DNA of 64,000 nt from positions 186,001-250,000 of the forward strand of contig NW_003314373.1 in the NCBI RefSeq assembly GCF_000143415.4. The letters are read 5' to 3'. The notes beneath the pieces were generated by a model. The model worked only from the letters and a program-made list of their open reading frames with translations, ran no database searches and was not told where the DNA came from. Origin of the DNA: Selaginella moellendorffii. Its lineage: Eukaryota; Plantae; Lycopodiophyta. Positions within the stretch are counted from its first letter, which is position 1; every line of letters starts with the position of its first letter. A program made the position numbers and the translations under genes. This document shows, one piece after another, positions 1 to 64,000 of this stretch.

Positions 1-2047
1 ACAAATGGTAGTTTATGTGTCGTGGTGGTCCAGAACTTCCTGTAGCTCTTTCCGCCAGTGGACTAATCCGAAGTTTAGGAAGAAAAACAATACCTGAGTT
101 AAGGCAGTAGCTTCCATTTTCCCAGATGTGTCCAAGAACCAGCCAGACGCAAACAGCTTGCCAACCAGCCTGTGCAACAAACACCCTTATTAAAATCGCA
201 AAGAAAGAGTGAAGACACCAGGATAAAAAAGAAAGACGAAGCTTTACCAAGTTGCGCTTTGTTTTGTGATCTGCCAGCGGGATTAGTGCGGCAGTGCTGC
301 ATTGAAAAAAGGAGTCCTAACCAAAACGCTTTGAACTGTTCAAAAACTTCAAAGCTTACCAAACGAATCTGTCCAGCTTTTGTAGTATGTAGTGCTCACC
401 ACTGCACGATCGATCGTCGTTGATGGGAGCCATGCTTCCTCGGATTCGCTTTGGATCACTGTTTTGATTCTAAACAAAGACGTGTGCGTAACAAGCGAGG
501 AGGGACCCCCCCTCCCGAAAAGAAAACAGCAACACCCTGGAAAGCACCGCATGCTTCCTATGACAAAAATCTCGCTTCTCCCTCAGCGAAGAAAAGAAGA
601 AAAACTCGTGAAAGTTTCTCGCTTTCCTACCATCCACCAACAAAAGAAAAAAAACGTATATGAGAAGTCGGATCGAGAAGAACTAGTTAGCGTAGACAAA
701 TGGTGTGCTTACCGCGACAAGAGTGGAAGTTAAGACGTAGCTCCAGCTGTGGGCCTCCTCTCCTTGATCACCAGGAATCGTGGCAACAATGCTAAGTGTA
801 GTGAGCTCGAAGCAGCTCGAAAGAAATGGCCTACCTCCTCGTCTCGCGTCCTCCATAAAGGAAGAGGACAACGCAAAACTCGAGCTCTTTGACATCTCAC
901 CAGCAAGAGCAGCACCAGCACTACCTTCGAATTTAAGTCCTTGCTCTCGCAGTCACAGTCTGGTAGCTAGCGCGTACATTTTCAGATACTTTTCCATCGC
1001 ATCATCATGCCTGGAAGAAAACACCACAACAAAAAACAATCGCATAAGCTCAGAGAGCTTTGCAGAGCGTTAGAACCGCGTTAGTCGAGGAGAGTAAAAG
1101 CAAATCCAGAGAGAGCAACTAAAACGCAATGAGATTATTCACAAACCAGTGGCCACTGAGAGAGATAGTTTTTTTTCTCCAAGAAATGGGGAGTAGCAAG
1201 CAACGCTCTCTCCTCTTGGCAAACTTTTTACAACTTGAGCCTCGAAAAAATACAGGATACCGAGAGCAGGAATCCAGTCTTATTTTGTGGCATACCCCCA
1301 GCGTTTCTCCTGTCTATCCATGAAGATAGATAGCATTTTCTACACACGCGTCCTGCTGCTGCTGCTTGAGTTCCTGAGAATGCTACCAAAGGAACTCTTC
1401 CGCTTATGCCAGAGTGATGTCTGTCCACTGTCCATCCTTTTTTTTTTTTCTTTTTTCTTTCCCAGAGTGCCGATCCACCATCTTTCCCTGCTTCTTTTTA
1501 TGTTTTCCTGGTTCTTTTTCTTCTTCTCCTGCTGCAAATCCCGGGGAAGAATCGCTGAGGAGTAACTCCAGCCTGCTCTTCTACAGCCCTCTAAAAAAAT
1601 ATGAAGCGGCCTAGCGCTTGTGCACCTGTAATTACATTTGCGATGAACCATCACTTGAGTAGTGAGAAGAGGAGCCTGCGAACTTCAAAGGAGTGATCAC
1701 CACCATCTGTGTCTTCGCAGCGTCGGTCGATCGGAAGAATTGCAAGATCATTGTAAACTGCAACTGCAACCTTGAGAAGAGAAAAATCCAACCCCGGTTC
1801 CAACTCTGCTGGACGAGCTCGAGAACTTTAAATTCCAAAACGAAGTGACCTTGATGATGTTGCTCACTCCCCCGCTCAAGGATGACACGTACTACCAACC
1901 AATGCATTTAATTGGAGATTCTCCACTAAAATTTGCGGACCAGTTGCTGTTGTGTCCTGCAAAGAAGCCCAGCGAAGTGATTAAAGTTGAGATGCTGCAT
2001 TGTCAAAAAGAGCTAACCACCAACTTACCTTACCCCAGGTCCCCTGA

Positions 2048-3625
2048 CTAAAAATGTAGCAACTGGCGAATGCTTTGCGTGATGCCAAATCCTGCAGCCA
2101 CCAGACCGAAAATAAAATCAAAACTCCACATCGAAAGTTCACGGGAAAGCTTTTAGAACTTACCGCTTTGTTTTGATCTCGTCTCAAACAGCCCTCTCCC
2201 ACGCTTGCTCTTCGGGCTGCCAGCACCGCGTACAACCTCCTTGGGATCCTTGGTCTCTGCTGGTGGTATCGTCAGAACTTTGCTGATGCCTTGTATGGAG
2301 ATGTGGCCATCTGTGAAGATATCGTGATCGTAAAGTAGCGCGCCACTTTCCCCCTCACCAAACTGGACAGTTCCATCTGTTTCCTTGGCGTGGATCGTAT
2401 GCGGCTGCCATAGCGTGAGGAACTTCACCTTCTCAAACCTTCTCACCGCGTTGTAGAGACTCTCCTCGGTCTGGTACTCCGTGAGGACATGGTACATGAG
2501 AATCGCCTCCAATCCCCCGGGGGCGTTGAGCTGCTCGGTGGTGAGATGGTCCATGGCATGATCGTTGGGCGCCAAGAGCGTCAATCTGTGCCCCTCGTTC
2601 ACCAGCTTGGCCATGTCCCAGGCAAACGATGTCAAATTCACCAGTAGCTCCGCCATCTCGCTGTAACCCCCAAAATTCGCCAATGTCGATACGAAGTCGT
2701 CCACGTCTTCCCAAGTGTAGACCCGGTGCTTGCCGGAAGATGGTCCCGGAGCTGGGGCCGGGGCGACCTCGGGGGCGTAAGCAAACTCGAGTGGTAGTGG
2801 CGACTCGGCGGCCTCGAGGAAATCCTGGAACTCCTTGCTCATCTCCGCCAGACTCGCCCCCAGTGGATCAAACTCTGGCGATGCCTGTGGCAGTAGTGCA
2901 TTCGCGCTGCTGCCCAGCTTCTTCACCGAGAACGCCTCCTGGACCGATCTGGGCACCAGCAATCCATTCACCCCGTGGACGACTCCATCCTTCTTGTTGA
3001 TATCATTGGGGCTGGTCACCTCGGACAGCTCCACCCGGTTGATCCCGCGGTGGGAATGGATGCGCACGGTCTCCGTGGAGAGTGTTCTCACCGTCCGGTT
3101 GCTCCAATCTTCCGACATTATCTTCCCGGGGACGATGTGGTGCTTGAGAACCTGGCGCAAGTGCTTGATGTTCCCGGGCTCGAGGAGGAAATGCTTGAAT
3201 TCGCTGTCCACCTGTTGCTCCATGTAAGCGTTCCTGGGAGCGAAGATTGTGATGCTGCCCTTCCCTACGACTTTCTCCAGCGGCTCCAGCATCCCTGCGT
3301 GCCCCATGAGCTCCATGAGCTCCGTGTACTGGGATTCCATGAGCGCCGCCAGGACGGAGCTGGAGCTGGAACCCTTGGACGAGATTTTGGGCAAAGAATC
3401 CCCGGAGGAGGAGGAATGTGGAATGGAGGACGAGATTACCGTGCTAGGATCTGCTCGCGGACGATTCAACGGCGATCTTGGGCCTAGATCTGGGCTGGCC
3501 TGCTTCTTGTGCGTATTCCGCGACGAAATCTCGCGATCGTGCACGGCGCGCGATGGGATCGCTGGCGCCGCGCGCAATGCTGGAGTCGTGATCATCCACA
3601 GAAGCAAGAACAATCGCCAATCCAT
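2048..3625 (-). CDS. Fasciclin-like arabinogalactan protein with two FAS1 domains (FLA15-18-like)
   Basis: 490-aa ORF 2153-3625 with signal peptide, two FAS1 motifs (ITIFAPRN...HGVNGLL; LTLLAPND...ISIQGISKVL) and a central APAPAPGP linker. Probable terminal intron 2163-2092 (GTAAGT...GCAG) with last exon ending at TAG 2048-2050; otherwise the CDS ends at 2153. Confidence 0.9.
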
Positions 3626-4668
3626 GGCTGCGTGCTGCCGATCTATCGAAATCTATGCGTGAGGTGCTCCACCTTGCCCTGCCTTGCTCGTCGATGGCGC
3701 GCCTATACTACCTCTATACTTGACGTCTCTAGCTCCGTCTCATTAACAGTTGCCGTCTGTCCGATCTGCCACGTGGGCCCATCGCAGCCGTTGCCGGCCG
3801 TGAAGGTTCGATTCCGGCTGGTGCGGGGGACCTTTCGTTTCAAGCCAAGGGTCAAGATCGATGCATCTGCTCTGGTGGCCAAATCATAGCCGTCAAACCC
3901 ACGCACACGCTTTCGTCCAGCTGGCCGCTTACTCCCATCCGACGGACTAGATCCTGCCAGCCTGGACGGCTGTTAATATCGTTAAGTAAGAAATGTAAAA
4001 ATTGTGGCGCGTAAGCAACTCTTTCTGTTTCGCGGCAAAAACACTAAAAAATTTCATCCCCACGCGGTAAAAATCTCGTCCCCAACTTGCTCCAAAATTT
4101 TCACCTTGCGGCTCTTACAGTCCACATGAATCCTCTGCAACGCTTCGTGCCAGGACCGGATTCAAGAAAAAAAAACACATTTACTCCACACCGGTTTGGA
4201 TAAAACGGCGTGGCGTCCGCCAGCGAACAATTGCCTCTCCACCAACCATGCAGTCGGACAGCATTCCATAAATTTTACCAGAATCCTATGGTTGGGTAAA
4301 ACCCAAGGCATCAAGCGGCGAATATTCTGATTTAAATGGTTGAATCTCCGTCCAGGCTGTGCAGCACAGCACTGCGCCCACTTTAATCCAGGAAATTCTT
4401 TTTGGGAGCATCTAAAGCATGGAAAGCTGGATCGACGGCCCGGATTGCCCGATGCGGGAGTGTCGGTGGAAGAGTTTGTCGAGAAGACCATCGCCAAACA
4501 GTTGAACTGCGTCTAGCTTTGCCGTGCAATGTGCTCGTAAAAGAAACGAGTGACGGTGCCAGTCCAACCAGGGAAGATTCGAAGGATCTAGCAATGGGGG
4601 AATATTCATCTCGTACAAGAGAATGTGAGTGCATATTCTTGTCGTACAAGGGACCATGCCCGCCACCT

Positions 4669-5737
4669 TTAAGGCCACGTTGTAAACTCGAAAACTTTGG
4701 CGACGATCTCGAGTCCTGTGGGGATTTGCGACGCAAAGAGGAGGAGATTTGCAACGTTGAGCGCGATGTGAAGATTTCTGGCGGTCTCGTTGCCCTTTTG
4801 CATCGCCGGGACGAGCGAGGCGGCGAGAGCCCACAGCACAGTGATCGCTGCGAAGAGAAAACGAGGAAGGAAAATCGATCGATCAAATGGCAGTGTGCTT
4901 AGACGAGAGAAGCTTACCAGCGCCGCTAAACAAATGAGGCCCCGGGAAGAGCTTCCCAGAGCGAAACCACGTATTGACGCAGCCACCCACGGCTTCGGTC
5001 ACTCCAAATCCCAGGAGGATGGATCCAGCGTTGAAATGCCTGTCGCGAAATCCACCCTTGACGAGTTCTTTCCTTACCTGGAATTGGAAAGCAACAAGAA
5101 ACCAACCAAGTCAGAAAGAAAAAAAGCGACAACCATAGAAATCCAAGGCTTGATGTCACTGTTACGTACCTCGGTGAGTTTCTCGATCTTTCGCTCGATC
5201 TCCGAGGGCGGAGAGTTCTCCTCTCGGGGCTTGACTTGCTTCTTGAGCTCCGTGACCTCCGCTTGGATGGTTCTCACTTGTCTCCATTGCCACCCCAAGT
5301 AGCCAGCCCAGATCGTGTAGGCAAACAATCCTCCCATGACGATCGGGTGAAGTAGAGCGAACGAGCGTCCTTCCAGGATGCCAAATTGTCCATCCACAGC
5401 CAAAGCAGCCTAGGAAGCAAAAAAGCTCTCCAAGTTAGAACGAACCAAGAACAAAGATGGAAGGCTAATCTCTCGAGAACTTCCAAGGAATTCTTACCTC
5501 TGGAAGGAAGAGCACGGGAGCAGCGGTCGCGGCCGACGAGACGATCGACCACCAGCATCGTCCACTTGAGAACAAATCCCTGTTGTGTTCTTGGCGTTCT
5601 TGGCGATCGGCACGATCAATCCCCTGCCCCGCATTCCCGCTGCCGCCATACCTGCATTGAATCCCACGCCGTGGACATCGCCCCAGCCCGCGAGGAGGAA
5701 GCACCAAGAGTAGCGAGCCGCCGCTCAACACCGCCAT
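4669..5737 (-). CDS. Plastid membrane protein, DUF4079-like (At3g61870-like), multi-exon
   Basis: Exon peptides AVDGQFGILEGRSFALLHPIVMGGLFAYTIWAGYLGWQWR and ...QIPTGLEIVAKVFEFTTWP*. Transit-peptide-like first exon from ATG 5737. GT-AG introns. Family assigned from recalled similarity. Confidence 0.75.
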
Positions 5738-5948
5738 AGCTGCGATGATCCTCCCCTCCGCTCCACTCGTTGCCCAAATCGCTCCGGATTAGCTTAGCGC
5801 CGTGCTTAGCCGTGAGAGATTCCATGTGGCGGGCACGCGCCTCGCGGCGATCGATCGCGCCACGGATGGAAGAACCCTAAAATCCGATCAATAGTATAGA
5901 CAATAGGAAAAATTTACACGAGAGATTTCGCGGTTGATCGAGGATCTT

Positions 5949-7937
<1,989 letters not shown>

Positions 7938-8292
7938 TCACAGGCCTAGACCCCCGCCGGGACGAGATTGCAATTGCGATGCGCCATAGCCAGGAAGCTC
8001 CCGGCCATAAACCCTAGCCTGGGAAACGCACACCACACCACACTTCACTGGCTACAGTGGAGGAGCGAGATATTTTTTTGGCGCCAAGGACGAACCGTGT
8101 CGCAATCTCAGCCGTCCGATTTTAAAAAATTTGCGAAAAAGAGAAAAGGGGAGAGAGAAAAGTCTAAAAGGTGAAAGCAAACGAGCAACAAAATCTACAC
8201 TATTTGCGAAAAAAAGGACAATCCATTTAAAAGGTAAAAGGAAGGAGCAACAAAATTTACAGTGTTTGCAGTGAACCATATAACTATGGATT

Positions 8293-8688
8293 CTAGTTGT
8301 TACCATTCTTACCGCCGGCATGACCATGGTGACCACTGCCACCGCCGCCTCCTCCCCAGCCACCGCCGCCACCGCCACCGCCACGGCCGCCGCCGTGGCC
8401 GCCCCATCCGCCACCACCACGGCCGCCACCCCACCCTCCGCCACCACCGTGACCACCCCATCCACCGCCACCGCCACATCCGTGATGTCCACACCCGCCG
8501 CCACCCCACTGCGCGGTGGTCTTGCCACCATGCTCGTCCCGCGCCTCCTCGCGAGTAGCGGTGGTGGCGGTACTAGCGCTCTTGGAGTTGGAGCTCTCCT
8601 CTTTGGCGAGCGCGGAGATGGAGGAGCTAACGAGCAAGACTAGAAGAAGGAAGACTAGCCCCATTCGCGGAAAGGAGAAGGAAGCCAT
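8293..8688 (-). CDS. Secreted glycine-rich protein (GGGGWGGHG repeats)
   Basis: ATG 8688, hydrophobic signal peptide MASFSFPRMGLVFLLLVLLVSSSISALA, then poly-Gly with W/H spacers, ending GKNGNN*. Confidence 0.85.
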   Translation of the reverse strand: MASFSFPRMGLVFLLLVLLVSSSISALAKEESSNSKSASTATTATREEARDEHGGKTTAQWGGGGCGHHGCGGGGGWGGHGGGGGWGGGRGGGGWGGHGGGRGGGGGGGGWGGGGGGSGHHGHAGGKNGNN

Positions 8689-9093
8689 GGCTGGTGCTAG
8701 AGAAGAGTGTGGAGCGTCTCGGGGTTTTAAAGGGCCCTGGAACTTTCCCGCGAGGGTGATGGTCGATTTCCATCCCGGGAAAGTTTGGGTCAACTATGGT
8801 CAATTCAGTCAACTCTCGCCACATAGCCTGGTGTGCATCTGTCTTGTCTCTAAATAAGAGCCTTGGACGTTGGGCTTGGATTATGGATCTAAGTTAAGAG
8901 TCTTCAAATCCAAGTAGTTTTTCCATGGAGTTGTGGTTTTGTGCACGATCACCACCACCATTGTACCACGGAACTCTCTATTTGGAAGAAAGGCTCGATT
9001 TTCTTCAAGTTTCCATGAGAATATATAAAGATCCTTGCATTCCTTTGCCTCAAACCCATCCTTCACCCATCCATCTCTCTTCTCTTCGTAGCA

Positions 9094-9855
9094 ATGGCTT
9101 CTCGTCGTTGCAATCTCTCCATAAGTTTGGCGCTCTTTGGAATCCTCCTGATCACTGGTTCCACTTCCACGCTTGCTTGAGTGCTCAAGGAAAAGGAAGA
9201 TGGTGGCAAGCTTAATCCATGGAGGCTGGGGTCACCACCGTCACGACACGACTACTGGTGTTGGCAATGTAGATCATGGTGACAATACTACGACTGGCTG
9301 GCATGATCACGGGTGCCACCATGGTCACGATTGTAACACTGGCAATGGTGATGATACTACGGATAGCCATGGGGGCCATGATTCTACTACTGGCAATGTG
9401 GATCATGGTAACGATACTATGACTGGCTGGCATGGCCATGGTGGTCACAGGGGTTATCACAGTCACGATTCTACTATTGGCAATGTAAATGGCTGGCATG
9501 GTCACGGTGGTCACGTCCCAACGTTGGTCACAATTCCACCACTGGCGGTGGCATGGTCATGGATGTCATGGTCGTGCTACTGCCAACGTTGTTACCACTG
9601 GCACCTTGGATGGCTGGCATGATCAATGGTCATGATTGTGCTACTGCCAACGTGGCTATCACTGGCACCGTGGATGGCTGGCATGGTCACGATTGTAACG
9701 CAGACGGCTGGCATGGCCACGGTGGTCACCACCACGATTCTACTACTGGCAATGTAGACGGCTGGCACGGCCACAGTGGTCATGGAGGTCACCATGGTCA
9801 CGATACCACTGCTGGGTACCACGGGGGCCACCATGGTACCGGTAACAGTAACTAG
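9094..9855 (+). pseudogene. Disrupted secreted His/Gly-rich repeat protein (GWHGHGGH / DSTTGNVD repeats)
   Basis: TATA (TATATAAA ~9022), ATG 9094, signal peptide MASRRCNLSISLALFGILLITGSTSTLA, then in-frame TGA (9178-9180). Repeats continue across frameshifts (ORFs 9173-9622, 9553-9855) to GTGNSN*. Confidence 0.7.
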
Positions 9856-9995
9856 AAGCTCTATCCTGTTGTGCATAGAGCTAATCCAAATGAATAAATG
9901 AGTGAAAACCCTGGTGTGTTGATCAGCATGGAAATTCGTTAGCGTGTTTGTCTTTTGAGATTTTCCTGGGTCAGGTTCTCTTCTTCGCCGTGATC

Positions 9996-12900
9996 TTACT
10001 CTTGCGATTCAAAGCACGGGAAGCCGGCTGGGAGCTCAAGCCGCGGTTCCTTGCACAGGCGTTGCGTGGTCAAGGCGAGCGAGTAGCCAAGCGCTCGAGC
10101 AACCGGCATAGCGACTGCGTTTCCAACTTGGATGTACCTGTGGTCGAAGGGAGTGATACTGATCCCGCAAGAGAAAATCACACTTACCTCTCCTTTACAC
10201 TTCCTGTGAGCTTATACCAGTCGGGAAAGCCTTGCAGGCGAGCGTTCTCCCGGACTGTTAGCACTCTATCCTGCGTCGGGTGCAACATTCTCTGGAAAAG
10301 CACGCGCATTTCGATTGAGGAGACTAAACTTTTTATAAAGCTCACATGGTTGTGCGGCTCAGCTCGTGTGATTACTGTTGGTACAGTCTCGTCCCACCAC
10401 ATCCTCGCAAATGGCCTAGAGTTTTCAAAATATTGGTATGGTTTCAAACACACAGCAAGACTTACTTGAGTGATCTCCCTTTAATGAAAGAGATCGCATA
10501 GTCCGGTATCTAGGAAAGGAAACGAGAGGTGAGAGCAAATATCAGACTTAAAATTACCAGTGGTTTTCCAGACGGCAAATACTCTCTTTCCACCGTCAAA
10601 TCCAGCGTTACTGAATTGTCGTCCTTGATTTTCAGTCCACCTAAATCTCGAAAATTGGCTCCCTGAACAGCGCATTTGTCTTGCAAGTAGCAGATGAAAT
10701 ACGAACCAATTACCTTCCGTTTTGGTATTCTACAAGCTCGTTGGTAATCGTCGTCGTTTAGTCGTAATGGCCGGTGATCATGCACCGTTGAATTCATCGC
10801 CCGGGGTCCCCGACCGTAAAATACTGTAAAATCTCGAAGTAGCAAACGTTTGTTGCAAGTTTCAGAAAATAGAGCCTCACCATCTCTGGCGCTTCTAATA
10901 CGTGTTTGGAATTCGGTTTTCGGCCCGTCTCTATACGGGATCTCGTCCCTTGTCTCACAATTTTTCACCTGGAGCAAGAAAGACTTTCAGAAAACGTAGA
11001 AGTTTTTGACAAAGACTTACAGGAGGCAGATCAGATATGGAATCTCCTAGAAACAGTGCTTTCTCAAGTTGCCGCTCGCCAATGTGCTTTACAACGTTCC
11101 GCTGCACAACCACGTCACAATAGTAAAAAAGGTGTTTCAACAACAAGCCAAGGCCCCTTACTGAAAATTGGTTGGGAACATTTCCTTTGTAAATTGCATC
11201 GTGCGATGGAAGAGGAAATGCTGGTAGCATCTGTGAAAAGACGTTATCAAGCCGCAAAACTAGATAAAGTAAAGCATACTTCCGACGGAGCCGCGCCCCA
11301 GAGAAACACACGCATCCTAAACTGTGGTAGTCCATACGATCCAGCAGCCATCATACCAAGTTTTGCCTGGAGAATCAAGGAATTAACAAGCCCCACAAAA
11401 AACAAAGGAAAACGAACCTGGTAACGCATATCCACTAGGCGGAACATGGCATACCTGCCAAGAAGGCCTTGCTGGAATTTCAATATATCGACAACGTTCT
11501 CCATCAAAACGAACTTCGGCCTCAAGAAACCTACGATGTCCATGAAAATAACCATCTGACGATTACGAGGGCAAGTAAGAGGAGCCTCAGTGTTTCGAAA
11601 ACGATTGTATCCACTGGCCCCTTGGCAAGGAGGGCCTCCGCACACCATGTCAACGTCTCCCTGGTCGTGACAAAACCTTACAAACTGCAAGCGATAAAAT
11701 ATCCACTTTACCGGCAGAGGCAAGATACGACGTCTCCTTCCTTCCAGTACAAAGTCACGAATACGTTCTTGGCAGGAGCTGCAAGAAGCGGCCTATGATA
11801 GTGCGCCACCGAAAAAACATACTACTTACTCAAGGTGATCTACAGGTTCCCAGGTATCGTGATCACTAGTATAGCCTTTCCAGCGTACCTGCATGACGAA
11901 GTGTTCGTTACATCCGACAGAAAACCTTTGCCCACCTTGAACTCAAGTCGTCTTTTGATTGGCTTCTCAGGCATTTTGGACGACGTGTCTGGCTTTTTTG
12001 GCTTCTGAATCCCTGCCATGCGAATATCAACTACCTGCTGAACTTCGTATTCATCAGCGGCATATTCATCTGCGCCAAGCGTGTTGCTATCAGGGCTACT
12101 CGCGTTTGAATTGTCATCCGCTACATGCCCTTCGTATTTCGTACAGAGCTTTTGCCACTCTTTCAGTAAAAGGAGAAAACATTCGGCGTCCTCGTTGCGG
12201 ACCTATACAAGGAAGAAAACTGAGTGAAGTAATTACCTTCATTTTCAGTAAAATGCACCTCGGTTTCTGGATGATTATACTTCATGCTGTTGCATGCGTG
12301 TTCATTGTAATCTACGGCCCATTTCTACATGCACAAACAGATATTACCAGAAGTCGCGATACAATCCACTACACTTACAGTTACAAGATTGACACCTCCC
12401 AATGCCGCTCCCATAGACAGCCCCGTTGACATGGCCCCACAACCGCAGTACAAATCCAGCAATATCAATTCCGGCTTGATAGTATCGCTGCATCTAGTTA
12501 CAGCAGTCTGAAAACTGGAACTCGCGTCTTCAAGAGCATCGCTATCTGAGGTTGCCAGTTTACGTAGAAAAAACAAAAACATTACCTGAGGGCACCTTGT
12601 AAAACGTCGAGAAGTCACCAGTATAACCCATGTCAAAATAGTAATCGCAACTTTGTTTGATCTTTTTTTTCGAAAATGCATCCTGTAAAAGCTTCAATTA
12701 GCAGCGGTCAAGCATCTCGTAAAGGCTTACCATAACCGGCGCGTATGACACTTTTACTTTTTTAATGATACACTCTATCATGTTGTCATCCTCATCGTCT
12801 GACAGAAACACCCTTTTATTGTCAAGGTGAACATCGTCGAGATCTCCTATGGCCTGCAGAGAACATTTACAATCCGGGTATCCGCAGAGACGCAAACATA

Positions 12901-14174
12901 CCGTATCAGAAAATCGGAAAAACCATTGAACCCGAAACCAGTTTTCCTGGTTAGCTGTTTTGAAAAACTCAAGCACCTTCCCAAGGTACTCCGCGTCGTC
13001 ACCCTGTAACTGGTTGATTACAAAGAAGCTGCAAATGAAAGACTGTACCTCTAACGCAACGCAATCGCCAACTTTGTAATGCTTCCCGTCGACCACAGCT
13101 TCCTCGTAATGTTCCACGCATTTTTGAGAGCCGGCTCCTGCACTCTGCTGCGTCTAGCAGGTCAGACAAAGATGCAACCACTTAAAAAGCCTTTACCTTG
13201 TCATACCGATTAGGCCACTGCCTCTTAGCTCGAGCAGCAGGAATTGGCTTGCCAACAAAGTGGGCCTTGACAGCGAGCTTATGACCCTTTCTGGGACACG
13301 CGACGAGAGCCGCGGAAGGAGAGTCCTCCTCGTCATCGTCGTCGGACTCCACAAGGATAGGCTCTTGAGCAAAGTCGTCATCGTCCGGTGAAGGAGGTGG
13401 TGGGAGTGGTTGCTTCTTTGGGCCGAAACTCTTCCTGGGCTTGGGCTTGGGCTTGGGGTTTGGTCCAGGATCCTTACGTTGGACAGACTTTCCAGCCTTC
13501 TTGTCAACCTTCTTTCCAATATCTTCTTCACGCACCACTGCCGAAGGACTCAATTGATCCTCTTCCGACGAATCCAAAACCACAATGCAGTCACCACTGG
13601 GACGTTGTGGACATGGGTCTTCCTTCGCAGCAACATCTTCTTCCTTCACGGTGCCAGAAGAAGTGGCACTTGCTCGTCGAGGCCCAGATTTTTTTCTAGA
13701 CCTCGCACTACCTGTGCCAACCTTGGCCATAGAGGCTGGAGTTTCTTCCCTCGACCCCATGCCTTCTGGGGATGGATCCCGGAGCTCGTTTTGTATGTCT
13801 TTCATGGCTCTTCGATTCACATCCTCCAGAGAGATTCGTTTAAGCTTCCTGGGCTTGGATGGCTGTTGGGACCTCTCGGGTGACACAGTAGCAGCGGAAG
13901 CGGTGACGGCCGGGGTAGCGAGTTTCCTCTTCCTGGATTTAACCCGCGTTGCGACGCTCCGCTGCTCGGCTGGAGGAGAGAAGACTTTCCCGCTAGCGTC
14001 GTCGTCGTCATCGGAGGAGCTGAGCACGATGGCGTCCACGAAATCGTCATTGTCGCTGCGAATGACACTAGCAGCAGCAGTCATCGCCGCTGCCTGCAAA
14101 CCCTACCTCCAAGCGCCACAGCCTCCGGCCAGTAGAAAGAAAACTTTCTCCAGCTACCAAGCACCTGGATCCAT
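9996..14174 (-). CDS. CMT: Chromomethylase (BAH + C5-methyltransferase + chromodomain), multi-exon
   Basis: BAH exons ([16 protein letters not shown]), motif [15 protein letters not shown], chromodomain [13 protein letters not shown], catalytic [41 protein letters not shown]. Start at 14174 (via a short intron) or 14084. Confidence 0.93.
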
Positions 14175-14264
14175 CGCCGCAGGAGCTCCCCTCTCTTCCG
14201 CCCGCGCTGGAGCCCTAGCCTAGCGCGCGCCACTGCTCCTCCCGCCCATCGCTAAGATTTCGAA

Positions 14265-17159
14265 TTGTCAGTGCCACCAAATCTTGCCCGTCCATTTCCC
14301 GTACACCATCGGAGCCGTCGAATTTATGCTGACGTGTACTCATGTAAGTGGCGACACGTCATGACAATGCCACGTCACGTTGATGATTTAGGGTTTATGG
14401 CCTCCTCTATTAGGCGGGCAACCACGAAGTGGTTGTCCCCGGTGCTGGAATGCGGCGGCGTCGATGCGATCCGCGAGGCCGTGGATCTGCTAGAGCAATC
14501 TGGCGCCGCCGGCGGCAGTGGAGATCTAGAGCAGCTCATTCGCCGCTGCGCGGGCGCCAAGGCGCTGGAGGAAGGCCGGAGGATCCACCGGTGGATGGAT
14601 TCAGGTACGCTGGACAGGCCTAGATTTCTCTCCAATCTCCTTGTGGACATGTATGGCAAATGCGGCAGCTTGGTGGAAGCTAAGCGCGTGTTTGATGCCA
14701 TGCAGCACAAGAATGTCTTCTCTTGGACGATGCTCATGGCTGGATTTGTGCAGAGCGGGCGTGGAGTGGAGGCGATCCAGCTCTTCCACCTGATGTGCCA
14801 AGAAGGGGAGCTCCCTGACCGAGTAGCGCTGCTCAAGTTCATCGATTCGTGTGGAGCCGCCAGGGCACTCTCGCAAGGAAGAGGTATTCACTCGCTACTC
14901 TCAGATCACACGGAGTTTGCGACGGACGTGATGATCAACAATAGCTTGATCAGCATGTATGGGAAGTTCCAGGAGCTAGAAGAGGCGAAGCTCGTCTTCG
15001 ATGCAATGAGAAGGCGCGACATCGTCTCCTGGAACGCCATGATCGCGGCATACGCACAGAATGGGTATAACAGGCAGGCTGTGGAGATCTTCGACGAGCT
15101 GGAGAGACAGGGAGGGGTGATGCCGGATAGAGTGACTTTCATCAGCACGCTGGATGCTTGTGCTGGGCTTGACGAGGAGGAAGGCTTGGCTAGAGGCAGG
15201 GACGTCCACTCCAAGATCAACGAGTTCCGGCTGGATGTAGATGGATCTCTCGCGACAACTCTCGTCAACATGTATGGGAGGTGTGGAAGTTTTGCCGAGG
15301 CCAAGGCCATCTTTGACAAGATGAAGAGGAGGGACTTGATATGCTGGAACTCCATGCTGAGCATCTACGTCAACTGTGGCCTCGCGAGATCGGCCATCCA
15401 GCTCTTCCAGGAGATGGATCAGTGCGGCGTGCTTCCGGCCAACATGACGTTCGTCGCTGCTCTAGACGCTTGCTCCAGCTTGGAAGCTCTCAAGCTGGGG
15501 AGAGAGATCCACTCGGCTGCTGCTTCGTGCGGCATGGATTCGGACTTGGTCACCGCCAACGCCATCATCAACATGTATGGCAAGTGTGGAAGCATCGGGG
15601 AGGCCTTTGCCATGTTTACGAGGATGCCGGAGAAGAACGTTATCAGCTGGAGCACGATGATCGCGGCCTTTTGCCAGAACGAGCTTGCGGACGAGGCCCT
15701 CCTCTTCTTCAAGCTCATGCAACAGGAAGGGATGGAGCTGGACAGGATAACTTACGTCAGTGTTCTAGACGCCTACACCAGCGTGGGAGCTCTGGAGCTC
15801 GGCAAAGCTCTTCACGTCAGGATCGTCTACGCGGGGCTGGACACTTCCATCGTTGTTGGCAACACACTCGTCAACATGTATGGCAAGTGTGGAAGCCCCG
15901 ACGATGCCAGGGACGTGTTTGACAGCATGGTGGAGAAGAATGTGGTCTCCTGGAACGCGATGCTAGCAGCTTACGGCCAGAACGGAAGATCGAGAGAAGC
16001 TCTGGCCTTGTTCGACAGCATGGACGTGAAGCCGGACAGGATCACATTTATAAGCGTGCTGGACGCCTGTGCCAGTGCTGCAGCAGGGGACCGAGGGAAG
16101 CAAATCCACGCTACGGTGAACTCCACGGCTCTGGGACTGGACGCTGGCATCCAGAACGCGCTCGTTCACATGTATGGCAAGTGCGGCAACTTGGCAGAAG
16201 CTCGGCGGATCTTCGACTACATGGACTCCAAGAGCGTCGTCTCGTGGACGTCGATGATGACCAGCTACGCCCAGAACGGCCTCGTCAAGGAATCGCTCCG
16301 GCTAGCGCTGCAAATGAAGCTGGAAGGCATGAGGCCGAACGACATCACCTTCGTCACCATCCTCTACTGTTGCAGCCACTCTGGGAAGTTCAAGGACGCC
16401 GTGAGCCACTTCGTGGAGATGAGGCAGGACTTCGGCATCACTCCCAGGGAGGCACACTTTGGATGCTTGATCGACATGCTTGGGCGGTCCGGGAAGCTCG
16501 AAGAGGCCGAGGAGCTGATACAAGCCATGCCGATTCCAGCCGACGCTGTGCTCTGGACATCGCTGCTCTGCGCCTGTGTGACGCACAAGGACGAAGATCG
16601 AGCTGCCCGAGCGGCGGAGGAGGCGTTCCAGCGAGAGCCCAAGTGTGCCGCGGCCTACATCATGCTCTCCAACCTCTACGCGGCGCTCAAGAAGTGGGAC
16701 GAGGCTGCCAAGGTGAGGAAGAGGATGGAGCAAGCCGGGGTGAGGAAGCAGGCTGGGCGGAGCTGGATCGAGATCGACAAACAGGTGCACGAGTTCGTGG
16801 CCGGGGACTCGATCCATCCGGACAAGTCTCGCATCTTCAAGACGCTGCAGAGGCTGATGTCGGAGATGAGGATCAAGGGGTACGAGCCGGATCGAAAGGT
16901 GGTGATCCACAGCATGGAAGAGGAGGAGAAGGACGAGGTGCTGTTCTATCACAGCGAGAAGCTGGCGGTGGCGTTTGGGATTGCCAGCACGCCACCCAGG
17001 ACGCCGCTGTGCATCGTCGAGAACTTGCGAGTGTGCTCCGACTGCCACTCGGCAATCAAGTTCATTAGCGGCGTCGAGGGAAGAAGGATCACGGTCCGGG
17101 ACAGCAACCGGTTTCACCACTTCGATCGTGGCGAGTGCTCTTGTGGGGACTACTGGTAA
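14265..17159 (+). CDS. PLS-class PPR protein with E and DYW deaminase domains (C-to-U editing factor)
   Basis: Intronless 964-aa ORF (real ATG probably ~14398). Repeated MYGKCG...VF..M..VVSW motifs, HSEKLA, CSDCH, GECSCGDYW. Confidence 0.95.
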   Translation: MSVPPNLARPFPVHHRSRRIYADVYSCKWRHVMTMPRHVDDLGFMASSIRRATTKWLSPVLECGGVDAIREAVDLLEQSGAAGGSGDLEQLIRRCAGAKALEEGRRIHRWMDSGTLDRPRFLSNLLVDMYGKCGSLVEAKRVFDAMQHKNVFSWTMLMAGFVQSGRGVEAIQLFHLMCQEGELPDRVALLKFIDSCGAARALSQGRGIHSLLSDHTEFATDVMINNSLISMYGKFQELEEAKLVFDAMRRRDIVSWNAMIAAYAQNGYNRQAVEIFDELERQGGVMPDRVTFISTLDACAGLDEEEGLARGRDVHSKINEFRLDVDGSLATTLVNMYGRCGSFAEAKAIFDKMKRRDLICWNSMLSIYVNCGLARSAIQLFQEMDQCGVLPANMTFVAALDACSSLEALKLGREIHSAAASCGMDSDLVTANAIINMYGKCGSIGEAFAMFTRMPEKNVISWSTMIAAFCQNELADEALLFFKLMQQEGMELDRITYVSVLDAYTSVGALELGKALHVRIVYAGLDTSIVVGNTLVNMYGKCGSPDDARDVFDSMVEKNVVSWNAMLAAYGQNGRSREALALFDSMDVKPDRITFISVLDACASAAAGDRGKQIHATVNSTALGLDAGIQNALVHMYGKCGNLAEARRIFDYMDSKSVVSWTSMMTSYAQNGLVKESLRLALQMKLEGMRPNDITFVTILYCCSHSGKFKDAVSHFVEMRQDFGITPREAHFGCLIDMLGRSGKLEEAEELIQAMPIPADAVLWTSLLCACVTHKDEDRAARAAEEAFQREPKCAAAYIMLSNLYAALKKWDEAAKVRKRMEQAGVRKQAGRSWIEIDKQVHEFVAGDSIHPDKSRIFKTLQRLMSEMRIKGYEPDRKVVIHSMEEEEKDEVLFYHSEKLAVAFGIASTPPRTPLCIVENLRVCSDCHSAIKFISGVEGRRITVRDSNRFHHFDRGECSCGDYW

Positions 17160-17291
17160 CATTAAGATGGTGTAGAATATGCCAGGAATAGTTTAGCACA
17201 GTAAATCAGTTTTATCAATTAAAATATTCATTACAGTTAAGCAACAATTTAAAAAATATTACCATAACTAGATGATCACTACGTAGAGATT

Positions 17292-19490
17292 ATGCTCGTT
17301 CGGCTCAAATGCCGGATCCGCGCGCTCCGATGGGTTTCCACTAGCAGTGCCAGATTCTTCCCTCTCACTGAGAAAGAGGAGCAGCAGATCGATCGGCTCG
17401 AGCGCCTGGATCTCCGCGACGCCGTGCAGCTCCTCGAGGATCGATCCGTGTCACCCAGCGCCGAGGTGCTGGCCTGGTACCTCCGCCGCTGTGGGAGCGA
17501 GGCCGCCATCGCCGAGGGCAAGCGCATCCACTACCACATCGTGCTGTGTGGATTCAAGAGCAGCAGGTACCTTTGCAATCTCCTGGTAGAGATGTATGGC
17601 AAGTGTGGCAGTCTCCAGGCGGCCAAGAGCATCTTCCACATCACACCCAGAAGGAACGTTTTCTCGTGGACTATCATGGTAGCAGCATTTGCCCACAATG
17701 GGCATTACATGGATGCGCTCAAGCTCCTGGAGATCATGGATCTCGAGGGGATTTCGCCCAATTCCATCACCTTCATCGAGCTCCTGGGGGCCGTGGCGGC
17801 ACTGTCGTGGCTGGATCGAGGTAGAGCTCTTCACAGACGCATCGCTTCTTGTGGATTTCTTGCAGATATCTTCGTGGCGAACTGCCTGATCAACATGTAT
17901 GCCAAATGCAGGAGCTTGGCGGACGCTTGCAGCGTGTTTGAGAGCCTCACGAGCAGGAGCGTGATCGCCTGGACCGCCCTCGTCGCTGCCTACGCTCTCA
18001 ATGGATTCTTCCGCGACGCGCTCAAGGTGTTCTTGCTCATGACGCTCGACGGCGTGGAGCCGACCGAGGTAACTTTCGTCACGGTGGTGGATGTGTGTGC
18101 CGATATCGCCGTGTTTGGCATTGGCAGGGAAGTTCACGGGGTGATCGACGCCAGGAGCGAGGCCAACGTTTGCGTGGGGAACGCTCTCATCAACATGTAT
18201 GGGAAGTGTGCCAGTCCCGACGACGCGAGGAAAGTTTTCGACGCGATGGAGAGGAAGGATATCATCACCTGGAACTCGATGATCGCGGTCTACGGACAGA
18301 ACGGCTATGGCTTCCAGGCTCTAGAGATCTACAAACGGATGCAAGAGAGCCGAGTTCTTCCGGATGGCGTGACTTTCACCAGTGCCTTGGACGCCTGCTG
18401 CTGCAACTCGTCACTTCTAGCTCGAGGACAAGCGATCCACGATCAAGCCATCGCCGCGGGACGTGAGAGAGAGGCAACCGTGAACTCGGCACTGATCAAC
18501 ATGTATGGGAAGTGTGGGAGGCTGGACCTGGCGAGGAAAGTTTTCGACGAGACTGAATCCACCAACGCAGTCTCGTGGAACACGATGATCATGGTCTACG
18601 CACAGAACAGCCATCTCAGGGAAGCTCTGGAGCTCTTCTCGGAGATGACCATCCTCGGGATCACACCCGACGACATCACTTTCATCGGGGTGCTCTTCGC
18701 TTGCAGCCATGCCGGGCTCGTCAAGGATAGCTGCAAGCTCTACAGCTCCATGATCGGCGACTACGGCTTCAAGCCCACGTCTCTCCAGTGCGGCTGTCTC
18801 ATCGATCTCCTGGGACGAGCCGGGTGGCTGGACGAAGCCGAGGAGTTCATCAACTCCATGCCATACCATCCGGATCACACCATCTGGACGATACTCCTGG
18901 GAGCTTGCATCACTCACGCGGACGTGGAGCGAGCAGCTCGAGCGGCGGACCGGATCATGGCGCTGAGACCCACGGACTCGGGATCCTATGTCGCTCTCTC
19001 CAACTTGTACGCTCTCGCGGAGAGGTGGGACGACATGGCCAGGATGAGAAAGCTCATGGACCAGCGTGGAGTCTTCAAGATGGCCGGGAAGAGCTCCATC
19101 GAGATTGGTGGAGTGCTGCACGAGTTCATCGCTGGGGACACCTCGCACCCGCGGAAGCGTGAGATTTACGAGGAGCTGCGGAGGATCGAGGGGGTGATCC
19201 GCGAGAGAGGCTACGTCCCGGATATCAAGGCTGTGTTGCACAACGCGGCAAGAGAGGCCAAGGAGAAGATGTGCTGCTTCCACAGCGAGAGGCTGGCGAT
19301 TGCGTTTGGGATGATCTCGAGCCCGGGTGGGACTGAGCTCCGGATCATGAAGAACTTGCGTGTCTGCCCCGACTGTCACTCGGCTTCCAAGATCATCTCC
19401 AAGTTTTCGGGCAGGAAAATCATCGTCAGGGACGCAAATCGCTTCCACGAGTTCCGGAATGGATCCTGCTCGTGTGAAGATTATTGGTAA
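17292..19490 (+). CDS. PLS-class PPR-DYW protein
   Basis: 732-aa intronless ORF with an organellar-targeting-like N-terminus, HSERLA, KNLRVCPDCH, GSCSCEDYW. Confidence 0.95.
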   Translation: MLVRLKCRIRALRWVSTSSARFFPLTEKEEQQIDRLERLDLRDAVQLLEDRSVSPSAEVLAWYLRRCGSEAAIAEGKRIHYHIVLCGFKSSRYLCNLLVEMYGKCGSLQAAKSIFHITPRRNVFSWTIMVAAFAHNGHYMDALKLLEIMDLEGISPNSITFIELLGAVAALSWLDRGRALHRRIASCGFLADIFVANCLINMYAKCRSLADACSVFESLTSRSVIAWTALVAAYALNGFFRDALKVFLLMTLDGVEPTEVTFVTVVDVCADIAVFGIGREVHGVIDARSEANVCVGNALINMYGKCASPDDARKVFDAMERKDIITWNSMIAVYGQNGYGFQALEIYKRMQESRVLPDGVTFTSALDACCCNSSLLARGQAIHDQAIAAGREREATVNSALINMYGKCGRLDLARKVFDETESTNAVSWNTMIMVYAQNSHLREALELFSEMTILGITPDDITFIGVLFACSHAGLVKDSCKLYSSMIGDYGFKPTSLQCGCLIDLLGRAGWLDEAEEFINSMPYHPDHTIWTILLGACITHADVERAARAADRIMALRPTDSGSYVALSNLYALAERWDDMARMRKLMDQRGVFKMAGKSSIEIGGVLHEFIAGDTSHPRKREIYEELRRIEGVIRERGYVPDIKAVLHNAAREAKEKMCCFHSERLAIAFGMISSPGGTELRIMKNLRVCPDCHSASKIISKFSGRKIIVRDANRFHEFRNGSCSCEDYW

Positions 19491-19825
19491 GTGTCTCTTT
19501 TCTGGTAGAACACACCTCAAGAATCATTAAATCTCCTTCACCATGCGACTTGATCTCGAGAAACACATCTACACTGAAAGATTGCAAAGACAGTTCTTCA
19601 TGAATAGATAACAATGTAATGTTGATCCCATAGTAACCATACCTTTAAGGGGGCTTTGCACCAGACATTCTCCATAAATTTTGACACTATTGATAATGAG
19701 AAGATTAGTTTTAATAAGAAATTACATTTTCTCATGTTGTCTTGCTTGTTTATTCTAATTATTTATATAATTACGATTATTTTATATGCTAATGATCCTT
19801 GATCCAATCTTCACATGAGTAAGGT

Positions 19826-20047
19826 CCATTCTGGAGCTCGTGGACGCTGACGATGATGTTCCTGCCGGAAAACTTGGAGATGATCTTGGTAGCCGAGTGA
19901 CAGTCGGGGCAGACACGCAACTTCTTCATAGTCCTGAGCTCAGTATCATCCCAAACGCAATCACCTATGCAACACAGCCTTGATATCCGGGACGTAGCCT
20001 CTCTCGCGGATCACCCCGTCGATCCCCCTCCTCGTAAATCTCTCGCG
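19826..20047 (-). pseudogene. Inverted, internally deleted copy of the DYW-coding end of the 17292-19490 gene
   Basis: Reverse complement matches ~19160-19463 in blocks (e.g. GAAAACTTGGAGATGATCTTGG..GCCGAGTGACAGTCGGGGCAGACACGCAA; CAGCCTTGATATCCGGGACGTAGCCTCTCTCGCGGATCACCCC). Confidence 0.85.
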
Positions 20048-20461
20048 GAGTTATCGGGAGCTTGCGCACTCGAACAAGCTACGAAAGAAAGTTTTCGAAG
20101 CGCTAGGTTTTTTATGGCTTTACGCGTGCTCCTGAGCGTGCGGTTTACATCAATGCGGTGAGAGCGGACACAAGACTTCTATATATTTAAATTGTGAAAA
20201 TACAAAGCGGTAGTTATAGAACATATCTTCTTCTGAAACTAGTATGGTATTGGAGAAAATGACGATCTCACGTAGAGCACTCACCATTTCGATTGTGGCG
20301 AGTGCTTTTGTGGGGACTGTGGGTGGATTACATATATTACACTTTCATTTACTTCATTTGTATATTTTTTAATTAAGAGACAAGAATACATATCAATTGT
20401 TTTTTTTTTTTATAGTTTTTTTTTGTGGATCCTGCTCATAGAATACTATCTTTTGAAGATC

Positions 20462-20938
20462 CTAGTTTAACTCATCTTCTTCCCACTTAACATGTTCTTT
20501 ATCCACCACACACCCCATTGTTCCAAAGATCTTAAGCTGTTTCCGGAACCCATGGTTAACGGCAGTAGGACTAACCTTTTCCACCTCCGCGAGACCCTTT
20601 GCAAAACTTAGCCCTTCACTCCTCATCAAGTGCGCCACAATCACTGAAACACTCCTTGACAAACCCATGCGGCAGTGGACAAGCACCACCCCCTTGCATA
20701 CCACAATCGCATTGTCAATGAATTCCAAACAATCTTCAAGATGGATAAGGAGGTTTTCACTCTCAACATCATCAATCGCCACTTCCTTTCTCACTATTCC
20801 GAACTGGGTGCTGTCAAAGCCTCCAACTTCCACCATTGACAAAATATGTGTAATACCATGTTGTGTAATCCTGGTCTGATTCAAACTCTGTATATCCCGT
20901 ATGTTACCCAGCCACAAGCCTTCCCGAATCTTTATCAT
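20462..20938 (-). CDS. Intronless dual-specificity phosphatase (YVH1/DUSP12-like catalytic domain only); possible retrocopy
   Basis: MIKIREGLWLG, GITHILS, DDVESENLL, catalytic VLVHCRMGLSRS, NHGFRKQL. No C-terminal Zn domain. A-rich tract ~40 nt downstream. Confidence 0.75.
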   Translation of the reverse strand: MIKIREGLWLGNIRDIQSLNQTRITQHGITHILSMVEVGGFDSTQFGIVRKEVAIDDVESENLLIHLEDCLEFIDNAIVVCKGVVLVHCRMGLSRSVSVIVAHLMRSEGLSFAKGLAEVEKVSPTAVNHGFRKQLKIFGTMGCVVDKEHVKWEEDELN

Positions 20939-22251
20939 TTAGAACCCTAGATAATGCTAGGGTTCTAAGGTAATACTGGGAATTTATCTAAAGCGATGGT
21001 ACTTTTTTATTTTTTTTTTGCCTTAAAAGAGAACAGGTAATTCATTTCCTTGAAGCGTATCAAAAGTGATTCTGTCTTTATAGTTCTCAGGAAGATGATC
21101 TACAGCGACAGCGAATAGTTCGACACAAAGAGTGTAAGCATTTTGGTTCCATTTCTCTTAGCGGGCTTTAGAATTTATTTATTTATTTATTTTCTTTTCT
21201 CACTTGCCTCGGGATTGATCAATCGTTTTTCCTATTCTTCTTCCTCTGGTTTGCTTTGGCTCTAGCAATAATGTGAGCCGAAAGCACCGACAATTAGAAT
21301 GGAATATAAAACTTCTCTATCTATCCTTCGCCTGGTCCTTGCTGCGTGAAAGGCTCCAACTTCAAGTCTATCAGAGCCGTTTTCTTGTTTGGTGCGAGGG
21401 AGAATGCTCTGTTTGTTTAGTGTGTAATTCGGTGCTCGCTGGATTTACTTCCTTCTTTTTCCTTGGCCTTCCTTCTCCTTGCCTTGATGGTTGTTGGGCT
21501 TTTGACGGTACTCTAGTCTTGCGAGTTTCAAGGCCTCTTTTCTCTGCTTCCTTGTACCTGTTCTAAACTCTAGACAGGGAAGACGCAAGTTTCAGGCTGG
21601 ATTTAGAAGAGTTTGAGGCTCTCATTATACTTCATGCTTGACTGATTGATTGGATTGTTTGAGGCGAGTACGAGCCAGTCGAGCTAATCATCAGAGCTTG
21701 GCTTTGTCGCTAAAGGTTTGTCTCTCTGATCAGAGGTCGTGTTTGTTTATGTTCTAACTTAGTGGTGACAGGGAAAGCATGAACGTTTTTCCAGTACCAT
21801 TTCGCAGAGAATGAGGGTCTACTGTGGTTCCTGTCCAACGCTCATCAAGGGCCTCATAGTACACAGGCGAGCCAATCACAGGTTGACTTGAAAGAACTTC
21901 CTTTCTTTGTTGTTTTCTTTCTTTTTCTTGGCGCACACTTTGGCTGTCTGTGTCACTTTCTCCGTGAGTTGTCAATGTTTTTATGTTTGCTGCTGCTCAC
22001 TGGCTGTTGCTGTCTTCTCGCAAAACCTTGCACTTCAGAGATTGGAAGAGCGAGGAAGAAAGACGCAAGATTTCTTCTATTCATTCATCCCGTGGCTGGT
22101 CTTAAAGTTGAGCATGTGGAGACGATGCGCAATCTCGAAGGTCTGCCTTGGATTAGTTCGTGTGATGCTGTAGCCAGGATTCGCATTCATGTAACTTAGC
22201 AGCGCTCTCATCTCACTAACTTGTTTGCTTTTGTTCCAGCGCTGTTTTGGA

Positions 22252-24279
22252 ATGGATTCTGTCCGAACCAAGCTGCTGCTGCTGCTGCTGCTTGGAATTC
22301 AAGGCAAAGGAGCTCTTGGAGCCCCTGAGCACGATTTGGTGACCAATCTTCCAGGACAGCCGGCTGTTCCATTCAAGCAATACGCTGGCTATGTGACTGT
22401 GGACAGTCATGCAGGGCGAGCACTGTTTTACTACTTCGTGGAGGCTCACAGCCACGCGAGCTCCAAGCCTCTGGCATTGTGGCTCAATGGAGGTAACGGC
22501 TTCTTTCTTCCGAGTAGGGAGAGAAAAAAAATGGAACAAAGCTCTCTCACTCTCTCTCTCGCTCTCTGTGTTTTTGTTTTTCTTGTTTGATATCATCTTG
22601 CAGGACCGGGATGCTCCTCTATCGGCGGCGGCGCGTTCACCGAGCTTGGCCCGTTTTATCCGAATGGAACAGGGAGAGGCCTTGTTAAAAACTCCAATTC
22701 CTGGAACAAAGGTATCATCATCTCTTCTCAGACCTCTCTATTTTTTTTCCTCGTAGCTCGGACTTTTACTCCTTGTTCTCTAGCTGCGAACATCTTGTTC
22801 CTGGAATCACCCGCTGGTGTCGGCTGGTCATACTCAAACAGGAGCGAAGATTATAGCATCTACAACGACGCAAAAACAGGTGAGTCTCATAGAGATACGC
22901 TCTCTCATTGTCAAAGTTCTAGAGCTTTACTCGTCTCCAAACTTGCAGCTAAAGACTCGGTTACCTTCTTGCTTCGCTGGTTTGACGCATTCCCGGAGTA
23001 TAAAAGCCGGGAATTCTACATCACTGGAGAAAGCTATGCAGGTTCGTGCCTGTTTTTATCGTTTTATTCCTTTTTCTTTTGAGAATCATGATCTTCAAGA
23101 TGTATGTTCATGTACGTTTCTACAGGGCATTATGTACCCCAGCTGGCCGCTGCATTGCTCGATTACAATAAAGCTGCTGGACACTCAGTTTTCAACGTTA
23201 AAGGAATCGCAGTAAGTTTGCGACTATTTTATGGTTTCTCTTCTTCCATGGCAATACGTGGATTCTTTCCTCCAGATCGGCAACCCAGCTTTGAACCTAG
23301 CAATCGACACAGCCTCCACTTATGATTTCCTGTGGTCCCATGGCCTCATCTCGGACAAGACGTACGAGGGCCTTGGAAGAAGCTGCTACTGGAGTGATTA
23401 CGATCACGGCTCTGGGAATAACAACGTCTCCGCCGAATGCAACCAGTTCATATCCAACTCGGCACTAGAGATGGGAGATCACGTCAACCCGTACGACATA
23501 ATCCTGGACGTGTGCGTCCCTTCCATTGTGGAGCAAGAGTTTCGACTAAAGAAGCGAGTAAGCTCTGGTGATCACTTTGGAGATGTTGTCTTTTTTCTTG
23601 ACTCTCGCGTTTCTAGATGGGCCACCGGAGCATTGGAGTCGACGTGTGTATGTCCTACGAGCGATACTACTACTTCAACTTGCCCGAGGTTCAAAAGGCT
23701 CTTCACGCAAACACGACCGGGCTTCCGTATCCTTGGACGAACTGTGACGGGTAAGTAATGCAAAGTTCCGTGGTGTGGTGCGATTTTGATGTTTTGAACA
23801 GGCCTGTTCAATACGACATAAACGACATGAGATTAGACATCGTGCCAGTTCTTCGAGATCTTCTCAAGAATGGTCTTCGAGTTTGGGTTTTCAGGTAAGA
23901 CACTACGGTTGCCAGATTCACAAGCTGCTTACATTTTCCATCGTATCAGCGGTGATGAGGACGCCGTGGTTCCGTTTCTTGGCACACGAGTTAACGTCAA
24001 TAGCCTTGCGCAGGAGCTCAAGCTACGCACAACTGCGTCTTACAAAGCTTGGTTTTTGCGCACACAGGTATGAGAACGATAGAACTTTTCCAGCTTGCGA
24101 TGATCAAACATGCATTCTTTTCTCAGGTTGGAGGATGGGCAGAGTCGTTTGGAAACCTCACGTTTGCTACGGTCCGCGGTGCTGCTCATATGGTTCCACT
24201 CGCACAGCCAGCCAGGGCCTTACTCTTGTTCCAGAAGTTCATCTCTGGACAGCCTTTGCCAGCTTCTCCTTACTCATGA
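22252..24279 (+). CDS. Serine carboxypeptidase-like protein (clade II), multi-exon
   Basis: Signal peptide, [27 protein letters not shown], catalytic [28 protein letters not shown] introns. Confidence 0.93.
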
Positions 24280-24539
24280 CCAAACTTTTGGGAAACGAAT
24301 TCCAGATTATTTGGGCAACAAAGACACATAGTTGAGCAGCAACCGAGTGAGCGTATCCACCATCCGGGACACACCCACGGCTGCTCGACTCGAAACCGAT
24401 CGATGCATCCTAAAACTTGAAAGCTAAATGCTGCTGATAAGAATCGTAAGCGACGTCGAGTTTTACCTTGCAGAAGAAGTAAAAAAATGATGACAGAAAA
24501 CTACCAAGGAAGCTAAGTTCGTCCCGCCGAGTTCGAGGC

Positions 24540-27119
24540 TCAAGAGATGATAGAACTCAACTCAGAGAAATCCCATAGCGGAACGTCCGAGCTTAACACT
24601 CCCTCGAGGACGGAGACGTCGGCCAGAGTGGTGCTGCTACAGCTGCTCCCGCTTCCACTCGGGCTCCACGGAACTTGGGCTTCGCCAGACTCTGGCCTCT
24701 GGACGTGACTAGCCGGGCTCGACTCTTTCACCGTCACCACCATTTGCTGCTGCTGCTGGTGCTGGAAGAAGTCTTGCTGCTGAGATGAAGCCAGTCCAGC
24801 GACGTGAAGCCCCAGAGACGTGCTCGGTGCGGCTGAGACGAGCATGCTTCCGTCCTCGTTCCAGCTCCCCGGAGGAGCCGGCTTGAAAGCTCCGGCCGCA
24901 AAGCTCGAAGTTTTCATGGAGCCGCCGGAGCTGGTGCTGGTGTCGAAGAAGGACGAGAGCTGGACGTCGCTGGCCGAGAAGGGAGCCGGGCTGGACGTGA
25001 AGGCACACATTCCAGGCCCGCCACCTCGCATGAGCAGCACGTCGGGAGCCATGGAGGAGTTCTCGTGAGCTCGATCGTGGGGGTGGTGGTGGTGGTGGTG
25101 GTGGTGGTGATCCAGAGGGGACGAGGATGGTGGTAGTGGGAGCTTGGACTGGACAGCGGTGGAGAGCCCCTGCTTGATTTTGTGGACGACTGGGTCGATT
25201 GGATTGATCGACTTGGAGGAAGGTCCCGGCCAGCTCTGGCGGGATGATCCTTGGACAGTGGTGGCGCGGAGGAGGGGATTGGAGAGAGATGGAGATGGAG
25301 ATGGAGTGGAGGTTTGATCGAGCTGCTGCCAGTCAGGCCTCTTTCTCATGAGGACGTTGAGCATGTCGTCCTTGAAGCAGCCCAGCGCGGCCTCGGCGAT
25401 CTGGCCGCCTTTGGGGATGGCGATGCTGCCCGCGAGATCGGCGAGGAGCTGCGAGATTGGCTTGTGGGTGATTGGATCGATGCCCATCTCGCACAGCTTC
25501 TTCTTGAGCCGCGTGTTCCAGTAGTTCTTGACGTCGTTGTCTGTTCTTCCCGGGAGCTGGGCTGCGATGAGCGACCATCTGGATAGAATGATCGCCGCGT
25601 GTTAGAGATATGGTCCATGGATTCCTCGCGGCCTCGATCTCTCGGCATTAAATGGAAGCTCTGTCGCGAGAGAGCGAGATCTCGCGAGTGTGGTGTCACT
25701 CATTCATGAATTCACGCACGCTCGCGCACGCAAACAAACAAGCACACGGGAGAAAAGCGAGCGCAAGGGATGAGACCAAAAGGAAACAAAGAAGAAAATC
25801 CATTTCTTTGTTCCATATGCTCCACATGAGCCCGCGCTTTGCAGCCGAGATCACGTAGAATCGCAGCACGCAAGCGACGACGAATCACGACAGGGAAACG
25901 AGGCAGGAATGACAAGAAAAAACGTTTTGCTGGAGCCACTCCACTGCCTCCGCTCCAGCACGAGAGAAAGAGATCGAGAATCAATCACTCCTGGACTGGG
26001 CGAGCGATGGATTAATCAAATCGACCCATGGATCGATCGATCAAGACCAAATGGAAACACCCAACTGGAATGGAAGAACTCCAAGAACACTACCATAGCT
26101 TTAGACAAACAATGAAAGAAGAACGAGAACAATGGTGAGAGTACTCTCAAGTACGCGTAGAGTACGCATCCCATCATGCGTGGGCGACGGTACAGTCTTC
26201 CCTCCCGCTCTGACCATACGCTGACTTGACTTGACTTTGGCTGACTGGCCAGGCCAGCACGCACAAAGCTCTTTCTAACCGACTAAACCAAAGGTAAAGA
26301 CAGGCAGAAAGACATGGTTAGTTGATCGCCCAGAGGAAAAACACGGTCAGAGCGGTCAAGGCTCCGCAAAACAGGCTGGTCAAAACACTCCACACTGGGG
26401 CAGTGGACTAAAAACCGGGGAGAATAATCACGCTCGCTAATCCTGGCTAATTGCGTTAGCTGATGACGTCAGCATGCTGGACTGGAGTGGACTGGGGACT
26501 GTGCGCCGCGAAATTATTCGCGAGCTCGCGAGAGAGGAAGTGATCCACTCTCAATGCGGTTCACAGACAGACAAACGAAAGGAAAGGAGGACCATCGATC
26601 GCTCGATCGCTATGGATCGATGGATCGATCGAAGGAAACAAGGAAAACGATGGAAACTTTCGAGAAAGGATGAGGAGGAGAGGAGAGGATCATTTACCTG
26701 CTGCCCAGAGCGGCGTGGAGCTTGACGATCAATTGCTCCTCGTGATCAGTGAATCGGCCGTGCTTGAGATCGGGGCGGAGGTAATTCGTCCAGCGCAGCC
26801 GGCAGCTCTTGCCGCATCTCTGGAGCCCTGCGAGAGAGAGAGAAAAATCCTCACACGAATTAGAGTAGCCGCGGAAAAATTTAGACTCGAGCTTGAACGA
26901 TCGAGCTAGAGAAAGAAGAAGAAGAAGAAGCAGAGAATGGAGAGAAATTTGGAGTGATCGAGAGAGAATCGGGCAAAAACACAAACCAGCTTTCTTGGGG
27001 AGTGTCCTCCAGCTTCCAGTGCCGTGCTGCGCAATGCAGGCGAGCAGCTTGGCGTCCTCCTCGGGCGTCCACGGCCCCCTCTTGACACTATCCTTCTCGC
27101 AACACGGCGCTCTTCCCAT
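24540..27119 (-). CDS. MYB80: R2R3-MYB, MYB80/MS188-like
   Basis: MGRAPCCEK...[45 protein letters not shown], then GIDPITHKP...[14 protein letters not shown], matching the MYB80-specific motif ([13 protein letters not shown]). Three exons; intron 2 = 26697-25579. Confidence 0.85.
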
Positions 27120-28324
27120 TTTCTCTCGAATCGAAACCGATGGATTCACGCGAGCGAGATGCGAGCTAATCCAATCGCCCAATCAATCCCGCTTGGCAAA
27201 ATGCGAGAGAGAGAGAGAGAGAGAATCCTTCCTCCAGTGGAAGAGCCACACACACACGCACACAAGCACACACACTCGAGATATCTATTATCTATATTTC
27301 GGAGAATCGCGTATAGCCCTGGAAACACGAAGCTGACGAGCTCTTGAGCCCCGACTCACACGACAAACAAAAGCGCGAGAGAGAAAAAAAAAATTCCTTT
27401 TTTCCTCTTGTGTGTAAAATAGGGCAACAAAACAAGCCAGAAATATTGTCACGGGGATGACCGGCTGGAACCGGTCACTGGCCTTCCGTACCGGTAAAGA
27501 GACCGGCACTGCCGGTTGGCGAGGAGGGCCGAGCATGCGGCGCACGTGGCGGGGGGCCTCATGTAAATCGCGCTCGCGCTTTTGTCCAATCCCAACCGTT
27601 GAGGATGGATCGGACGGCTGGGGCCGGCCGCTGGCGGCGAATCGCGGCCGTCGAGTTGCCCGCTAAGCACGAGTTTAAGCGGCGGTACTTAAGTACTAAA
27701 GCGCGAGCCCATGTCTTGGGAGCTTTGGAATAAAGGGGAGCTCTTTTCTGTGCCTTATTTTTTTTGCCTTGCGTCCCAGCGATCGATCGTCGGGGGGACT
27801 CGTGCGAGCAAGCAACGTGCTGTGCGCGAAAGAGCAAAAAAAAAAAAAAACCAAAAAAAGGTGAGTGGATTCAACATTGGAAGAAGCGAATTTAGTACTC
27901 TACTTCCAAATGCGCGTGTATGTGTGTGTGTGTGTCTCTCCTGGCACAAACTATCAATCCAAGTTGTCTATAGATTAGGGCTTAGGGTTTTGAAGTTAGG
28001 ATTTAGGGTATAAGAGCCCTATCCCATAAGCCCAAGAGAAACTAAAACCTCCAACATATAATGTCCTTGAGGGAATTGTTGCCTTTGGTGGAGAAAGCAG
28101 CGCTTCGGTCCATTAGGGCTGAGTGAAAGTCCCCGAGCTCGGTGCTTTTGACACCAAATGGCAGAGAGTGCCACCTCGAAAGAGGAGAAGCCCGGTTGAG
28201 GCCACTGTGGTGTCTCGCCATGGCCGGGTTAGCTGGCTATAGTCCCAGTAATGCGCTTACACACGCGTGTACAACAGAACGGGGCTTACTATCTCCACCA
28301 AATCTTTTTTACGATTGTGTTCTA

Positions 28325-28590
28325 GCTGGATCCATTCCGGAACTTGGAGATGTTTGATCATAGCCGACTAGAAACTCGAGCAAGAACACTAGATCGCTTC
28401 ACAGATCGAAGAGGCGGGATCCATTCCGGAATTTGGAGATGTTTGATCTTAGCGAACTAGAAACTCGCACTACGTGATCCGCCGGCGAAGAGGCTGGATC
28501 CATTCCGGAACTTGGAGATGTTTGATCTTAGCGAACCAAGAACACTAGATTGCTTCACAGATCCCAGTACGTGAGCCGCCGGCGAAGAGG
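28325..28590. repeat. Three imperfect ~85-bp tandem copies overlapping the 3' end of the adjacent gene
   Basis: GGATCCATTCCGGAA(C/T)TTGGAGATGTTTGATC recurs at ~28328, ~28417, ~28496. Fragments of the gene tail (TACGTGA.CCGCCGGCGAAGAGGCT; GCTTCACAGATC) also recur. Confidence 0.85.
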
Positions 28591-28971
28591 CTCGCGCTCG
28601 TCATACTCCTTCTGTGCCTGTTCTTGCCTGCTCATGGACAGAAACTCGGTATCCCTACGCCGGATCACCTCCAGCTCCCTCTCCGCCCTCTCCGGATCCC
28701 GCAACAGCCTAAAGTACCTCACGCGCGATCCGGCCACCGGCGCCTCCACGCTCACCAATCTCTCCTGCCGCATCCAGTAGAGCAGCTGCCTCATGTGTGA
28801 TCGGCTCCGGATGCCCCGCTCCTCGGCGCGCGCCCACAGATCATCCACCGTGTGGCCCTTGAAATCGCCCAGGAATTCCACCAGCGCCAGCGCCCACGCC
28901 TTGGCCTGGTCGGGAGGGCAATGCGGGTGCCGCGCCTTCTCCCTCGCGAGCTTGGCTGCCCTCGCAAACAT
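28555..28971 (-). CDS. Small basic winged-helix-like protein, similar to plant mitoribosomal mL80 (At1g73940-like)
   Basis: [13 protein letters not shown]...[31 protein letters not shown] resembles the recalled family pattern (T..W...E.G...SK.HMK..L.WMR.R). An upstream exon ([14 protein letters not shown] ~29116) is possible. Confidence 0.55.
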
Positions 28972-29030
28972 CCATAAACCCTAAATCTCTGGGAAGGAGA
29001 AAGGGGAAAATAAGAACCCTAAAATCAAAC

Positions 29031-30924
29031 ATGCAGTGCGCCAGTCCGTCACTGGGCGCCATCGCCGATCTCTCCTGGATCGCGGGGCGGAGGAGGAAGC
29101 GGAGGAGCGTCCACATTGTGGCGATGGCGATGGCGATGGGTTCGGCTTCTTCTTCTTCTGCGGCTGCTGCTGCTGCCGAGGTAAAGCTATGGGGTGGACG
29201 ATTCCAGCAGCGCACAACCAATGCCGTGGAATCCTTTAGCGAGTCCGTGTCCTACGATAAGAAGCTCTACAAGGAAGATCTCGCTGGGAGCTGTGCGCAC
29301 GCTGTGATGCTCGCCAAGCAAGTAAGTTCTCTTCTCTCCATTTTTCTTCTTCTTACTCTCAAGCTTTTCCATGCATGATTTGATTCGCCAGGGTCTAATG
29401 TCGGAAGAGGATCGAGATGCGATCTTAAAAGGGATTGCTGAGATCGAGGCTAGGATCGAGAGTGGCAACTTCACTTGGAGATCCGATCGAGAGGACGTCC
29501 ACATGAATGTGGAGGCTGCTCTCACGGATTTGATTGGAGAGCCGGCAAAGAAACTCCACACTGCCAGGAGCCGCAACGATCAAGTTGCCACGGACGTAAG
29601 GCTTTGGTGCCGCAATGCCATTGATAATCTCGTGAAGAAGATCATAGCTCTCCAGGTAGATTTTTCTCTTCCTTCAATCGTGTTTTCACTCTCTTGTTTG
29701 TTTTGTTCTTCCAGATTGCTCTTGTCCAGCTTGCTCTTGATAACGAGGGATTGGTGGTGCCAGGCTATACGCACTTACAACGAGCTCAACCGATTCTTCT
29801 ACAGCACCTTTTGCTTGCTTACGTAGAACAAGTAAGTTTGTCTCACATCTTCGCTTCTAAACACTTCCACTAACAAAGCCTTTGTGTGTTTAGTTGGAGC
29901 GAGATGCCGGCCGTCTCAAAGACTGTCGCTGCCGTATCAACTTTTCGCCTCTGGGATCCTGCGCTCTCGCTGGGACTGGCCTTCCAATCGATCGATTTAT
30001 GACAGCTGAAGCTTTGGGATTCACTGCTCCTCTTCGTAACAGGTAACGTGAAAGAGTTTTTTCTCTTTGTTTATTTTGTTTGCTGAAACTTTGCATTTCT
30101 AGTGTGGATGCAGTATCGGACCGGGATTTTCTCATTGAGTTCCTCGCCGCGAACTCTATAATCGCTGTCCATCTCTCACGCATCGGTGAGGAGTGGGTCC
30201 TTTGGGCCTCCGAAGAGTTTGGTTTCTTGATACCGAGTGATGCTGTCTCAACCGGAAGCAGCATCATGCCTCAAAAGAAAAATCCAGATCCTATGGAGCT
30301 TGTCCGAGGCAAATCTGCGAGAGTTATTGGCGATCTCATGACCGTGCTGGTGCTTTGCAAGGGTCTTCCTCAAGCTTACAATCGCGACCTCCAGGTAAGT
30401 TTTTCCTTCTTTCTGTGAAAGATGGTCTCACCTTACTTGTGCAGGAGGACAAGGAACCATTGTTCGATAGCGTGGAGACGATCGGCACAGTCTTGGAGGT
30501 GACAACGGAGTTTTCCCAGAACGTAACGTTCAACAGGAAGAGAATCTCGGCGTCTCTTTCGGCTGGACACTTGGACGCCACAACCATGGCCGACTACTTG
30601 GTGAACAAGGTAGCGTTCCATTTCACTTGCATCATCACAGGCACCTCCAACTTTTCTATCTCAAATCTTTTCCAGGGGATACCATTTCGAACTTCGCATG
30701 ATATCGTCGGCAAGGCCGTAGCGCTGGCCATCTCCAAAGATGTGGAGCTCTCCAAGCTCACGCTGGAGGAGCTCCGGAGCATCAATCCGGTGTTTGAGGA
30801 CGATGTCTACGAATACTTGGGCGTGGAGAACGCAGTGAAACGCTTCCAGTCCTATGGATCTACTGGAGCGAGCTGCGTGAAAGAACAACTCCAGTATTGG
30901 TGCGAGAAGCTCAAGCTGGTATGA
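29031..30924 (+). CDS. argH: Argininosuccinate lyase, plastid-targeted, multi-exon
   Basis: [40 protein letters not shown], signature [24 protein letters not shown]. Confidence 0.96.
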
Positions 30925-31308
30925 AACTTTTCTTCGTTTTTTTGCGATCGAGCCTCTGTTTTTTTTTCTTGGGAATAAAGACCGCAAGAACACAAGTACC
31001 ATTTTAACGACCTTTCTTTTTAACTGGTACGGATTTTGGGCAGCCCAGCTGGCACAAATCTCCGCCGTTCGTGTCACGTCATTTGCCGCCAATTTACAAA
31101 AACCTAGGTCACACGTGTCGCCATTTGAGTGCAACGGCCCGATACGGTCCTACGTGGCGTCGTTGCTTCGTGTCCATCCAACGGTCTGGGTCGTTCCTCG
31201 TTCCAAGTTTTCTTGCTATATAGTCCCTCGAGGAACTGTCTAGCGTTCTTGATATTTTCCAAGAACGAGCGAGAGCTAGGGTATTCTTTCTTTTGTTCCG
31301 ATCGATCG

Positions 31309-32080
31309 ATGGCGGCATTCAAGCTCGCGATCTTTCCTCTGCTGCTCGCGGCAGCATTGGCGACGCTTCGATCCGTGGAGTCGGCCGAGTACGTTGTGGG
31401 AGAATCGGCGGGATGGATGATCCCGTCCGCCGCCGTGAACTACTCGGCCTGGGCGCTCAAGCACAACTATCATCCTGGCGACACTCTCTGTAAGTAGCAA
31501 TCGATCTTTCGTCTTCCTTCCGGCTCATCGGTTTCTTGATCGATCTTTCTCTTCCCCTCGCAACTTCCTTTCTTTCTTCGATATTTTGGCCTTTGCCTGA
31601 TCGATCGATCGGTGTCTCACTCTTTCTTGTGTGGATGGGTGATCTTTCTTGGCAGTGTTTAACTACCAGCAGCAAGGCGACAGCGTTCTTGAGGTGAACA
31701 GGGCGGATTTCATGAACTGCATCAAGACCAACCCGATCAACCATCACAGCGACGGCAAGACGCTCATCCGCATCTCTCGCCCGGGTCCCCACTGGTTCAT
31801 CTCGGGAGTCCCCGGCCACTGCGAGCAGGGCCAGAAGTTCGGCATCATGGCCACGCCCGCCTCGCCAGGCTCGCGATCCTCGCCATCCACGCCGCAGGCT
31901 CCATCGCCCACGCCGTCCTCCCCAAGCTCCCACTCTGGACCGTTCGCGCACACCAGAGGCGCCGCCGCCGCTGGATCCCACGCCCCGGCTCCATCCCCGA
32001 CCAGCGCCGCTACTGGATCTCTCCCCGCGCTGCTAGCTCCAAGCATTGGCGCTTGCTGGATCATCGCCATGCTCCTATAG
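31309..32080 (+). CDS. Early-nodulin-like phytocyanin / chimeric AGP, probably GPI-anchored
   Basis: Signal peptide, YVVGESAGW, GDTL|VFNY, DSVLEV, FISGVPGHCEQGQK (lacks the His and Cys Cu ligands), Pro/Ser-rich tail, hydrophobic C-terminus. Intron 31490-31654. Confidence 0.9.
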
Positions 32081-32284
32081 GCTTGCTTGTAGGAAACTCC
32101 ATTTTTTCTTGTTCTCTCTTGCGGATGTTCAGCTAAAGTTAAAATCTTCCTTTTTGATGCTAGTCAATGCTAGTCAGCGCAAACTGTCGCTGTTGACCGG
32201 TACATCCATTCATAGTCAATGCTATGTTGACCGGCCCGTCCAAACGCTAATCAGCGCAAAACGGTCGCTGTTGAACCGGTCCAT

Positions 32285-35200
32285 TCAGGCAGCCACGAAC
32301 GTATTACACAACGACACGTGTGTGGCGGCCCGCTCCTCCGCCTCCATCGCCCTCGAGATCCTGGCCGCACGTTCCACGTCACCGTGCGTGTTGCAAGCGC
32401 CAACCAGCGCCGACCACGTGGCCTCGTCGGGCTTGAACGGCATGCTCACGATCAAGTCCTCGGCGTCCGCCAGCCTCCCAGCTCGGCCCAAAAGATCCAC
32501 CACGCAGCAGTAGTGATCGGCCCCAGCTTCCAGATCATAGTCTCCGCGCATGCTCGCGAAGTAGTCCCACCCCCGGCGGAAGAACCCGGCGTGGTTGCAA
32601 GCGAAGAGCACGGCCAGGAACGCCACCTCGTCGGGCTCCATCCCCTGGAGCTGCATCTCCTGGAAGAGATCGATGGCTTCCAGGCTCGACCCGTGCGAGG
32701 CATACGCCACCATCATCGACGTCCACGACACCACGTCGCGCTTGTCCAGGCGATCGAACACCCGCCGGGCCTCGCCAACTTTGCCGGATCTCGTCAGCGT
32801 GTTGAGCAGCGCGGTGCCGACGAGGGAGTCCGTCTCCATGCCGGTGGAGAGGATGGCGTGCTGCACGGCGCTGGCCTCGCTCGGGGAGAAGCTGCCGCCG
32901 ACTGCTAGAAGTCCCAGGAAAGTTGCTCGATCCGGCCTCACCGATGCGGCTTGCATCGCCTGGAACAGCTCCAGCACCGCCTCCTTGTCGCCTCGCCTCG
33001 AGTAAGCTGCGATCATGGCGTTCCAAGCCGGAGATCCCCGTGACTTCTCCTCCATGGCGTCGAACACCCGCCTCGCCACCTCCACACTGCCACATTTGCC
33101 GTGCATGGCGATGAGCGACGACTGGATGGCCGAGTCCGAGCACCACCCCAGGTCCGAAAGCCGGCTGTGGATCTTCGCCGCCATCTTCACGTCCTCGATG
33201 CCCCTGCTTGCCTCCATCACCGCGACGTAGACGATCTTGTCAGCACGGCAGCCCTCCTGTTCCATCTTCTGGAACACCTCCACGGCTTCTCTCGCAAAAC
33301 CGTTCGTCGAGTATCCCCGTATCATGGACGTCCAAGTGACCGCGTTTTTGCTCGGCATCACGTCGAACACCTGCTTGGCTTCCACCACGTCGCCGCACCT
33401 CCCATACATGGTAACCAGCGCAGTGCCAACGTAGACGTCGATGTGGATCCGGTTGGCGAGGATCAAACCGTGCAGAGTTTTGCCATGGACGAGGCCGTCA
33501 CTCCCCATGGCCGAGCAGGCGTCGAGAGCACTCACGTAGCTCACTCGGTCTTGCCTGGGACCGCAAGCCTCTTGCATCTCGAAGAAGAGGCCCAAGGCTT
33601 CCTTCGGCTGATCGTTGTGGAGATGAGCTCTAATGATGGAATTCCACGAGACCACGTCCCTGTCTTGCTCTTGCATGCTGTGGAACACGGCTTTGGCTTC
33701 CTCCAGACACCCGCACATCCCGTATAAGTCGAGCAGAGTGTTGTTCACCACCGTGTCTATCTCAAACTTGCCTTCCACTATCCTTGCGTGGATTCGCTTG
33801 CCTTCTTCGAGGTTCATGGCGCTCGAGCACGCGTCAAGAACGCTCGCGAATATCACCTTGTCGGGAACCACGTCGATCTGCTTGTAGAGCTCGATGGCTT
33901 CGTTTCCGAAACCGTTCTGTCCGTATGCAGTGATCATCCTGGCCCAGGTGAGAGCAACTCTCCTACTCATTCCATCGAACAATCTCCTGGCCTCGATCAC
34001 CTCTCCAAACTTCCCATACATTTTGATCAGTCCTGTCTGTAACGCTACGTCGGACATGAAGCCAATACTCTGGATTCGTCTGTGAATCTCTCTGCCTTTT
34101 TTCAGGCCTCTGTCGGGGCACGACAATCCGCAGCAACCGTCGAGAGCGCTGATCAGCGTGTACTTGTCAGGAGGAATCCCCACCAGAGCCATCTCGTGAA
34201 ACACCTCCACTGCCTCCTCTCCAAAACCATTCCTGGCGTAAGTTGCAATCATCGTGTTCCACGACACGGAGTCCCTGACCGTCATCCCGTCGAAAACGTT
34301 TCTGGCATCAGCTGGACTCGAGCATTTGCTGTACATGTTGATGAGTGCATTCCCCAGGACAAGATCGGAGCCGAAACCATGCCTTGTGACACTCGCATGA
34401 ACGTCCCGGCCATCTGACAGAGCTTTCAGGCTCACGCAAGCGTCGAGAGCATATAAAAAGCTGACCTTGTCCGGTTCAGTCATCTCGTAAAACAACCGAA
34501 GAGCTTCTGTCGGACACCCGTTCTGGTTGTAAGCTGCCATTATGACATTCCACGAGACGACATTCTTCTCCGGTATGGTATCGAAGGCGAGTTTGGCATC
34601 CGCCAAGCTGCTGCTCTTCCCAAACATGTTGACAAGCGAGGCAGCCACTGCGACGTCGGAGCCGAGTCCACTCGAAACAACTCGAGCATAAGCCAGCCTC
34701 GACTCGGCCAGGCACCCCAGGCCCGTGCAAGCTTCGACCAGACTCAGGAATGTGATCCTGTCCGCTTTCATGCCTTCCAGATCCATCGCCTTCATCAGTC
34801 GGAGAGCATCCTTGGCCAGTCCATTCCGAGCATAGGCTCCTATCACAGTGTTCCAGGACACGACGGTCTTCTCAGGCAAGCCTTCGAAAACCATCCTGGC
34901 CGTCTGGCAGTCCCCGCACCTCCCATACATGCCCACAAGCGCGTTTCCCACGTTGAGATTTGCATGCCACCCGCTCTCCACAATCCTCGAGTGTGCCTGC
35001 TTGGCTCTGTTCAAGTCGAACAGCTTCGAACAGGCATCCACGACTGCCAAGTACGTCACCTTCTCGGCCTTAAACCCCTCCAAGTCCATCTCCTGGACGA
35101 GCCTGAGTACTGCTCTCCCGTGGCCACCCTTGCTGTAGGCCGTAAGCAAGATGGTCCACGAGTAGATGTTCTTTGCCTGGATGGCCTGGAAGGCAGCACG

Positions 35201-35509
35201 GGCACTCTCCATATCCCCGCATTTCCCATACATGTCCACGAGCAGATTACCGAGAAACGCATGACTGCCGTATCCACACTTGAGAATCTGCTCGTGGACA
35301 AGCCTGCCATCTTCTAGTGACCTCTCCTCTGCGCACACACGCAGAAGCCCAACGAATCCTTCCGGATCTCCCTGAAGACCAACCTGAACTAGCTCGCTCT
35401 CCGTCACCGACGACGATCCTTTCTGCTGTGGACAACTCCTGCTCATCCATCTCTTGAGTCTGACGAGCACCACCACATTCCTTCTTGGTCGAGAAGGAGC
35501 CCTAGCCAT
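32285..35509 (-). CDS. Long PLS-class PPR protein ending within the E domain (no DYW)
   Basis: 1074-aa intronless ORF of PLS repeats. E1 motif MPFKPDEATWSALVGAC, stop after THVSLCNTFVAA. Confidence 0.93.
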   Translation of the reverse strand: MARAPSRPRRNVVVLVRLKRWMSRSCPQQKGSSSVTESELVQVGLQGDPEGFVGLLRVCAEERSLEDGRLVHEQILKCGYGSHAFLGNLLVDMYGKCGDMESARAAFQAIQAKNIYSWTILLTAYSKGGHGRAVLRLVQEMDLEGFKAEKVTYLAVVDACSKLFDLNRAKQAHSRIVESGWHANLNVGNALVGMYGRCGDCQTARMVFEGLPEKTVVSWNTVIGAYARNGLAKDALRLMKAMDLEGMKADRITFLSLVEACTGLGCLAESRLAYARVVSSGLGSDVAVAASLVNMFGKSSSLADAKLAFDTIPEKNVVSWNVIMAAYNQNGCPTEALRLFYEMTEPDKVSFLYALDACVSLKALSDGRDVHASVTRHGFGSDLVLGNALINMYSKCSSPADARNVFDGMTVRDSVSWNTMIATYARNGFGEEAVEVFHEMALVGIPPDKYTLISALDGCCGLSCPDRGLKKGREIHRRIQSIGFMSDVALQTGLIKMYGKFGEVIEARRLFDGMSRRVALTWARMITAYGQNGFGNEAIELYKQIDVVPDKVIFASVLDACSSAMNLEEGKRIHARIVEGKFEIDTVVNNTLLDLYGMCGCLEEAKAVFHSMQEQDRDVVSWNSIIRAHLHNDQPKEALGLFFEMQEACGPRQDRVSYVSALDACSAMGSDGLVHGKTLHGLILANRIHIDVYVGTALVTMYGRCGDVVEAKQVFDVMPSKNAVTWTSMIRGYSTNGFAREAVEVFQKMEQEGCRADKIVYVAVMEASRGIEDVKMAAKIHSRLSDLGWCSDSAIQSSLIAMHGKCGSVEVARRVFDAMEEKSRGSPAWNAMIAAYSRRGDKEAVLELFQAMQAASVRPDRATFLGLLAVGGSFSPSEASAVQHAILSTGMETDSLVGTALLNTLTRSGKVGEARRVFDRLDKRDVVSWTSMMVAYASHGSSLEAIDLFQEMQLQGMEPDEVAFLAVLFACNHAGFFRRGWDYFASMRGDYDLEAGADHYCCVVDLLGRAGRLADAEDLIVSMPFKPDEATWSALVGACNTHGDVERAARISRAMEAEERAATHVSLCNTFVAA

Positions 35510-35545
35510 CCTTCCTCATCTCTGCCCTATACCCGGCCTGGGCAT

Positions 35546-37105
35546 ATGCTTGTTTCGACGGCGCTGCCGGTCCCCCCAGATGGGCTGTCCAGACTCCCCC
35601 AGCCGCAGCAACCCACGAAAGAACTACCGAAAATGGAGCGCGGGCTCAGCTTCACAACCGGGAACGCTTTCTACAGGCGCGAGAGTGCGGTAGGGAGAGA
35701 CCTGAGTGTTCTAGCGGCCATAGCCTACAAGAGAGAGCACGGTCAGCTCCGAGCACTGGATGCTCTGTGTGGGTGCGGAGTGAGAGCAATGCGGTACCTT
35801 GTGCAGGCTAGTGCTGACTTTGTCTGGGCCAACGATGCCTGCGACCATCTTCGTCCCGGCATTCTTGACAACCTGCGAGCTGTAGCTCCTCCTTCCTGTT
35901 CTTCTTGTCCTACCGAAAGGTGGAAAGTCAGCACTCAAGACGCCAACAAGCTCCTTCTCGGCTGCTACCTTGCCGACGATTACTACGACCTCATCGACGT
36001 CGATTCTCACGGGAGTAACTCCGTCTTCTTTGGCTCTGCTCTGGCTGCCCTCAAACGTGGTGGCCTCGTCTATGTCACCTCCACCGACGGCTTCTCTTGC
36101 AGCAAGCGGCCTTATAAGTGAGCACTCACGCGCTCTTCGATGGCTGTTTTGATTTTTCTCCTTCTCTTTCAGTGCACTTGCATCATACGGAACTTTCACC
36201 AGGCGCCTGCCGTTTATCAACGAGATCGGGCTGCGAATGGTCATTGCTGGCGTCGTGCGCGAAGCTGCCACCCGAAACTTGAGGATGCGTCCCCTTTTCT
36301 CGCACTATTCTGCCCACGGACCAGTGTTTAGAATCATGCTCCGGATGGAGCACGGCGAACTTGATCTCCGCACGTAATTTCCAGGTTGATCTTGTTGTCT
36401 GACGTTCATCCATCTTTGTGTTCTGGCAGTAACTACGGATTCATAGCGCACTGCAGCGAATGTGGGGCATTCCAGAGCGTTTCTTGGGACGAACTCGGCC
36501 AAACATCAGCTTGCAGTTGCTCCAAGAAGGTATGTGGAACGAACCTTTTCCTTCCGGCTTGCTTGCGACCATGGTTACATTGCGACAGAACACGTATACG
36601 GGTCCAATATGGATCGGCCCTCTGCACAACATAGCATATTTACAAACAATGTCACGGGTAGCCAAGGAATTAAACTGGATTGCCTCACCTGGATTCGATA
36701 TGAAGAAACTCGATCCTGAAACTTCAAAATTGACCGAGGTGCTAGATGTAATGCTGGAGGAAAGCAATCCAGCTTTGCCATGCGGTTACATTGGGCTTCA
36801 CGAGGTACTTACAACCTGGATTCAAAACAAGATATGAACATATATACTTTTAGATTGCAAGCAGAGGAAAGATCCCAACTCCCAGAAGAGATACCTTGAC
36901 AAGGGGACTACAAAAGGTACATCCGGTCACTCGTGCTGCTGCTGTGAATCTCTTCTCTCTTCTTTTTTTGCAGGAAGGATACGTAGTGAGCCGGTCGCAA
37001 ATCGAGCCAAACTCGCTCAAAACCAACGCATCAGTAGCTGAATGTATTCACGTAGCGCAACAACTGTTCGCCCTGCAACACGACAAGCTGTCAATACAAA
37101 GCTAG
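35546..37105 (+). CDS. TRM1: tRNA (guanine26-N2)-dimethyltransferase, organellar type (At3g56330-like), multi-exon
   Basis: ERGLSFTTGNAFYRRESAVGRDLSVL, LDALCGCGVRAMRY, DLIDVDSHG, NEIGLRM, CSEC, GPIWIGPLH, SLKTNAS. Confidence 0.88.
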
Positions 37106-37161
37106 AATTTTGTGTCGTACCTTAGCAATTACCAGCTATGATTGTTGCTTCTTTCCTAGTT

Positions 37162-39183
37162 TCAGCGTACTCTCCACGAGCACACGGCATGCAGTACCGT
37201 CTCCTTCCATCCTATGAGCAGCCAGTTTCCATCCTGGCCAATCCCAAAGCTCTTGTGATATGTCCCGAGCATCGCTCTCGCCTTTGCATAAATGTCTGGA
37301 CGCAAAGGAAGCTGCTCGAATCCGGCTTTCACAGTCCTTGACTGCCACTGCTTGTACGTTTCCGCTCTTTCTACTCTTTCCTGGCCTTCGCACGCCACAA
37401 TGTTGAGGATCTCGCGTCCCAAAATGCTCTGCTCAATGAGAAGCCTTTCCGGATACTCAGGAGGGATTGCAGTGTCGATCGCATCGAAGAACGCTGCATA
37501 TAATGCGAGAGCTTCGCGGAACCGACTGATGAAAAATGGAGCGTTGTAGTTGGCATTCACCACCGCCTGTATAAAGACCTTCGGTTTCATGCTTCGTATC
37601 CTGGAGAGTACCAGCTTTCTTGGACTGTCCACCATCACCGACTCGTCTAGCAAGTGTCTCAGACGGAAATGCGAGCTCACGATCAACACCTCGTCGTGCC
37701 TGAGAAATAAGGTTGATGGCTGCACGCCCTCCCATTTGGTTGTTGCTATAGCGTGGAACTCGAAAGGAACTCCAACTTGCTTGGCGTATTCCGACAGCTT
37801 CCGCCCGCTTTCCTCAACTCTCTCCGCCGGCTTGAACCCAGGCTGAGGAAAATCTATTCCTGTTATACGCAAGTGCGGAGGACCACCTTCGCGCTCGGAG
37901 AAGGCCTTGATGAGGCAGGGCCACATGAACCCGTAGAGGATACCATAGTCGACAATGTGCACCCTGCCGGCCCCCACTGTAGCATCAAGAATAGTCTGGT
38001 TGCAGACGTAGTGCGATATCCTCACGTTCGGAGAGTAGCGAGTAAAGAGCCGATACGCTTTCAGCATCTCGTGAAACGCCGGCTTGTTGCTGGAGAGAGC
38101 ACTGTAGAGCAGCGTGCCAGTACCGGTTATACGTGCAACTAAAGCCTCGGCAAAGTAGAACACCATTCTCTCCGTGCCGCTTCCACGCGGCGAGGTTTTG
38201 TCCCTGATCCCGTTGACAATCCCGTAAGCCTTGGATACATCATCCGCAGCCACCGCCTGCGCACACTCGATGAGTTTGCCATGCAGCTCCTGTCGGATGG
38301 CCTTCTCGGTTTCAATGGCGTCGTTGTCAAGCACTGCAGGAGTCCTCACATGCCCAGCCACGAGCTGGTCGTGCGTCGCGAATAAATCCCCCGACCATGG
38401 ATCGTGGTCATGAACAGCATCCTTCCCTGGCGCATCTTTGAGAAACTCGGAGCACTCCCGGAGCAGCGACTGCAAGGACAGTGCATCCCGCTCCACAATA
38501 TTCACAGACTCTTCTTCCTCCACCACCTTCCGATGACCACCACCTTCATGGCCACCACCTTCGCCACCGGGCGTAGAGGCAGCCGTCAAAGCCTGAATCT
38601 CGTTCATCATCTTGTGCACGGTGTTCTCGTACTCTTCGTCGGACATGGTCCGACCCTCGACTCTCACATCCGAGTCGACCACTTCGTCGTTGTTCAAGAC
38701 ACCATGGATCCACGAATCGACTGCTCCCTTGTTTGTGTTCTCTGACTCCGAAGCACCCGACGAGGAAGAATCGGAGATGATCTGCGTGAGCTCGTTGGCC
38801 ATGGACTTATACCCGGAGCAATCGATAAACATGCACGTCCTCTCGTCTGTGTCCTCGTCCATGAGCATGTCGGAGATGTAGCTAAACACCGGGTCTTTGA
38901 GGGGATCGGCCTCAGACGACCCGGCCGGCTCCATGGGAGCTGGCTCCAAGTAGACACCATCGTCCATCCCCGAGCTCTGGAAATTTCCCATGGATCCATG
39001 AAAATCCGTCCCAGACACGCTCGGGAAAGCTCCAGTCGATCCATTGGCAAAGAAATCTCCAGCGGCTGGAATCTCTGCCGGCTTGCTCTGGCACATCTCC
39101 ATCGTTGGATCCGTGCCTGCCATGCCTGGTTCTGTTCTTGCAAATTCGACGAACTGGCTGAAATCCATCAGCAGCGCCTCCAT
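37162..39183 (-). CDS. GRAS transcription factor, LISCL/SCL14-like
   Basis: Intronless. YISDMLMDED, LIECAQAVA, VHIVDYGILYGFMWP, RITGIDFPQPGFKPAER, NIVACEG.ERVERAETYKQW, SCSW terminus. Confidence 0.95.
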   Translation of the reverse strand: MEALLMDFSQFVEFARTEPGMAGTDPTMEMCQSKPAEIPAAGDFFANGSTGAFPSVSGTDFHGSMGNFQSSGMDDGVYLEPAPMEPAGSSEADPLKDPVFSYISDMLMDEDTDERTCMFIDCSGYKSMANELTQIISDSSSSGASESENTNKGAVDSWIHGVLNNDEVVDSDVRVEGRTMSDEEYENTVHKMMNEIQALTAASTPGGEGGGHEGGGHRKVVEEEESVNIVERDALSLQSLLRECSEFLKDAPGKDAVHDHDPWSGDLFATHDQLVAGHVRTPAVLDNDAIETEKAIRQELHGKLIECAQAVAADDVSKAYGIVNGIRDKTSPRGSGTERMVFYFAEALVARITGTGTLLYSALSSNKPAFHEMLKAYRLFTRYSPNVRISHYVCNQTILDATVGAGRVHIVDYGILYGFMWPCLIKAFSEREGGPPHLRITGIDFPQPGFKPAERVEESGRKLSEYAKQVGVPFEFHAIATTKWEGVQPSTLFLRHDEVLIVSSHFRLRHLLDESVMVDSPRKLVLSRIRSMKPKVFIQAVVNANYNAPFFISRFREALALYAAFFDAIDTAIPPEYPERLLIEQSILGREILNIVACEGQERVERAETYKQWQSRTVKAGFEQLPLRPDIYAKARAMLGTYHKSFGIGQDGNWLLIGWKETVLHAVCSWRVR

Positions 39184-39551
39184 CTCCACCGATTTGTCGT
39201 CCCTGCTAGAGAATGCCGCCGATCCAGAGCACGGAACACCGATCTCCCGAAATATTTCGCGACGCAGCGATGATCCAGTGGCAAGAACCGAATCCCTGGC
39301 GTGTTTCTAGCGGCGAAGCCACCCCGTGCCTACCTCGACGCTGTCCGCCATAGCTCCATCGAGTCAAAAGCCCTCACCTCTTACATAGGGTTTTCCTTCT
39401 TACGCGGCAAGAGCCCACAACAGCATGACTAGCGTACGGAACGAAAGATCTTCTTTCTGGTAAAACTTACATATATTATCCTCTTTTCACCCCCGTACGG
39501 AACTCGAGTTACAAAGAGTACTTGGGTGGAACTTTTCCTTGAGATTTTTGT

Positions 39552-41155
39552 CTAGTTTACACTTACTGGAGATGCTGATGAGAGGAACTCGTCACTGTGA
39601 CAGGAGCCACTACAAGAGACTCTCACTTGCGGGACGCATTTCTCGCCGGATGGATCATCGTCGTCGTCGCAAGCAGCTTCTCCGCCATCGTGAGCCTCGG
39701 ATTCCGGATTGTAATCGTCGGCGGCTAAATCCGGAGGGAGCTCTTCTCCATCAGTAGCTCCAGCGTTCTCGTCGGTCGCGTAGAGAATTTTCTGGATTGC
39801 TGGAATGATCTGCTTGATCCAAGGAAGGAGCTTAGCTTCGGTGTGAGATTTGTATCAGCTTACCTCGGGACCTTCCACATCTGAGCTCTGGCACAGGATC
39901 TCGATGTCTCGGAGCTTGGCGAAGTAAAAGTCCCGTTCCTTCTCCAAGCTATCCACCGAGAGCCTCAAATCCGCAACCTGCTCGTTAGAAGATGAACCTT
40001 TAGAATAAAAACACTTGCAAAAGTTTTGTCAATACCTGTTCGTTGAGAGCCTTGATTTGAGCTGAGCCTGGAACCATGATTCCTGAACCAGCTCCTGGTC
40101 TAGCAGATTTGCTAACTGCAGAAAAGATCCAGTGCTAGGTTTAGGAAACGAAGGCAAAAAAAAAAATGAAGTAGGCAGTACCATATCCACCTGAATTACG
40201 AACAGCTGTTGCTGCACTGCAAGGTCTCGAACTCGATGGTTTGTAGCCAACCTTCTTCCCCGCACCAACACCGCCTTTAGAAGTTTCTCTTCTTTCCACG
40301 GGATTGTAGCTGAAATCATCATCCAGTGAGAAAGGCTATACAGAGCTTTCTAGCAGACTGACTTTGGAGACGAAGAAACAGAGTCGCAGTATCTCTTGAT
40401 CCATTGCATAAACTCCAGGTTGTCTAATGGCCGGCCTTTGACAAGCTTGTTCACTTCAATATGCTGCAGCACGACGCAACGTGAGACGGAGACCCACCGC
40501 TAAAGTATAGTATAGAAAAAACGCACCTTGTTAATGTTAAGCTTGTTAAAGACCTCCTGAAGTACTTTGTAGTTCTGGATCATCTCATACTCGGTCTTTG
40601 CATCAAAATTCACCTGCAAAATGTTTTCTTTTAGTGTACAAAACAAAAGAAAAACCACGACTAAGACCTTGTGCATCGGAACAACACCAGGATGGACAGA
40701 ATCTATCAGTTGACAGTGGACAGCACCAGAGGCCGCCTGCAAAGAAGGAGAAAAGCGAGGGTAAGTTTCTTATTCGCTAGAGAGCAATGAGAGAAGCTCT
40801 AAGATGCACGAAGAACAAATCGCAAACAAAACGATGTGAGGTACCCTTAAGTCCCGTCTTAGAGCATAGATCTGATGGCGGGAGAGTGTTCCTCTGGAAT
40901 GGAATGAAATGTAGATGAGAAACAAGAGAAAAATACGCACACCACACCAGAGAATGGAAGAATGGGGCCTCCCTGGAAGCAGCATTGTCACGGGAAGCTA
41001 GAAATCCGCAAGAAGAACGCAAGAATGCGGCAGTGAGGCCATACCTCCTCAACCCTGGAGAGATTGAGCTGCAGCACCGAATTCACCCACGCCAGGAGCT
41101 CGTTGCGCCCCACGAAATAGGCGCTGTCCATCATCCCGATGTTGGCAGCAGCCAT
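39552..41155 (-). CDS. EB1: Microtubule end-binding protein EB1, multi-exon
   Basis: [86 protein letters not shown], acidic tail, TAG 39552-39554. Confidence 0.93.
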
Positions 41156-41821
41156 TCCGCCACTCCGGATCTATCCAATGCTGCGCAAACCCTACTCGCG
41201 CAAAGAAGTTCTCAGATGCCCTAGAAAACTTTCCTATTGTCATTCTCAAAAGTAAACTGTTCTAAAGGATAATTTCCAACTTTAATGATCGACGTTTTGG
41301 GTTTAAGATATGTTTATCAGCTATAAACACAAGTTTAACCTGGAGCCGTTGGATGTTGGCATATACCAGAATATTTTAGCATGTTCAAATCTACACCATT
41401 CCCGCGCGACTGGCGAAGTTGGCCTCTGTACACAACACAAAAAACACATGAGAAAGCAGAGCCATGGCCACACTGCAAGAGAGCAAAAGAAAAAGAAAAG
41501 AATAAAAAAAAGCTGGCATTGCAATGCTGAGGTACTGAACTGCTGCTGCATTGCCATTGGGCTGCTTGTTGCTTGCTGCCTGCCAGCAAAAGTTAAAGCG
41601 GCTGAGGATCGCAGAGCTCCCCCATATTTCCCACAACAAAACATGGGGAAAAACGGAGAACAAAAGCAAGAACACGGATCAAACAAAAAGAAAAAGAAAA
41701 AGATTTCGATACCTGGTTGTCACCTTGTCAAAGAGACTTGGATTTGCAAATCCTTGAGAAGATCTTTCGGATTGTTTCAGTGCGTGTCATCCCCCTCGGC
41801 CAACCTTTGAGAGAGAAAGAG

Positions 41822-41920
41822 AGAAGCTCTGCATGGCTCCCCGCACGCCAGCTAGGAATCCTGCCGAAACACTTCGGTGGGCTTCTCAGGTGGCATACAG
41901 GGAGCCAGGCAGGGATTGTT
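41822..41920 (-). ncRNA. MIR160: MIR160 precursor hairpin (mature miR160 41911-41891; star arm 41850-41830)
   Basis: Minus strand contains the canonical UGCCUGGCUCCCUGUAUGCCA, which pairs with downstream UGGCGUGCGGGGAGCCAUGCA (one mismatch, G:U pairs) across a ~40-nt loop region. Confidence 0.95.
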
Positions 41921-44900
41921 TGTTGCTTTCGCCACTCCGATCGAAGCCATGGATCATTCCGTGGACACACATTTCCCGCTGCTTGCATTGCTTGTCCGTC
42001 GGCAAGCTCTCCACAAACGTAACGCGTCCGTGTGTTTCAGCTGGCCGGTTCACTGGACAAACTCCGGGAAATCAGAAAAAGAAAAGCAAAAAACGTTCCC
42101 AAGTCAGTACGTCGCTTGCAGCAATGCAAGATTGATCAAACATTAGCCATGATCTGGACCTGGATTTCCTCGCAAAGTGATGATGGATTCCCGAACAAAG
42201 CTGGACGCAAGACCTGAATCAAGGCACACACACAAGAGGGTCATAAAATACCAAGTGAACCAAGTGGGCTACTGACACTGTCCACAGAGCTCCCTCTGGA
42301 AAGAGAAAAATTATTTATATGTGCATACAAACACTTGTATATATCGGGGAATTTTTTAAAAGCCCCCCAAACTCCAGAGTGCGCACCACAAGAGACAAGT
42401 CTTGGGGAGCGTAAGAATCAAATCTTCCCGGACTAGACAGACGCGGGATTGATTAAAACACCAGCCCAAGCAAGCAAGGCAGCAGCACAGAGAGAAGAGA
42501 GACGAGAGACGCTGAGAGACGAGAGACGGGAGAGAGAAAAAAAAAGGAAAACAACGTAGCCAGGAAGTAATCAAAGATTTCCCTGACACTGCGGCTGCTA
42601 AATCGTGAGGTGAGAGTGGTGCTAATCCCCACAGCGCTCTCGCTCAGGACTCAAACACTCATGGAAGCGCACGACCAAATCAAAACAAAAGACTAACCTC
42701 CCTTGTAGCAATCAGTCACGAGATCTCCAACACAAAAGAATGGAAGAACCACAAAAGCTTCAAGAGAATGAAGAAGAAAAGAATGGAGAGAAATGCAAGA
42801 GCCCAACCCACATTGTCACACTCTTACCTTTCAAATCATTCAGTAGTGAGAAGCGTTCGTTGGAAGTGATCGCGCAGCGGACGAGCGGAGATCTAAAACA
42901 ACTCAGCCGTCCTCATCAAAGGATCTAAAAACATGACAAGAATGTAAGTTTTTCTTTCTTCCCGTGTGAGAAGAGCCAAATAAAAAGGAAAAAAAAAACC
43001 TGTATTTTGTTGTTGTGCTTCGATTCCGTTGTTCATATCGTTCTCTTTTTTACTTTTTTCCTTTTGCTTTCGTTAAGAATAGGAGAGCGAGCGAGCTGAT
43101 CAAGTGATGCATTTAAGAAGAGTTCCAGTCCTCTCGGAGATGGATCATCATCAATGGAAAAGCTGAACGCTGCGGTTGTTGGCTGCGGTTGCTGGCTGTG
43201 TGTGTCGATCTCATCGCAGCTCCTGACTTGACCTTGCATCTACCAATCAATGAATTGCCTTGACTTTCCCCGACTGAAGGAATTCAGACATCCAGATCCA
43301 ATCGTCCTTGATGGCGAGTAAGTTTTTTGCCAGGATGGTATGATGAAGAAACTGCAACGCCCAAAGAGTGTGTATGTGTGTAGTGACTGTGAAAGTTTAA
43401 AGAATTAGATGCCACACTTGTGAGCACTCACACACAAGAACGCAGCACACATGTAAGCCTGCTGTTACAAAACGAGCAAATCAAGCATGATCGAGACGAA
43501 GAACAGAAGAAATGTTCCAAGCAAGCAAGCGCAGTACACGCTTGGAAACAAAGAGTCCGGAGCAAGCAATGCAAAGCCATGGAAAACGACGGGCAGATCT
43601 CGCATGAATTTCTCTCAAGAGAGAATTGGAAAGAAAAGCATGGGAGAGAAGGAAAAAAGTGAGGCGCGCCATAGCTCATTCAAGCTGCGCTGGTGTAATA
43701 ATGAAAGAGTGTCACAGACAAGGACACTACACGAGGACCAGAAGACCACTTCCATGGCTGCCGCGCTGACACGATTTATCTCAAACGAGTGAGAAGGAGG
43801 AGATTAAGCTTGATTGATTGATCGATCGATCGATCGATCGACGACTCTCTCTTCTACTGGGATTGCACGGCGAGATCACAGGCACGGACAGCACTAGACC
43901 GCACTAAGCTTTTCCAGAATTCGACAAGGCAGCCATCAAAATCGAGTCCCAAAGAGGGAATCTTTGACGCCGATGCACGCTGAGTAGATTCCTCCCCCAG
44001 CAGCCCCAGCGCACAATCATGCACGAAAAGAGAAAGAGGGGGAGAGAGAGACGGGGAGGAAAGCAAAAGAACAGCACGCACGCCATAGCATTGCTTGCAG
44101 CCGCACCAGATCACACCAAAGAAAATCTGTGAGAAATTTGCGGAATCTAGGCGGCGATTGTCGCGGCGATTCGTCCGGCGGATCGCGCATTCTTGGAGAA
44201 GGCGGCAGCGATGGGTCGATCACACAAAACCCTAGCGAGCGAGAGAGAAAGAGAGAGGAGAGCTAGAGCTCTTGCGAAGAGGAAGGAGCAAGGAGCGTCC
44301 GTGAATGGCGGGCCACATTAAAACAAGGGCCCCTCGCCCAGTATTTATGAAGCCTCTTCAAGCGGGAAAAGGGAACGCACACAACGCCGCTACGCACACA
44401 CACAGTCACAAAGCACTCTTTGGATGTTGGGAATATTCCGGACCGGGAAAACGTATTCCGTCCCCGCCGCCCCGGCCGGCGGATGTCGCGGTCAGTTACG
44501 CAAGAAGAGGACAACTTCCCGGCCGGCGTACGGAGGGGTCAAAGTGAGAAATGTGCCCCTGCCACATGGCAGGAAAGCCTGGCGCGTCAGCTAAGCCCTA
44601 ACCCTAACCGCCACCTATATGTACATACGTATGGCTGGGCGTCTATTACGTACTGCGCGACTGGATGTTACTGCCCTCACGTGAAACGCCCAATCTCTTC
44701 TTCCACGGCTATGCGGGTGAAAGAAAACTTTCACCTAGCAGCTAGCGTAGCTGGGCGCGTATATACGCGTCAGGCTTGTCCACGGCGGGATCCAGCATGG
44801 CAGTGGGCATTGGCAGTGGCGGCCTGCCTGTATGTCACCCGGATGGGTGGCCTGTCCATGTACCTACCGGAAAACACGGAGTTATTTTACCAGGTGAAAA

Positions 44901-45859
44901 AAAATCAACGCACCGTCAAACGGGAGGATGATTTGATCAATCAATCCACCAAATTGGAACATTTGCGAGGCGCGATGAAGTCATCATCCTCAAACCATAC
45001 GAATACCAAAATATATCATAGACTTGTTATAGACGCTGATTGATCTAGGAGGTGATCATTCGGTGCGTCCTCGAATTCCGCAATGTAAGAGATGCTCTGT
45101 CGGGGCATTTGTTTATGATTGGCGTTGCTTGGGCATTTGGGCAAATACAACACACCCTCGATTCAAGGCAAAGGAAACGGATATCCGCCTTTTGCCCATT
45201 GCAAGCAACGAATCTCCCAGTGAAAATCGCTGGATCTCGAGGAGAATTTCCAGACGGGCTGTGTCCCTGCCGCGTTCCAAATACCACTACACGCTTGGCG
45301 GATGCCACCCCAATTTGCCACACACGGGGATTTTCCATGCTACGTACACACTCTAACATATCATGTCACAAGAAACAGTTGATCTGGGAGGGAATAAAAA
45401 ACGCTGGACGGCGGGAATATGCCCCTGCAATTTGTTTGACTGGGACACAAACATACAGCCCAGCACAGCCAGAGCAGTACGGTACTGCGCGAGACTGAGC
45501 GCGCTACTCGGCAAAGCTGTGATTTTTCTAGCGATTTGGACGGACAGACAACACACAAGACAACACAAAAGTGCGTTCTCATGGATATGTGTATTCATGA
45601 ATTCGAATGAATGGCTTTTTCACTCTCTTTCTTTATATGTTTGTGTTTCTGTGGCTCTCCTTGATGTGATGTATTCCATGGCGGAGCTAGGAGCACTCCA
45701 AGTACCGATTTGTCTCCTCTAGGAGCCATGGACACCAAATGTTATATCCAGCAGAGCTCCAAACAAATGAGGAGTTGCTATCAGAGAAGGAGTTTTCTGA
45801 GACACTTCATTACAAAGTTTTCATGGGTTGCTTTGTTTGTACATACCATGTGATGGAAA

Positions 45860-48400
45860 ATGGAACAACGCTCTGATCGCAGGACACAAGAGACAATATA
45901 CTTAGGGCCCATTCTGTTCATTCAAGGAGGGGGCGACGACGGAGACATCAAAGCGGTACAAGAATCTGGAGGTGGTAATACGGCTGAGATGATGCTGTCA
46001 TCTTCTCTAGATTCAGCCGGTTACAAACGAGCAACGGCGAGCTCTTCTTGAAGGTGGACGTGGGAAACACTACAGTCGACACGACTAGAAACAAAGCTGC
46101 GGACTCACTCCCAACTTTTCCTTTCTGCAAAGTGACAAGCTCATTCCGGTTGGATTGATCGATGGCAGGCGCGTAGACAATGGCATGCCCTAAGCCCACA
46201 CTGGAAAGGTGGTGGACCGGATCCTTTGTTGACTTGTAAGATGTCCTCTCGTGATAGAGCCATGTTATGTTAGAAAAGAACAATGTCCATCACGGGCTGA
46301 CAAAAGTAAGTTGCGTGCCAAATCCAAATATTCCGCATGGATGATTGATCATCCTCTCCCCACTAAAATCTTCGTCACTTTGTGTCAATCTCCAGGGTCT
46401 TCCAATCTCGCAAGGACGGGACTGATTGGGATCCAAATGACGAAGTTCAATCAGCTGAATGATTATTTTTCTACTGGACTAGACAAAGGAGGGATCCAAG
46501 TTACGGGGTTCTTCAAAGTTCTGGAAGGCGACGAGCTATATGACGTCCATTTGATCACGACAGCAAAAGAAAGAGGGGAAAAGCGCCCAAATGGAGGTCC
46601 ATTTACGCCCTTCTTAGTTGACCCTACACAAAATCCAAGCAAACGATTAGGCGATGCACCCTCTTGATGTTGTTGCTTTGCTCTTGTCTCTCTGGGGGAT
46701 CTATCATTATTCGAGCCGAAATCTTTTGCGCAATTTGGAGTGGTGGCTTTGGTTTCGGAAAAAGATTGAGGGGTGCAAGGGGGACAAACCATTTGGAACA
46801 AGCGCCAGATAGATGCCGGATTTGAAATTCCAAAGATTCTCCCCACAAGCCCTAAAACAGGGGAAGATTCCAGCGTAATCATTTTTTCATGGATCGTGGT
46901 CGGTTGGCTCACATTTTAATCTCTGGCTGGCTTGTAGTTCATCCTTGTTGGAATGACATGGTGTTTTGTGTCTCATCACTAGGGAATCTTTCTCGTTGAA
47001 TGCACTGCCATGTTGGCGAATCATGTGTTCATCACTAGCACTTCGATCTCTATCTACAGACGCTTTCCTAAATTTCTTAAGAAGAAAAGAAAAGTCATAT
47101 CTAGTATATTTTATTTTTTATGCTGTTTCAATGGCTTAGAGTTTTTGTTTTAACTTTAATCGTTGTGATTTAATCTTCCGTTCCTGTGAATACCAAGGCG
47201 CCTCAAAGAACTATAAGGTCTCGGTCTCTTGTGCCATTGGCGGGTCAAGCTCGTCAAGAACCGAGAGGCTCTCGGTACCAGCCGTCTAGAGCTGCATCTT
47301 GCACTCCCATGCGACGGTCTAGTCCCCGAGCGCGCGATCGCTCTCTCTTTCGGAGCTTGCGGGTTCGCAAGGTTTATACCATGGTATAGAACTAGGCGAC
47401 CAATGTCTCTGCAGTTTAGTTGCATCCTCCCCGGCGCTGGAAACACTGAAAGTCACGGAATTTGGAGATGTCTCACATTATACGCTTGTGATGCTGTCGT
47501 GCAGATCCCAGGTGACCCAGGGCGAGGTTTTCGGGTAGCAAGAGACAAGAGGCGCGAGAGACTGGAGGAATTACGATTTCCTGAGCTGGAAGTCAGCCAC
47601 AAGTTTTGTCTCAGCTCTCCATCTTGAGAGATCTGCATTTTCATGCATTAGTAAGTTCGTTTTGCATAACTGTGTGCTTTCGCAGCAGGGCTTATCCGAT
47701 CACATGGACAGCAGATTTGATGCGCACTGTACAAGATATTGCTCGGTTTATCGGAGTCTTAACTACAAGGTGATGGTCGAGACAGAGTTCATACAGCCAC
47801 TACGAGAGGTGACATGTGTTGTTCGACTTGATGCTGTCCTATCCTGATGGCATCTGGTATATGCTAGTGATTTCTTGCTTTGTTTTCTGTTTTCTGTTGT
47901 ATATCTGCAATAAAAAATATATTAATACGAAGCCATGACTGGAGCTAAACTCGAGCTTAGATCTATTCTTCCTAGTTTAGCTTGATGAACTTTTGGAAGA
48001 TTGTGGGGAATGTTTGCTCGAAAGCGAGTTAAAGCCAGAATGATGGCTTTTTCTATTCTGCACCTCCAGAGACAAGCCCGGATCACGAACTTTGGTTGTT
48101 CTATCAGAACCTAGCAACACTCTCAACGTTGTCTACTGTCGAGGCCTCATTAGGCACCTGTACGCAGGCTTCACTGCTAAAGCCTCGAATGTATCAAAGC
48201 TTTTCGAGCTAGCTACGACTTGTTGCATGCATATCCCTCTATGGAGGGAGTTTGCCCATTGACTTCTAAGAATTGATTCGAGGTACTTCGACTCAAGTTC
48301 TGGCCAGAGTCCATCGCATTCTCGAAAAAGACAAAGAAGTTCTATCTATCTTCGACGTGTAAGGTAGAGAAAGGTAGTCGCTTGAGTTTACTTCGTTTAT
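45860..48400 (+). pseudogene. Unassigned degenerate coding-like remnants
   Basis: Short open stretches bounded by GT/AG-like sites and interrupted by stops (e.g. 46251-46917, 47500-47810, 48070-48270). No family recognised. Confidence 0.25.
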
Positions 48401-49257
48401 ATTTTCCGAGTGACTTGGAACACATTTTACCCAATTATTCTGTCACTTACGTTTCCCCGAATGTAACGTGACGACAGTGCATTCTGCAGGATTCCCAGGC
48501 TTGTATAGGAGCTTTTATAGTCCAGCAAAGGGAGAGAGAGAGAGGCATGACTTTCATATCCTGTTACCCAACCAAGCCGACTGTGAGTTTTAGGGGAACA
48601 CACTCCCAACATTGTGGTCCATAGCTCCTATACCGATCTAAGGCATATAATATAATAGTTATAGAAAAATGAGATTAACCACATTCATTAAGAAATTAGA
48701 TAAATTTTAGATAAAAAAGAATATCCTATAATATAATTTTTTAAAAGCTTTGCTTAATAGTATTGGATCTTTAAAATATTCTTTGATCAATTAATCTAGT
48801 AAACAATTATTATATGAAAGGTGTAAAAAAACTCTTGACATGAATAAATATTTTGACAAAATAAAAGATAATAACATATTGTTTCATAAAGTAATGATGA
48901 TTTTGTATGGTTATCTCTCATATATTATGATGATAGAATTTAAGATAACCATATCTATTTTATAGGAGAATAGACTTTTATATAATGCACATAAGTACAA
49001 TTGCCTTTATAGCAAAAGTTTTGGATTAAGTTTTGGTGGCCAAAAATATTATATAATTCTTATCAAAAATTATTTTGATTATTTATCCAAGAGTTATATG
49101 TATGAAGAGTGCTCTTTAAAGATCATATTGTAATCATGAGATAAAATACAATTATTTATCTTACTATTACATTTGTTGAAATAAATTGAAACCTTAAAGC
49201 TACTTATATATCTAAAGTATGTGTTTCTCAATTTATGGTGAGAATGAACTTTTGATA

Positions 49258-49722
49258 AACTAGATTTATGTGACAATCCTTTTTGAAATTTACTCATAGA
49301 TGGTAAACATGGTTTATATTAGTGATAACTAAAGAATATTTATGTTAAAAGAAAAATTTAAAAAGAGTAGGTATATTTCTTACTTTATAGGTTTTATAAA
49401 GGAAACTAAAAATTATATAAAAGTTAGTCACAAAATATATTTAATTTAAATGAATCTAGATATCCAATATAAAATAGTAATATTATTCTACAACTAGATT
49501 CATATGACAATCCTTTTGAAATTTACTCATGGATGGTAAACATGGTTTATATAATAATTACTAAAGAATATTTATGTTAACAGAAAAATTTAAAAGGAGT
49601 AAGTATATTTGTTACTTTATAAGTTTTCTAAAGCAAACTAAAAATTATATAAGAGTTAGTTACAAAACTAAATTTAATTTATAAATATTTAGATATCTAA
49701 TATAAATTAGTAGTATTATTCT
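49258..49722. repeat. Diverged ~235-bp tandem duplication inside a very AT-rich block (48630-49800)
   Basis: AACTAGATT.AT.TGACAATCCTTTT(T)GAAATTTACTCAT.GATGGTAAACATGGTTTATAT... occurs at ~49258 and ~49492, and the two units are colinear to their ends. Confidence 0.85.
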
Positions 49723-50649
49723 TTAATAAAGAATCCTCATAGAATCTAAAAAAAAATCACTTTCATAAATATGCATATAAAAAATATTTATAAAAATGGT
49801 AGCTTAAGTACTGTGAGGTCCAAGTGTACAACTACGATGCTATATACTAATATTAACGTAGTAGGATTTTGGTAACTGTTGGATTGATTTTAATCCGGAC
49901 CACTCACTTTTGTATATAAGCTAGAGTTTTTGCGCTAATTGATATACACATTGCCTTTTCCATATTCCAAGCACTCACATTGGTAGAAGTGAGAGGCACC
50001 TTTCATTGTCCCTGAGGAGTGCTTGGATTTGGGATTTTAATTTAGATTTAGCTTTTTCCATTTCCATTTTTTGATTTTTCCTTTCAGATATTTAGTTTTT
50101 CTATTGTTTAAATCTCCCTTTCCTCCTAATGTTTTCTCATTTTCCTTCTTTTGCTTTTTTTCCTTTCTATTCATCTTCATGGCAAAGTAGTAGTCTTTGT
50201 GAGACACAAAATCCCTAGGCCCCAAAGTGGAGCCGGAAAGGGTGCCACATGGTAGTGGCCGAAGCGAAAGCCAAACGAGCGTAACACGTTTGGACTAAAA
50301 ACTCCGACTTGGAAGGTCAAGTGGGAGTGGAACTCCCAACAAAGTGCTTGAGGAGCGAGCACGAGGCAACCAACAAGCAAGGCTCCAAAAAAGGACCCAA
50401 AAAGGACCAACACATGACACGTGGAAATGTCTGAGATGGAGTCCGAGATGGACCCGAAATGGAATCCGAGACGGAGTCCAAGATGGACCTGAAGTGGAGT
50501 CCGAAATGGAGTCTGAGATGGACCCGAGATGGACCCAAGATAGAGTCCGAGATGGAGTGTAAGGAACCAACTCGCCGAGGTGTCGTAGGCTAAGGGAACC
50601 CCGAAAGCATGACCAAAATGACAAAGAGTTCATCGGATGGGACCAAGTC

Positions 50650-50920
50650 AAAGATCGAGTCCAAGACCGACTCTAGGACCGAGTTCGAGATAGAGTCCGG
50701 AATCGAGTCCAAGACCGACTCGGGGACCGAGTTCGAGTCCGAGTTCGAGACCGAGTTCGAGACGGAGTCCGAGATCCGAAATCGGGTCTGAGACCGAGTC
50801 CGAAGTCGAGTCCGAGGTTGGGCCCGAGATCGGGTCCGAGATCGAGTCCGCGATCGAGTCCGAGACCGAATCCGAAGTCGGATCCGAAATCGGATCCGAG
50901 ATCGAGCCAGAGACTAAGTC
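50650..50920 (+). repeat. GAGTCC/GAGACC/GAGATC hexamer array within the LTRs (also 57035-57290, 50435-50557, 58076-58160)
   Basis: Direct reading; the LTRs differ by one 12-nt unit here. Confidence 0.9.
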
Positions 50921-51765
50921 CAAATACTAATACGGGTCAAGGGGTGAAAGCCCAAAGCGTGCGTCCCCCAGGGGGGGGGGGCTGCAGGGGGTTCCAAAAG
51001 TATAGTAGGGATAGTGAGGTCCAGGAACCAGTTTAGAAGGGACTCTCCAGTGGGGCTCCCAAACTGACTTGAGGTTGGGACTGGGACCGAGGGGCCTTGG
51101 GTGGGAGTGAGCATGGACTTGGTTGGTGCCGGAGGGGCCATCCAAGGAAGTGCTCAAGAGCAGCTCCCACTCCCGAAAGGGAAACCGATTGCGGTGCTCC
51201 CGGCTCATGTGGAGTGGTGCCCCACTTGAGTACCATGTGGCTCATTGGTCCTCGCCCTTCCTAGGGGCTTGGGCCTTCCTTCGGGATGGAAGTGGGGGGC
51301 GAGAGGTACCCATGCCGGGCCGTTAGGCCACGGTGTTTCGCCCCGGCGTCCCGAAGCAAGTGTTGCACTCAAGACTTGGGATTTAGAGGGTCCCATGATC
51401 AAGTCTTGTGGTACCAAGGGATGTTAGGAACCTGGAAGCTTGGTGTGCTTGGCTGCTTGTGCTTGCGGGGAGTGTAGCCGAACCTTAAGTCCAGTCTAAC
51501 CCGGGGAGGGGGATTGGGAGTGATTTGGGGAATCCGTGGAAGGATGGCTAACGCTCCATTGCTCGTGCAGTGAGTAGCTGAAACCAAGTAGGAGCTGGTA
51601 CCATAGGCGAGAACCTTGGCAAGGGAACTTAGCAAAAGCCAAGGCAGTGTTGGACGGATAGACGAGGTAAGCTGGCAAATTGGAAAGGAAAAATTTGTGG
51701 CTTACAATTTGGTATCGGAGCCTTTATCTCAGTTCTAGCGAAGGATAGAGGCGGATTGCTGGGAG

Positions 51766-54700
51766 ATGGCAAGGGCAGGGCGTAAGCGAACCCAGGCGGA
51801 GACGGAACCTCCGCCGGAGCTGGAGCCTCTGGTTGAACAAGAGGCTATGGATGAGGAATCCTTGCATGAGGGGGACTCCAGTGAGGAAACTTCCAAACAG
51901 GAGTCCGGTGGCGAGGTTCGGTCGTCCAAGGCTCGATTGGACGTGCTAGAAGGACAGTTGGCACAGACCAATGCCCTGCTGGAGACTCTCGTACGCGAGT
52001 TAAAGCGTGACGAGAAGCGGAAGAAAAAGCGAAAGACTGCGGATGCTGGCAGCGCAGAAGGTGCGGACCCTTCGGCAGGGACTGAGGCAAAACCAGACAA
52101 GGTCGAACAGACCGAAGTGGAATCAGTCCCTCAGGCAGTTCCCAAGTACAAACCAAAGCCCCCACCGGTGTTCAAGGGAGTGAACGACTATAAGGTTGTG
52201 GAGGATTGGTTTTACGATATGGAGGACTACTTCCGAGCATTGCGGTTACCGAGCTCGGAGAAGGTCCCATGTGCAAAACCATACTTGGCAGATAATGCCA
52301 AGTCTTGGTGGAGAACAACGGAGGCCAACGAAGGACCGGTGGCCACCTGGGACATGATGAAGGCGAGGATCCGCGCGACATACGTTCCTCCGAATGCCAC
52401 TCTGCATCTGAGAGATGAGTTGAGTAGGCTGAAGCAAACTGGAACCATCCAGGAATATGTGAATGGGTTCATGGCAAAGAGGATACTTGTCACGGACATG
52501 GGGGATATGGATGCGTTCCATGCCTTTATATCAGGTTTGCAAACCTGGGCTCGCGGTGAGGTGATGCGCTGGAACCCGACCAACTACAAGGAAGCGTTGG
52601 ATGCGGCCATCAAGGTGCATTTCAACGATAACCTGCGAAAGGGGAACACGACGGGGTCGGGATCCACGTTTCACAAAGGGGCCAAACCGAGGGGAACATA
52701 TAGCAAGGGGAAATTCAAGAAGAGTTTCTCTAAGAATGAGTCCTCGGGGTTCCGGAAAGGCAAAGCCGGTGGCCAGCGAGCGAGTACGTGGGGAAGTCAA
52801 GCGAAAAAAGACAAACCCACGGATAAGAAGGTCAAGTCGTATAGCAGCGTGGGCAACAACGTATGCTATAACTGCGGCGAAGCGGGACACTTCTCGAGGG
52901 AATGTCCCTACCCGAAGAAGGCCAGAGCCAATATGGCCATCAAGTCGGGTGAAGTCCAAACTGAGGTATGTGATCCAGTCCCTAACTCAAAGTTACTCAT
53001 TACACGAGCAACTTTGGTAGAGAGTCGTTCGCGACATCTACTAGCCCTCCGAGGGAAGCTCGGAGGTAGCTTTGTTAAGATCCTTATTGACACGGGTGCT
53101 TCGGATAATTTTGTGGCTGCAGACATAGTCCGGCAAGCCGGACTAACGGTGCAGCGGCTAGGCGAACCAAGGACTATAGAGTTTGTTCAAGGTAGCCAAA
53201 GCACCGATGAGGTACTTCGACAAGCGAGAGTCGAAGTGGGGACATGGAAAGTGGACATGGATTTCACCGTCTTGGACATGGCGGGATTTGACGTGATCTT
53301 CGGAATGGATTGGTTTAATCGGTTCGTGGTAGCCCTACATGGACAAGGTAGGAACCTTGTGGTATTGGCGAATGCCCAAGGAAGAAGATCTAGGGTGGAA
53401 GCCCAGGATCTAAAGGTAGGGCAAAGCAAGGCCAAAGAGTCATGCTTAAACCTGGTGTCCACGAGAGGACAACTCACTAAAGGAACTAAGGCAGCCTTTT
53501 TGTGCTTACTCTCGGTGAAGAGTGACAAAAAGACAAGAACGGAAGAAGTACCTTTAGTGATCCAGCAGGTGCTGGACCAATTCCAGGATACGATGCCGGA
53601 GGAGCTACCGGCGGGGTTGCCCCCCGCACGACCGATAGAACATAAGATTGAGCTGGTCGAGGGTGCTGAGGCGGTGGTTCGTCCACCCTATCGATTGAAC
53701 GAAAAAGAACTCAAGGAGCTCAAGAGCCAACTAGAGGAGTTGGTGGACAAAGGGTATGTTAGGTTGAGCAAGTCGCCGTATGGGGCGCCGGTGCTATTTG
53801 TGAAAAAGAAAGATGGATCTATGCGCATGTGCATAGACTACCGGTTGCTCAACAAGTATACCAAGAAGAACAAGTACCCTTTGCCAAGGATCGAGGACCT
53901 GTTCGATAGGTTGGGAAAGGCAAAATACTTCTCGAGGATTGACCTAAGGTCAGGATACTACCAGATCAGGGTAGCTGAGGAAGATGTCGAGAAGACAACC
54001 TGTCGAACGAGGTATGGGAGCTTTGAGTTTTTGGTGATGCCCTTTGGGCTGTGCAATGCGCCGGCAACGTTTTCGGCGTTGATGAACCACATCTTTGTAC
54101 CCTATCTGGATCGCTTCGTGGTCGTCTATATTGACGACATCCTGATCTATAGCGAGACGCTAGAGGAGCATGCCGAACACTTGGCGAAGGTGTTTGAGAA
54201 ACTAAGGGAACACAAACTGTATGCTAAAGAGAGCAAATGTGACTTTGCTCAACAAGAGGTAAAGTTTCTCGGGCATGTGGTGGGCCAGGACGGGCTCAAG
54301 GTGGACCCGGAGAAGGTCCAAGCGATCCAGGAATGGGAACGACCATCGAATGTACATGAGTTGAGGGCGTTCCTGGGGCTATGCAACTACTATCGAAAGT
54401 TTATCAGACACTATTCGAGAGTAGCCCTGCCCTTAACGGACCAAACAGGAAAAGGGAAGATGGTATGGACAACGGAATGCGAGGCAGCATTCGTCCACCT
54501 CAAAGGGAAGTTGAGGAAGGCTTCGGTGTTGGCCTTACCAGACTTTGGTAAAGACTTTGAGGTAGACACGGATGCTTCGGACTTTGCGTTGGGCGCGGTT
54601 TTGAAGCAAGACAACCATCCAGTAGCGTTCTTCTCGAAGAAGCTGGACAAGGCTCAACGGAAGTGGCCTGCCCACGAGAAGGAATTGTTTGCGGTGGTCA

Positions 54701-56537
54701 AGGCGCTCAAGGAGTGGCGACACTACCTTGGGAGACACTTCAAGGTTTACACGGACAATGTGGCAACGAAACACTTCTTGTCACAGCCCGACCTAAGGGG
54801 AAAACAAGGTCGGTGGGCCAATGCCTTGGCCGAGTTTGATTGCGAGATCCTGTACAAGCCTGGGAAGAGCAACATCCTGGCAGATGCGCTCAGTCGAAAA
54901 GCGAGCTTGAAGTTGGCGATATCTAGCGCGACAGCAACCTTTTGGGACGATGTGCGGACCGCATACGAGAGTGATGGTCTAGCACGAGAAGTGTTGCTGA
55001 GGAATCTGGAGGCGCGGGAAGCTCACCAGAGAGGTGAGCTGCCAACGGAAGAGAAAACGGGCTATGCGGAACGCAACGGACTCATATATTACAAGTAAAC
55101 GAGGGTGTATGTTCCAGAAGGGGAACTAAGGAAGGTAGCCTTGGAAGAGTGTCATGACGGACCTCTTGCGGGACACGGCGGAGTGCCCAAGACGATGGGC
55201 TTACTCAAAAGGAAGTATCACTGGCCAGATATGGCTAAGGATGTCCAAGACTATGTAAGACATGTCCAACATGTCAGCAGGTCAAAGCCGTGACGAAGGC
55301 TAGTGGGGGCTTGTTGCAAAGCATCCCCATTCCAGATCGTCCGTGGAAATGTCTCACGATGGACTTCATCACGGGACTACCCCCAAGCGAGGGGTTCGAT
55401 GCGATATTTGTGGTGGTGGACCGATTTTCAAAGATGGCACATTTCATACCCACCACAACGGATGTGGATGCGGAAGGTGTGGCGAAGCTGTTCTTCGAAC
55501 AAGTGGTTCGAGTGCGGGGAAGGCCGGAAGAGATTATCTCAGATCGAGATAAGATCTTCACCAGTAGGTTCTGGAGGACACTCCTAGAACAGTATCGCAC
55601 CAAGTTGAAATTCAGCACGGCCTATCACCCACAGACAGGTAATGGGTATTGAGTCAAGATTGATGGCACTAACACTTCTTGACAGACGGACAAACGGAAA
55701 GGGTGAATAGACAGCTGGAGGATTATTTGCGATGCTATGTCTCGGGAGACCAGACCGACTGGGTAAGTCATTTGGGACTTGCGGAAATGTGTTATAACAA
55801 CTCACCACATTCGAGCATCGGGGTGAGTCCATGGGAAGTCATCAATGGGCGAGCTATTGAAGGTCCTGTGGAACTCGGCGTGGCCGAGTATCATGGAGAG
55901 TTACCCGCAGTGGAGGCATTCACAGCGGAAAGACTCAACATTTGGAATCTAGTGAGGGATTCCTTGGAACGGGCTCAACAAAGGCAAACTAAGTACGCGA
56001 ACCAAAAGCGTCGAGATGTGGAGTTCCAAGCTGGGGAGAAGGTGTGGCTGAACACCAAGAACCTCAGGCTACCAAGTGGGATCAGCCGGAAGTTGACCCA
56101 AAGGTAAAAATGCATGTATTCCTGTAAATGAATTGATCTTGAGTTCCTTAAGCAGGTTCGCGGGGCCTTACGAGATTGAGGCTCGAATCGGTAAAGTGGC
56201 TTACCGTCTCCGACTTCCTCGAGAGATGGGGAAGATGCACCCCGTGTTCCACGTGAACTTACTCAAGCCGTATTTTGAGGATCCGCTTCGCAAGGACCAA
56301 GTAAGACCTTTACCTGAGGTTATCCAAGGGGAGGAGGAATACGAAGTCGAGGCCATCCTCAATGCGCGCAAGAGCAAGCGACAAGGACGCGAGGTGAGAG
56401 AGTTCCATGTGAAGTGGAAAGGATTTCCACACTGCGAAGCAACATGGGAACCGGAGGAGAACCTAGCGAACGTGCGAGATCTAGTGGAGGAATTTCTGCA
56501 TGGCAGAACTCTATGTACTTATGCAAAGTTCAATTAA
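51766..56537 (+). CDS. Gag-Pol polyprotein (Gag, CCHC knuckle, protease, RT, RNase H, integrase, chromodomain), interrupted by predicted introns; this copy also has a stop and a frameshift
   Basis: [62 protein letters not shown]|GQTER, R|FAGPY, chromodomain YEVEAIL...[19 protein letters not shown] at 55096-55098; 1-nt deletion ~55258. Confidence 0.95.
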
Positions 56538-58080
56538 AAGTATCAATTTGAGAAGTTGAGCAATGGCATATGTTGGGACCCGAAGGCGCGCCGAAGGTGA
56601 GCTAATTAGCATGGGTTAGCTAGGTCAACCAGGCGTAGGGAGCTACGCCCGACTCCCTGCGGGGATGTCGAATCCGTAGACGTATTCTACGGAGGTTGGG
56701 TTTGAGTCCCAACCCCCTAGTAAAGCAAGGCTGGGTTCAAGTCCCGACCCCATACTAGGGCGTGGTGAGGGGTGGAGTATAGGGACACCTATATTCCGTT
56801 GTCATGAGCTCTTGGCCGGGGAGGCTAACTTAGGCACACCGCTAAGTGGGGGGATGCCCCCGGAGACATGGTCAACAAGTCGTAGGATAAAAAAGAGACG
56901 TTCGATGTGGGCATCGAACTTCTTCTATGGGTGGTGGAGTTGTAAGGAACCAACTCGCCGAGGTGTCGTAGGCTAAGGGAACCCCGAAAGCATGACCAAA
57001 ATGACAAAGAGTTCATCGGATGGGACCAAGTCAAAGATCGAGTCCAAGACCGACTCTAGGACCGAGTTCGAGATAGAGTCCGGAATCGAGTCCAAGACCG
57101 ACTCGGGGACCGAGTTCGAGTCCGAGTTCGAGACGGAGTCCGAGATCCGAAATCGGGTCTGAGACCGAGTCCGAAGTCGAGTCCGAGGTCGGGCCCGAGA
57201 TCGGGTCCGAGATCGAGTCCGCGATCGAGTCCGAGACCGAATCCGAAGTCGGATCCGAAATCGGATCCGAGATCGAGCCAGAGACTAAGTCCAAATACTA
57301 ATACGGGTCAAGGGGTGAAAGCCCAAAGCGTGCGTCCCCCAGGGGGGGGGGCTGCAGGGGGTTCCAAAAGTATAGTAGGGATAGTGAGGTCCAGGAACCA
57401 GTTTAGAAGGGACTCTCCAGTGGGGCTCCCAAACTGACTTGAGGTTGGGACTGGGACCGAGGGGCCTTGGGTGGGAGTGAGCATGGACTTGGTTGGTGCC
57501 GGAGGGGCCATCCAAGGAAGTGCTCAAGAGCAGCTCCCACTCCCGAAAGGGAAACCGATTGCGGTGCTCCCGGCTCATGTGGAGTGGTGCCCCACTTGAG
57601 TACCATGCGGCTCATTGGTCCTCGCCCTTCCTAGGGGCTTGGGCCTTCCTTCGGGATGGAAGTGGGGGGCGAGAGGTACCCATGCCGGGCCGTTAGGCCA
57701 CGGTGTTTCGCCCCGGCGTCCCGAAGCAAGTGTTGCACTCAAGACTTGGGATTTAGAGGGTCCCATGATCAAGTCTTGTGGTACCAAGGGATGTTAGGAA
57801 CCTGGAAGCTTGGTGTGCTTGGCTGCTTGTGCTTGCGGGGAGTGTAGCCGAACCTTAAGTCCAGTCTAACCCGGGGAGGGGGATTGGGAGTGATTTGGGA
57901 ATCCGTGGAAGGATGGCTAACGCTCCATTGCTCGTGCAGTGAGTAGCTGAAACCAAGTAGGAGCTGGTACCATAGGCGAGAACCTTGGCAAGGGAACTTA
58001 GCAAAAGCCAAGGCAATGTTGGACGGATAGACGAGGTAAGCTGGCAAATTGGAAAGGAAAAATTTGTGGCTTACATGGAG

Positions 58081-58116
<36 letters not shown>

Positions 58117-60543
58117 TCCGAGTCCGAGTCCGAAATCGGGACCGAGACCGAATCCGAGTCCAAATATTAATACAGGCAGTTGGGTGAAAACCCAAAGCAA
58201 TCCCCCCGGGGGGGGGGGGGGGGGGGGTGGCAGGGGTTTCCAAAAAGCCTAATAAGGAAAATGTGGGGGTTTGGAGCCTAGTGGAGCCAGTTTGGCCAGG
58301 AAAGGCCAGTTTGGCCTAAAAAGGCCATGCCCAGTGTTGGGTGATGAATTGACTACTAAGAAGTCCAAGACTAGAGTGAATACGGACCGACAAACGGGGT
58401 AGCTTGGCGAAGTGTTCAAAAGCTGGCTCTAGTTCCCCCGGAAGATTGACTGGCTGATGCTCTCAGTCCAAGTGTGGGTGGCACTACCTACTTGGATACC
58501 TCGCGTGGCTCAACGGAACCTTGCTCTAAGCCCATGGCTAGAGCACCCAAAGGCGGAAGGCGGGGAGAGTACCCATGAGGCCCGCGTAGGGCCACGGTGT
58601 TCCGAAATGTTGTCCCAAAGGCCTAGATTGTGGAAAGGAAGAGGAGTAGCCCTCTGGTGTGGTGACCAAGGATACAGTCAGGTGGTGAGGAAGTCCCAAA
58701 GGACCGTGGGACTTAGTGGTCGGGCCTGTGGGCCTCAATCCAGTGGTAGTGTTGGCGAACATGGCTATGGGTAGAAAGGGACTTGGTGGGGAATGGAAAA
58801 AGGATATTGGGGAAGGCTCTTCCCCATGTCTGTGGGCATCCTATGGATGCTAAGGAGTGGATCTAGGATGATCACTCATGGATGGATGGCCCAGTCTTTG
58901 ATAGACGGGACCGTGATGTAGGTGGTGTCAAACCACCAGGTGACCAAGGTGAATGGGCATAGCCTTAGCATAACGGGCTGATGTGTCGGTGGTACCTTGA
59001 GGTGTTGGTTGTGGGATCAGACACGTGGAGCACTTAAACCAAGTGCAATGGTTGAGTGGCATGGATGCCATTCTTGGGGCTAGCAAGTCCCTAAGTCCAA
59101 AATGGGACTTACGGAGGTTGTGAGTGAGACTCCTCCAAGTGGTCGGAGGTGTGGTTAAGTGACTAAACTAAAATGGAAAATTTAGTCGCTTACAGTCTTC
59201 TCCTCTAACTCTAGAGCAGCAATTAGTGCAATTGCTTGATGCTATGCGATTGCAATTGAACAATCAAACTCAATTGATGGCGGCATTCACGGCATGTGAT
59301 ATAGCTCCTCCTGCTCTTGGTGCCAATCCTCGCGTTTGGTTAGAGTTCTTTCATGGGAATCCTAGGAATGATGTGTACTATTGGTTCGATCACTTCACAG
59401 TGATTGCCACCTATCATTCTTGGGATGATGCTTGACGTTTACGTGAGTTTCCCACATGGCACTGCAATGGTACAATGGTTTGAGTGTAGCCACTCATGGG
59501 GACTAGAGTGTTCTCTTCAAATGCATATTTGGACATGTTAACGATTGTGATGATACCTTCCAACAATTGTATCATCTTTGTTAAGAGCCATCTAAGTCGC
59601 TGATACAAGTTTCCAAAACCTTTTATTTTGTGTAGAGCTAAATTTGTCAAAACGGATCAAGTTAGGAATGTTATGGCCAACACTTTGTCAAGATTTTGTC
59701 GGACTTGTGTATGCACTTGCTCCAACCACCCGTGACAATGCTTTTCGTTTGGCACAATGTTATAAGACATCACTTCTTCAACTTTTTGCTACACGTCCTT
59801 CCACTCCACTTCTTGTGGGCGATGGTCCTATTCTAATGGAAGTTGATGCTGCTGCTACTCAAGTCCAAGGACAAGGGCGAGGTTGTGGTCATGGCCGAGC
59901 ATAGCGCAAATCTTCATTTCTGGCACACTCCCTCACCAGCCCTGCCTATGGTGTTGCTCACGCACTGCGCAGAAGTGAGTTGATCCTGAAAGGAGCCTGG
60001 ATTGTATGCCCGACTACCATTCTACTTGCCCTTGTTATCCTTGTGAGCACCTCCTCTAGGAGCTTACAAACGCACAGACTCTCACGGGAATGCCCACACA
60101 ACCACATCTGAGCAGAGCAGCAATGGAGCCGTGCATGGCATAACACCTATCGCCACACCCTCTTTCCTTCCCGGCCACACATGCATCTTACCCATTGGCC
60201 GCCACAACATTAAGTTGATATTCCCACTAACCATGGCCACCAGCCCTGGCCCGGGCCTGGGGTGGCCTCCCCTTCCCAAGAACCATGGCTTCCAAAGCTG
60301 CCCCAAGCCTAGGATCGGACGGCTGGATCCTATTGGGCCCTTCGTTCTTATTATTATAGATAAATAGATAGATATTTACACTTGTGATGTTGTGTGTGGA
60401 CACGCACATCCAGCTGACGCACCACATTGTAATCTTACACGTTTAAAACACGAGCGGCCAGCTGGAAATACAGAGCTGCATGAGTAAATGTGCGCCTGGA
60501 TCAAGTTTCGCATTACTACGATCTATAGCAAGAAGAGTGTAGT

Positions 60544-61680
60544 ATGTCGGCCTCTGGAAATACAGAAACCTCAACAATGAGAGGGATCCCAGTTGGTGTT
60601 CTTGTAGAAGGCCATACTCCCGAGCAGCGTTCTCCTCATCCGTTTCGAATTCCTCATGTCTTCGTTCCTTTCGACAGCAGCTGCGCTGCATTGTCAATGC
60701 TGCTCAAAGGCATTCAGAGCCAAAAGGCAGACATTGAGCATGCACTGCACCAGAGTGGAGCTGTCCTTCTTCGTGGATTCGAAGTACTCACTGCCTCAGA
60801 TTTCAACGATGTACTTGAAGCCTTCGGGTACGATAATTTCGTCTACAATGGTCGTGGGGGACATAAGAAAGCCATCATTGGAAGGGTTGTCACGGCTAGC
60901 GAATTGCCTGTGCATTTTCCTATAGGTTTCCACAACGAGATGGCATACGTGAGTGTTGCTTTCCACCTTGGCAATTATATATACTCATGCTTCGTTTTTC
61001 CTGCTTGTAGCAACTCAAGACACCAAGCAAGGTGATGTTTTATTGCGACATTGAGCCTCCTGACGGTGCCGGAGGCGCCTCACCCATCGTCCAGGGCCAC
61101 ATTGTATACCAAAGGCTCAAGAAAGAGATGCCAGAATTTCTGAAGATGGTTGAGGATAAGGGGCTTACTTACATCAACACTCTGTCCAACGATCCATCAG
61201 CAAAGGATAGCTGGCAAGAAGTGTTGCAAGCATCTACCAAAGAGGAAGCGGAGAAGAAGTAAGTCTTCCTGATTCGTAATTTGCTTCGATAACTTCACGG
61301 TCTCATTCGCAATCAGGGCTAGAGAAGGGAACAATCGCATTGAGTGGAATCAAAACGGCACAGCATCTCTTTTCATGGGACCAAGAATTGGAACAAAATT
61401 TTGCAAGTCAAACGGAAGAACGGTTTGGTTCAACAGCATTGGTGCAACTTACGAGCTCATGCTCATCTCCCCACCTGGAGAACATGGAATAAGCTTTGGC
61501 GATGGCACTCCTTTGAATGAAAAGTTTCTCGCAGCTTGCAACAGGATAATGGAAGAGGAAAAAGTTGCATTCAAATGGCGCAAAGGAGATGTGCTCATCA
61601 TCGACAACGATGCTGTTTTACATGCAAGGGAACCATCGAAACCACCACGAAAAATTCTTTCAGCATTAGCTGCCAACTAA
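60544..61680 (+). CDS. TauD / clavaminate-synthase-like 2-oxoglutarate/Fe(II) dioxygenase (At3g21360-like), 3 exons
   Basis: SGAVLLRGF, IGFHNEMAY (HxE), MFYCDIEP..GGASP, WFNS, FGDGTPL, WRKGDVLIIDNDAVLHAR. Introns 60949-61010 and 61259-61316 keep frame. Confidence 0.9.
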
Positions 61681-62980
61681 AATAAGAGTAGTTTCGAGTG
61701 TTGACGTCGTTGAAGTCTTACTCCTTTCGAACTCTATTCCTATTCACGCCGTTCGAGTGACTGCCCCACGGCCCATCCCCACTATGAACGACCCGGTCCG
61801 GGTATAGTCTATCTATCTGTGTTTATAGTTTTGTGGTGACCATCGAGAAGCATAAGACTTTATGAATGCAATGCAATTGAGAGTTTTCACTCCACGGCCC
61901 AGGCTCCAGTCCATGCTCCACAGTCCTCGCTTATGCAACGTGGCTTTTTCTCATGAAAAGGGCGAACGACAGTCCTGATTGTCAGCTCCATGGAATAGTA
62001 GGTGTTGCCAATGGCAATCCGCAAGGACACGATTGTGGCAGCATCCATCTCAGGTTTGTTGGACTTGTTTTTTGTATAAAAAGATTTCTGGTTTCATGTC
62101 TTTGTTTCCCCACCCACTTCCTACATAACTTTGTGTTTTAAGAGCCTTTCTAGCTTGTCGTTTAGTACACCTTACAGGTACAAAGGTGTTTTCAAGTATC
62201 TTAAACCAGACTCGGGCCTCAATATCTTGATTGTTCCCATGGGTAAAGATTTCTCCCATTTTCGTTCAAGTATCTAGCCAAATTCCATATCTGGATTATC
62301 GAGTTTGGTAGCATTAATTTGCTCCTCTGCACTTTCTACTGTGGCAGCACTTGATGCTTCGTTTACCAAGGTTACCACAATATTTTTTAACGTGTTTGTT
62401 TGCTTGCGCTCAGGTTCAGGCCTTTCCAGCTCGTCTGCTGGTCAAGTCTACTTTAAACTGGGCCAGGTTTTACGACTGCAACTGATCTGGAACGGTAAGC
62501 TTGTTTATTGTGAACTGAACGTCATGCTCAAGTATCTCGATTACAGGTGAAGATAGGCGATCAGAATATCGAAGATGCTAGCCTCGGTCTTTTATTTGGT
62601 AGTACCGCAAAAAAAAGGTGAACTGTTCTCATACTAATCACTTATAGATTTCGCATCGTTACCTCAGATTGTTGCTGGCAAGAGCATTCCTCAAATCCGT
62701 CCGTGCCAATCTTGTAAGGCTGTTGTTTTGTTCCCTTGAGCGTTTCACAACGCGTTTCTCATTATCAGGTTGTGATGAAGCAACGAGATCTTTAGACTCT
62801 AAATTCTCTTATTCAGAAGAGTTTGGAGGCGCGGGACGAAAGCGATCTGGAGCAGATCAATAGTAGCTGTGCAAGGTTGGTAGCCATGAATTTTTTGAGC
62901 GGGAGATGGAGCTGTTCGCCTAACTAAGATGCTCTTTGAATATCCTTCTTTGACTAGTAGTCATAAGATGCTCTTTGAAT

Positions 62981-64000
62981 ATGCTTCTTTTGACTAGGAT
63001 TGACTACGAACGGAGCCATCTCCTCGATCTTCTCCAGTCATGCCGCTCCATCCCGGCGGCCCACGAAATTCGCAGCCAGATCCAATCCACGCTCGGGGCT
63101 GCCGATGTCTTCGTGCAAAACAAGCTGATCGAGCTCTATGGCCGCGTTGGAAGCCCCCTCGACGCGCAGGAGGTGTTCGATGCCATCGCCCATAATAACT
63201 CCCTCTCGTGGGTCATGCTGCTCAACGCTTACTGTCGCAACAGGCAGCTAGATCGAGCAAACCAGGTTTTTCGCGCGATGCCTCATAGAGATTTAATCTC
63301 GTGGACTTGTCTCCTTACTGCACTTTCCCAAAACGGGCATTTGATTAAAGCCCAACAAGTGTTTGATCAAATGCCTATAAGGGATTTGGTCTGCTGGAAC
63401 TCAATGCTCGTTGCGTACGGAAGAAGCGGAAGAATAGAAGAGGCCGTAAAGGTTTTCGAGGATATCCCCGAGAAAGATCTTATTACGTGGACTTCTGTAC
63501 TTACTGCTTATGCCCATTTTGGGCAGTTGGAAAAGTCACAGGATATCTTTGAGCGAATGCCGCAGAGAAATCTGTTCTCGTGGAATGCTATGTTAGCGCT
63601 CTATGGTGTTAAAGGTTTAATGGAGAAAGCAAATATATTGTTCCAGGTAATGCCCGAGTGGAATTCTGTCTCTTGGACGACGATGCTAGACGAATATTCG
63701 CAAAACGGGTATCTTGGAAGATCTAAACTCGTGTTTGATTCCATGCCAGAGCGGAATTTGATCTCATGGGGCTGCATGCTAGCTGCATATGCACATAACG
63801 GGCACTTAATGGACGCCAAGAGAGTATTTGACACCATGCCAGAGCACAACCTTGTCTGTTTTAATGCCATACTAACAGCATTTGCCCAAAATGGCCATCT
63901 TGCAAAAGCTAAGCATGTCTTTGATACAATGCCGGAGACAAATGTGGTAACGTGGAATGCGATGCTGACGGCATATTTGGACAATGGTCTAGTAGAACAA
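62981..64000 (+). CDS. PPR protein dominated by short (~31-aa) tandem motifs; continues beyond the window
   Basis: Open frame MLLLTRIDYERSH...NKLIELYGRVGSPLDAQEVFDAI followed by repeats such as VFDQMPIRDLVCWNSML. No stop before 64000, so it is absent from the ORF track. Start uncertain. Confidence 0.88.
   Translation, partial: MLLLTRIDYERSHLLDLLQSCRSIPAAHEIRSQIQSTLGAADVFVQNKLIELYGRVGSPLDAQEVFDAIAHNNSLSWVMLLNAYCRNRQLDRANQVFRAMPHRDLISWTCLLTALSQNGHLIKAQQVFDQMPIRDLVCWNSMLVAYGRSGRIEEAVKVFEDIPEKDLITWTSVLTAYAHFGQLEKSQDIFERMPQRNLFSWNAMLALYGVKGLMEKANILFQVMPEWNSVSWTTMLDEYSQNGYLGRSKLVFDSMPERNLISWGCMLAAYAHNGHLMDAKRVFDTMPEHNLVCFNAILTAFAQNGHLAKAKHVFDTMPETNVVTWNAMLTAYLDNGLVEQ

Follow-up and report, generated by a model that had tools for sequence, protein, structure and literature searches.

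Transcripts of a Ty3/gypsy retrotransposon in the window (the whole 64,000-nt stretch of Selaginella moellendorffii DNA analyzed here) almost certainly undergo splicing of a 66-nt leader intron, which removes the end of the 5′ LTR together with the tRNA primer-binding site (PBS; Table 1). Introns are normally lost within one round of retrotransposition. Without a PBS, no tRNA-primed minus-strand synthesis starts (PMC12786077). We favor, with a probability of roughly 0.55, a reading in which the choice between RNA with and RNA without the leader intron divides the transcripts between a pool of messengers that cannot be primed and one of unspliced genomes, leader splicing being coupled to that of the integrase introns and a hairpin at the LTR end acting as the switch; as the spliced RNA would be unprimable, the frame-breaking integrase introns could persist.

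Table 1. Features of the element and of the older solo LTR surrounding it (positions within the window).
Feature	Position	Strand	Remarks
gypsy element	50558-58075	+	7518 nt
5′ LTR (TGTAAG..CTTACA)	50558-51706	+	1149 nt; tandem 12-mer array and poly-G tract; TSD TGGAG just upstream
Predicted U5-terminal hairpin	51667-51706	+	GCUUAC of the att end (branch-like) paired with donor GUAAGC
Leader intron, 66 nt, GT..AG	51667-51732	+	removes last 40 nt of LTR, 3-nt spacer and PBS; joint in X1, X2
PBS, tRNA-Met type, 13 nt	51710-51722	+	TGGTATCGGAGCC; PBS of this type described for SM1-Galahad (PMC3350952)
gag-pro-RT-RNaseH ORF, up to premature stop of window copy	51766-55098	+	stop codon 55096-55098
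Intron 2, 157 nt, after zinc knuckle	52966-53122	+	joint in X1, X3; one X2 contig begins at acceptor
Intron 3, 47 nt, frame-shifting	55639-55685	+	splits integrase HPQT-DGQTE; joint in X1, X2 and one raw X16 read
Intron 4, 52 nt, frame-shifting	56104-56155	+	splits integrase C-terminal R-FAGPY; joint in X1, X2
Last coding exon	56156-56537	+	Tf2-like SH3 and chromodomain
AT-rich patch	56514-56538	+	contains TGTA and AATTAAA; possible poly(A) signal, internal, before PPT
3′ LTR	56941-58075	+	donor and hairpin as in 5′ LTR at 58036-58075; then TSD TGGAG, no PBS
Older solo LTR, related family	50198-59194		TSD GTCTT; young element inserted in its tandem 12-mer array
Last 40 nt of solo LTR	59155-59194	+	same predicted hairpin; donor offset without GT

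The element is a Ty3/gypsy chromovirus, having the order Gag-PR-RT-RH-IN, a chromodomain, LTRs and a target-site duplication (TSD). Pfam domains follow one another as Gag, zinc knuckle, protease, RT and RNase H and then, in separate frames, integrase core, SH3 and chromodomain. Between the LTRs, which share the terminal inverted repeat TGTAAG..CTTACA, there are 3 substitutions and 14 gap columns. Despite only 3 LTR substitutions, the premature stop and a frameshift (∼55100-55260) disrupt the beginning of integrase in the window copy. Expression comes from a different member of the family, most RNA contigs being 95-99% alike. By description, not by sequence, the element matches SM1-Galahad, a Galadriel-like chromovirus of S. 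moellendorffii of 7.5 kb, with LTRs of >1 kb containing poly-G and with a 13-nt Met PBS; hundreds of copies, none of them intact, were found, with ORFs of 3885, 316, and 309 bp, the long one ending in integrase and the last of the two short ones containing a group I chromodomain (PMC3350952). The corresponding spans in the window are 3887 (including the stop), 318, and 309 nt, where the first runs to a stop inside intron 3 and across the window copy's own lesions, and the poly-G tracts of the window LTRs measure 11 and 10, compared with 11-25 in the paper. There, the pieces are treated as separate ORFs, whereas in the present analysis they are exons; neither "intron" nor "splic" occurs in the text of PMC3350952, and "Galahad" gave no match in a search of its supplement. 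Placement in the Galadriel clade follows the description in that paper; the closest single-copy matches are unlabelled or angiosperm chromodomain elements (57-63%). The trait of the Tcn1 clade, self-priming without a tRNA PBS (PMC6317226, the text supplements of which contain no match for Selaginella), was not found, the window element having a Met-type PBS. The ORF of the sister family, SM2-Galahad, is uninterrupted (PMC3350952).

The first-pass annotation had predicted the leader intron from its motifs, and all of their coordinates proved correct: the donor GAG/GTAAGC, with the first base of the intron, G, at 51667 and 40 nt of LTR left from there; the sequence CTTAC (51701-51705); the acceptor CCTTTATCTCAG, ending at 51732; and another TAG (51736-51738). 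The gag ATG (51766) follows 33 nt after the acceptor. On a crude 9-position consensus, the donor scored 7/9, making it the best of the 80 GTs in the LTR and the sole one at this value; since 23 of the 457 GTs of the whole element reach 7/9, the sequence by itself is suggestive only. The branch-like CTTAC, 28 nt before the end of the acceptor, doubles as the LTR terminal inverted (att) repeat, so that its presence lends the intron no independent support. A pyrimidine tract and an AG directly follow the PBS. Of the upstream ATGs, eight of which lie between 51028 and 51765, none is taken out by the intron.

Eight of the 23 listed runs were compared against positions 50930-56940. Three of these (X1 and X2 from one study, X3 from another) are contig sets, keeping dominant paths only, whose RNA nature is a guess. 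X1 contigs contain four GT..AG joints, corresponding exactly to the four introns of Table 1. The leader joint was read as 51664/51731, skipping 66 nt, and matches the intron once the cut is shifted by +2 to GT..AG; only 2 letters are shared at its ends. The predicted intron was recovered in this exact form in one contig each of X1 and X2, that is, in two of the three probable-RNA sets, while the alternative acceptor at 51738 was used in neither contig. Because the spliced contigs begin in the LTR, at 51555 (X1) and 51090 (X2), RNA reaches 110 and ∼575 nt, respectively, upstream of 51667, as the prediction presupposed for the transcription start; the donor is thus part of the LTR that is transcribed, and it precedes the PBS. 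The X2 contig carrying the joint is 1341 nt long and runs from 51090 to 52495; both integrase joints were also found in X2. A sequence that is present in DNA and cut from RNA at GT..AG has the hallmarks of a U2-type spliceosomal intron, with the reservation that the RNA runs are assigned by guess and the spliced leader comes from one study only.

In X3, the leader was unspliced (contig 51031-51837) and intron 3 was kept (contig 55500-56108), but intron 2 was joined, with a 28-nt side. Six alleles, picked for their rarity in DNA, are common to X2 and X3; in X11 they account for 0-8% of the depth and in X15, where covered, for 0-28%. These shared alleles make it unlikely that X3 is bulk DNA and, given that X3 keeps leader and intron 3, indicate that the expressed copy carries the introns and that both RNA forms exist. 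The raw RNA-Seq runs X16-X18, of each of which ∼12% was sampled, yielded no reads over 51533-52135 and are uninformative on the leader. X11 and X15 are DNA-like by behavior, their kind not being on record and X11 standing under another organism label; they gave 1739 and 587 heterogeneous contigs, respectively, over all 30 bins. Joints as shallow as depth 2-3.4 do appear for these two runs, among them non-canonical ones of low depth, but none of the four GT..AG joints. Contigs of X15 span introns 2 and 4 in unspliced form, the one over intron 4 being 55927-56470. Since contigs drop rare variants, the absence of intron-less copies from X11 and X15 is unproven.

For the last 40 nt of the LTR, which are also the first 40 nt of the intron, a hairpin of -13.1 kcal/mol is predicted (z -4.17; none of 200 shuffles as stable), with a pair probability of 0.98-1.0 in four contexts, the longest of 871 nt. 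Among 622 GC-matched 40-mers, 16 were as stable, and the segment for folding was picked post hoc, after the hairpin had been noticed. The wider 241-nt leader (z -0.51) and the whole 66-nt intron (z -1.49) showed no significant fold. At 27/40 identity to the LTR end of the element, the older solo LTR retains the hairpin (z -4.94; 0/200 shuffles): of the 11 pairs common to both, 7 are the same, 2 changed on one side and 2 on both sides, which, coming from two sequences, is thin covariation. The first-pass annotation had cited G/GTTAAGT in this solo LTR as support for the donor; this motif scores 4/9, and the exact 40-nt offset reads TTAAGT, without GT. The solo LTR thus speaks for conservation of the hairpin but not of the donor, and the hairpin may be selected for another reason. 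Because any sequence complementary to CTTAC reads GTAAG, a hairpin of this kind generates a donor and hides it at the same time; its att end presumably mimics the pairing of U1 snRNA with the donor. Both the hairpin and intron 2 had been overlooked in the earlier annotation.

All three downstream introns are GT..AG. Intron 2 lies after codon 400, and the DTG motif of the protease (53089) is lost with it; one codon past the joint, a stop (53126) ends a Gag of 401 amino acids. Its excision would give a copia-style Gag-only mRNA in a gypsy element. The lengths of introns 3 and 4 exactly equal the frame shifts between the integrase pieces. Relatives are uninterrupted at the HPQ-type motif in 41 of 46 loci and at the R-F/Y-x-GP motif in 42 loci (80 fetched); of the 5 HPQ loci outside this count, L020 and L021 prove on visual inspection to be variants without an interruption, the others being L041, L053, and L076. 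Hundreds of SM1-Galahad copies, none intact, and three ORFs matching the exon sizes suggest that the introns were copied through many transpositions; the splitting of the exons by introns would also explain why no intact SM1-Galahad was found in 2012. A 5-nt direct repeat at the ends of intron 3 (55634-55638 and 55681-55685) might record its mode of gain.

The 80 metagenome loci are distant (44-60% in the best segment); a Gag search gave one distant match, and among viral contigs no relatives were found. A Met PBS was present in 7 of the 80 loci, the best upstream donors scoring 4-7 of 9, and LTR-end hairpins with z < -2.7 were predicted in 2 of 7 distant relatives. One distant gypsy relative (L017:353-440) has GAA/GTAAGC 40 nt before a Met PBS. 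A hairpin predicted at its LTR end (z -3.36) includes this motif; no AG occurs within 45 nt downstream of that PBS.

In the favored reading, pairing of the donor with the att-end CTTAC is predicted to compete with U1, so that some RNA would escape splicing. Splicing of the leader would be coupled to that of the integrase introns on the same molecule; intron 2 would set the ratio of Gag to Gag-Pol, the latter probably being made from RNA that keeps intron 2 and has lost introns 3 and 4. At the level of runs, splicing of leader and intron 3 covaried in all three sets, which could reflect library type; no contig or read spans both the leader and the integrase introns. As to the link between leader and integrase splicing proposed beforehand, both kinds of intron were spliced in the same two runs, X1 and X2. 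In X3, a leader-retaining contig stands beside a spliced gag-pro joint, which suggests that PBS-bearing, partly spliced RNA may exist. Of the proposal that splicing out the PBS safeguards intron retention, the splicing and the loss of the PBS hold, and strict all-or-none coupling does not fit X3. A further-reaching version, which we put forward tentatively and regard as rather less probable than its opposite, makes SM1-Galahad a four-intron gene with the att-end hairpin as a binary switch: once it opened, splicing would delete the PBS and commit the RNA to full splicing, so that no spliced RNA would ever be copied, the donor would have come free as the att complement, and the gate would then have allowed gain of introns in integrase. 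Contigs of X1 and X2, both from a single study, stop at 56484 and 56494 without a recorded loose end. A candidate poly(A) site at 56484-56560, ∼400 nt upstream of the 3′ LTR, would remove the PPT too. Such a site before the PPT is a possible second or alternative safeguard.

The leader intron may be real and nevertheless incidental, because a U5 hairpin complementing the att end automatically spells the donor GTAAG; the integrase introns would then survive by another filter, either internal polyadenylation before the PPT and the 3′ R, or export and packaging of unspliced RNA only. Retention of the hairpin without GT in the old solo LTR, the hairpins of two distant relatives and the termination of the X1 and X2 contigs just ahead of the TGTA/AATTAAA patch are in line with this, as is the separation of BARE pools by RNA ends (PMC3735527). 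We consider this explanation unlikely, given that the assemblies of X1 and of X2 both run through the joint, which is not a rare event, that the pyrimidine tract and AG stand right after the PBS (at position 51726, where the window copy has an A, the entire listed depth of X3, X11 and X15 shows a pyrimidine), and that the hint of a 3′ end comes from contigs of a single study. It is still less probable that the donor serves mainly expression, with U1 suppressing polyadenylation in the 5′ LTR, or splicing clearing structure before the gag ATG and aiding export and translation, and PBS loss as a side effect. Although foamy virus depends for Gag expression on the major splice donor (MSD) in its R region, which also suppresses its 5′ poly(A) signal via U1 (PMC5035957), and U1 acts in EVD termination (PMC5580714), the leader intron clears away none of the upstream ATGs, and the survival of the integrase introns would be left unexplained.

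That the joints stem from a processed DNA retrocopy in one accession, from template switching or from assembly error would be compatible with the guessed RNA nature of X1-X3 and, for intron 3, with the 5-nt repeat at its ends. Four independent GT..AG joints, of which that of the leader shares only 2 letters, are hardly expected from such an artefact; the joints are missing from both DNA-like runs, X3 carries the same rare alleles unspliced, and the intron-3 joint was seen in one raw read of X16, a recorded RNA-Seq run. We therefore regard an artefact as very improbable.

Sorting of RNA by the position of a donor has a precedent in foamy virus, the major splice donor of which lies in the LTR (R), upstream of the PBS, and which makes Pol from spliced mRNA (PMC5035957); judged from these positions, the Pol mRNA would lack U5 and the PBS. 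The donor-before-PBS layout is shared with SM1-Galahad. Foamy virus differs in being a retrovirus, in having a long intron that extends to an acceptor in gag, and in translating Gag from unspliced RNA, and frame-breaking integrase introns are not described in the available text (PMC5035957). In MMTV, the PBS is upstream of the donor and so stays in spliced RNA (PMC13736810). EVADE and BARE1 resemble intron 2 in that protease sequence is removed and a stop follows just after Gag; unlike the window element, they are Ty1/copia, with one facultative intron, and no PBS-removing intron is described in the text available, where an Arabidopsis survey is also said to have found no conserved splicing in gypsy (PMC5580714, PMC3735527). 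Ogre (gypsy/Tat) is likewise a plant gypsy element that requires splicing for full Pol and keeps its intron in the genome, but this one intron lies between gag-pro and RT, and no leader intron over the PBS is described in the available text (PMC6317226). Penelope-like elements also keep introns through retrotransposition, including a 5′ UTR intron at the terminal-repeat boundary, yet they belong to a different retroelement order, without tRNA priming or integrase of this type (PMC8557442).

According to a 2025 review, plant LTR elements are generally intron-free, with the exception of Ogre and EVADE (PMC12786077). The literature search, with subscription papers mostly outside its coverage, retrieved no LTR retrotransposon with a PBS-deleting intron or with introns inside integrase, and the available parts of PMC13148404, PMC2864245, and PMC7197481 mention no PBS-removing intron. 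As far as this search goes, the family is known, and RNA sorting by a PBS-deleting intron is new for LTR retrotransposons. For Penelope-like elements, the significance of the kept introns is stated as unknown, and their retention is posed as an open question (PMC8557442). A high-copy element with obligatory integrase introns and an intron deleting the primer site offers a concrete, testable answer to how retroelements keep introns. Surveys that go by ORFs may wrongly class active families of this kind as decayed.

Some further observations concern other transcripts and parts of the window. Most of the reads of X16-X18 fell on an LTR piece, 51174-51529; they are of the sense strand, have unlike sequence flanking them on both sides, and probably derive from an LTR fragment in another transcript or from a related family. 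A few X16 and X17 reads with the first mate on the + strand (55754-56155 and 56558-56940) likely represent antisense RNA of the 3′ part of the element. Elsewhere, the window has long single-ORF PLS-type PPR genes (14256-19490 and 32285-35515), two of them with DYW domains, as well as F-box/Kelch, fasciclin and GRAS genes; two named proteins of S. moellendorffii fall into one cluster with the GRAS protein. A very AT-rich block (48680-49800) contains a 116-nt repeat in two copies 232 nt apart.

What the first reader, a model, noticed from the sequence alone, without database searches (positions are those of the whole stretch)
55639..55685. 47-nt intron splits the integrase catalytic core, flanked by a GACAG direct repeat
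Removing GTAATG...CACTAAC...TTCTTGACAG exactly restores the conserved HPQTDGQTER motif carrying the catalytic Glu of D,D35E. Retention gives TGNGY* and a dead integrase. The same GACAG precedes the GT and ends the intron, a signature expected from intron gain by target duplication or repair.
Basis: partly seen in the sequence, partly recalled or inferred. Interest (0 to 1): 0.88.

Follow-up and report, generated by a model that had tools for sequence, protein, structure and literature searches.

The report
Two tiny introns in retrotransposon integrase
A young but already damaged jumping gene (a chromovirus-type LTR retrotransposon) in the spikemoss Selaginella moellendorffii carries two host-style mini-introns (47 and 52 bases) inside its integrase gene. 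This is unusual because such elements copy themselves through RNA and should lose introns, but only this one copy could be examined.

Summary
Positions 55639-55685 are a 47-nt GT...AG segment. Taking it out restores AYHPQT-D-GQTER and the 35-residue spacing of the integrase D,D35E triad. The two flanking pieces abut, one residue apart, in ten intact relatives and in the solved Ty3 polyprotein.

- A second mini-intron of 52 nt (56104-56155) lies between the integrase core and its SH3/chromodomain tail.
- An in-frame stop lies at 55096-55098.
- A 1-nt frameshift lies near 55255. This copy is therefore dead whether or not it is spliced.

The host is Selaginella moellendorffii. Six introns of a neighbouring host gene are 50-74 nt, AT-rich and GT-AG, and one also carries CACTAAC. 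The GACAG repeat is not a usable signature: three of its five bases are splice consensus, and a host intron shows an equally long repeat.

The element's LTRs differ at only 3-6 sites. The introns were therefore most likely inherited through an unspliced genomic RNA, and integrase would have been made only from spliced mRNA, as in Ogre elements.

No other copy of the family and no transcript could be reached, so splicing and family-wide presence remain untested. I rate it a new variant of a known kind, of moderate interest.

The parts
50553..51706 (+). 5' LTR (1154 nt, TG...CA), with an internal array of 12-nt tandem repeats
   Evidence: Direct repeat with 56935-58075. Ends read. Only 3-6 substitutions and 4 indel runs between the two LTRs.
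51709..51720 (+). Primer binding site TGGTATCGGAGC, 2 nt after the LTR
   Evidence: Sequence read. The resemblance to the initiator tRNA-Met PBS (TGGTATCAGAGC) of plant LTR elements comes from my own knowledge and was not tested.
51766..55098 (+). Single gag-PR-RT-RNaseH open reading frame (1110 aa) ending at an in-frame TAA (55096-55098)
   Evidence: ORF list. Pfam hits to Retrotrans_gag, zf-CCHC, RVP_2, RVT_1 and RT_RNaseH. The stop interrupts YYK*TRVYVP in the same frame.
55099..55254 (+). Integrase HHCC zinc-binding domain, cut off downstream by a 1-nt frameshift between DYV and KTCPTCQQ (about 55254-55257)
   Evidence: Pfam Integrase_H2C2, E = 9e-15. Three-frame translation. Relatives show one residue missing between the two pieces.
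55257..55638 (+). Integrase core exon carrying both catalytic Asp (D at 55362-55364 and D at 55542-55544). It ends in ...AYHPQT plus the first base of the split codon.
   Evidence: Pfam rve, E = 1.5e-12. Aligns to Ty3 Gag-Pol 7Q5B residues 1140-1267. Coordinates.
55639..55685 (+). Candidate intron 1: 47 nt, phase 1, GTAATG...CACTAAC...GACAG, GC 0.40. In-frame stop at the fifth codon if retained.
55686..56103 (+). Middle integrase exon: last two bases of the split codon, then GQTERVN... (catalytic Glu at 55697-55699) to ...KLTQ plus two bases of a split codon
   Evidence: Aligns to Ty3 7Q5B residues 1269-1389. Colinear with relatives. Coordinates.
56104..56155 (+). Retention puts a stop (AGG TAA) right at the donor.
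   Evidence: Leaving it out joins KLTQ-(split codon)-FAGPYEI, with no gap against P0116, P0124, P0244, P0200 and P0210.
56156..56537 (+). Last integrase exon: SH3-like (GPY/F) module and C-terminal chromodomain (about 56340-56495), with the stop at 56535-56537
   Evidence: Pfam SH3_Tf2-1 (2.5e-15), Integrase_p58_C and Chromo (2.6e-16).
56935..58075 (+). 3' LTR (1141 nt)

Best explanation
The two segments are genuine spliceosomal introns of the short Selaginella type. They sit in the integrase gene of a chromovirus (a Ty3/gypsy LTR retrotransposon with a chromodomain). They are insertions relative to all relatives compared.

Inferred history: the copy has nearly identical LTRs, so the introns were most likely already in the parent element. 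They were carried into this copy because the RNA that was packaged and reverse-transcribed was unspliced.

Inferred mechanism in an intact element:
- Unspliced RNA would serve as the genome. It would be translated into Gag-PR-RT-RNaseH plus an integrase stump that stops before the catalytic Glu.
- Only mRNA spliced at both introns would give full integrase with its chromodomain tail.
- Integrase supply would thus depend on partial splicing, much as Ogre elements depend on partial splicing to join their two ORFs.

The donors are non-optimal (GTAATG and GTAAAA, no G at +5) and U content is low for this host. Both features would fit inefficient splicing.

This particular copy is in any case inactive, because of a stop codon and a frameshift upstream.

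Shown: the anatomy, the colinearity, the resemblance to host introns, and the young age. Inferred: splicing, inheritance through unspliced RNA, and any regulatory role.
For: - GT...AG ends at the only placement that restores the frame, for two separate ORF breaks.
- Exactly one residue (the split codon) is missing at junction 1 in all ten relatives, and at junction 2 in the five relatives whose alignments reach that junction. The same holds at junction 1 against Ty3 7Q5B.
- D-35-E spacing is restored.
- Both sites are proto-splice sites: CAG|A and AAG|G.
- The introns are AT-rich (GC 0.40 and 0.33) against exons at 0.51.
- Six introns of the host ASL gene in the same window are 50-74 nt with GC 0.30-0.42. 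Their donors are GTAAGT, GTAGAT, GTAACG and GTAGCG, and one has the same CACTAAC.
- The host is S. moellendorffii. [quoted passage not shown]
- The three relatives checked at DNA level are uninterrupted ORFs.
- The LTRs differ by only 3-6 substitutions in 1140 nt. Two roughly 50-nt inserts with full splice signals are unlikely to have arisen after insertion.
- Partial splicing as an expression strategy has a precedent in Ogre (PMC6317226; PMC12786077).
Against: - Only one copy was seen. No other member of the family exists in any searchable protein or DNA collection, so family-wide presence is untested.
- There is no RNA evidence of splicing.
- The copy is already broken elsewhere. It may belong to a non-autonomous lineage in which the inserts have no function.
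- At 47 nt, intron 1 is below the smallest host intron measured here (50 nt). Both introns are less U-rich than the host introns (0.30 and 0.35 against 0.35-0.51).
- Splice-like signals alone are common in shuffled sequence.
- There is no matching target-site duplication. The two LTRs could come from different copies by recombination, which would weaken the age argument.
Confidence: 0.55

Rival explanations
1. The inserts are real introns in sequence terms but a dead end. They were gained once, either in a non-autonomous sublineage or in this very copy (after integration, or during its last round of reverse transcription). They have no role in the element's expression. Integrase, if needed, was supplied in trans by intronless relatives.
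For: The copy carries a stop and a frameshift as well. No intron-bearing relative was found. Retroelements normally lose introns each cycle (PMC8557442; PMC12786077).
Against: It needs two independent inserts of about 50 nt in a 900-nt stretch. Each lies on a proto-splice site and each has complete splice signals. With only 3-6 LTR substitutions, there was little time for this. Random indels seen between the LTRs are 1 nt or one 12-nt repeat unit, not 50 nt.
Confidence: 0.25
2. The inserts were made at the DNA level by a mobile 'introner'-like element or by staggered double-strand-break repair. This would leave short direct repeats: GACAG at intron 1 and AGGT at intron 2. It is the first reader's reading.
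For: There is a 5-nt repeat at intron 1. A 4-nt AGGT straddles both junctions of intron 2. Introners are documented as a source of new introns in other lineages (PMC12130899, listed).
Against: The repeats consist mostly of splice consensus. The six host introns show repeats of 0-5 nt, one of them 5 nt and one 4 nt. The two introns are unrelated to each other and to everything else in the 64-kb window, and have no terminal inverted repeats. No introner family is known to me in Selaginella; this is my own knowledge and was not tested.
Confidence: 0.08
3. They are not introns. They are two chance insertions, or assembly errors, in a decaying pseudogene that happen to begin with GT and end with AG.
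For: The copy is decaying. GT...YAG segments with low GC are frequent in shuffles.
Against: An insert must start with GT and end with AG exactly where the frame and colinearity are restored. Allowing for the 5-6 equivalent placements, that is about 2% per insert and about 5e-4 for both (my own estimate). In addition there are GTAA donors, YAG acceptors, a CTAAC branch motif, AT-richness, and host-typical length.
Confidence: 0.07

Closest known systems
Ogre elements of legumes (Ty3/gypsy, Tat/Ogre lineage)
   Same: An LTR retrotransposon whose polyprotein reading frame is interrupted by a spliceosomal intron. The intron is removed from only part of the transcripts, so the full polyprotein comes from spliced RNA while unspliced RNA persists (PMC6317226; PMC12786077).
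   Different: Ogre is a non-chromovirus. [quoted passage not shown] Its splicing is shown by experiment. Here there are two introns of about 50 nt inside the integrase of a chromovirus, and splicing is untested.
Ty1/copia splicing for a subgenomic gag RNA (EVADE, BARE, Drosophila copia)
   Same: The full-length genomic RNA retains an intron, and a spliced isoform changes which proteins are made (PMC5580714; PMC3735527, listed).
   Different: There the unspliced RNA encodes the full Gag-Pol, and splicing makes a gag-only message. Here the unspliced RNA cannot encode integrase, and splicing would be needed to complete Pol.
Penelope-like elements
   Same: Retroelements that keep introns through retrotransposition. 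PMC8557442 describes this as highly unusual among retroelements and infers an intron in a Selaginella PLE.
   Different: A different class, with a GIY-YIG endonuclease, target-primed reverse transcription and no LTRs. Their introns lie mostly in the 5' UTR.
Ty3 integrase (PDB 7Q5B) and plant or algal chromovirus polyproteins (P0116, P0121, P0244, P0200 and others)
   Same: The same domain order, HHCC, D,D35E core, SH3-like module and chromodomain, colinear residue by residue across both junctions.
   Different: The three relatives checked at DNA level (P0001, P0244, P0200) are uninterrupted ORFs. Identity is only 39-54% in the core and middle integrase pieces, with the HHCC and C-terminal pieces lower in some relatives, and 55-61% in RT-RNaseH. 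This fits the 'unclassified' S. moellendorffii chromoviruses noted in PMC6317226.
Introners and DSB-repair intron gains
   Same: New short introns at proto-splice sites, sometimes flanked by short direct repeats (PMC12130899, listed; the Daphnia repair-associated gains are recalled from my own knowledge).
   Different: There is no repeated family, no inverted ends, and no repeat beyond what host introns show.

Membership tests
Spliceosomal (U2-type GT-AG) intron | GT at the 5' end and AG at the 3' end, at the placement that restores the reading frame | tested here: met
   Both segments: GTAATG...ACAG and GTAAAA...GCAG.
Spliceosomal (U2-type GT-AG) intron | Removal gives a product colinear with uninterrupted homologs | tested here: met
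   One residue (the split codon) is missing at junction 1 in all 10 relatives and at junction 2 in the five whose alignments reach it. Ty3 7Q5B shows the same at junction 1. D-35-E spacing is restored.
Spliceosomal (U2-type GT-AG) intron | Length, base composition and branch-point motif typical of the host's own introns | tested here: met
   Host ASL introns are 50-74 nt with GC 0.30-0.42, and one has CACTAAC. The TE introns are 47 and 52 nt with GC 0.40 and 0.33. Intron 1 has CACTAAC with its branch A 13 nt from the 3' end. Intron 2 has only a weaker TTGAT-type motif. U content is at the low end of the host range.
Spliceosomal (U2-type GT-AG) intron | Excision from RNA in vivo | not testable with these tools
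   No transcript data are reachable. No protein from this family exists in the collections.
Chromovirus (Ty3/gypsy LTR retrotransposon with a chromodomain) | LTRs, a PBS, gag-PR-RT-RNaseH-IN order, and a chromodomain at the integrase C-terminus | tested here: met
   LTR pair. Pfam domains in order, including Chromo at E = 2.6e-16. A matching target-site duplication was not found.
Retroviral-type integrase (D,D35E) | Two Asp and one Glu, with 35 residues between the second Asp and the Glu | tested here: met
   Met only if the 47 nt are left out: 31 + 1 + 3 residues. Alignment to Ty3 and PFV integrases.
Ogre-like partial-splicing expression strategy | An intron present in the family's active copies and spliced in only part of the transcripts | not testable with these tools
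   Only one copy is available, it is damaged, and there is no RNA data.
Ogre-like partial-splicing expression strategy | [quoted passage not shown] | tested here: not met
   Here gag through RNaseH is one ORF. The introns lie inside the integrase of a chromovirus.
Introner / transposon-derived intron | Many similar copies in the genome, terminal repeats, and a target-site duplication | tested here: inconclusive
   No similarity between the two introns or to anything in the 64-kb window. Flanking repeats lie within the host background. The rest of the genome could not be searched.

The most novel reading that the evidence does not exclude
The retrotransposon's own RNA captured host introns by reverse splicing at proto-splice sites (CAG|A and AAG|G). 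The element's built-in reverse transcription and integration then fixed them in DNA. That would be a natural, datable instance of the long-proposed reverse-splicing route of intron gain, for which retroelement RNAs are the ideal substrate. It would be supported if donor introns with the same 47-nt or 52-nt sequence exist in host genes, and if intron-bearing and intron-free sister copies of the family coexist.
Probability: 0.12. Interest if true: 0.85.

Novelty: new variant of a known kind. Interest (0 to 1): 0.55.

Why it matters
LTR retrotransposons replicate through RNA, so any efficiently spliced intron should be erased in the next generation of copies. Recent reviews state that plant LTR elements generally lack introns, with Ogre and EVADE as the exceptions (PMC12786077). 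Retention of introns after retrotransposition is called highly unusual among retroelements (PMC8557442).

Two host-type mini-introns inside the integrase of a chromovirus would mean three things:
- The element packages unspliced RNA.
- Integrase and its chromatin-targeting tail are made only after splicing. This would be a new way for a single-ORF element to set the ratio of structural to enzymatic proteins, or to use splicing to look like a host transcript.
- The paralogous copies of the family would form a ready-made, dated series for watching intron gain and loss. Recent intron gains in land plants are otherwise very hard to catch.

If instead the inserts are private to this dead copy, the finding is a curiosity.

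Tried and rejected
**Looking for other copies of the family**
- Protein search with the 1110-aa gag-pol ORF: best hit 43% identity.
- The same ORF restricted to RT-RNaseH: best 55-61%, all from other plants and algae.
- Exhaustive HMMER search with the 138-aa piece between the introns: at most 50% identity.
- Word-index search with the same piece: nothing.
- Exact look-up of the ORF: not in the collection.
- Metagenome scans by protein and by DNA, and one viral-contig scan: empty.

No second copy could therefore be examined.

**Sister haplotype**
Locus L004 on GL377589.1 was fetched. It is 97.8% identical over 20 kb but ends about 1.4 kb short of the insertion site. P0065 had no gene on record. 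Going further would have needed a hand-typed spliced protein, so I left that out.

**Local origin of the introns**
Neither intron resembles the other, the flanking exons or anything else in the window. I therefore rejected tandem duplication of an AGGT-containing exon segment and a local introner copy.

**Splice-signal scan as a statistic**
Rejected as evidence, because shuffled sequence gives more candidates than the real sequence.

**Alternative readings of the upstream defects**
- I considered whether the TAA at 55096 could be the start of another intron (AAGTAAAC). I rejected this because the conserved RVYVP and HHCC sequence follows in the same frame.
- I considered a programmed frameshift at 55255. 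There is no slippery heptamer there.

**Further copies in the window**
There is no other chromovirus coding sequence in the window.

**Handling of the broken gene**
The pieces of the interrupted gene were always searched apart.

Full report
**What is there**

It lies on the + strand inside an LTR retrotransposon.
- The LTRs are 50553-51706 and 56935-58075, with TG...CA ends.
- A primer binding site, TGGTATCGGAGC, follows the 5' LTR. It resembles the initiator tRNA-Met site of plant elements; that resemblance is from my own knowledge.
- One ORF of 1110 aa (51766-55098) carries gag, a zinc knuckle, protease, reverse transcriptase and RNase H.
- Downstream come the integrase HHCC zinc domain (55099-55254), the integrase core (55257-55638), a middle integrase piece (55686-56103), and a last piece with an SH3-like module and a chromodomain (56156-56537).

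The element is therefore a chromovirus (Ty3/gypsy). It is the only one in the window.

**Host**

Two host proteins encoded in the window are exact matches to entries of the protein collection on a 557-kb scaffold. Their cluster mates are named proteins of Selaginella moellendorffii on a 1.997-Mb scaffold. That scaffold is the sister haplotype, 97.8% identical over 20 kb. The contig is not human, and the element is not a virus of animals, people or crops.

**Checking the observation**

- Read through, the frame gives ...[10 protein letters not shown] and a stop.
- With the 47 nt left out, the flanks are ...AYHPQT, a split codon G|AC, then GQTERV.
- In BLASTP against ten intact relatives, the core piece always ends one residue before the next piece begins.
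- Against the solved Ty3 Gag-Pol (7Q5B), the core piece ends at residue 1267 (HPQT) and the next begins at 1269 (GQSER).
- The second catalytic Asp and the Glu are then 31+1+3 = 35 residues apart, the D,D35E spacing.
- The 47-mer is unique in the window and has GC 0.40 against 0.51-0.52 in the exons.

1. A second segment of the same kind lies at 56104-56155: 52 nt, GTAAAAATG...TTAAGCAG, GC 0.33. Leaving it out joins KLTQ, a split codon AG|G, and FAGPYEI. This is again gap-free against P0116, P0124, P0244, P0200 and P0210. If it is retained, a stop (AGG TAA) follows immediately.
2. The copy has an in-frame TAA at 55096-55098, between RNase H and integrase (YYK*TRVYVP).
3. A one-base frameshift lies between DYV and KTCPTCQQ in the zinc finger, near 55255.

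This copy therefore cannot make integrase whatever happens at the introns.

**Are they introns?**

I worked out six introns of the host argininosuccinate lyase gene in the same window from reading-frame continuity.
- They are 70, 74, 62, 60, 50 and 66 nt long, with GC 0.30-0.42.
- Their donors are GTAAGT (three times), GTAGAT, GTAACG and GTAGCG. Their acceptors are YAG.
- One contains the same CACTAAC heptamer.
- A survey of intron-length distributions places S. moellendorffii with the fungi, 'sharply different' from the other land plants (PMC6157073).

The two TE segments fit this host pattern in length, ends, AT-richness and, for intron 1, branch motif. Both sit on proto-splice sites (CAG|A and AAG|G). 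Their donors lack G at +5 and their U content (0.30 and 0.35) is at the low end, which would fit weak splicing.

One caution applies. A scan for such signals alone is not specific, because shuffles of the region give a mean of six hits. What exceeds chance is that two separate ORF breaks coincide exactly with GT...AG-bounded inserts that relatives lack. I estimate about 2% per insert and about 5e-4 jointly, allowing for equivalent placements.

**The GACAG repeat**

The repeat is there, but CAG is the consensus at both an exon end and an intron end. One of the six host introns has an equally long repeat (TCCAG), and another has a total of four repeated bases. The second TE intron has only AG and GT, which gives an AGGT at both junctions. 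The repeat is within background and cannot be read as a target duplication.

**Derived or ancestral?**

- P0001, P0244 and P0200 are uninterrupted ORFs on their contigs.
- The many Logan and ENA hits at 55-61% identity in RT-RNaseH are full-length polyproteins with integrase and chromodomain, though their contigs were not inspected.
- The nearest relatives of the middle integrase piece are ORFs from Haematococcus and Globisporangium, at 50% identity or less.

The introns are therefore insertions in this lineage. They are unrelated to each other, to the flanking exons, and to anything else in the window. That argues against local duplication and gives no sign of an introner family, as far as 64 kb can show.

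**Timing**

The LTRs differ at 3-6 sites in 1140 aligned bases, plus four indel runs of 1 or 12 nt. The copy is young, and a stop plus a frameshift are about what neutral decay would give. Two roughly 50-nt inserts with complete splice signals are unlikely to have arisen after integration. Most likely they were present in the RNA that was reverse-transcribed, so that RNA was unspliced at both sites.

One weakness remains. I found no matching target-site duplication (CGAGA against TGGAG), and both flanks are 12-nt tandem repeats like those inside the LTR. A recombinant origin of the LTR pair cannot be excluded.

**Most likely mechanism (inferred)**

In an intact member of the family, the unspliced RNA is the genome. 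It yields Gag-PR-RT-RNaseH plus an integrase stump without the catalytic Glu. Doubly spliced mRNA yields complete integrase with its chromodomain. Partial splicing would thus set the integrase supply.

[quoted passage not shown] Copia-type elements such as EVADE do the reverse: unspliced RNA encodes Gag-Pol and splicing gives a gag-only message (PMC5580714). Retention of introns through retrotransposition is otherwise regarded as highly unusual and typical of Penelope-like elements (PMC8557442).

**Rivals**

| Explanation | My estimate |
|---|---|
| Introns inherited through unspliced RNA, with splicing-dependent integrase | about 0.55 |
| Functionless gain in a non-autonomous lineage or in this copy | about 0.25 |
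| DNA-level insertion by an introner or by break repair | about 0.08 |
| Chance inserts or assembly error | about 0.07 |

**What could not be done**

No second copy of the family and no transcript could be reached.
- All three word-index protein searches, the exhaustive representative search, the exact look-ups and the DNA scans found nothing closer than 61% identity.
- The sister-haplotype locus stops about 1.4 kb short of the insertion site.

**Verdict**

I rate it a new variant of a known kind, namely intron-bearing LTR retrotransposons. Interest is moderate. It would rise sharply if a genome-wide survey and RNA data show that the introns are family-wide and partially spliced, or that they match host donor introns.

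Noticed in passing
window 56104-56155: A second 52-nt GT...AG mini-intron between the integrase core and its SH3/chromodomain tail, not in the finding. An AGGT tetranucleotide straddles both of its junctions.
   Followed up: yes
window 55096-55098 and about 55254-55257: An in-frame TAA between RNase H and integrase, and a one-base frameshift inside the HHCC zinc finger. The copy is inactive independently of the introns.
   Followed up: yes
window 50420-50552 and 58076-58228 (flanks), 50628-50947 and 57011-57318 (inside the LTRs): Both LTRs contain arrays of 12-nt tandem repeats (GAGTCCGAGAxx type). The DNA on both sides of the element consists of similar repeats, 70-76% like the LTR arrays. 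No matching 5-bp target duplication is seen (CGAGA against TGGAG). This may be a nested insertion into an older related LTR, or a recombinant element.
   Followed up: partly
window 14265-17159, 17292-19490 (+) and 32285-35509 (-): Three long intronless PPR genes, two of them ending in the DYW motif, lie close together. This is typical of the large RNA-editing-factor family of Selaginella.
   Followed up: no
window 48000-50000; L004:1-955: A very AT-rich stretch (GC 0.30) with a 116-nt direct repeat (49320-49435 and 49552-49667, 90% alike) lies just upstream of the element. The sister haplotype is only 86% alike here, or unalignable, whereas the neighbouring 20 kb are 97.8% identical.
   Followed up: partly
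window 26694-27182 (-): The first intron of an R2R3-MYB gene (between KKAG and [12 protein letters not shown]) is read through in frame by a 162-aa ORF. It is about 156 nt long, so host introns are not all of the 50-75 nt class.
   Followed up: no
window 11247-11723 (-): An exon encoding the GGPPCQG motif of a cytosine-5 DNA methyltransferase, part of a multi-exon gene spanning about 9-13 kb.
   Followed up: no

Follow-up and report, generated by a model that had tools for sequence, protein, structure and literature searches.

A candidate cis-acting hairpin upstream of the polypurine tract and a duplicated T-arm in the 3′ UTR of a Selaginella chromovirus

Introduction

Why should the 3′ end of a plant retrotransposon fold into a row of back-to-back hairpins, two of which carry loops like those of tRNA T-arms? 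The question is raised by positions 56590 to 56925 of the window (the whole stretch of 64,000 nt of Selaginella moellendorffii DNA analysed here), for which an original prediction had listed eight stems and, as candidate roles, RNA export, packaging, protection from NMD, tRNA mimicry or TFIIIC binding. It bears on two wider problems, both presented as open in the accessible text of the papers concerned: how the polypurine tract (PPT) is chosen as the sole plus-strand primer (PMC3185511) and how helpers recognize short non-autonomous elements (PMC10886601).

Results

A young chromovirus around the hairpins

The hairpin-rich stretch is, as predicted, the structured 3′ UTR (56538-56940) of an LTR retrotransposon, between the integrase stop codon and the PPT. 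The full-length element spans 50558-58075 and comprises the following parts.

50558..51706, + strand: 5′ LTR (TG...CA); its alignment with the 3′ LTR has 3 mismatches and 14 gap columns
51710..51721, + strand: primer-binding site (PBS) of what we take to be the initiator-Met type, its 12 nt identical to the start of the internal part of Helenus-1_SMo
51739..56537, + strand: gag-pol of a chromovirus, with the final stop at 56535-56537
56920..56940, + strand: pyrimidine-rich spacer and polypurine tract, the PPT proper being 56929-56939
56941..58075, + strand: 3′ LTR, followed by TGGAG at 58076-58080

The 5-bp target-site duplication TGGAG (50553-50557 on the left) flanks the element on both sides and, together with the few differences between the LTRs (compared over about 1,140 nt), indicates a young insertion. 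Pfam matches follow in the order gag, zinc knuckle, protease, RT, RNase H, integrase, SH3-like domain and chromodomain; the gag-pol of this copy is interrupted by an in-frame stop (55096-55098) and, near 55260, by a frame break. With this domain order and its C-terminal chromodomain, paired LTRs, PBS, PPT and target-site duplication, the element is a Ty3/gypsy chromovirus. The family is young and high-copy (62,824 and 1,061 contigs matched in the DNA runs X1 and X4, respectively).

No entry of the protein collection exceeds 63% identity to the RT-RNase H region. Its closest matches (58-63% identity) are single-ORF plant polyproteins of 1,500-1,540 aa, presumably Galadriel-like. A quick tree, built without named Galadriel or Galahad references, unites it with them at 96% SH-aLRT and places the element on a long branch. 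The Tcn1 clade was considered and rejected: SM-Tcn1, as far as the accessible text of PMC2864245 describes it, has two ORFs, 440-bp LTRs and no tRNA PBS, whereas the present element has a tRNA-type PBS and 1.1-kb LTRs.

The element sits within a solo-LTR-like copy of a sister family (50198-50557 and 58081-59194, flanked by GTCTT). Its U3 carries a repeat array with a 12-nt period (50640-50935 and 57011-57320), within which B-box matches occur (three in the 5′ LTR and two in the 3′ LTR). A neighboring GRAS protein has its best full-length non-self matches in Diphasiastrum, which, like the PBS shared with Helenus-1_SMo, points to a probable lycophyte host. Elsewhere in the window, Rfam matches are found for RNase MRP (28084-28301, + strand) and MIR160 (41827-41914, − strand).

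Fold of the 3′ UTR

All eight stems are present in the sequence where they had been placed, and the expectation of an unusually stable fold is borne out: the 336-nt region has a folding energy of −150.1 kcal/mol against −117.2 ± 4.7 for dinucleotide shuffles (z −7.04), and none of 100 shuffles is as stable. Among the 22 non-overlapping 336-nt tiles of the element, it has the lowest minimum free energy (MFE). Two other tiles, 50558-50893 in the U3 repeats (z −8.2) and 52910-53245 in the protease region (z −7.9; 12 shuffles each), reach equal z-scores, so that z alone does not single out the UTR. The folded parts are, from 5′ to 3′, as follows.

56632..56693, + strand: three adjacent stable hairpins with loops GGAG, TGCG and CGTAT (pair probability 0.97-1.00)
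56694..56714, + strand: T-arm unit 1, with a 7-bp stem and a 7-nt loop that is a canonical T-loop/B-box in about 88% of depth
56715..56760, + strand: outer 8-bp stem, with T-arm unit 2 inside it (56729-56749, loop TTCAAGT), in competition with other folds
56774..56876, + strand: 10-bp hairpin 56774-56797 and multibranch domain 56798-56876 (pair probability 0.90-1.00)
56900..56919, + strand: pre-PPT hairpin, with an 8-bp stem and a G-TGGG-C loop (motif G-NGGR-C), covarying across relatives

In the ensemble of 56560-56945, six stems are well defined (those starting at 56632, 56650, 56673, 56694, 56774 and 56900; mean pair probability 0.86-1.00). The stem 56600-56621 is weak (0.06-0.23) and reaches 0.82 once five sites at which this copy differs from most others are barred from pairing. 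The outer stem CCCTAGTA/TACTAGGG with T-arm 2 has a probability of 0.01-0.2 in the full fold (0.02-0.2 for T-arm 2) and, in a separate fold of 56673-56765, of 0.7-0.9 (0.74 for T-arm 2); the penalty for forcing it is 1.8 kcal/mol, in an energy model that gives no bonus for T-loop tertiary contacts. Between the UTR and the rest of the element, the longest complementarity is 11 nt, which is at chance level by a rough expectation. Rfam gives no match to the UTR at gathering score, two chance-level matches at E ≤ 10, and none in four relatives. Two palindromes, GGCGCGCC (56585-56592) and GCTAATTAGC (56601-56610), lie at the start of the UTR array and are possible dimerization sites.

T-arm hairpins and variation within the family

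The likeness of both 7-nt loops to the T-loop/B-box is borne out. For loop 1, the form TTTGAGT is indeed that of this copy, but it is a minority variant that differs from the canonical T-loop by a CpG-type change: C at 56703, in about 88% of depth, makes the loop canonical in most copies. Loop 2 has no common variant. The second T-stem exists as well, but it is longer than the three pairs claimed for it (56729-56749, with one wobble and one mismatch). Hairpins with a TTYRANY loop and at least three Watson–Crick pairs number four on both strands of the window, two of them in this UTR; among 20,000 shuffles of the 336 nt, one such hairpin occurs in 100 and two in none, a count in which the two T-arms, as duplicates of one unit, are not independent.

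A T-arm with a TTCRANY loop is thus the tRNA-type feature that is present. An acceptor stem, a D-arm and a cloverleaf or L-shape are absent, and the assignment as a tRNA-like structure was rejected; ARAGORN finds no gene and Rfam no tRNA match at E ≤ 10, and a whole tRNA mimic is not supported.

Variation in the family was read from the pooled contigs of X1 and X4 over 56540-56945, a site being counted as common when another letter reaches at least 8% of depth. There are 17 such sites, 12 in loops or linkers and 5 in named stems (15 stems covering 193 of 320 positions), and all 5 stem variants keep or restore the pair on the + strand. Not one of the 49 G that form G-C pairs has a G>A variant, against 4 of the 54 G elsewhere, a difference that is not significant (P = 0.12). 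Positions 56771 and 56773, counted as unpaired, pair in the MFE helix of this copy, which most copies would lack. The pre-PPT hairpin has no variant at this threshold. In the upstream stems, T-arms included, changes in the pooled contigs are one-sided only, with no two-sided covariation found; of the covariation anticipated for the array, the two-sided changes are those of the last hairpin.

Pooled contigs also contain joints from 56721 to 56696 and from 56750 to 56722, which, with the likeness of the two units, make the T-arm a tandemly duplicated unit. Loose contig ends, pooled and linked by deduction, suggest a subfamily in which hairpin 56673 and the two T-arms stand between different flanks; others, likewise pooled and at raised depth, suggest that the last hairpin and the PPT, but not the upstream UTR, are common to this element and to the sister family of the same genome in whose solo-LTR-like copy it sits.

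The T-arm hairpins are limited to this family group and were not found beyond close kin. We did not observe a T-arm (GTTCRANYC with at least three pairs) in 76,656 nt downstream of the chromodomains of 80 relatives (up to 1,500 nt each), for which the best blastn match to the UTR has an E of 0.32. In viral contigs, the double T-arm pattern occurs at 11 loci, 10 of which are near ARAGORN tRNA genes and none of which is, by eye, a retroelement UTR; protein scans of viral contigs gave no relative. The literature searched, which covers few subscription papers, holds no description of T-arms in a retroelement UTR.

The pre-PPT hairpin in distant relatives

Relatives were collected by an alignment search with the C-terminal part of the integrase, and the best 80 of 531 confirmed matches were kept (5 of 64 parts of a metagenome collection). 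A hairpin G-NRGR-C with at least five pairs is present in 43 of the 79 sequences with at least 80 nt downstream, the element itself included. These 43 fall within 43,253 nt of downstream sequence, against 22 in 167,245 nt upstream, and nearly all downstream hairpins are followed, by eye, by a purine tract and TG.

Because pairing was part of that rule, sites were reselected in a non-circular manner by motif and PPT only. Four further pairs form in 29 of 35 such distinct sites but in 6 of 224 upstream control hexamers, and when the arms of different sites are swapped, 128 of 812 combinations still pair. A second collection, of 41 loci from genome contigs, includes 31 with 120 nt or more of downstream sequence, and 10 of these have the motif; among 9 distinct sites, 5 are strictly paired and 3 more have one mismatch (by eye). 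These 41 eukaryotic retrotransposon-like contigs (L092-L132) lie in prokaryotic genome assemblies and are most likely contamination.

Alignment A3 combines both sets in 34 rows, omitting 9 of the 35 sites of the first (2 non-pairing and 7 near-duplicates) and 1 non-pairing site of the 9 of the second. In A3, 87.9% of 272 cells are paired, a figure flattered by the omission of non-pairing sites, against 31-40% in slid registers, and two-sided changes occur at 7 of 8 pairs. The covariation score is 0.858 versus 0.202 and is reached by none of 500 shuffles; count-type covariation measures are not above the shuffles (436 and 270 of 500). At 60% protein identity, the rows fall into 23 clusters (median identity 36%); 22 different 5-nt arms occur among them, and the inner six pairs are formed in 20-23 of the 23 clusters, so that relatedness does not explain the pairing. 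While the arms vary freely, the GG of the loop and the closing G-C are invariant. The distance from stem end to LTR has a median of 17 nt (10-24; n = 34) and that from the closing G is 26-34 nt, ranges imposed in part by the selection windows. The non-Watson–Crick cells comprise four A-C and one G-U.

By these sequence comparisons, the last hairpin is an ancient covarying module, with a G-NGGR-C loop and a variable stem, fixed just before the PPT. Searched with model R1, the window contains a single strong site, that used in training; the next (5195-5218, E 0.038) has no PPT after it. One family has two copies of hairpin plus PPT, at about +40 and about +790 past the chromodomain (a spacing of about 750 nt), with arms that differ and still pair (L034, L044, L051, L056, L057, L060, L067, L068, L080 and L083); the module seems to duplicate as a unit. 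A variant with a three-base loop, G-GGA-C, stands just before the PPT in L039, L128 and L129 (by eye).

The hairpin in non-autonomous elements

The supplement of PMC10886601 on Helenus and Ajax TRIMs was searched with a single hexamer, gaggac, and 30 of the 31 places found were examined. Twenty of the 30 close the internal part, just ahead of the PPT; 17 of these have at least five perfect further pairs and 3 have one mismatch (by eye). The carriers, in bivalves, wasps and a nemertean, are short non-coding elements with internal parts of about 100 nt. Helenus-1_SMo and a fish Helenus, as given in that supplement, lack the hairpin by eye.

The word hairpin does not occur in the main text of PMC10886601. 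Rfam has no family for the pre-PPT hairpin, and no description was found in the literature searched, which comprised few subscription papers, no Repbase, and running text rather than figures and supplements, such as the PPT alignments in PMC10085805, PMC3605345 and PMC6317226 that possibly show it.

Intron-like inserts and splice-like motifs

Three further features concern splicing.

55639..55685, + strand: 47-nt GT..AG insert in the integrase with a branch-point-like CTAAC, a predicted spliceosomal intron
56104..56155, + strand: 52-nt GT..AG insert in the integrase, a predicted spliceosomal intron
56597..56623, + strand: 5′-splice-site-like AG at 56597, followed by a branch-like CTAAT (56602) and an AG (56622-56623); the motifs overlap the stem 56600-56621

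At both inserts the integrase of relatives runs on without a break, and most relatives checked lack them; DNA depth is level across them, and they are therefore family-wide. No description of these inserts turned up in the literature searched, which covers few subscription papers. If they are introns, the unspliced RNA must be the template. At the donor-like AG|GT of 56597, an A at 56599, nearer to the donor consensus, is found in 99% of depth. Two RNA runs (about 12% scanned) yielded 68 and 31 reads, which cover part of the UTR about 3 deep, too thinly for expression or splicing; nothing follows on either point from the lack of a spliced joint among the 15 joints listed or of a match to the RNA-type contigs X15 and X17. 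Both runs contain a spliced-looking or chimeric minus-strand transcript that overlaps a diverged copy's LTR and whose loose ends, identical in the two runs, are at 57544 and 57900. Acceptor-like and donor-like motifs in the LTR (51569 and 51667; 57939 and 58036) suggest leader splicing.

Discussion

Role of the pre-PPT hairpin

Cis-acting structures at the PPT are already known, and the self-contained G-NGGR-C hairpin upstream of it is likely an overlooked copying signal. The original prediction had proposed a packaging signal among other roles; a cis-acting role in packaging or replication is still the best reading, with its strongest evidence on the last hairpin and not on the T-arms. We lean towards a hairpin that acts in cis on the genomic RNA, is read by the element's own RT or nucleocapsid (NC), and selects the plus-strand primer. 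During minus-strand synthesis, RT would copy past the PPT and then run into the stem, which lies some 17 nt upstream of the PPT/LTR junction. RNase H would be kept close to that junction either by a pause at the stem or by NC or RT binding to the invariant GG of the loop, and would in this way define the primer ends. The narrow spacing of the hairpin favors primer selection, although the selection windows impose it in part. By the strict rule, the hairpin is not universal (43 of 79 loci, and the motif in 10 of 31), and the A-C to G-U ratio of four to one leaves room for action as minus-strand DNA rather than RNA. The distance between polymerase and RNase H sites is about 18 in HIV-1. In Ty3, as given in the accessible text of PMC5371799, it is about 13 bp, short of the 17 nt, which speaks against a simple pause.

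The close rival, itself rather unlikely, is that the hairpin serves Gag or NC as a packaging or dimerization signal with no primer role, its place beside the PPT reflecting no more than the invariable retention of that RNA end. Zinc knuckles bind G-rich tetraloops; an invariant GG loop and closing G-C on free arms point to a loop read by protein, and retention of the hairpin in short non-autonomous elements would suit packaging too. The accessible text of PMC11381356 reports that the Ty3 UTRs are needed for localization and packaging, but it maps dimerization to the 5′ end, and the tight spacing to the LTR, 26-34 nt when counted from the closing G, is not expected of a packaging signal, even if partly imposed by selection. 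Primer selection remains our preferred reading. Its wider form, that the G-NGGR-C hairpin is an undescribed essential cis-signal of Ty3/gypsy elements and of their non-autonomous parasites in plants and animals, giving a structural cue for primer selection, is put forward tentatively, as a proposal that may well fail.

Role of the upstream array

The upstream array with its duplicated T-arm appears to be an RNA domain of younger date, specific to the family and selected for pairing. Its most likely contribution to the unspliced genomic RNA would be stability or a protein-binding surface, the T-loops acting as tertiary docking modules and not as parts of a tRNA. That the array is instead a hypervariable UTR grown by local duplications and tolerated, with no specific function beyond compactness, is unlikely. 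Its absence from the 80 distant relatives, the duplication joints, the other UTR of the sister family, the competing folds of T-arm 2 and the equal z-scores of other tiles all agree with such neutrality; yet a canonical T-loop on a 7-bp stem is improbable by chance, 5 of 5 stem variants keep pairing, and another subfamily, to judge from the loose ends, keeps hairpin 56673 with both T-arms. Pairing weighs likewise against the quite improbable view that the T-arms are B-boxes acting as DNA (a TFIIIC insulator, or a Pol III promoter decayed from a captured tRNA or SINE fragment) and that the stems are a by-product: the stems reach 7 bp where a B-box implies one pair, and common variants preserve them. 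Both loops do fit GTTCRANNC in most copies, the U3 repeats hold more B-box matches, and a tRNA-bearing TRIM is known in Selaginella (PMC10886601, accessible text). Of three A-box matches, those at 56612 and 56621 are loose and that at 56718 is stricter, but those at a fitting distance are the loose ones and the strict one is just 17 nt before its B-box; moreover, the + strand from 56500 to 58075 has no TTTT run, the flanks show by eye no similarity to Helenus-1_SMo, and the B-box motif alone is common (24 matches across the window). Cleavage of the UTR, as a tRNA-like structure by RNase P/Z or as a self-cleaving ribozyme, is scarcely credible. It could draw on the T-loop consensus and on a weak 5-bp stem (56620-56624/56716-56720, probability 0.07) that could stack on T-arm 1, but a cut here would part the PPT from the coding portion, ARAGORN finds nothing, and the UTR has neither a match to a tRNA or ribozyme family in Rfam at E ≤ 10 nor a hammerhead core.

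The remaining alternative, that the array is an export or splicing-control element through which intron-retaining RNA leaves the nucleus and is copied, is also a distant prospect. It accords with the two family-wide GT..AG inserts, with the lack of the array in relatives lacking the inserts, and with splice-like motifs that overlap the first hairpin. Against it, the inserts are introns by prediction from sequence, and their correlation with the array rests on one lineage. A CTE in the strict sense is doubtful, since plants are stated not to use TAP/NXF1 (PMC12786077, accessible text) and Rfam has no export-element match; the original idea of a role for unspliced RNA survives at low odds through the inserts and the donor-like and branch-like motifs over the first hairpin. 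Equally doubtful is a joint scheme in which the hairpin is the shared essential cis-signal and is here coupled to the T-loop array and the donor, so that spliced integrase mRNA would lose or mask the signal and only intron-retaining RNA would be copied. If true, it would account for the survival of spliceosomal introns within the integrase of a high-copy LTR retrotransposon. For the array, we continue to favor the family-specific RNA domain.

According to the accessible text of PMC12786077, the intron-bearing LTR elements listed for plants are only Ogre and EVADE, and export of such unspliced RNA in plants has not been studied directly. The T-arm array with its intron-like inserts offers a test case of how plants choose unspliced RNA as a template. 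The hairpin, 20 nt long and covarying, gives a direct mutational handle on primer choice and on helper recognition, as well as a marker for annotating the 3′ ends of non-coding elements.

Comparison with known systems

The transport elements CTE, RTE and MusD are structured and lie near the 3′ end of a retroelement. The present array is likewise a structured 3′-end element, and the template RNA would be unspliced. It has no sequence or Rfam similarity to them, and their receptor NXF1 is stated to be unused in plants (PMC12786077, accessible text).

Among chromoviruses, the Galadriel clade and its sister Galahad, as far as the accessible parts of PMC2864245, PMC3605345 and PMC6317226 describe them, share with the element the domain order, the chromodomain upstream of the PPT, a Met-type PBS and the 5-bp target-site duplication; unlike them, the element has a structured UTR of 400 nt, LTRs of 1.1 kb and two intron-like inserts in the integrase.

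With the Helenus, Ajax and Cassandra TRIMs, whose Pol III promoters derive from tRNA or 5S (PMC10886601, accessible parts), it has in common a tRNA-type B-box in an LTR element, and many of them share the pre-PPT hairpin. The tRNA part of the Helenus type is near-complete, with A and B boxes, and lies in the LTR, whereas here there is only a duplicated T-arm in the internal UTR of a coding element.

The pyrimidine-rich spacer before the PPT recalls the U-box/T-box and the TCTT motif, which have a role in plus-strand priming; those are linear motifs, with no hairpin described in the accessible text of PMC10085805. Closest in placement is the inverted repeat at the PPT of Pseudoviridae/Sirevirus, also a precisely placed structure with a proposed role in reverse transcription, in which the PPT lies in the loop and the right arm in the LTR (PMC2829016, accessible text). 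A systematic search for PPT hairpins like this type is called for in PMC3601003 (accessible text). The hairpin described here differs from the Pseudoviridae type in being self-contained and wholly upstream of the PPT, closing 21 nt before the LTR.
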